The position numbers and the translations under genes were made by a program. Of a stretch of 32,000 nucleotides of DNA, positions 1 to 32,000 are shown one piece after another (the stretch's first letter is position 1; every line of letters begins with the position of its first letter). Source of the DNA: Corynebacterium amycolatum (GTDB taxonomy: Bacteria > Actinomycetota > Actinomycetes > Mycobacteriales > Mycobacteriaceae); NCBI RefSeq assembly GCF_049243625.1, contig NZ_CP046975.1. One strand, written 5' to 3'. The notes below the pieces were generated by a model, which was given only the letters and a program-made list of their open reading frames with translations, was not told the DNA's origin and searched no databases.

Positions 1-1315
1 TCGAAGCCGGCAGAACATTCGGAATCGCCGTGACCTTCAAAATGTCCGGGGCGTGACCGCCACCGGCGCCTTCAGAGTGGAAGGTGTGGATGGTCTGGTC
101 ACCAATGGCTTTGCGCGTGTCCTCGAAGAAACCTGACTCGTTGAGCGTATCCGTGTGGATGGCCAGCTGAACGTCGTACTTATCGCAGATGTCCAGCGCA
201 TTGTGAATAGTCGCAGGTGTCGCGCCCCAGTCCTCGTGAATCTTGAGCCCGGCAGCGCCAGCGAGTAGCTGTTCAACCAGCGCGTCCGGCTGACTGCCCG
301 AACCCTTGCCCAGGAAACCAGCATTGACCGGCAGACCCTCTGCCGCGCGCAGCATGGTGTGAATATGGAATTGACCAGGCGTACACGTCGTGCCCTTTGA
401 CCCCTCCGCAGGCCCGGTACCGCCACCGAAGAACGTCGTAATGCCGTTGGAGAGACCCTCTTCGGCCTGCTGCGGTGCCAGGTAGTGGATGTGCGTATCG
501 ATGCCACCGGCCGTCAGCAGTCGATGCTCACCGGCAATAACCTCGGTACCAGCACCAATGACCAGGTCGGGGTGAACTCCGTCCTGCGTATGCGGGTTGC
601 CCGACTTACCAATTGCGACAATCTTGCCATCTCGCAGACCCACGTCTGCCTTGACGACGCCCAGGAGAGCATCAACAATAATCGCGCTCGTAATAACCGT
701 ATCGGGCGTGCCTTGTGCGCGAGTTGCCTGCGGATCTTGGGCCATGCCGTCACGGATGGACTTACCGCCGCCATAGATGGACTCGTCGCCGGGGAAGTTG
801 GCCGTGTAGTCCTTCTCGATTCGAATGACCAGATTGGTATCCGCCAGCGGTACTACATCGCCGGTTGTGGGGCCGGAGAGCTCCGCGTATCTCGACGAGC
901 TGATCGTCGTTTCCTCATCCGCGGCAACTGGCATCGGTTCTGCAGGCTCGTGCGCAAAACCGTAGTCGGCAATTCGCTGAAAGGCAGCTTCCCGAGTGGC
1001 TTCATCATCCAGCGGGCCCTCAGTCATCCCCGCGAAGCCGTGGATAATGCGGTCTCCACCGAAGTCGACCAGTGTGACCGTCTTGGTATCGCCGGGTTCA
1101 AAGCGCACTGCCAGGCCGGCGGGGATATTTAGGTGCATTCCCCAGGCCTGATGGCGATCAAAGCAAAGGGCCGCATTGGCTTCGAAGAAGTGATAGTGAG
1201 AACCGACCTGGATTGCGCGGTCGCCGGTATTGGCCACCTTTAGTCGCAGAGCGCGGCGGCCTTTATTCAGAACTATTTGTCGACAATCTGTGTTGTTACT
1301 CGGTTGCATCTGCAT
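1..1315 (-). CDS. ureC: Urease beta-alpha fusion (UreB domain fused in frame to UreC). The 3' end runs off the window.
   Basis: I hand-translated the minus strand from the ATG at 1315 (AGGAAA lies 7-8 nt upstream; an alternative ATG is at 1309). The N-terminal part, [104 protein letters not shown], carries UreB hallmarks. It continues with no stop through [91 protein letters not shown]. Spot checks further on show [11 protein letters not shown] (487-517) and [30 protein letters not shown] (2-94), which are UreC hallmarks in the same frame. The ORF is missing from the ORF track because it has no stop inside the window. Confidence 0.9.
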
Positions 1316-2225
1316 CGATATTTCCTAGGTCAAACTCAGTGTGGACATCTGCGCTGTGATGGTGGTGATGATGGTTGTGACCATGACCGTGACTGTGCCC
1401 ATGCACGTGGCCGTGGTGATGATGACCGTGGCCATGCACGTGGCCGTGACTGTGTCCATGGCCGCCATCCTCCTCGCCGTGACTATGGGCATAACCGTGC
1501 TCATGATCGGCAAGTAATGCTGCCTCAATGCCGTCATCATCATGCGACTGCAAAAGATGCAGAGCGGTTTTAGCAGACTGGGAGATGGCCGTCGCCAGTG
1601 CAGTACTGGTGATGAGTGGTTTTTGATTCTCGGCTGTCTGCAAATCAGCGCGGATTACTGTGCTCCGACGGGTTGGGCGCAAGGACTCGTCGTCAAGCGT
1701 GGCTTTATACGGTGCCAGCGTCTGCGAGACGGATGGGTAGACATCGTCGAACGCGACCACTACATCGGCGCCAGAACTGTGCGTCCACGCCAGACGAGCG
1801 ATACGGAACAGCTCCGCGTCCGCGAACGGATCGATGGCAGCGGAACATATGACCGCGATATCGTCGGCCGAGGTCTCGCGCCGGAGCGTTGCGCGTAGAA
1901 ACGCCAGCGTGGTGGTGGCACCCAGCGGCGGTGCCGCGAGTGCAATGCGCACATTCGAGTGATTGCGCTTGAACCACTGACAAGTCTTGGCCGTGTCGGC
2001 GATGAGTGGCAGATTGCGGCCACTTGTCATGGGCATAACGACGATATGGAGATTCTCGGTGTCCTCGCGGCCCAAATCCGCCAGTGTGCTGCGCAGCTCG
2101 GTGCCTGTGGAGGTCACGATGGTCTGATCAAAAGTGTCGAGGCCCTCTACTGCGGTGGTGATGAACTCTGGGCTGGCATCGACTCCGCAGTGAGCGATGA
2201 GGATACGTGGGGTCTGGGCTGCCAT
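1296..2225 (-). CDS. His-rich protein embedded in the urease operon, possibly a two-domain CbiX/SirB-like (class II chelatase-like) fold with a poly-His tail. Function unknown; putative Ni-binding.
   Basis: The ORF is 309 aa with GC3-rich codon usage like its neighbours. Its ATG directly abuts the ureA stop (AAATAGATGGCA), and its last codons overlap the ureB-ureC start. The C-terminus is [50 protein letters not shown]. The N-terminal two-thirds shows two repeated strand-loop patterns (RILIAHCG...[10 protein letters not shown]...[11 protein letters not shown] and [23 protein letters not shown]...VVVAFDD...TVIRADL). From memory these resemble CbiX/SirB, and the size and His tail resemble the long form CbiXL. 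Confidence 0.8.
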
Positions 2226-2534
2226 CTATTTGCCGCCAATTGGGTCATGGACGGATACGAGCTTTGTGCCATCGGTGAAGGTGGCCTCGACCTGTACCAG
2301 CATGATTGCCTCGCGGACACCATCGAGGACATCGTCAGGTCCGAGTACCTCGGTGCCAATGGTCATGGCTTCGGACACGGTCACACCATCTCTGGCGGCT
2401 TCGACGACGGCATCGCTAATCAGTGCTACTGCTTCGGGCCGGTTGAGTTTTAGACCGCGGTTCTTTCGTCGCTCGGCGACACGAGCTGCAAGAAAGAGCA
2501 TGAGTTTATCTTGCTCGCGCGGGGTGAGGCGCAT
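2226..2534 (-). CDS. ureA: Urease gamma subunit
   Basis: 102 aa: [99 protein letters not shown]. This is the canonical UreA sequence pattern. Confidence 0.95.
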
Positions 2535-2607
2535 GTGTTACCTGCCTAACTGCTCAAAATGTGTGCTCATTGAGACTCAACGCCAGTTCGTACTATATCT
2601 GATTTCA

Positions 2608-2623
2608 CAGCAAATAATTGCTG
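2608..2623. promoter_or_regulatory. Candidate operator, inverted repeat CAGCAA-N4-TTGCTG, in the ureA/permease divergent region
   Basis: The sequence is cagcaaataattgctg, with perfect 6-bp arms. The same arms recur at 2694-2706. Confidence 0.3.
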
Positions 2624-2693
2624 CACTACCGAATCATGACTGGTTACTTGCAGGCTATGCCTAAGCCAGCCGTATGGGTTTTCGGCGCTGAGG

Positions 2694-2706
2694 CAGCAAT
2701 TTGCTG
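2694..2706. promoter_or_regulatory. Candidate operator, inverted repeat CAGCAA-N1-TTGCTG (second copy)
   Basis: The sequence is cagcaatttgctg. The 6-bp arms are identical to those of the site at 2608-2623. Confidence 0.3.
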
Positions 2707-2801
2707 GGCAGCATTACAGCTGATGACCGGCCTATAGTTGGGCGGCTGGTGTGGGGTAGCTGAAGGAAGTAGCTGTCGTGAACTGACATCAGGGGTATCT
2801 C

Positions 2802-4496
2802 ATGACGACCACAATGGCCGACGCTAAGCAGGGAAAGCGGAGGGCGGGAAATACTGGGTCGTCATCGAAGTTGGGTGACGACTATCCGCTCCGATTCGCG
2901 CCACGACACTACCGAACGTGGACACCAGTAGCAGTTGCCGGCTCGGCACTGGGAGGAATGGCCTACTTGGCTGACTTCTCCATCGGTGCTGGAATCGGCA
3001 TTGCTCACGGAACAACAAACGCTGTGGTTGGCATTCTCATCGCCGCAGTCTTGATTTTTCTCTCCAGCGCGCCGCTGGCAATCTACGCCGCAAAGTTCAA
3101 TCTCGACCTCGACCTCATCACACGCGGTTCCGGCTTTGGCTACTACGGCTCCGTAATCACCAACGTCATTTTCGCGACTTTTACATTCATCTTCTTCGCC
3201 ACCGAAGGCGCAATTATGGCCCAGGGCCTAAAGCTCGGGCTCGGGATACCACTTTGGCTGGGATACCTGGTGAGCGTGCTCATCATCATCCCCGTAGTGG
3301 TTTTCGGAATGAAGACGCTACAGAAGATGCAGACGTGGACCAACCCACTCTGGCTAGTCATGATGGTGCTACCGATGGTGTATCTCGTCGTCAGGCACCC
3401 TGACTCCGTGGACGCTTTCTTGCATTATCAGGGGCAGGGAGAAGGTCCTAGCCTGGCGGCAATGATGGCTTCTGCCGGTGTGTGTTTGGCGCTGGTGGCG
3501 CAGATTGCCGAGAACATTGACTACATCCGTTTCATGCCGCCGAAGACAAAGGACAACGCCACGTCGTGGTGGGCCTCGGTCATCATGGCTGGGCCGGGAT
3601 GGGTTATCTTCGGTGCAGCTAAGCAGATTATCGGTGTGTTTCTCGCGGTCTACATGATTTCGGTGGTCGGCGGCGGCATGACCGAAGCCGTTGAGCCAGT
3701 GCATCAGTTCATGACGGTGTACCAGGAAATGGTGCCCACGTGGCTGGCAATCACGCTGGCGGTCGTCTTGGTGGTGATGAGCCAAATCAAGATCAACGCC
3801 ACGAATGCATACTCTGGCTCGCTGGCGTGGACTAACGCCTACACGCGAGTGGCAAAGTCCTATCCGGGACGCATTGTCTTCGTCTTCGTCAATCTCGGCA
3901 TCGCACTGGCGCTTATGGAGTTCGACATGTTCTCCATGCTCAATGCGGTTCTGGGGTTCTACTCAAACCTCGCCATTGCGTGGATTTTCACAGTGGCTAC
4001 GGACATTGCAATTAACAAGTGGGTCCTGAAGATCTCGCCGATTTATCCCGACTACCGACGCGGAATGATTCACGACTTCAACCCCGTCGGCATTACCTCG
4101 CTCGTTGCTTCCGCGACAATCTCAATCGCCATGTACTTCGGCGCTTTCGGCGAGAGCTTGGTGCCGTACTCCGCACTCGTCGCCGCAGCAATCGCCTTCG
4201 TCGTCACGCCGACGATGGCAATTCTGACTAAGGGGCGCTACTACCGACGTCGCTTTGACGACGGCATCGCCGCACCGCTTTTCGACGAGCACGGGAACCC
4301 ATCCAATGAGTCTTTCACCTGTGTCATCACCGGTGAACAGGTCGAACGACCTGATGTAATCCTTTCGGCGGAGCGTGGCGACGATGGCGCGGAGCAGTAC
4401 ATATCCTCGCTCGCACTGACAATGGACCGCGACGGCCGACATGTTATGCCGGCTCAATCGCGGCGGGGGCGTAGCGCATCAGTGCGAACGTCCTGA
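2802..4496 (+). CDS. NCS1-family (purine-cytosine/allantoin/hydantoin permease-like) transporter with a roughly 90-aa hydrophilic C-terminal tail
   Basis: The ORF is 564 aa and has about 12 hydrophobic segments. Motifs such as DLITRGSGFGYYGS and ENIDYIRFMP are typical of CodB/NCS1-like permeases. It is transcribed divergently from ureA. Confidence 0.75.
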   Translation: MTTTMADAKQGKRRAGNTGSSSKLGDDYPLRFAPRHYRTWTPVAVAGSALGGMAYLADFSIGAGIGIAHGTTNAVVGILIAAVLIFLSSAPLAIYAAKFNLDLDLITRGSGFGYYGSVITNVIFATFTFIFFATEGAIMAQGLKLGLGIPLWLGYLVSVLIIIPVVVFGMKTLQKMQTWTNPLWLVMMVLPMVYLVVRHPDSVDAFLHYQGQGEGPSLAAMMASAGVCLALVAQIAENIDYIRFMPPKTKDNATSWWASVIMAGPGWVIFGAAKQIIGVFLAVYMISVVGGGMTEAVEPVHQFMTVYQEMVPTWLAITLAVVLVVMSQIKINATNAYSGSLAWTNAYTRVAKSYPGRIVFVFVNLGIALALMEFDMFSMLNAVLGFYSNLAIAWIFTVATDIAINKWVLKISPIYPDYRRGMIHDFNPVGITSLVASATISIAMYFGAFGESLVPYSALVAAAIAFVVTPTMAILTKGRYYRRRFDDGIAAPLFDEHGNPSNESFTCVITGEQVERPDVILSAERGDDGAEQYISSLALTMDRDGRHVMPAQSRRGRSASVRTS

Positions 4497-4505
4497 GAGG
4501 AGGCG

Positions 4506-5153
4506 CTAGGCCTTTAGCGCCTCTGAGATGGGGGTATCGCCCTCATTGAAGTTAATGGTGCGACCAATCGTTTGATCGTTGAATACGGTCTGCGCGATGA
4601 CATTGGCAACCGTTGCACGGGCAACCTTTGTGGCCTTTGTGGCATCGGTGTCAATGGAATCCTGGCCTTCGTCGAAGGTCAGCGTGCTCGGTCCCAGGAT
4701 TGTCCAGTCCAAGTCAGATTCGCGCAAAGCTGTATCCGCGGCGGCCTTGGCCTCGGCGTAGGCAAAGAAGGAATTATCCTCAGGAACTCCGTGGTTCGGG
4801 CCGGCACCAAAGTAGGACACCATTACGTAGCGGTTAACTCCGGCGGCCTTGGCAGCTGCCATCGAGGTGATTGCGGCATCGCGGTCGATTGCGTAGGTGC
4901 GCTCTGATGAACCGCCGCCTGCGCCAGCGGACCAAACGACGGCATCATTGCCGCGTAGCAGGTCAGCGAACTTCTCGGTCGAGAGCTCGGTGATGTCATA
5001 GACAGCTGGGGTGGCACCGAGCGCTTCAATGTCCGAGACCTGATCAGGGTTACGAATAACTGAGGTTACTTCGTAGCCTTCATTGATGAGTAGGGGAGTA
5101 GCGATTTGGGCCACCTTGCCGTGGCCGCCGATAACAATAACTTTTTTAGCCAT
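4506..5153 (-). CDS. NAD(P)H-binding (NmrA/SDR-like, atypical short-chain dehydrogenase) protein
   Basis: The N-terminus is a Rossmann motif, MAKKVIVIGGHGKVAQ. I prefer the start at 5153 over the track start at 5216 because AGGTGG lies just upstream of that ATG. Confidence 0.75.
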   Translation of the reverse strand: MAKKVIVIGGHGKVAQIATPLLINEGYEVTSVIRNPDQVSDIEALGATPAVYDITELSTEKFADLLRGNDAVVWSAGAGGGSSERTYAIDRDAAITSMAAAKAAGVNRYVMVSYFGAGPNHGVPEDNSFFAYAEAKAAADTALRESDLDWTILGPSTLTFDEGQDSIDTDATKATKVARATVANVIAQTVFNDQTIGRTINFNEGDTPISEALKA

Positions 5154-5469
5154 GCCCCACCTATACGTCAGCTCGCTGGTACTAGCAATGCAGTTGCCTT
5201 CGCTGGCAGTGAACATGACGAACGGTGAGCGACGAACGGTGAGCGCTGAGTATGGCGAGGCGTACTTCTTGCCACCCCATTTGCAGGGTACAAGAACGCC
5301 TAGTTAAGTCGTCCTAAATCAAGTTATATATGTAGACGTAATTTACCTGTTCAATCCGGGTATTTTTCGATATTGGTAGCCCAGCAGAGGCCCTTAGTTT
5401 TTCCAAAAAGACAAAATTAGGGCGAATTCGCGTAGAAAATACCTGTGAAATGCCGTTGCGGTATTCACC

Positions 5470-7008
5470 ATGGCTCATCGACCAAATTCTGATGTCGGCA
5501 CGTTGCCACGACTAATCGGAAAAATTACTTCTACGGTGGCGCAAATGGCGCCGGGGCGAGGAATTGATTCAGTGCGCATTGAGCCTGTGGGCTGGCATGC
5601 GCATGAAGAAGGCGTGCGGAAGCTAGTTGATAGCTTTCAAGCTATTCCTGCTGACCAGCGGGTCAGGTTGGCGAAGCGCACATCAAACCTTTTTCGCGGG
5701 CGTAGTAAAACTCTCGTACCAGGTCTAGATGTCAGCGGTCTCGGCGGAGTAATCGCCGTCGATCCAGTTGAAAAGACTGCCGACGTGCAGGGAATGTGTA
5801 CCTACGAAGACCTGGTAGATGCCACTTTGCCCTACGGTCTGATGCCTTTGGTTGTGCCAGAGCTAAAGACAATTACGCTCGGTGGAGCTGTGACCGGTAT
5901 TGGCGTGGAGTCAACGAGTTTCCGTAACGGCCTGCCACATGAGTCCGTCATCGAGATGGATGTCCTAGTCGGTACCGGCGAAATTGTGACCTGCTCGCGC
6001 ACGGAAAATGTCGATCTTTTCCGTGGCTTTCCAAACTCCTATGGTTCCCTCGGCTACACCGTACGGTTAAAAATCGAGCTCGAAGAAGCACTTCCATACG
6101 TCGAGCTGCGACACGTTCGGTACAACTCCACGACGGAAGCGGCAGAGGATCTGGCAAAGATTTCCGTGGAAAAGGAGTTCCAAGGCGAGCCTGTTCACTT
6201 CCTTGACGGTGTCGCTTTCTCGCCGAATGAGATTTACCTGGTGCTGGGACGCAAAACTGATGAGGAAGGTCCCGTCTCGGACTACTCCCGAGACAAGATC
6301 TACTACAGGTCCCTGCAGCACCCCTCCGGCGTTACTCGAGATCGCCTGAAGATTCGCGATTACATCTGGCGCTGGGATATTGACTGGTTCTGGTGCTCTA
6401 GAGCCTTCGGTACCCAAAATCCCGCAGTTCGTGCAATGTGGCCGCGCGAGCTCAAACGATCCTCGGTGTATTGGAAGTTCGTCGGCCTCGATCGCAAGTA
6501 CGACATTGACGCGAAAATGAAAGCACGAAAAGGCCTGCCGGCCAATGAGCGCGTCGTCCAAGATATCGAGGTCACTGTTGACCACTTGGCTGAATACCTG
6601 GATTGGTTTTTCCAAGCCTGCGATATCCAGCCTGTGTGGCTATGCCCGATTCACCTTCGTGATGGCTCCAGCGAGCTAATTGGTACTGGCGACAAGCTCG
6701 CTGGCAGCAGCAGTGCTTGGCCACTGTATCCGCTAGATCCCGAGACCACCTGGATCAATGTCGGGTTCTGGTCTGCAGTGCCGAACAACCATGTCCCAGG
6801 AGATACTCGCCTCGGCGCGTTCAACCGCGTTATTGAGGCCAAGGTCAGCGATTTGGGCGGTCACAAGTCACTGTATTCCGAGGCGTTCTACTCACCAGAA
6901 CAATTCGGAGCACTCTACGGTGGCAACCTACCCGATGAGCTCAAAGCAATCTACGACCCTGATTCCCGGTTCCCGCGGCTGTATGACAAGACCGTCACTG
7001 GTGCCTAA
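5470..7008 (+). CDS. FAD-binding oxidoreductase, BfaA-like (10-methylene-stearate reductase candidate)
   Basis: The ORF is 512 aa with an FAD-binding PCMH-type pattern (ITLGGAVTGIGVESTSFRNGLPHE). It sits immediately upstream of a Cfa-family methyltransferase, the pairing described for tuberculostearic acid synthesis in actinomycetes. Confidence 0.7.
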   Translation: MAHRPNSDVGTLPRLIGKITSTVAQMAPGRGIDSVRIEPVGWHAHEEGVRKLVDSFQAIPADQRVRLAKRTSNLFRGRSKTLVPGLDVSGLGGVIAVDPVEKTADVQGMCTYEDLVDATLPYGLMPLVVPELKTITLGGAVTGIGVESTSFRNGLPHESVIEMDVLVGTGEIVTCSRTENVDLFRGFPNSYGSLGYTVRLKIELEEALPYVELRHVRYNSTTEAAEDLAKISVEKEFQGEPVHFLDGVAFSPNEIYLVLGRKTDEEGPVSDYSRDKIYYRSLQHPSGVTRDRLKIRDYIWRWDIDWFWCSRAFGTQNPAVRAMWPRELKRSSVYWKFVGLDRKYDIDAKMKARKGLPANERVVQDIEVTVDHLAEYLDWFFQACDIQPVWLCPIHLRDGSSELIGTGDKLAGSSSAWPLYPLDPETTWINVGFWSAVPNNHVPGDTRLGAFNRVIEAKVSDLGGHKSLYSEAFYSPEQFGALYGGNLPDELKAIYDPDSRFPRLYDKTVTGA

Positions 7009-7080
7009 CTAGAAGCCCAACCACTTCAAGCGGCTTTTCTCCAATTCTTCGAAATAGCCAGTTAATAGCAAGGATTCACC

Positions 7081-8385
7081 ATGGCATTTACTCCAATGAA
7101 CGTTGCAGAGATTTTCGAGGCCTTCATCGATACCTCGGAGAAGCCTCTGCCAATTCGCCTGACGGCTTTTGATGGTTCAGTCGCTGGCCCCGACGATGCA
7201 AAAGTAGGCTTGAACGTCCGCTCGCTCGATGCGCTGAACTACATCGTTACTCATCTGCGTGATGATGTCGGATTCGGTCGCGCATTCGTCACCGGTGAGA
7301 TCGAGCTGACTCGCGTCCGTCTCGGACACCCAATTGAAGCGTTCGACGCTCTGATGAAATTGCACGAACAATTCGTGATGCCACCTGCAGCAACTTTGGC
7401 GAAGATTGTTCGCTCCCTGCGTTCGATGGGGCTGCCATATGTTCCTGTTGTGCCCGAGATTGAACGTACTGCATGGTGGAAGAAGCGCCTGCAAAACGGT
7501 CTAGCACGTCACTCTAAGGAACGCGACGCAGACTCGATTTCGTCGCATTACGACGTCAGTAATGAATTCTACGAGATCATCCTGGGCCCATCGATGACGT
7601 ACACCTGCGCCTACTACCCGAATGAGAACTCCACGCTCGAAGAGGCACAGGAAAACAAGTACCGCCTGGTATTCGATAAGTTGCGCCTGAAGGAAGGCGA
7701 TAGGCTTCTCGACGTTGGCTGTGGTTGGGGCGGCATGGTTCTCTATGCGGCAAGGCGCGGCGTTAAGGCCATCGGCGTGACTCTGTCGAAGCAGCAGGCA
7801 GAGTACGCACAGGCCAAGATTAAGGAAGAGGGCCTGGAAGATCTTGCTGAGGTGCGCTTCCAGGACTACCGCGATGTTCCTGAAGAAGGCTTCGATGCCA
7901 TCTCCGCAATCGGTCTTTTGGAGCACATCGGTGTGGAGAACTACCCGAGCTTCTTCGGCTTCCTCTATGGCAAGTTGAAAGAAGGCGGTTTGATGCTGAA
8001 CCACTGCATCACCTACTGGGATAACCACCGCACCCGCAAGGGCACCTTCATCGACCGTTACATCTTCCCAGACGGTGAGCTCACCGGTGTCGGAACTATC
8101 ATGCGAGCAATGCAGGATCAGGGCTTTGAGATGCTCGATCAGCAGAACCTGCGTTTCGACTACGAGCACACTCTCTATGACTGGTGTGAACGACTGGACA
8201 AGGATTGGGACAAGGCCGTCGAGCTGGTTGGTGAGCAGACCGCAAAGCTGTGGGGCATGTACATGGCTGGTTCCGAGTACAACTTCGCATGTAACCAGAT
8301 CCAGCTGCACCAGGTTCTGGGTGTAAAGGTGTTCCCGGACGGCTCCCGTGGTGATGTCCCGCAGCGTCAGTGGTGGAAAGACTAA
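7081..8385 (+). CDS. Cyclopropane-fatty-acyl-phospholipid synthase family SAM methyltransferase, BfaB/UfaA1-like
   Basis: The ORF is 434 aa. It has the HYDVSNEFYEIILGPSMTYTCAYY and LLDVGCGWGGM SAM-binding motifs typical of the Cfa/Mma family. AAGGA lies 6 nt before the ATG. Confidence 0.85.
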   Translation: MAFTPMNVAEIFEAFIDTSEKPLPIRLTAFDGSVAGPDDAKVGLNVRSLDALNYIVTHLRDDVGFGRAFVTGEIELTRVRLGHPIEAFDALMKLHEQFVMPPAATLAKIVRSLRSMGLPYVPVVPEIERTAWWKKRLQNGLARHSKERDADSISSHYDVSNEFYEIILGPSMTYTCAYYPNENSTLEEAQENKYRLVFDKLRLKEGDRLLDVGCGWGGMVLYAARRGVKAIGVTLSKQQAEYAQAKIKEEGLEDLAEVRFQDYRDVPEEGFDAISAIGLLEHIGVENYPSFFGFLYGKLKEGGLMLNHCITYWDNHRTRKGTFIDRYIFPDGELTGVGTIMRAMQDQGFEMLDQQNLRFDYEHTLYDWCERLDKDWDKAVELVGEQTAKLWGMYMAGSEYNFACNQIQLHQVLGVKVFPDGSRGDVPQRQWWKD

Positions 8386-8435
8386 TTGTCTTAAGCGTCG
8401 ATAATTCTCATGTCCGCTAGCTAGCCTGAAAGTAT

Positions 8436-8924
8436 ATGAAGGTAGAAAAAGTTGGCGTAATCGCATTATCGGCAGTTGTATGTGCGGCTGCCCTGGCTGG
8501 TTGTGGGGGACAGGACCAGCAACAGGTCGGCCGTGAGGCCGATGACGGCAGTCATGATACGCAGTCGGAGGCACCTACAACGCCTGCCCCGAGTGCTAAT
8601 AATGCGCACAGCAGAAAGCCCGATGAGCCGATTCTGGGCAATATCGGGCCTAATGGCGCCTGTGATGAAAGCGTCATCGCAATCGACCACGAAAAGCCCA
8701 CAGCGCGGATCACATATCACGGTCAGCCTGGTGACCACATCAAGCTGACCATTAATAGCAATAGTCCGGAGCGAGAAGCAGAAACCCAAGGGTTTGAGCT
8801 TTCGAGCACGCTGACCGAGATGCAAATTCCAACAGACATCCCCAACGACACCATTCCGAACATTCAGGTGGAAGCCGATGGGCGAGTGGGGCTCGCCGGC
8901 AACTGTGTCATCGAAGTGAATTAG
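8436..8924 (+). CDS. Hypothetical lipoprotein
   Basis: The 162-aa ORF has a signal peptide ending in the lipobox LAGC (MKVEKVGVIALSAVVCAAALAGCGG), followed by a low-complexity polar linker. Confidence 0.65.
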   Translation: MKVEKVGVIALSAVVCAAALAGCGGQDQQQVGREADDGSHDTQSEAPTTPAPSANNAHSRKPDEPILGNIGPNGACDESVIAIDHEKPTARITYHGQPGDHIKLTINSNSPEREAETQGFELSSTLTEMQIPTDIPNDTIPNIQVEADGRVGLAGNCVIEVN

Positions 8925-8962
8925 AGGCGTAAAACCGGCTATAAATAAGGCCACAGAACTAG

Positions 8963-9035
8963 TCGTCGTAAAGCATGCGCGTGACTGCAGTGACGAAAGA
9001 GAGCGCGTGGGGAGGCGCGCCGTGCTTTACGACGA
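8963..9035. repeat. 13-bp perfect inverted repeat TCGTCGTAAAGCA / TGCTTTACGACGA separated by 47 nt
   Basis: The arms lie at 8963-8975 and 9023-9035. Each arm contains the 11-mer CGTCGTAAAGC, which recurs elsewhere in the window. Confidence 0.8.
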
Positions 9036-9371
9036 TAATTTGTGAGTCGGCCTTCGCACTGATCAAAGTGGCTGAAATTTTTACGCTATTACCTGGGTGT
9101 TTGGAGTAAAGCCCCAGCTCGCGTACTGTTATACAACGATCCCAGAAAAGAATTGGGAACTTGAGACATTACCCAGTAGGCCAGCGAGAGCGGCTGACTG
9201 GGTTTCGCACGTTCAAAATCCCTCCGCTTTTCTCGTGTTAAACCGATGGGCTCACCACTGGATGAGTAATAACTTTTCTTGTGAAGCATTCACACGGATG
9301 GTGGTTACTCCGCTGCGGTCGGCATCGGGCACGAGAATCTCAGGCGGCGAGAGAAAGAAGAAAGAGGCTTC

Positions 9372-9743
9372 ATGCCCACTATTCAGCAGCTGGTCCGTAA
9401 GGGCCGCCATGACAAGAAGGCTAAGGTTGCAACCGCAGCTCTGAAGGGTTCCCCTCAGCGTCGCGGCGTTTGCACCCGTGTTTACACCACCACCCCGAAG
9501 AAGCCGAACTCGGCTCTTCGTAAGGTCGCTCGTGTGCGCCTGACCTCCGGCGTCGAGGTCTCCGCTTACATCCCGGGCGAGGGCCACAACCTGCAGGAGC
9601 ACTCCATGGTGCTCGTCCGCGGTGGTCGTGTTAAGGACCTCCCGGGTGTCCGCTACAAGATCGTCCGTGGTTCCCTCGACACCCAGGGTGTCAAGGACCG
9701 CAAGCAGGCTCGTTCCCGCTACGGCGCAAAGAAGGAGAAGTAA
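9372..9743 (+). CDS. rpsL: 30S ribosomal protein S12
   Basis: [57 protein letters not shown] is the canonical S12 sequence. GAAAGAGG RBS. Confidence 0.98.
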
Positions 9744-9746
9744 GCC

Positions 9747-10217
9747 ATGCCACGTAAGGGCCCAGTACAGAAGCGTCCTGTCGTCAACGACCCGGTCTAC
9801 GGCTCCCCTCTGGTGTCGCAGCTGGTCAACAAGGTTCTGATTGACGGTAAGAAGTCGACCGCAGAGCGCATCGTCTACGGTGCACTTGAGCTGTGCGAAG
9901 AGAAGACCGGTACTGACCCGGTGCTGACTCTGAAGCGCGCAATCGAGAACGTCAAGCCGGCTCTTGAGGTTCGTTCCCGTCGTGTCGGTGGCGCCACCTA
10001 CCAGGTCCCGGTCGAGGTTCGTCCGGGCCGTGGCACCACTCTGGCGCTGCGCTGGCTGCTGATGTTCTCGCGTCAGCGTCGTGAGAACACCATGACCGAG
10101 CGTCTCGCTAACGAGATCCTCGATGCATCCAACGGCCTGGGTGCATCCGTCAAGCGTCGTGAGGACACTCACAAGATGGCGGAAGCAAACCGCGCATTCG
10201 CTCACTACCGCTGGTAA
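9747..10217 (+). CDS. rpsG: 30S ribosomal protein S7
   Basis: [20 protein letters not shown]...RAFAHYRW is the canonical S7 sequence. Confidence 0.98.
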
Positions 10218-10247
10218 TCGCTTATCGACGGGGCCGCGAGTGGTCAC

Positions 10248-10258
10248 CGTCGTAAAGC
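10248..10258 (+). repeat. Copy of the intergenic 11-mer CGTCGTAAAGC
   Basis: Exact match in the rpsG-fusA spacer. Confidence 0.7.
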
Positions 10259-10515
10259 AGCTGCCGGTATGTCAACGGCGCGCGTCGGTCGCGGTCCACG
10301 GATCTTTAAGGGTCACTCAAATAGGGCCAGCCCGGCGCTTACACCTGATGTCTTGCGTAGAATTTACGCAAAAGGTGTACGTCACGGCGCGACTTCGCGC
10401 CAAGACGGTGGCATTATAGATAAAGCAAACCCGACCGACGGCGGATTTGACGGCCAATTGCAATCCCGTAATTGAGCCTCACCGCCAAACCGATTTGAAA
10501 CGAGTGGGGAATCAA

Positions 10516-12648
10516 GTGGCTGAAGGTGCACTTCCCGTTAAGAAGGACCTCCACAAGGTCCGCAACATCGGCATCATGGCGCACATCGATGCTGGTAAGA
10601 CGACTACGACCGAGCGCATCCTGTACTACACGGGTATTAACCGCAAGGTCGGCGAGACTCACGATGGTGCGTCCACAACCGACTGGATGGAGCAGGAGAA
10701 GGAGCGCGGTATTACCATTACCTCCGCTGCTGTGACCTGTTTCTGGAACGACAACCAGATCAACATCATCGATACCCCGGGTCACGTCGACTTCACCGTT
10801 GAGGTCGAGCGTTCCTTGCGTGTGCTCGACGGTGCCGTCGCAGTCTTCGACGGTAAGGAAGGTGTCGAGCCGCAGTCTGAGCAGGTTTGGCGTCAGGCTC
10901 AGAAGTACGATGTCCCACGTATTTGCTTCGTCAACAAGATGGACAAGCTGGGCGCTGACTTCTACTACACCGTTGGCACCATCGTTGACCGCCTGGGCGC
11001 TAAGCCGTTGGTTATGCAGCTGCCGATTGGCGCTGAGGATGACTTCGACGGCGTTGTTGACCTGCTGGAGATGAAGGCCCTCATGTGGCCGGGCAAGGTC
11101 GAGATTGGCACTCCTGCGCAGGTCGAGGAGATTCCGGCTGACCTGGTCGACAAGGCTAACGAGTACCGTGAGAAGCTCATTGAGACCGTCGCTGAGTCCG
11201 ACGAGGAGCTCATGGAAAAGTACTTCGGTGGCGAAGAGCTGACCATGGACGAGATTAAGGGCGCCATCCGCAAGATGGTTCTGAACTCTGAGGTCTACCC
11301 GGTCTACTGTGGTACCGCTTACAAGAACAAGGGTGTTGAGCCGCTGCTCGACGCTGTCATTGACTTCCTGCCGAATCCGCTGGACATCGGTGAGGTGCAC
11401 GGCCACCAGATGGGCGACGAGGACGTCGATATGGTTCGTAAGCCGTCTAAGGATGAGCCGTTCTCTGCTCTTGCATTCAAGATCGCTGCTCACCCGTTCT
11501 TCGGTAAGCTGACCTTCGTCCGCGTTTACTCCGGTCGCGTGGAGCCGGGCCAGCAGGTCCTGAACTCCACCAAGGACAAGAAGGAGCGCGTCGGTAAGCT
11601 GTTCCAGATGCACGCCAACAAGGAGAACCCTGTTGACGAGGCAGTGGCAGGTAACATCTACGCCTTCATTGGTCTGAAGGACACCACCACTGGTGACACC
11701 CTGTGTGCACAGGATGCTCCAATCGTTCTGGAGTCCATGTCCTTCCCGGATCCGGTTATCTCCGTTGCTATTGAGCCGAAGTCCAAGGCTGACCAGGAGA
11801 AGCTGAGTACCGCTATTCAGCGTCTTGCTGAAGAGGACCCGACCTTCACCGTTCGCCTGGATGAGGAAACCGGCCAGACCGTTATCGGCGGTATGGGCGA
11901 GCTCCACCTTGACGTCCTGGTTGACCGCATGAAGCGCGAGTTCAAGGTCGAAGCAAACATCGGTAACCCGCAGGTTGCTTACCGCGAGACCATCCGCAAG
12001 CCGGTCGAGAAGTTCGAGTACACCCACAAGAAGCAGACCGGTGGTTCGGGTCAGTTCGCCCGCGTCATCATTGCTCTGGAGCCTTACGCTCCGTCTACTG
12101 ACGAGGTTGAAGAGGGTGAGTCCACCACTTACAAGTTCGTCAACGAGGTGACCGGTGGCCGTGTTCCGAAGGAATACATTCCATCTGTCGACGCTGGTAT
12201 TCAGGACGCAATGCAGTACGGTACCCTGGCTGGCTACCCGCTGGTGAACATCCAGGCAACCCTGCTCGACGGTGCTTACCACGAGGTTGACTCCTCTGAA
12301 ATGGCCTTCAAGATTGCTGGTCAGCAGGCTCTGAAGGAAGCTGTCCAGAAGGCTAAGCCGGTCCTGCTTGAGCCGATGATGGCCGTTGAGGTCATTACTC
12401 CGGAAGAGTACATGGGTGAGGTCATCGGTGACATCAACTCCCGTCGTGGTCAGGTTAACTCCATGGAGGACCGTACGGGCGTCAAGGCTGTTAAGGCTCT
12501 GGTTCCGCTGTCCGAGATGTTTGGCTACGTTGGTGACCTGCGTTCCAAGACCCAGGGTCGCGCTAACTACACCATGATCTTCGACTCCTACGCTGAGGTT
12601 CCTTCCTCCGTGGCCGAGGAGATCATTGCAGCGCGCACCGGCGCTTAA
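10516..12648 (+). CDS. fusA: Elongation factor G
   Basis: [40 protein letters not shown] is followed by full-length EF-G. I chose the GTG at 10516 (GGGGA upstream), giving 710 aa. The track start at 10447 adds a non-homologous extension. Confidence 0.97.
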
Positions 12649-12958
12649 ATTGCATCGGCAGGGTGGGGCGCTCTATCAGGGCTGACCCCATCTCTGTGCG
12701 CACTGCGCTGTCACTCTTTTTAGACGGTGCAGTGCGAGGGTCTGCAGCTTTTTAGTAGATTCCCTTAAGATTTGACTGTGCTGAGATGTCGCCAGACTCT
12801 TGGCTCGTGTTAGCACAGGCAAGCTCTTGGGGTAGCTGCTCGCAATTCATATCGTTGGGCGATTTTAGATCGCAACTCAAATATCTAGTATTTATGCAGG
12901 TAAATGACGATGTGAGTTGCTGGCCGTTACCCACCCTTAACTAGGGGGTTGGTCTGGT

Positions 12959-12988
12959 TTGGAAAACTCCAGTATCCTGCCCTAGTAT
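12959..12988 (+). promoter_or_regulatory. Candidate tuf promoter (TTGGAA-N18-TAGTAT)
   Basis: The -35-like TTGGAA is at 12959-12964 and the -10 TAGTAT is at 12983-12988. Flanking strings (tggccgttaccc, gtaactggcaca, cacagtgaaag, gtggctgcgaRagtcgtRgccacc, tccaggaggac) match my recollection of the C. glutamicum Ptuf region in the equivalent order. Confidence 0.5.
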
Positions 12989-13151
12989 CGAGTAACTGGC
13001 ACAGTGAAAGAATAGTGCTCTTTTGCGCGCGCACGTTCCGAAGTCGTAAGCGAACAGCTTGAAAGCTTCTGATGTTGTGAAGGCGGATTGAGTGACCACA
13101 AAATTGTGGCTGCGAGAGTCGTGGCCACCTAGACCTCCAGGAGGACTAAAA

Positions 13152-14342
13152 GTGGCAAAGGCGAAGTTCGAGCGTACGAAGCCGCACGTCAACATCGGTA
13201 CCATTGGTCACGTTGACCACGGTAAGACCACCACTACCGCCGCTATCACCAAGGTTCTGGCTGACAAGTACCCGGACCTGAACCAGTCGTTCGCTTTCGA
13301 CGCTATTGACAAGGCGCCGGAAGAGCGGGAGCGCGGTATTACCATCAACGTCTCGCACGTTGAGTACCAGACCGAGAAGCGTCACTACGCTCACGTCGAC
13401 GCTCCGGGCCACGCCGACTACATCAAGAACATGATCACCGGTGCTGCTCAGATGGACGGCGCGATTCTGGTTGTCGCCGCTACCGACGGTCCGATGCCGC
13501 AGACCCGTGAGCACGTTCTCCTGGCTCGCCAGGTTGGCGTTCCGTACATCCTCGTTGCACTGAACAAGTGCGACATGGTTGACGATGAAGAGATCATCGA
13601 ACTCGTCGAGATGGAGATTCGCGAGCTGCTGGCTGAGCAGGACTACGACGAAGAGGCTCCGATTGTTCACATCTCCGCTCTGAAGGCTCTTGAGGGCGAC
13701 GAGAAGTGGGCAGAGTCCATCGTCGAGCTCATGCAGGCTTGTGACGACAACATCCCGGACCCGGTCCGCGAGACCGACAAGCCGTTCCTGATGCCGATTG
13801 AGGACATCTTCACCATTACCGGTCGCGGCACCGTTGCTACCGGTCGTGTTGAGCGCGGCGTTCTGAACGTCAACGACGAGGTGGAGATTCTGGGCATCAA
13901 GGAGAAGTCCCAGAAGACCACCGTTACCGGTATCGAGATGTTCCGCAAGCTGCTGGATTCCGCTGAGGCTGGCGACAACTGTGGTCTGCTGCTCCGCGGT
14001 ACCAAGCGTGAGGACATCGAGCGCGGTCAGATCGTTGCTAAGCCGGGCGCTTACACCCCGCACACCGAGTTCGAGGGTTCCGTCTACATCCTGTCCAAGG
14101 ATGAGGGCGGCCGCCACACCCCGTTCTTCAACAACTACCGTCCGCAGTTCTACTTCCGCACCACCGACGTCACCGGCGTCGTTTCCCTGCCGGAAGGTGT
14201 CGAGATGGTCATGCCGGGCGACAACGTTGACATGTCTGTCAAGCTGATCCAGCCGGTCGCAATGGACGAGGGCCTGCGCTTCGCTATCCGCGAGGGTGGC
14301 CGCACCGTCGGCGCTGGCCGCGTTACCAAGATCATTAAGTAA
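13152..14342 (+). CDS. tuf: Elongation factor Tu
   Basis: [27 protein letters not shown]...GRVTKIIK, 396 aa. The GTG at 13152 is preceded by CCAGGAGGA. The track start at 13092 is an upstream in-frame extension. Confidence 0.98.
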
Positions 14343-14384
14343 GTCTTCTCCCCAATGGGGAAATGCTTTAGCTAGGTCTTAGAA

Positions 14385-14424
14385 GAATCCCGACTCCGCG
14401 TAAGCGGAAGTCGGGATTCTTTGT
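14385..14424 (+). terminator. Rho-independent terminator after tuf
   Basis: An 11-bp perfect stem, gaatcccgact (14385-14395) / agtcgggattc (14409-14419), is followed by tttgt. Confidence 0.8.
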
Positions 14425-14470
14425 ATCTGTACATAGCCGACATTAGACGGGATGGGACCGGCGCAATAGC

Positions 14471-14481
14471 CGTCGTTAAGC
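14471..14481 (+). repeat. One-mismatch copy of the intergenic 11-mer (CGTCGTTAAGC)
   Basis: Located in the tuf-rpsJ spacer, with a single A-to-T difference from the consensus. Confidence 0.4.
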
Positions 14482-14741
14482 AGACTGTTCCGTAATGGGT
14501 GTGATGTACGTTGCACTTTGGAATCGCGATTTTACATTTGCAGTGTGGTCGTGCTTTAATACGGAGGTTGCTTTAACAAAGGCGTTCGCGCCAATTGTTG
14601 TATCAGGCCCAGCTGGGAACCAGTACGAAATTGGACTTAGCGCCTATGGTAAGGCGAGCATGACCACGTAGGGAAGTTTCTTCCCAATCGTGCCTCACGG
14701 AGAAAACGGGCGACACGCCCGACCGCGGGGGTCGGAGGTGG

Positions 14742-14869
14742 CATGGCAAATTAACAGCGGCAGTAGGCAAAATGAAGAGCCCCACGAGGGGGGACTTGTT
14801 TTCCACTGGGATTTGAGTGCAAGGCGTTATTCGTCCGCTCGGGTCATGGCCAAAAGTTAATTTGCCATG
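14742..14869. repeat. 14-bp perfect inverted repeat CATGGCAAATTAAC / GTTAATTTGCCATG separated by 100 nt
   Basis: The arms lie at 14742-14755 and 14856-14869 in the non-coding tuf-rpsJ spacer. Confidence 0.8.
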
Positions 14870-15013
14870 ACGATCGAAGACGAAATCGCTTTGAAGTAAT
14901 GCACAACCCAGTTTTAATTTCTGGCGCTGGCCATAGTTGCTGACGGCGTCGAGAAACATTGACAGGGTCGACGCCCCTTTAATTGGGGCGCGCCGACCGA
15001 GGAGAGGACAAGC

Positions 15014-15319
15014 GTGGCCGGACAGAAGATCCGCATCAGGCTCAAGGCCTACGACCACGAGGCTATCGACGCTTCTGCGCGAAAGATCGTGGAGACCGTT
15101 ACCCGTACGGGTGCACGCGTCGTTGGCCCGGTGCCGTTGCCAACCGAAAAGAACGTTTACTGCGTTATCCGTTCGCCGCACAAGTACAAGGACTCGCGCG
15201 AGCACTTCGAGATGCGCACTCACAAGCGTCTGATCGACATTCTCGATCCAACGCCGAAGACCGTCGATGCACTTATGCGCATTGACCTTCCGGCAAGTGT
15301 CGATGTGAACATTCAGTGA
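15014..15319 (+). CDS. rpsJ: 30S ribosomal protein S10
   Basis: The GTG start is preceded by GAGGAGAGG. (M)[33 protein letters not shown] is the canonical S10 sequence. Confidence 0.98.
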
Positions 15320-15350
15320 TCCTGGACTTTTGGTAGCGGAGACAAGATAA

Positions 15351-16007
15351 ATGAGTGAAAACGAGATCAAGGGCATCCTGGGCACGAAGCTCGGTATGAC
15401 TCAGATCTTCGACGAGGAAAACCGCGTTGTTCCGGTTACCGTCGTTGAGGCTGGGCCGTGCGTAGTGACTCAGGTGCGCACTAAGGAAACCGACGGCTAC
15501 GACGCCGTCCAGATTGCATACGGCGAAATTGACCCACGTAAGGTCAACAAGCCGGAGGCCGGCCACTTCAAGAAGGCCGGTGTGACCCCGCGTCGCCACA
15601 GCGTCGAGATTCGCACCCCGGACGCTTCCTCTTACGAGGTCGGCCAGTCCGTTGGTGTCGACATCTTTGGCGAAATTGAGTACGTCGACGTCACTGGTAC
15701 CTCCAAGGGCCACGGCTTTGCCGGTGGTATGAAGCGCCACGGCTTTGCTGGCCAGGGTGCTGCTCACGGTAACCAGGCTGCTCACCGTCGTGTTGGTGGC
15801 ATTGGCGCCTGCGCCACGCCAGGACGCGTCTTCAAGGGCAAGCGCATGGCAGGCCGCATGGGTAACGACCGGGTCACAACCCAGAACCTGAAGATCCAGA
15901 AGGTTGACGCTGACGCGAACCTGCTGCTCATCAAGGGCGCAGTTCCGGGTGCACGCGGCGGCCTGCTGGTTGTTAAGACTGCCACGAAGGGTGGTGCTCA
16001 CGCATGA
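15351..16007 (+). CDS. rplC: 50S ribosomal protein L3
   Basis: [35 protein letters not shown] is an L3 hallmark. Confidence 0.98.
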
Positions 16008-16651
16008 CCAACCTCAAGCTAGACGTACACACCGCTGAAGGCGGCGTGAACGGTTCGGTTGAGCTTCCTGCTTCCGTGTTCGACGCGGAGGTGTCCATCG
16101 CCCTGATGCACCAGGTTGTTGTCGCGCAGCGTGCAGCAGCTCGCCAGGGCACCCACAAGGTCAAGACCCGCGGCGAGGTTCGCGGCGGTGGCCGCAAGCC
16201 GTGGCGCCAGAAGGGTACCGGTCGCGCTCGTCAGGGTTCGATCCGTGCTCCGCACTGGACCGGCGGTGGCATTGTCCACGGCCCGGTGCCGCGCGACTAC
16301 AGCCAGCGCACCCCGAAGAAGATGATTGCAGCTGCACTGCGTGGCGCACTCTCTGACCGTGCTCGCCACGACCGCATCCACGTTGTCGAGGAACTGGTCC
16401 CAGGCCAGACCCCGTCCACCAAGGCAGCTCGTACTTTCGTCGAGCGTCTGACTGAGCGCAACAACGTGCTCGTCGTTCTGCCACGCGAGGACGTCAACTC
16501 GTGGAAGTCGGTTCGTAACCTGCCAGGTGTCCACATCCTGTCTGAGGATCAGCTGAACACCTACGACGTTCTGAAGGCCGATGACGTCATCTTCGCCGTT
16601 CAGGCGCTTAATGACTTCATCACTCGCACCGCCGGTAAGGAGGAGAAGTAA
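16004..16651 (+). CDS. rplD: 50S ribosomal protein L4
   Basis: The start overlaps the rplC stop (ATGA). ...[31 protein letters not shown] is an L4 hallmark. Confidence 0.98.
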
Positions 16652-16956
16652 TGGCTACCATCGCAGATCCCCGCGACATCATTGTTGCACCGGTAGTGTC
16701 TGAGAAGTCCTACGGACTCATGGAGCAGGGCGTTTACACGTTCCTGGTTCACACCGACGCTAACAAGACCCAGATCAAGATCGCGGTCCAGGAGATTTTC
16801 GGTGTCAAGGTCGCTTCCGTCAACACCCTCAACCGTGAGGGCAAGCGCAAGCGTTCCCGCACCGGCTACGGCAAGCGCAAGAACACCAAGCGCGCCTACG
16901 TGACTCTCGCGGCCGGCAGCGATCCCATCGACATCTTCGGCGGTTCGGCAGCCTAG
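16651..16956 (+). CDS. rplW: 50S ribosomal protein L23
   Basis: The start overlaps the rplD stop (TAATG). [16 protein letters not shown]...KRAYVTL is the L23 pattern. Confidence 0.97.
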
Positions 16957-16993
16957 CCGCTAGCCGACGAGGAAGTTAAGGAAGAGCAAGAGT

Positions 16994-17836
16994 ATGGCTA
17001 TTCGTAAGTACAAGCCGACTACGCCGGGTCGCCGCCAGAGCTCCGTCTCCGAGTTCAGCGAGGTTACTCGCTCGACTCCTGAGAAGTCTCTGCTGCGCCC
17101 GCTGTCGAAGACTGGTGGCCGTAACGTACACGGCCACATCACCACTCGCCACAAGGGTGGCGGACACAAGCGCCAGTACCGTGTCATCGACTTCCGTCGT
17201 AATGACAAGGACGGCATTCCGGCAAAGGTCGCTCACATCGAGTACGACCCGAACCGTACCGCCAACATCGCACTGTTGCACTACGCAGACGGTGAGAAGC
17301 GCTACATCATCGCTCCGAAGAACCTGAAGCAGGGTGCCATCGTTGAGTCTGGCGCTAATGCCGACATCAAGGTTGGCAACAACCTGCCGCTGCGTAACAT
17401 CCCGACCGGTTCCACCATTCACTGCGTGGAGCTCAAGCCGGGTGCCGGTGCACAGCTGGCACGTTCTGCTGGTGCTTCTATTCAGCTTCTCGGTAAGGAA
17501 GGCAAGTACGCAGTTCTGCGTATGCCTTCTTCTGAGATTCGTCGCGTTGACGCTCGTTGCCGCGCAACCGTCGGTGAGGTCGGAAATCAGGATCAGATCA
17601 ACATTCGTTGGGGCAAGGCCGGCCGTATGCGCTGGAAGGGCTGGCGCCCGACTGTCCGCGGTGTTGTCATGAACCCGGTCGACCACCCGCACGGTGGTGG
17701 TGAGGGTAAGACCTCCGGTGGTCGCCACCCGGTTTCCCCGTGGGGCCAGAAGGAAGGCCGCACCCGTAAGCCGAACCGCCCGAGCGACCAGCTGATCGTT
17801 CGTCGCCGTCGTACCAACAAGAATAAGAAGCGCTAA
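16994..17836 (+). CDS. rplB: 50S ribosomal protein L2
   Basis: [21 protein letters not shown]...[26 protein letters not shown]. Confidence 0.98.
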
Positions 17837-17850
17837 GGAGGGAACTGAGA

Positions 17851-18129
17851 ATGCCACGCAGCCTTAAGAAGGGCCCGTTCGTCGATGAGCACCTCCTCGC
17901 GAAGGTCGATGCACAGAACGAGAAGGGCACCAAGCAGGTCATCAAGACCTGGTCTCGCCGCTCCACGATTCTCCCCGATTTCATCGGCCACACCTTCGCC
18001 GTTCACGACGGTCGCAAGCACGTGCCGGTGTTCGTGGATGACTCTATGGTCGGCCACAAGCTGGGCGAATTCGCCCCGACCAAGACCTTCAAGGGTCACG
18101 TCAAGGATGACAAGAAGGGACGTCGATAA
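17851..18129 (+). CDS. rpsS: 30S ribosomal protein S19
   Basis: [19 protein letters not shown]...[17 protein letters not shown]. Confidence 0.98.
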
Positions 18130-18132
18130 GCC

Positions 18133-18495
18133 ATGAGCAACGACATTACTTCTGCACGCGCAACTGCGCGCTTCGTCCGCGTTACTCCGATGAAGGCACG
18201 TCGCGTCCTGGACACCGTTCGCGGTAAGTCCGTCGACGAGGCACTGAACATCCTGGAGTACGCACCGCAGGGTGCTGCTGATCCAGTTGCCAAGGTTGTT
18301 GCGTCTGCAGCTGCAAATGCTGAGAACAACTTCGGCCTGGACCGTCGTACTCTGGTCATCTCCGAGGCTTACGCCAACGAGGGACCGACCATGAAGCGCT
18401 TCCGCCCGCGTGCGCAGGGCCGTGCTTTCCACGTCCGCAAGCGCACCAGCCACATCACCGTGGTCGTCGAGAGCCAGAAGGAAGGTGACCGATAG
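18133..18495 (+). CDS. rplV: 50S ribosomal protein L22
   Basis: [39 protein letters not shown]. Confidence 0.97.
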
Positions 18496-19235
18496 TGGGA
18501 CAGAAGATCCATCCACACGGTCTTCGCCTCGGTATTTCCAGCGACTGGAAGTCCCGCTGGTACGCCGACAAGCAGTACGCTGACTACCTGGCCGAGGACA
18601 TCAAGATCCGCGATCTGCTGTCCACCGGTCTTGAACGCGCCGGCATCTCCGATGTCGTTATCGAGCGCACCCGTGACCGCGTGCGCGTCGACATCCACAC
18701 CGCACGCCCGGGCATCGTTATCGGTCGTCGTGGCTCCGAGGCTGACCGCATTCGCGGCCAGCTCGAGAAGCTCACCGGCAAGCAGGTTCAGCTGAACATC
18801 CTCGAGGTCAAGAACATTGACGCGGATGCGAAGCTGGTTGCTCAGTCCATCGCTGAGCAGCTCGCCAACCGTGTCGCTTTCCGTCGTGCAATGCGCAAGG
18901 CTATCCAGTCTGCAATGCGTCAGCCGCACGTCAAGGGCATCAAGGTTGTCTGCTCCGGTCGTCTCGGCGGTGCCGAGATGGGCCGCACCGAGCGCTACCA
19001 CGAGGGTCGCGTTCCGCTGCACACCCTGCGTGCGGAGATCGACTACGGCACCCACGAAGCTCACACCACCTTCGGTCGCATTGGCGTCAAGGTGTGGATC
19101 TACAAGGGTGACGTGATCGGTGGCCGTCGCGAGTCCGAGATCAACGCCGGCAACGCCCGCCAGCGTCGCGGCAACGACCGCCCGCGTCGCGGTGGCAAGC
19201 GTCGTCAGCGTGCATCTGAGAAGAAGGAGGGCTAA
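18495..19235 (+). CDS. rpsC: 30S ribosomal protein S3
   Basis: The GTG start overlaps the rplV stop. [31 protein letters not shown], with a basic RG-rich C-terminal tail. Confidence 0.98.
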
Positions 19236-19238
19236 TTC

Positions 19239-19655
19239 ATGCTCATCCCGAAGCGCGTTAAGTTCCGTCGTCAGCACCGCCCGACCCGTTCTGGTATGTC
19301 CAAGGGCGGCAACAAGGTGACTTTCGGTGAATACGGTCTCCAGGCTCTCGAGCCGGCCTACATCACCAACCGTCAGATTGAGGCAGCGCGTATTGCCATC
19401 AACCGCCACGTCAAGCGTGGTGGTAAGGTCTGGATCCAGATTTTTCCGGACCGCCCGCTGACCCAGAAGCCACTGGGTGTTCGTATGGGTTCCGGTAAGG
19501 GCCCGGTCGAAAAGTGGGTTGCAAACGTCAAGCCGGGTCGCATCATGTTCGAGATGTCCTACCCGGACGAGGCAGTTGCTATCGAGGCACTGAAGCGCGC
19601 AGGCGCTAAGCTGCCGATTAAGACCCGAATCGTTCGGAAGGAGGATCAGTACTGA
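19239..19655 (+). CDS. rplP: 50S ribosomal protein L16
   Basis: [36 protein letters not shown]. Confidence 0.98.
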
Positions 19656-19891
19656 TGTCGAACGGCATTCCCGCCCACGAGCTTCGCTCGCTGGATAACG
19701 ATGACCTGGTTGCCAAGCTCAAGGAGTCTAAGGAGGAGCTGTTCAACCTCCGTTTCCAGAGCGCTACCGGTCAGCTGACCAACAACCGCCGTCTCCGCAC
19801 TGTCCGCAAGGATATTGCTCGCATTTACACCGTTATGCGTGAGCGCGAGCTCGGCCTGTCTGCTGCACCAACCGATGGTGATGCAGCATGA
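19655..19891 (+). CDS. rpmC: 50S ribosomal protein L29
   Basis: The start overlaps the rplP stop (TGATG). [33 protein letters not shown]. Confidence 0.96.
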
Positions 19892-20166
19892 GTGAGGAAA
19901 ACATGAACACCACCGAGGCTGGCGCACGTAAGGTGCGCACCGGTTACGTCGTGTCCGACAAGATGCAGAAGACCATCGTTGTCGAGCTCGAGGACCGCAA
20001 GCAGCACGCCCTGTACGGCAAGATCATGCGCACGAACTCCAAGGTCAAGGCGCACGACGAGAACGAAGAGGCTGGCGTGGGCGACCGCGTCCGCATCGAA
20101 GAGTGCCGTCCGCTCTCCAAGGACAAGCACTACCGCCTGATCGAGATCGTCGAGAAGGCTAAGTAA
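19888..20166 (+). CDS. rpsQ: 30S ribosomal protein S17
   Basis: The start overlaps the rpmC stop (ATGA). [45 protein letters not shown]. Confidence 0.97.
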
Positions 20167-20204
20167 GACCCGTTGGCTAACTAGACAGCTAGGGCTTTAC
20201 AACG

Positions 20205-20258
20205 AGAACCCCGCCGCGGGAAACACGCAAGTGTGTTCTGTGGCGGGGTTTTGTTTTT
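20205..20258 (+). terminator. Rho-independent terminator after rpsQ (end of the S10 operon)
   Basis: The stem aaccccgcc (20206-20214) / ggcggggtt (20241-20249) is followed by ttgtttttgg. Confidence 0.75.
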
Positions 20259-20364
20259 GGCAAGCCATGTTTCTTCGTGTTTCTAGTCTCTTCAGTGCAG
20301 GTTTGCTGGGTTTTATCTCTGATAGCATTGGCGACGATTTGTGCTTTGTGAGGGGAGAAGTTCG

Positions 20365-21714
20365 GTGACTACTGACGTGACCAGGATTGATGATCGAGAC
20401 CTGGAGTCCGCGCTTCGCTCACACGACGTGGCGACATTGTCGCGGCTCTTAACTGATGTTGAGCCCAAAGCTGCCGCTCGAAAGATGCGCCGCCTCAGCC
20501 ATGAGGAACGTGCGCTGTTCTACCGCACACTGCCGAAAGACACGGCGGTTGAAACCTTCGATGAGCTGGACTCAGCGCTGCAGGCGCATCTGATCGACAG
20601 CCTCCGTGATCCTGAAGTCACCGCAGTCTTTGCGGAGATGGAACCGGACGACCGAGCTGAGTTGCTCGATGAGCTACCAGCCTCGGTTGCTTCAAAGCTG
20701 CTGGCCGATTTGCCGGATGATGAGCGCGAGCTCACCAACATTGTTCTCGGCTACCCCGACGGTTCCATTGGCCGCCGTATGAGCCCGGAGCTGGTATCGC
20801 TTCACGACGACATGACGGTGGGGAAAGCCCTCGAGACCGTCTGCAAGCATCTGGATGATGCCGAGTCTATCTACACCTTGCCGGTGTCGAACCGGAATCG
20901 CCGACTGATGGGCGTGGTAAGTCTTCGTGATTTGATGCGCGCCGACCGTGATATCCATGTGTCGGCAATTTTGAGGAAGGCCGACTACGCAGAGGCCACC
21001 GAGTCCGAAGAGAAGGTGGCTCGCATGTGCGCCAATCGTAAGCGCTTAGCTCTACCGATCGTCGATAGCAAGCAGCGTGTTATCGGCCTGCTCACGGTGG
21101 ACGACGCACTCCGGATTCTGGAGGAAGCAGATTCCGAGGACCAAGCTCGTATTTCCGGTTCTGAGCCACTGCGCTTGCCGTACCTTGCTACGCCAATCTT
21201 TGAGATTGTTCGCTCTCGTGTGGTCTGGTTGCTCGTGCTGGCAATCGGTGCGACATTGACCGTGCAAGTCCTGGAAACCTTCGAAGAGACTCTGTCTCAG
21301 ATGGTCGTTCTCTCAGTGTTCGTACCGCTGCTGATTGGTACAGGTGGCAATACCGGTAACCAGGCTGCAACTACGATTACGCGTGCGTTGGCGCTGGGGG
21401 ATGTCCAACCGCGAGATATATTCAAGGTCATTCTCCGAGAGGTGAGGGTCGGCGCGTTCCTCGGTCTATTGCTTGGTTCTCTAGGCCTACTATTGGCTGG
21501 ATTGTTCTACGGTTGGGACATCGGCCTCGTTATCGGCCTGACGCTGCTGGGTATTTGTACCCTCGCGGCAACCGTCGGTGGCATCATGCCGCTGATTGGT
21601 AAGAAGTTCGGCATTGACCCAGCAGTCTTCGCGAACCCGTTTATTACGACGCTTGTTGATGCCTCCGGTCTGATTATCTACTTCCTGATCGCTAAGTCGG
21701 TACTGGGGATTTAG
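20365..21714 (+). CDS. mgtE: Magnesium transporter MgtE
   Basis: An MgtE N-domain (PEVTAVFAEMEPDDRAELLDELP) and a CBS pair are followed by the TM domain with FVPLLIGTGGNTGNQAAT. I prefer the GTG at 20365 (AGGGGAG 7 nt upstream) over the track start at 20341. Confidence 0.9.
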   Translation: MTTDVTRIDDRDLESALRSHDVATLSRLLTDVEPKAAARKMRRLSHEERALFYRTLPKDTAVETFDELDSALQAHLIDSLRDPEVTAVFAEMEPDDRAELLDELPASVASKLLADLPDDERELTNIVLGYPDGSIGRRMSPELVSLHDDMTVGKALETVCKHLDDAESIYTLPVSNRNRRLMGVVSLRDLMRADRDIHVSAILRKADYAEATESEEKVARMCANRKRLALPIVDSKQRVIGLLTVDDALRILEEADSEDQARISGSEPLRLPYLATPIFEIVRSRVVWLLVLAIGATLTVQVLETFEETLSQMVVLSVFVPLLIGTGGNTGNQAATTITRALALGDVQPRDIFKVILREVRVGAFLGLLLGSLGLLLAGLFYGWDIGLVIGLTLLGICTLAATVGGIMPLIGKKFGIDPAVFANPFITTLVDASGLIIYFLIAKSVLGI

Positions 21715-21749
21715 ACCCCACGGTGCGCAGCTGCACCGATACATAAAAA

Positions 21750-22424
21750 GTGTCCAGCTGCGCCATAATGGTGGCCATGAGCAATGGCACCCACAATCAC
21801 CGCACTTGGAAAGAAATTATTGCCGCCGATCCGCAGCATTCTCGGCGCTACGCCAACCGGTGGCGGGGATTCGTGCGCGAGGGCCGCGATATCGATGGCG
21901 AGGCGCGGCTGGTGGATGCGATGGCGCCACGCCACGCTCGAATTCTAGATGCCGGCTGCGGACAGGGGCGCGTGGGCGGTTACCTGGCGAAGGCTGGGCA
22001 CCGAGTCATGGGCGTCGATGTCGACCCCTATCTCATCGATGAGGCGAAACGCCAGTTCCCGGACGCGACGTGGTTGGTAGGGGATTTGGCGCAATTGGCG
22101 CACGTGCTTGACGACGGCCTCGAGAACACGCCCCACGATGACACGGCATCCGCTTTCGATGTCATCATTTGCCCCGGCAATGTCCTGACCTTCGTAGCGC
22201 CAGAAGACCGCACGAAGGTACTGCAGGCCTTCGCAGCGGCACTGAATCCGGAGGGCGGTCGTGCCATCATCGGCTTCGGTGCCGGCCGTGGCTGGGACTT
22301 TGCGGATTTTGAAACCACTGCGCAGGAGGCGGGGCTCACCGTGATTCAGCGTTATTCGACGTGGGATCTTCGTCCGTTTGAGGATGAGTCTCAGTTCCTG
22401 GTTGCAGTGCTTGAACGGGGGTAG
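21750..22424 (+). CDS. Class I SAM-dependent methyltransferase
   Basis: Motif I is ILDAGCGQGRVGGYLAKAGHRVMGVDVD. The exact start is uncertain, with alternative ATGs at 21768 and 21777. Confidence 0.8.
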   Translation: MSSCAIMVAMSNGTHNHRTWKEIIAADPQHSRRYANRWRGFVREGRDIDGEARLVDAMAPRHARILDAGCGQGRVGGYLAKAGHRVMGVDVDPYLIDEAKRQFPDATWLVGDLAQLAHVLDDGLENTPHDDTASAFDVIICPGNVLTFVAPEDRTKVLQAFAAALNPEGGRAIIGFGAGRGWDFADFETTAQEAGLTVIQRYSTWDLRPFEDESQFLVAVLERG

Positions 22425-22435
22425 AGAGCTGTGAT

Positions 22436-22446
22436 CGTCGTAAAGC
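22436..22446 (+). repeat. Copy of the intergenic 11-mer CGTCGTAAAGC
   Basis: Exact match, 81-91 nt upstream of the FNT gene start. Confidence 0.7.
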
Positions 22447-22526
22447 GGTTGCGATTCCGTGCCGGACTATCGTTATTCTTTTATGCGAATAACTGCAATT
22501 AACGGCACGCAGGGAAGGCTTCGGCG

Positions 22527-23309
22527 GTGACGCTATACGAAACGCTGGATACGGCTGGTGACAAAAAACAGGAACTGATGACGCAGGACTACGGGCGTTT
22601 TGCGGTTCGAGCGGTCCTGGCGGGCATGTATCTGACGTTGGGAACGGCCTTTGCAGCGGTAGCTGGCCAAGTGGCCGAAGCTGTTGCTCCGGGCACTGGG
22701 GGACTGGTCTTTGCGTGCCTGTTCGGGCTTGGACTGTTCGCCATTGTGGTGCTCGGTGCAGAGCTGGCGACTGGCAGCATGATGTTTGTGTCCTGGTCCG
22801 CTGCACGCGGTCGCATGCCGTGGGGAGTGGCTCTTCGGATGGTGGCCGTCGCCACGTTCTACAACTTCATCGGTGCCGCGATTGTGGCGCTGGTGCTAAG
22901 CCAGAGCGCCAAACTCGGTGGGATTGATGACACACATCTGATTTCCACCTTGACCGAGGGGAAGCTGGCCAAGCCGTTCTTCGGTGCTTTCGTAGAGGCG
23001 ATGGGCGCGAACTTCGTGGTCAATATGGCTGTTTTAGGCGCGCTACAAGCCAAAGAAATCATTTCGAAGTTCGCTGTGATTCTGCCGATTATTGCGGTGT
23101 TCGTTGGGCTCGGGCTTGAGCATGTGATTGCGAACTTCTCGCTGTTTTCCTTGGCCTTTTTCGCCGATCCGCGTCCTGCCGGCTTCGATGGCCTGCACAT
23201 TACAGGCAACTGGGTGGCAGTGTGGTTGGGCAACTTCGTAGGCGGTGGCCTGGGAATTGGCGCGGTCTACGCCTGGTTGAACCAGACGAAGACCAGCTAT
23301 GTTGATTAG
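22527..23309 (+). CDS. Formate/nitrite transporter (FNT) family channel
   Basis: The 260-aa ORF has a GTG start after AGGGAAGG and six TM segments. The GANFVVNMAV and GLEHVIANFSLF motifs are typical of FocA/NirC-type channels. Confidence 0.85.
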   Translation: MTLYETLDTAGDKKQELMTQDYGRFAVRAVLAGMYLTLGTAFAAVAGQVAEAVAPGTGGLVFACLFGLGLFAIVVLGAELATGSMMFVSWSAARGRMPWGVALRMVAVATFYNFIGAAIVALVLSQSAKLGGIDDTHLISTLTEGKLAKPFFGAFVEAMGANFVVNMAVLGALQAKEIISKFAVILPIIAVFVGLGLEHVIANFSLFSLAFFADPRPAGFDGLHITGNWVAVWLGNFVGGGLGIGAVYAWLNQTKTSYVD

Positions 23310-23353
23310 CTTTTGAGCTTTGCCGGAGCCTATCCGACGACCTATCTCAAGGG

Positions 23354-24070
23354 CTATCCGACGGCCTGCCCGAAGAGCAGGCCGACGAAGTAGGACACAA
23401 TCAAACCGAGCGCGCCACCGATGACCAGACGTAGCGCAGCCTTGCCGGAGTGCGTGGAGCTGAGCTTGGCGCTGATGTAGCCGGTCAAGGCCAACGTCAC
23501 GATGGTGACAACGGTGACCGCAATCGCGCCGGAGGTGGGGCCGGTGAACACCAGAGCCGCAATCATCGGCAGGATGGCGCCGAGTAGGAACGACAGTGCC
23601 GAAGAACCAGCAGCCGCCCAGGGGTTGGTAAGTTCCTCGCCGTCAATGCCCAATTCCAGCTTTAGGTGAGCTGCCAGCGGATCATTTTGTGCGATGCCGT
23701 GGGCAGCATCTTCGGCGATATGTTGTGGGATGCCGTAGCCAGAGAGAATCCCCACGAGCTCCTTATGCTCTTCATCTGGAAAGTCCTTGAGCTCGGCCTT
23801 TTCTTTGGCAATCAGTGCTCGCTCAGTATCGCGCTGAGTTGAAACCGAGACGTATTCCCCCAGAGCCATCGAGATAGCACCAGCGATAACGGCGGCGGCA
23901 CCAGCAGTCAGAATGGCTTCGCGAGAAGAACCTGCTGCAATCACGCTGAGCAAGATTAGAGCAGTGGAGACGATGCCGTCGTTGGCTCCGAGGACTCCGG
24001 CGCGAAGCCAGTTGAGCTTCGACGTCTCAGAAGACTTATGCGGTTCATGAGGATGCGCGTACGTGGTCAT
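23354..24070 (-). CDS. VIT1/CCC1-family iron/manganese transporter
   Basis: LNWLRAGVLGANDGIVSTALILLSV...ALGEYVSVSTQRD is the VIT1 signature. I prefer the start at 24070 (MTTYAHPHE), which has GGGAGAAAGG upstream. Confidence 0.85.
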   Translation of the reverse strand: MTTYAHPHEPHKSSETSKLNWLRAGVLGANDGIVSTALILLSVIAAGSSREAILTAGAAAVIAGAISMALGEYVSVSTQRDTERALIAKEKAELKDFPDEEHKELVGILSGYGIPQHIAEDAAHGIAQNDPLAAHLKLELGIDGEELTNPWAAAGSSALSFLLGAILPMIAALVFTGPTSGAIAVTVVTIVTLALTGYISAKLSSTHSGKAALRLVIGGALGLIVSYFVGLLFGQAVG

Positions 24071-24199
24071 GGCAGGACCTTTCTCCCATGTCAGCCTCAC
24101 GCCTACGGGTGGTACGAGGCCTCACCATCGATTTAATGCCGATTCGGGCACATTCTCAACCAGTGAAGTGAAACGAGGGCAGTCCTCTCGTATGTAGTT

Positions 24200-25441
24200 T
24201 TATGCCAGCTTATGTGGGTGTTTGCGGAGGCCGTCGTGCGTCAATGTCAATACCGCGATCAGCGCAATCAGCGCGCAGGTCAACATTGATATGGCCATTG
24301 ATAAAGGCAGATTGGAACCAAGCCCCACCAACGGGGAAACCGTGGCGGCCGCGAGGAACTGTGCGAAGCCCATGAGGCCGGAACCTGAGCCAATTCCGAT
24401 ATCTCGAACCTCCTCAATTCCGAGTGCTGTGGCATTGGCGAAGATCAGCGGCATCATCGGTACCGTAATGAACAGCAACAGCCAAGTAGTGAAGAAGTTA
24501 ATCCCGACTATGGCATTAACAATCAGGCCTATCGACGTCACGAGCATGACCGTGAGTGCAACTAAAATGCCCTTGCGGGGATGAAGCCGGTTGATCATCT
24601 TGCCGTTGAGGATTGACACAAAGGTCAACATCGCTGCATTGGATGCGAACACGAGAGAGAACTGAGTAGGGGTGAGCCCCAGCAGCTCCTGGAAGATAAA
24701 GGGTGACGCAGCGATATAGGAGAACATCACCGAGAAGCCACCAGCGAAAGCTAACAAGTAGCCGACAAATACGGGCCGCTGTAGCAGCCTGCCGATATTG
24801 GGCAGGAGATTGCGCAGAGAGCCTGTGGAGCGTCGCTCTGGCGGTAGAGTTTCCGGAACCATCAGAAACACAATCGCGACCATCGCGACGTTGATGGCTG
24901 CGAGAAACCAGAACACGCTGCGCCAGCCGAATGCGGGGCCCAGAAAGCCACTCACAAGGGGAGCGATTGCCGGGGCGATGGAGGAAATGCCCATCAGCGT
25001 CGAGAAAGCTCTCGCTGATGCCTTGCCCTTCAAGAGGTCTGGGACTACAGCACGAGCCAGAACCACTGTGGAGCCACCAGCTAACCCCTGGAACAGGCGC
25101 ATTGCAATAAGCGTGCCAATATTCGGTGCTATTGCACAGAGGATTGACGAGCCCAAGAACACCAAAGTCGCAATGAGAAGCAACTTCCTACGGCCCAAAC
25201 TATCGGAGAGAGCGCCAATGACGAGCTGCCCTGCAGCCATACCGATCATGAAGGTTGCCAGAGTGAGCTGAACCATTGACTCGGTTGTGGAGAACTCCTT
25301 GGCTATCTCCACGAAGGAGGCCAGGTATGTATCTGCGCCGAACGGGGCGGCGGCGGATAATAAGGCTAACCCGGCAAGTAGCGATACCGGAAGCGTCTGT
25401 GCTGGCTGTGTCTGAGCGTTCTCGGAATGTGGATTTGTCAC
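24200..25441 (-). CDS. MFS transporter, Bcr/CflA-type drug-resistance subfamily
   Basis: The 413-aa ORF has 12 TM segments. GALSDSLGRRKLLL and LFQGLAGGSTVVLARAVVPDL are MFS motifs A/C of the Bcr/CflA pattern. Confidence 0.85.
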   Translation of the reverse strand: MTNPHSENAQTQPAQTLPVSLLAGLALLSAAAPFGADTYLASFVEIAKEFSTTESMVQLTLATFMIGMAAGQLVIGALSDSLGRRKLLLIATLVFLGSSILCAIAPNIGTLIAMRLFQGLAGGSTVVLARAVVPDLLKGKASARAFSTLMGISSIAPAIAPLVSGFLGPAFGWRSVFWFLAAINVAMVAIVFLMVPETLPPERRSTGSLRNLLPNIGRLLQRPVFVGYLLAFAGGFSVMFSYIAASPFIFQELLGLTPTQFSLVFASNAAMLTFVSILNGKMINRLHPRKGILVALTVMLVTSIGLIVNAIVGINFFTTWLLLFITVPMMPLIFANATALGIEEVRDIGIGSGSGLMGFAQFLAAATVSPLVGLGSNLPLSMAISMLTCALIALIAVLTLTHDGLRKHPHKLA

Positions 25442-25648
25442 TGTCTCAGTCTAGGGTTTCCGCGGAATAGGGTTGCTGCGGAGGGTATAAACCATGTTGG
25501 GGGCATGAAACTAAGGGATTTTGTTGTCCCGCACGAACGTGCCATAATACACAGGTTGCGCGAAGTGGCTGCGTGCTGCTCTCAACGGTCTATGACCGTA
25601 GCTAGCATGGGGTCAAAGCGATATGGAAGTTGCCTCTAGCAGGTGCTT

Positions 25649-25659
25649 TCGTCGTAAAG
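25649..25659 (+). repeat. Copy of the intergenic 11-mer CGTCGTAAAGC
   Basis: Exact match, 80-90 nt upstream of the rplN start. Confidence 0.7.
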
Positions 25660-25738
25660 CGTAAACACAAGACATAAAGACCGCGTGCGTTTAGGACGGA
25701 AATCTGACGCACAATGCAACCAGGTCAGGAGAAACGCA

Positions 25739-26107
25739 GTGATTCAGCAGGAATCCCGTCTGCGCGTTGCCGACAACACTGGTGCACGTGAAATCCAGTG
25801 CATCCGCGTTCTCGGCGGCTCGACCCGACGCTTCGCTGGCATTGGCGACACCATTGTCGCAACTGTCAAGGAAGCTACTCCGGGCGGCAACGTCAAGGCA
25901 GGCGAAATTGTTAAGGCAGTCATCGTCCGTGCGAAGAAGGAGACCCGTCGTCCGGACGGCTCCTACATCTCGTTCGACGAGAATGCAGCTGTCATCATCA
26001 AGGCCGACGGTGAGCCAAAGGGCACCCGTATTTTCGGCCCGGTCGCGCGTGAGCTGCGTGACAAGAAGTTCATGAAGATTGTCTCGCTCGCACCGGAGGT
26101 GATTTAA
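25739..26107 (+). CDS. rplN: 50S ribosomal protein L14
   Basis: The GTG at 25739 follows AGGAGA. (M)[27 protein letters not shown] gives 122 aa. The track start at 25685 is a non-homologous extension. Confidence 0.97.
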
Positions 26108-26422
26108 GTGAAGATCCGTAAGGGCGATACCGTGCTGGTTATCTCCGGTCCGGACAAGGGTGCTCAGGGCAAGGTCATCGAGGCCTACCCGAAGCGCGAC
26201 AAGGTCCTGGTCGAGGGCGTTAACCGTATCAAGAAGCACGTTGCAAACTCCGCTGCGGAGCGCGGTGCATCCTCGGGTGGCATTGTCACTCAGGAAGCTC
26301 CGATTCACGTGTCGAACGTCATGCTGGTCGACGAAGATGGTACCCCGACTCGCGTTGGTTACCGCTTCGATGAGGACGGCAAGAAGGTTCGCATCTCCCG
26401 CCGTACCGGGAAGGACATCTAA
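26108..26422 (+). CDS. rplX: 50S ribosomal protein L24
   Basis: (M)[38 protein letters not shown]. Confidence 0.97.
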
Positions 26423-26424
26423 GC

Positions 26425-26979
26425 ATGAGCGAAAATTACACCCCTCGTCTGAAGGCCCGTTACCGCGATGAGATTCGCGGCAAGATGCAGGAAGAGTTCT
26501 CCTACGAGAACGTCATGCAGATTCCGGGCGTTACCAAGGTCGTCGTTAACATGGGCGTCGGCGCTGCTGCTCAGGACAAGAAGCAGATCAACGGTGCTAT
26601 CAACGACCTGACTCTGATCACCGGTCAGAAGCCGGAGACCCGTCGCGCTCGCAAGTCGATCGCTAACTTCAAGCTTCGTGAAGGCGACGCCATCGGCGCT
26701 CGCGTCACCCTGCGTGGCGACCGTATGTGGGAGTTCCTGGATCGTCTGCTGACCGTGGCTCTGCCGCGAATCCGCGACTTCCGCGGTCTGTCTGATCAGC
26801 AGTTCGATGGTCACGGTAACTACACCTTCGGACTGTCTGAGCAGACCATGTTCTACGAGATCGACGTTGACAAGATCGACCGCCCGCGCGGTATGGACAT
26901 CACCGTCGTGACCACCGCTACCAACAATGAGGAAGGCCGCGCGCTGCTGCGCGAGCTGGGCTTCCCGTTCAAGAAGTAG
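26425..26979 (+). CDS. rplE: 50S ribosomal protein L5
   Basis: [42 protein letters not shown]...[20 protein letters not shown]. Confidence 0.97.
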
Positions 26980-27005
26980 TTTTGCCTCTTCGGTAGCTTC
27001 TGTCT

Positions 27006-27043
27006 GAAGCCTCGGATGCCGCTTGGCCTCCGGGGCTTTTTGC
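27006..27043 (+). terminator. Rho-independent terminator after rplE
   Basis: The stem gaagcctcgga (27007-27017) / tccggggcttt (27029-27039) has one G-U pair and is followed by a T-run. Confidence 0.7.
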
Positions 27044-27357
27044 TGCTCCGTTAACCCTTATGTTCATGGGGGGATGTCGCTGTGCGGGGCCTGCGCAAAA
27101 GTTACCAGTGTTGCCGGTGTGAAAGTTGACCCTTTTTGGGGGTTGAAAATTAGTAAAGTCACAAGCTTTCTTAAATGAAAGTTAGGCGTTCGTGATGATT
27201 TCGTTGTAAACTGCCATTCGTCATAGTGACGGCCGCCAAAATGCATTGTGGTCGTTATCAATTTGGGCAAGATTTAAGTGACTTCAGCTTCTGTGTGGTT
27301 GAGCCAGTGGTTCTACACAGAGCGGTCCTTAAGTTAAAACGCAAAGGGATTAACTAC

Positions 27358-28254
27358 ATGAAGAACTTCTCCGTGGCCGTCCGCTCGGCTGCTGTTGCAA
27401 CTGTTGCGGCTCTGGGTCTGAGCTTGGGCGCAGGTGCTGCCAACGCACAGCCGGCACTGCCGGAAATGCCGAACATTCCGATTCCGGGTATCGGCGACAC
27501 CGGCCCGAAGGGCGTCAAGCAGATCGTCACCTTCGGTGACTCCTTCACCGCTAATGCCGGTAAGGGTGGCCCGCGTGGCCTGGCGCCGGGGCAGAACGTG
27601 CTGGTCGCTAACTGTGCCACCGACATGGAAAACTGGCCGAAGATTGCAGCGTCGAAGCTGAACAAGTCCCTGGGTGACTGGTCCTGTAACGGTCTTGGTG
27701 GCTTCCCGGGTCAGCTCCTCGCATACCTGGAAGCTTCCATCCAGTACGGCGACATCGGAGAGGGCACTGAGAAGGTTGTCCTGATGTACGGCGGCATGGA
27801 CTGGGTCCAGTGGGTTGACGTGGCAGGCGAGCTGGTCGCAAAGCCGGACCCCAAGGCTCCGTCGCTGTTCAAGCAGACGCTGCGTCAGTTCACTGACCGC
27901 GTCCACCAGGTTGCTCCGGGTGCTCAGGTCGTCCTGGCTTCGTACCCTGAGTACGCTACCAATGACCAGCTGTGCCTGGTGAACGCCCCGAACCAGACCT
28001 TCCCGATCCCGGCACCGGGTGCCAGCGAGATTCAGGGGGCATTCCGCGACAGCATTCGCTCCGCGTCTCAGCACGTAGGTGCCGGCTTCATCGACGTCTA
28101 CGAGGCAACCCTCGGCCACGGTACCTGCAACCCAAACCCGGATGAGCGCTTCGTCGCCGGTTTCGCAGATCCGGTGATGGGCCCGATGACCAATCACCCG
28201 ACGGTGGCTGGCGAAAAGGCTATGGGTAACATCATCGCCGACCAGCTCTACTAA
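27358..28254 (+). CDS. Secreted SGNH/GDSL-family hydrolase (esterase/lipase)
   Basis: I prefer the ATG at 27358. The signal peptide is MKNFSVAVRSAAVATVAALGLSLGAGAANA-QP. Block I is VTFGDSFTAN and the C-terminal block is ...MTNHPT. The track start at 27226 adds an unlikely 44-aa extension. Confidence 0.8.
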   Translation: MKNFSVAVRSAAVATVAALGLSLGAGAANAQPALPEMPNIPIPGIGDTGPKGVKQIVTFGDSFTANAGKGGPRGLAPGQNVLVANCATDMENWPKIAASKLNKSLGDWSCNGLGGFPGQLLAYLEASIQYGDIGEGTEKVVLMYGGMDWVQWVDVAGELVAKPDPKAPSLFKQTLRQFTDRVHQVAPGAQVVLASYPEYATNDQLCLVNAPNQTFPIPAPGASEIQGAFRDSIRSASQHVGAGFIDVYEATLGHGTCNPNPDERFVAGFADPVMGPMTNHPTVAGEKAMGNIIADQLY

Positions 28255-28315
28255 TTTCCTCTAGCCGGCGCCATATCGGCTAGAAATTGAGTTCCACTGC
28301 TAATTGGTGGGGCTT

Positions 28316-28355
28316 CACGCCGCGAGCGGACTAACGTCCAGCCGCGGCGTTTTTG
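28316..28355 (+). terminator. Rho-independent terminator after the SGNH hydrolase gene
   Basis: The stem cacgccgcg (28316-28324) / cgcggcgt (28343-28350) is followed by ttttgc. Confidence 0.7.
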
Positions 28356-28380
28356 CATTTCGGTCGGTATTTGTTAGTAT
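28353..28380 (+). promoter_or_regulatory. Candidate promoter of the rpsH operon (TTGCAT-N16-TAGTAT with an extended TGT)
   Basis: TTGCAT is at 28353-28358 and tgtTAGTAT has its -10 at 28375-28380. The -10 hexamer is the same as in the candidate tuf promoter. Confidence 0.5.
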
Positions 28381-28658
28381 CACCAGGTCTGCCCTCTGTA
28401 AGAGGTGCGGCAGTAAAAATGTAAGAACTTTGCTGTAGGCCCCCTCGCCTCGCATCGTCTCTGGCGTCACCTGGGTGGCGAGCTGACTCGGCTATTGAAC
28501 CGAGTTGGCGAACAGTAGCCCTTAAATCGCCGGAATCACGATATTGGTAGTCGCTCCATCTTAAGCTTTTGCCGTGTGACAGTTGCTGTTTGCGCGGTCA
28601 TTGGAGTTAGCCACGAGGTGAGAAGGAACCGCAGCGAGAAAGGAAGCGGTCACTAACC

Positions 28659-29057
28659 ATGACCATGACTGACCCAATCGCCGACATGCTGTCGCGCGTG
28701 CGCAACGCTAACAACGCGTACCACGACTCTGTCTCGATGCCGTCGTCCAAGCTGAAGGCTAACATCGCCGAGATCCTCAAGTCTGAGGGTTACATTGCGG
28801 ACTACGCAGTCGAGGATGCCAAGGTCGGCAAGACCCTGACCCTGAACCTGAAGTACGGCCCATCCCGCGAGCGTTCGATCGCTGGCGTGCGTCGCGTCTC
28901 CAAGCCGGGTCTGCGTGTTTACGCAAAGTCCACTAACCTGCCGAAGGTCCTCGGTGGCCTGGGCGTGGCTATCATCTCCACGTCTCAGGGCCTGCTGACT
29001 GACCGTCAGGCTTACGAGAAGAAGGTTGGCGGGGAAGTCCTCGCTTACGTCTGGTAA
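28659..29057 (+). CDS. rpsH: 30S ribosomal protein S8
   Basis: [46 protein letters not shown]. Confidence 0.98.
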
Positions 29058-29072
29058 AGGGGGAACTACACA

Positions 29073-29609
29073 ATGTCTCGTATTGGTAAGAACCCTGTCG
29101 TTGTCCCGGCAAATGTTACTGCACAGGTCAACGGCCAGGACGTTTCCGTCAAGGGCCCGAAGGGCGAGCTGTCTGTCTCTATCCCGGCTCCAATTACCGT
29201 TGAGCTGAAGGACAATGAGATTGTGGTCAACCGCCCGGATGACCACCGCAAGAGCCGCTCCCTGCACGGCCTGTCCCGTTCGCTGATCAACAATATGGTT
29301 GTCGGTGTGACCGAGGGCTACACCATCAAGATGGAAATCTTCGGTGTTGGTTACCGTGTCGCCAAGAAGGGCAAGGACCTCGAGTTCTCCTTGGGCTACT
29401 CGCACCCAGTCCTGATCGAAGCACCGGAAGGTATCACCTTCGATGTCGACGGCACCACCAAGCTGTCGATCACAGGTATTGATAAGCAGCAGGTCGGACA
29501 GCTCGCAGCTAACATCCGTCGTCTGCGTAAGGATGATCCTTACAAGGGCAAGGGCATTCGTTACGATGGCGAGCAGATCCGTCGCAAGATCGGAAAGACG
29601 GGTAAGTAA
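29073..29609 (+). CDS. rplF: 50S ribosomal protein L6
   Basis: [34 protein letters not shown]...[12 protein letters not shown]. Confidence 0.98.
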
Positions 29610-30007
29610 TGAGCAACACCAACGAAAAGCGCCTCCCGGTAGGCAAGGACATCTCGACTCGTCGTCGTGTCGCCCGCGCCCGCCGTCACGCACGCTTGCG
29701 CAAGAACGTCCGCGGCACCTCCGAGGCACCGCGCCTCGTCGTGCACCGCTCTTCCCGCCACATCACCGCTCAGGTTATCGACGACTCTATCGGTCGTACC
29801 CTGGCCGCTGCTTCCACTCTGGACGCAGATCTCCGTGGCTTCGAGGGCGACAAGAAGGCCAAGAGCGCCAAGGTCGGCGAGTTGATTGCTGCTCGCGCTA
29901 AGGATGCTGGCATCGAGAATGTCGTTTTCGACCGCGGTGGCTACCAGTACCACGGCCGCGTTGCTGCTCTGGCCGAGGCTGCCCGTGAAGGTGGTCTGAA
30001 GTTCTAA
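29609..30007 (+). CDS. rplR: 50S ribosomal protein L18
   Basis: [35 protein letters not shown]...[28 protein letters not shown]. Confidence 0.97.
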
Positions 30008-30041
30008 TGCGCACTTACAAGTCCAACGGAAGGAATGCGTG

Positions 30042-30659
30042 ATGTCGGAACGCGATAAGCGCGAAGGCGGACGTAACTCCGCTGACAACAAGAACAACAA
30101 CCGTCGTGGTGGCCGCGGTAACGACCGTCGCCAGCAGGACGAGCGTTCGCAGTACATCGAGCGCGTAGTAACTATTAACCGAGTTTCCAAGGTCGTCAAG
30201 GGCGGTCGTCGCTTCAGCTTCACCGCTCTGGTCATCGTCGGTGACGGCGAGGGCATGGTCGGCGTCGGCTACGGCAAGGCCAAGGAAGTACCGGCAGCTA
30301 TCCAGAAGGGTGCTGAAGAGGCTCGTAAGAACTTCTTCCGCGTCCCGATGATTGCTGGCACCATCACCCACCCGGTTCAGGGTGAGACCGCTGCTGGCAT
30401 CGTGCTGCTGCGCCCGGCTGCTCCGGGTACCGGTCTGATTGCCGGCGGCGCTGTCCGCCCGGTTCTCGAGTGCGCCGGTGTTCAGGATGTTCTGTCCAAG
30501 TCGCTGGGTACCAACAACTCCATCAACGTTGTTCACGCAACCGTTGATGCTCTCAAGCAGCTGGTTCGCCCTGAAGAGGTCGCCGCACGTCGTGGCAAGT
30601 CCCTCGAAGAGGTCACCCCGGCACGTATGCTGCGCGCACGCGCAGGTCAGGGAGCGTGA
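30042..30659 (+). CDS. rpsE: 30S ribosomal protein S5 (with the actinobacterial basic N-terminal extension)
   Basis: [52 protein letters not shown] prefer the ATG at 30042 (GGAAGGA 7 nt upstream); the GTG at 30039 is an alternative start. Confidence 0.96.
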
Positions 30660-30664
30660 TTTCC

Positions 30665-30850
30665 ATGGCACTGAAGATTACCCAGGTCCGTGGTACCGCT
30701 GGTACCGAGCAGAAGCAGAAGGATTCGCTGCGCACCCTCGGCCTGAAGCGCATCAACGATTCCGTCGTCCGCCCGGATTCTCCGGCTGTGCGCGGTCTCG
30801 TGAACGTTGTGCGTCACCTGGTCGAGGTTGAAGAAGTAGCGGGGGAGTAG
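30665..30850 (+). CDS. rpmD: 50S ribosomal protein L30
   Basis: [35 protein letters not shown] gives 61 aa from the ATG at 30665. The track start at 30656 adds 3 codons. Confidence 0.95.
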
Positions 30851-30857
30851 GTAAACC

Positions 30858-31304
30858 ATGAGCGAACCAATTAAGCTCCACGACTTGGCCCCGGCTCCGG
30901 GTGCTAAGAAGAAGAAGACTCGCGTCGGCCGTGGTGAGGCTTCCAAGGGTAAGACCGCTGGTCGCGGCACCAAGGGCACCAAGGCCCGCAAGCAGGTTTC
31001 GGCAGCATTCGAGGGTGGCCAGATGCCACTTCACATGCGTCTGCCGAAGTTGAAGGGCTTCAAGAACCCGGCGAAGGTCACCTTCCAGGTGGTCAACGTT
31101 TCGGATTTGGAGCGTCTGTTCCCGAACGGTGGCGACGTCACCATCGCCGACCTGGTTGCAAAGGGCGCCGTCCGCGCTAACCAGCCGGTGAAGGTCCTCG
31201 GCGACGGCGACATCAACGTCTCCGTCAACGTCACCGCAACCAAGTTCTCGGGCTCCGCAAAGTCCAAGATCGAGGCTGCAGGCGGCTCTGTCACTGAGGC
31301 TTAA
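30858..31304 (+). CDS. rplO: 50S ribosomal protein L15
   Basis: [40 protein letters not shown]... Confidence 0.97.
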
Positions 31305-31323
31305 AGCATTTAAGCTTTAATAG

Positions 31324-31360
31324 AAAAGCTCCTAACCCATGTGGTTAGGAGCTTTTTTGT
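31324..31360. terminator. Bidirectional rho-independent terminator between the convergent rplO and oxoamine synthase genes
   Basis: A 14-bp perfect stem, aaaagctcctaacc (31324-31337) / ggttaggagctttt (31343-31356), has an A-run on the left and a T-run on the right. Confidence 0.8.
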
Positions 31361-31406
31361 ATTGAGAGGGAGGAAATTGGAGGGGAGGGCAGCGCAAACC
31401 GCTGGC

Positions 31407-32000
31407 TTACAGCAGGCCGGTGGTTCGCAGAGCCCACTCCAGTTGGTCGATGTCAGCGTCGGTGTGCAGCGCGGTGATGGTCAATCGCAACATTGCCTCA
31501 CCACGGGGCACCGTCGGATAGCGAATTGCAGGTATAAACACGCCTAGCTCCGCCAACTGTGCTGAGGCGTCCATCGCTTCGGTCTCGTCCCCGACGGGCA
31601 GCGGGATGATGGCAGATGCGGGGTCTGACTGCGCGCCAACCAGGGAGCGGACGCACGCAATATTACGTTGCAATCGCTTGACGACGTCCCCAACCTCCAA
31701 CTGCTTCAACGCTGCGCGGATAGCTGCGACAGAACCAGGGTTCATGGACGTTGAGTACACGTAGCTACGGGCTTGATTGCGTAGCAGTTCGCCAACTGGT
31801 GCCGAGCAGAGAACGTATCCTCCTTCGACCCCGAGAGCCTTGCTCGCGGTGCCGACCACAATGTCCGGGCGAATGCCCAGGTGCGCTGCAGTGCCACGAC
31901 CGTGTTCTCCGATAACTCCGACGCCGTGGGCGTCGTCAAGCATCAGCCATGCGTTGCGACGGTGACAGGTGCGCTCGAGTGCCGGGCCGTCGATGACCTC
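31407..32000 (-). CDS. PLP-dependent alpha-oxoamine synthase family protein (8-amino-7-oxononanoate synthase/KBL-like). The 5' end lies beyond the window.
   Basis: The frame stays open upstream of the track Met up to position 32000 (EVIDGPALERTCHRRNAWLMLDDAHGVGVIGEHGRGT). The motifs DDAHG..G..GRG and the lysine motif GTASKALGVEGGY are class II aminotransferase (BioF/Kbl) signatures. Confidence 0.8.
   Translation of the reverse strand, partial: EVIDGPALERTCHRRNAWLMLDDAHGVGVIGEHGRGTAAHLGIRPDIVVGTASKALGVEGGYVLCSAPVGELLRNQARSYVYSTSMNPGSVAAIRAALKQLEVGDVVKRLQRNIACVRSLVGAQSDPASAIIPLPVGDETEAMDASAQLAELGVFIPAIRYPTVPRGEAMLRLTITALHTDADIDQLEWALRTTGLL

Follow-up and report, generated by a model that had tools for sequence, protein, structure and literature searches.

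Urease maturation is a textbook case of nickel trafficking, and its accepted helpers are UreD, UreE, UreF, and UreG. UreE is encoded after ureC, together with ureF, ureG, and ureD; it has a conserved site that contains His, followed at the C terminus by a His-rich tail that varies. Disordered His-rich segments tied to a nickel enzyme also occur in Hpn, Hpn-2, the HypB N terminus, the SlyD tail, and the His-rich N termini that some UreG proteins carry. The Hpn-type proteins are short and almost wholly His rich.

Class II chelatases are the closest described structures to the protein reported here. Their long forms (Bacillus megaterium CbiXL, Bacillus subtilis SirB, and actinobacterial CbiX) have two α/β domains and are found in a siroheme or cobalamin context. 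The metal ligands of SirB are His10, Glu43, and His76 (PMC11301274), and CbiXL ends in a His-rich region (PMC8179277). The type I Ni-sirohydrochlorin chelatase CfbA combines the class II chelatase fold with a flexible His-rich segment and belongs to a nickel pathway (PMC8179277). CfbA is a small homodimer with His9/Glu42/His75 active sites that work on sirohydrochlorin.

Here we describe a 309-aa protein, X, encoded in a urease operon of Corynebacterium amycolatum, within a stretch of 32,000 nt (the window). X has the class II chelatase fold and a His-rich C terminus, a combination that recalls the fold and the His-rich segment of CfbA type I. It belongs to a conserved, uncharacterized family and is probably an undescribed nickel helper. 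Our search of open-access full text, with subscription-only papers outside its scope, found no report of urease operons that include a CbiX-like gene.

The X gene lies between ureA and a fused ureBC

The minus strand of the window is the coding strand for ureA, X, and the fused ureBC, as determined by ORF analysis (Table 1). Pfam recognized Urease_beta (1.2e-40), Urease_alpha (1.1e-45), and Amidohydro_1 (1.2e-36) in the fused product. The reverse complement of positions 2223 to 2228 reads TAGATG, so that the TAG stop of ureA abuts the ATG of X. The X gene ends with a TAA at 1296 to 1298. The ureBC start is either the ATG at 1315 (MQMQPSNN...) or the ATG at 1309, giving an overlap with X of 20 nt (about 6.7 codons) or 14 nt, respectively. 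An earlier reading from sequence only had placed a 309-aa gene directly after the ureA stop, with its last 6 to 7 codons overlapping the ureBC start; its coordinates were right in every case, with minus as the strand. We found no consensus sigma-70 site in the intergenic region upstream of ureA, and no terminator-like site within ureA-X-ureBC on the coding strand.

Table 1. Features of the X locus and of the X protein, in window coordinates
Feature	Coordinates	Strand	Basis
Fused ureB-ureC (urease beta + alpha), cut by the left edge of the window	1..1315	-	Pfam domains
Translational-coupling junction, where the ureBC start codon falls within the X 3' end (last 6 codons + stop)	1296..1315	-	Sequence reading
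X (309-aa chelatase-fold His-rich protein; ORF including stop)	1296..2225	-	ORF, homologues, AlphaFold2, Foldseek
His-rich disordered tail of X (residues 251-295), suggested to store or capture nickel	1341..1475	-	His count, pLDDT
X residues 223-250, conserved His cluster; proposed specific metal site	1476..1559	-	Conservation
X residues 121-222, C-terminal α/β domain	1560..1865	-	AlphaFold2 secondary structure, conservation, hhalign
X residues 1-120, N-terminal α/β domain	1866..2225	-	AlphaFold2 secondary structure, conservation, SirB alignment
ureA (urease gamma subunit, 102 aa)	2226..2534	-	Pfam Urease_gamma 5.8e-43; NCBIfam urease subunit gamma
Divergent intergenic region, ureA / NCS1-like permease; presumed operon promoter/regulatory region	2535..2801	.	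Gene layout

X has a class II chelatase fold and lacks the chelatase ligands

The AlphaFold2 model of X has a mean pLDDT of 86 and a pTM of 0.79, and residues 1 to 245 are confident. The model contains two tandem Rossmann-like α/β domains that form a cleft. A Foldseek search of the PDB returned class II chelatases as the best matches, namely CbiK (2xvx; E of 4e-5), Deinococcus radiodurans DR2241 (2jh3; the third-best structural match), SirB (5zt7), and ferrochelatases. The top chelatase matches had TM scores of 0.45 to 0.6, all with a probability of 1.00; for SirB the E value was 6e-4, and the TM scores were 0.48 and 0.56. X thus has the same two-domain fold as CbiXL and the SirB-type long forms. 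The duplicated CbiX/SirB-type fold suspected from the sequence is therefore borne out by model and structure search alike, and the two strand-loop motifs named there are strand 1 (residues 7 to 13) and strand 5 (residues 123 to 128), one in each domain.

The N-terminal domain includes the G14 loop, the P65-x3-G69-R70 loop, and R111. The C-terminal domain contains the family signature D132-P-F-A-D-A-E-L-F-R141-I-A-R-L145 and most of the long C-terminal helix (residues 207 to 228); hhalign aligned a segment of this domain to the SirB segment 'GRGSSDPDVKRDV'. Residues G14, P65, R70, R111, F134, R141, H247, and H249 are invariant in the family.

The fold of X is apparent from structure comparison only, and sequence similarity to chelatases is marginal. 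Pfam and NCBIfam searches with X gave no family at an E value of ≤1, Pfam CbiX (PF01903) included. CbiX matched 32 of 59 family members weakly, with a best E value of 6.9e-7. A phmmer search of PDB sequences with X returned His-tag artefacts only, and the family profile found no solved chelatase among the same sequences.

The sequence-only reading had asked whether the catalytic His residues are retained, and they are not. By hhalign and MAFFT, the positions of SirB His10, Glu43, and His76 are occupied in X by C13 or V15, T38, and P73, where the alignment of strand 1 is uncertain by 1 to 2 residues. The His76 position is lost across the whole family. In 77% of the family, a His occupies the His10 position or an adjacent one; the clade of the window protein is an exception. 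In addition, the [4Fe-4S] motif of CbiXL (MxCxxC; MNCDxCxYR in canonical relatives) is absent, and X has no Cys there. In place of this motif, X carries a new conserved His-cluster motif. Because X has neither the Fe-S motif nor the metal ligands of chelatases, it is a chelatase-fold protein but probably not a chelatase.

The proposed resemblance of X to CbiXL holds in part. Beyond the X family, the closest sequences are the long CbiX/SirB forms P0183, P0190, P0195, P0197, and P0200, and another long form, P0187, ends in a His-rich tract as X does. However, the Fe-S motif and the CbiX sequence signature are missing from X. The DR2241 relatives P0167 and P0169 (444 to 465 aa) are also among the nearest nonfamily sequences. 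Like X, they lack the N-terminal GHGS and have DDG...HxH after the chelatase core; P0185, a weaker match to the family, has the HxH segment without the DDG. Unlike X, DR2241 and these relatives continue into an additional C-terminal domain, about 180 aa long. The P0167 locus (a 2.4-kb contig), the only DR2241-type locus examined, contained no urease genes.

A conserved His cluster precedes a variable His-rich tail

X contains 33 His residues, 6 within residues 1 to 240 and 27 within the 55 residues from 241 to 295. The sequence-only reading, which gave about 30 in about 50 C-terminal residues, came close to this count. The pLDDT stays near 95 through residue 240, falls to about 65 thereafter, and is about 50 or lower from residue 268 on. 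The cluster at the base of the tail runs in the order H223, H228, DDGI, H241, H243, G244, H247, S248, H249, and G250. Among 82 nonidentical sequences, where H247 and H249 never vary, H243 is conserved in 98%, H228 in 95%, H223 in 93%, and H241 in 89%.

The tail that follows the cluster is present in all family members and varies from 6 to 85 residues with 2 to 30 His. Such wide variation in His number is expected of a loosely constrained, possibly dispensable feature, and it counts against the reading of X that we favor below. HxH repeats occur in zinc proteins too, which counts against a nickel reading; the best match of the X tail among PDB sequences is a ZnuA loop.

A pair of His residues in the cleft, H15 and H105, is found in 77% of the family and is absent from the subtype of the window protein, which has V at position 15. 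Therefore, a cleft-based mechanism is inapplicable to the window protein.

X occupies a fixed slot in actinobacterial urease operons

The X family is small, with 228 matches at an E value of ≤1e-3 among 1.84 billion representatives. In a collection of species-representative genomes, 185 matching stretches encode an X relative when searched with a 13-sequence alignment. Homologues occur in many genera, down to 27 to 30% identity, with loci in Corynebacterium, Streptomyces, Kitasatospora, Dietzia, Rhodococcus, Arthrobacter, Microbacteriaceae, and others.

We examined 93 loci. The ureB gene lies directly 3' of X in all 93, and ureA lies directly 5' in 92; the remaining contig ends too soon. In an 88-locus subset analyzed by tblastn, UreA is directly upstream and UreB directly downstream in 88 of 88, and UreC, UreF, UreG, and UreD come next unless the contig ends; over all loci examined, these genes nearly always follow. 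The expectation that homologues are linked to urease genes in other genomes was thus confirmed at every locus examined. The two nearest relatives (69 to 70% identity) have the order permease-ureA-X-ureBC-ureF-ureG-ureD. Three loci (L001, L094, and L095) encode full-length fused ureBC orthologues of 706 to 710 aa, followed by ureF, ureG, and ureD. The most distant members (P0096, P0098, P0088, and P0162) also sit in the ureA-ureB slot, as far as their contigs reach. In nearly all loci the ureA stop and the X start are spaced by -4 to +4 nt, and the X/ureB junction measures -11 to +60 nt in most related loci. In L020, L038, and L068 the X frame continues beyond the usual stop, which we took as frameshifts or assembly effects.

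The identity of X between loci correlates with that of UreC, UreG, UreF, and UreD (r = 0.91 to 0.96; 0.96 for UreC) and with that of UreA (r = 0.91). The median pairwise identity of X is 46%, versus 73 to 75% for UreA and UreC. Given the homologues in many genera, the shared operon slot, and a divergence that tracks UreC, the X ORF is a real gene and not a chance frame.

The UreB proteins of X operons have a C-terminal extension (LDDxxxRxRAxxRxxxxGF). We considered it as a feature specific to these operons and dropped it, since Sporosarcina pasteurii UreB presumably carries a similar one.

No ureE is found in the X operons examined

X and UreE share the company of ureF, ureG, and ureD and the arrangement of a variable His-rich tail behind a conserved His-containing site. 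However, X is not homologous to UreE. It has neither the UreE_N nor the UreE_C domain of Pfam nor the GNRH motif, its fold is different, it is twice the size of UreE, and it is encoded between ureA and ureB instead of after ureC.

It had been suggested that ureE might be missing from such operons. The window itself ends within ureBC, and none was found in the related loci examined. The gene lists of these loci contain no UreE Pfam domain. The window and the 93 loci together contain 9,394 ORFs, among which an HMM and phmmer search gave no UreE match, at the low sensitivity of four nonactinobacterial seeds and no positive control. In most loci, ureC and ureF lie too close together for a gene to fit between them. 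Two larger gaps were considered as places for ureE and ruled out: the ureF-ureG gap of L037 holds an MFS transporter, and the ureC-ureF gap of L027 holds an IS605 TnpB. UreG in X operons begins M(T/S)ENVLRVGIGGPVGSGKT, and a His-rich N-terminal extension is absent in nearly all loci. A ureE gene could lie elsewhere in X-carrying genomes, outside the scanned loci.

Discussion

The sequence-only reading had proposed that X supplements or replaces UreE. The context fits, with X in the ureA-ureB slot, ureF, ureG, and ureD nearby, and no ureE; nickel binding and delivery are what we infer. On balance, X is rather likely to be a urease-dedicated accessory protein that would supply nickel, as a metallochaperone or a reservoir, and would replace UreE in the operon type ureA-X-ureB-ureC-ureF-ureG-ureD, which is widespread in Actinomycetota. 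A specific role is indicated by the constant position of X within the structural block and by the lack of ureE in these operons.

We suggest that the ancestor of X may have been a class II chelatase of the long CbiX/SirB type whose C terminus was already His rich. X would have retained the two-domain scaffold, lost both the Fe-S motif and the ligands of a tetrapyrrole chelatase, and acquired the conserved cluster (H223, H228, H241, H243, H247, and H249) at the base of the disordered tail. In this scenario, the tail would pick up several Ni(II) ions, the cluster would be a defined transfer site, and the H15/H105 pair may join in the transfer in most family members. The folded domain may dock on a putative partner, either UreG or the UreDFG-apourease complex, and pass the nickel on as UreE does. 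Coupling to both ureA and ureB would yield about one X per urease protomer, so that each active site, with its 2 Ni, might have its own preloaded donor. Because mycobacterial ureABCFGD operons function without UreE or X, X may be dispensable.

X could instead be a mere store or buffer of nickel or other divalent metals like Hpn or Hpn-2, coexpressed with urease to keep Ni at hand locally or to shield the cell, with no specific hand-off and no replacement of UreE. A disordered tail of highly variable length and His count would suit this, as would the high, stoichiometric expression expected from coupling to the structural genes, and the role of the His-rich regions of CbiXL and CfbA is itself unresolved (PMC8179277). 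Against it stands the folded domain of 245 residues with Arg, Asp, and His invariant across many genera, which is excess constraint for a metal sponge. Hpn-type proteins have no such core, whereas X is His rich only in residues 241 to 295 and holds a constant operon slot in the structural block that, with no ureE, points to a specific role. We consider a mere store unlikely. The slot, coupled on both sides, is also typical of fixed-ratio subunits, and the correlation of X with UreA and UreC would agree with a nonmetal assembly factor or an extra urease subunit, such as a scaffold keeping UreA and UreB(C) in place while they assemble, with the His tail incidental. However, X evolves much faster than UreA and UreC, and its most conserved part is the six-His cluster, followed by the His-rich tail, which is hard to explain without a metal. 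We know of no urease structure that contains an X-like subunit, and we judge such a role quite improbable.

The fold, the weak CbiX matches of some members, and the names of the homologues, which are 'sirohydrochlorin chelatase' or 'CbiX' in most database records, would favor a functional sirohydrochlorin chelatase (for Co, Fe, or Ni) whose place among the urease genes reflects nothing but regulation. This is extremely improbable, because the window protein itself has no CbiX match at an E value of ≤1 and has lost the His10 and Glu43 positions, in addition to the family-wide loss of His76. Moreover, no gene of siroheme, cobalamin, or F430 biosynthesis was seen beside X in the listed flanks of the 93 loci, and all members lie within urease operons; CfbA, in contrast, keeps its active-site residues and its tetrapyrrole substrate. 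To our knowledge, urease uses no tetrapyrrole.

Returning to nickel delivery, a stronger version is tentative and, in our view, doubtful. It holds that X might be a fifth class of urease accessory protein, a class II chelatase scaffold repurposed from metal insertion into a tetrapyrrole to the insertion or transfer of nickel into a protein, either UreG or urease itself at its active site, as a nonhomologous UreE replacement essential for urease activation in hundreds of Actinomycetota species. Nickel would then be relayed through successive stations, the co-occurring H15/H105 cleft pair (in the majority type) and the His cluster near the C terminus.

To UreD, UreE, UreF, and UreG, X adds a fifth, unrelated family in a fixed slot inside the urease structural genes, across many actinomycete lineages and in operons from which ureE is missing. 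If X delivers nickel, it would explain the nickel source of UreE-less operons and provide an example of a chelatase fold recruited to protein metallation. It would also correct the widespread database label 'sirohydrochlorin chelatase / CbiX' and offer a genetic handle for the expression of actinobacterial ureases in other hosts.

Results

Urease genes in the window

The genes ureA, X (the 309-aa His-rich ORF), and ureBC all lie on the minus strand. The ORF reading and the domain matches agree on the position that the sequence-only reading had assigned to X. Translational coupling on both sides, which that reading had also proposed, fits what we found: the ureA stop abuts the X start (TAG-ATG in the reverse complement of 2223-2228), and the 3' end of X, which stops with TAA at 1296-1298, overlaps the start of ureBC by 20 nt if ureBC begins with the ATG at 1315, or by 14 nt with the ATG at 1309. 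The C terminus is nearly as rich in His as described, with 27 of the 33 His in residues 241 to 295 and 6 in residues 1 to 240. A search of the coding strand within ureA-X-ureBC for a terminator-like site found none.

Features of the window
Feature	Coordinates	Strand	Evidence or remark
Fused ureB-ureC	1-1315	-	Urease_beta, Urease_alpha, and Amidohydro_1 domains; continues past the left edge of the window
Match to Rfam RF02514 (5_ureB_sRNA)	457-759	+	Antisense to ureBC; 85 bits, gathering score 40, E 6e-21
Weak sigma-70-like site	651-679	+	Inside the RF02514 match, not upstream
X, 309-aa ORF	1296-2225	-	ORF listing
ureA	2226-2534	-	Pfam Urease_gamma 5.8e-43
564-aa multi-pass membrane protein	2802-4496	+	Divergent from ureA
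Ordinary chromosomal context	10447-19400 and 20341-25441		fusA, tuf, ribosomal protein genes (L3, L4, L2)
After the ribosomal genes			MgtE, methyltransferase, formate/nitrite transporter, VIT1-family protein, MFS transporter

The Urease_beta, Urease_alpha, and Amidohydro_1 domains share one frame, so the window has a ureB-ureC fusion. Such a single ORF, of about 700 to 750 aa with a variable linker, occurs in the window clade (the window protein and its closest relatives), in Dietzia, and in some Corynebacterium (window; loci L001, L002, L094, L095, L085, L010-L013, Dietzia L035, L037, L053, L055, L056, L058, L071). The two genes are separate in Streptomyces, Kitasatospora, and Arthrobacter. 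All UreB versions examined in X operons carry the C-terminal helical extension LDDxxxRxRAxxRxxxxGF. RF02514 is a Helicobacter antisense sRNA family directed against the urease alpha gene; its match here runs antisense to the conserved coding sequence for urease alpha and stays wholly within it, and this match may reflect conservation of that coding sequence rather than an sRNA.

The 564-aa membrane protein had a sole match, to Transp_cyt_pur (NCS1 permease family) at 2.9e-4, below the Pfam gathering score, and no match in NCBIfam. A protein of similar size (551 to 557 aa, no Pfam family on record) adjoins the operon in L001, L002, L094, and L095; in other lineages its place is taken by a UT urea transporter or by an ABC transporter with amino-acid/urea-type binding-protein domains. 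The 564-aa protein could be a urea or nickel importer. A scan of approximately 20 ORFs, extending to about 25.4 kb and so covering all but the final ~6.5 kb of the window, turned up no recognizable nickel transporter. The window also contains a mycolic-acid cyclopropane synthase (CMAS) family gene, and its gene order is syntenic with MAG locus L001. Together with the presence of Corynebacterium among the remoter named homologues, these features point to a Corynebacterium-like member of the Mycobacteriales.

X is embedded in urease operons that lack a detectable ureE

Genomic context is the strongest result on X. With one genome per species, 185,579 species yielded 185 stretches encoding a relative. 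The best 80 of these 185 come from Corynebacterium, Kitasatospora, Streptomyces, Dietzia, Rhodococcus, Arthrobacter, Leifsonia, Microterricola, Microbacterium, Agromyces, Cellulomonas, Oerskovia, Sanguibacter, Lapillicoccus, and an Ilumatobacteraceae MAG; Corynebacterium is among the more distant named homologues. We searched 88 X loci by tblastn with UreA, UreB, UreC, UreF, UreG, and UreD. In all 88, the immediate neighbors of X were UreA on the upstream side and UreB on the downstream side. UreC, UreF, UreG, and UreD come after UreB unless the contig ends, and the order ureA-X-ureB-ureC-ureF-ureG-ureD is seen in MAG loci L001 and L002 (fused ureBC), Corynebacterium L003-L006, and Kitasatospora L007 and L008. 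Spacing between the ureA stop and the X start ranges from -4 to +4 nt in nearly all loci; between X and ureB it is mostly -11 to +60 nt. Even the most remote members P0096, P0098, P0088, and P0162 occupy the ureA-ureB slot where the contig reaches.

The loci whose X is nearest to that of the window, L094 and L095 (69 to 70% identity), read permease-ureA-X-ureBC (710 aa)-ureF-ureG-ureD, and therefore the DNA to the left of the window almost certainly contains ureF, ureG, and ureD. The genes rpsL, rpsG, and fusA lie near the operon in L094, and fusA is in the window too. Between pairs of loci, the identity of X follows that of UreC (r = 0.96) and also those of UreF, UreD, UreG, and UreA; X has therefore long been inherited together with the operon. 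It diverges faster than any of these five, with a median identity of 46%, where UreC has 75% and UreF and UreD have about 60%.

The UreE domain is absent from all gene lists of X loci, and a UreE HMM/phmmer scan, of limited sensitivity, of 9,394 ORFs from 93 X loci and the window found none. The ureC-ureF gap is too small for any gene in most X loci. An MFS transporter gene separates ureF from ureG in Dietzia sp. CH92 (L037, 11875-13077), and an IS605-type TnpB separates ureC from ureF in Kitasatospora sp. MAA4 (L027, 10782-11855); these fill the two large gaps in X operons. Some UreG proteins use a His-rich N-terminal extension. Nearly all UreG of X operons lack one, and their N terminus reads M(T/S)ENVLRVGIGGPVGSGKT.

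X has a chelatase fold with a degenerate catalytic site

X matched nothing in Pfam or NCBIfam even at an E value of ≤1, and its only matches among PDB sequences were His tags. In a confident AlphaFold2 model built with 59 homologues (mean pLDDT 86, pTM 0.79), X forms a pair of alpha/beta domains with a long helix (207-228) after them. Residues 1 to 245 have a pLDDT of roughly 90 to 98, and the tail is disordered from about residue 250. In a Foldseek search of the PDB, class II chelatases came out on top: the best match was CbiK 2xvx (E 4e-5), the third best was DR2241 2jh3, Bacillus subtilis SirB 5zt7 scored E 6e-4 (TM 0.48/0.56), and ferrochelatases and Salmonella typhimurium CbiK 1qgo ranked lower. 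The CbiX/SirB-type fold proposed from the sequence therefore stands as a fold; the family assignment finds no counterpart in Pfam or NCBIfam, and the SirB metal-ligand residues are lost.

At the sequence level the kinship to chelatases is remote. A profile of the X family found no solved chelatase among PDB sequences, and Pfam CbiX matches are weak and present in only 32 of 59 members (best 6.9e-7). The family is small: when 1.84 billion representative proteins were searched with its HMMER profile, only 228 matched at E ≤1e-3, 63 of them at E ≤1e-30. Ranked below the family proper are 444- to 465-aa proteins (P0167, P0169, P0170), the first two of which have Pfam CbiX domains plus an extra C-terminal domain and resemble DR2241. 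Canonical long CbiX/SirB proteins follow, with strong PF01903 scores, the motifs AHGS and PLLLxAxHxKxD, and the Cys motif MNCDxCxYR; some, such as P0187, also end in a His-rich tail. The most divergent X member found, P0162 (L092, GCA_039915955.1, 2018-2887), scores E 1e-22 against the family profile and is still a Pfam CbiX match (1.6e-18). Its gene lies between ureA and ureB, and unrelated genes rather than ureG and ureD come after ureF. P0162 may be an evolutionary intermediate.

The metal site of SirB consists of His10, Glu43, and His76 (PMC11301274). We placed these residues in X by profile-profile alignment and by aligning it to SirB and canonical CbiX proteins in MAFFT. Retention of the catalytic His, a point raised by the sequence-only reading, did not hold for the window X. 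There, P73, next to the invariant R70, takes the place of His76, and the other members aligned have no His at this position either; Glu43 corresponds to T38; and His10 falls on C13 or V15, the alignment of strand 1 being uncertain by 1 to 2 residues. The V15 column is His (motif GGHES) in 77% of 82 non-identical X sequences, which do not include the window clade. The position of the CbiXL Cys motif holds a motif unique to the X family. X has a chelatase fold but lacks the catalytic features that define the chelatase family, and since it lacks them, it is unlikely to metallate a tetrapyrrole.

A conserved His cluster lies at the base of a variable tail

Across the 82 sequences, G14, P65, R70, L110, R111, F134, A137, L139, R141, L145, L204, G232, G244, H247, and H249 are invariant, and H223, H228, H241, H243, D136, D77, and G69 are among those 89 to 98% conserved. 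From the secondary structure of the model and the usual chelatase topology, conserved residues would line the inter-domain cleft where strands 1, 3, 5, 6, and 7 end C-terminally, and others would lie on the C-terminal helix and the segment after it. Columns 15 and 105 are both His in 63 sequences and neither is in 19, with no mixed case; the pair is missing in the window clade, Corynebacterium, Dietzia, and one Rhodococcus. This pattern suggests that the majority type has a metal site in the cleft. Because the losses may reflect few evolutionary events, the co-occurrence hints at such a site but does not prove it.

A His-rich tail is present in all members, with a length of 6 to 85 residues and 2 to 30 His, and thus varies widely. 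In L020, L038, and L068 the X frame runs far beyond the usual stop (349, 1290, and 526 codons) and covers ureB and the genes after it in a different frame. Frameshifts or assembly errors could account for this, as could the long open frames common in high-GC DNA.

Discussion

On balance, we favor X as a urease-specific nickel-binding accessory protein that probably fills the role of UreE, because it is always encoded within a urease operon without ureE and produced along with the structural subunits, because six conserved His are clustered at the base of its flexible, His-rich arm, and because its scaffold descends from proteins that bound Ni, Co, or Fe. Nickel is the presumed metal; HxH repeats occur in zinc proteins as well, and among PDB sequences the tail is best matched by a ZnuA loop. 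The variable tail would equally suit a pure nickel store or buffer, but we consider this rather unlikely, as the conserved fold and fixed operon slot imply more than a sponge. The slot between ureA and ureB would also fit a metal-free assembly factor or an extra urease subunit, a reading made quite improbable by how fast X evolves and by its conserved His cluster. Public records call the homologues "sirohydrochlorin chelatase," "CbiX," or "hypothetical protein"; with the metal ligands lost and a purely urease context, a working sirohydrochlorin chelatase is very hard to credit.

From the anatomy, conservation, and context of X, we infer each step of how a UreE-like protein of this kind might work. 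The tail would gather Ni(II), and the His cluster would serve as the transfer site, with the H15/H105 cleft pair perhaps also involved in most members. Docking would be through the folded domain, onto either UreG or the UreDFG-apourease complex. With translational coupling there would be about one X per protomer, enough for the two Ni of each active site.

UreE would be the closest known protein in function, although X lacks its defining features; CbiXL/SirB is closest in ancestry, although X lacks the defining features of the catalytic CbiX family. X also echoes the His-rich type I CfbA (PMC8179277). We found no description of a CbiX-like gene within a urease operon in the open full-text literature, subscription journals being outside the scope of that search. 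On the reading that we favor, urease maturation would here employ a non-homologous, chelatase-derived stand-in for UreE.
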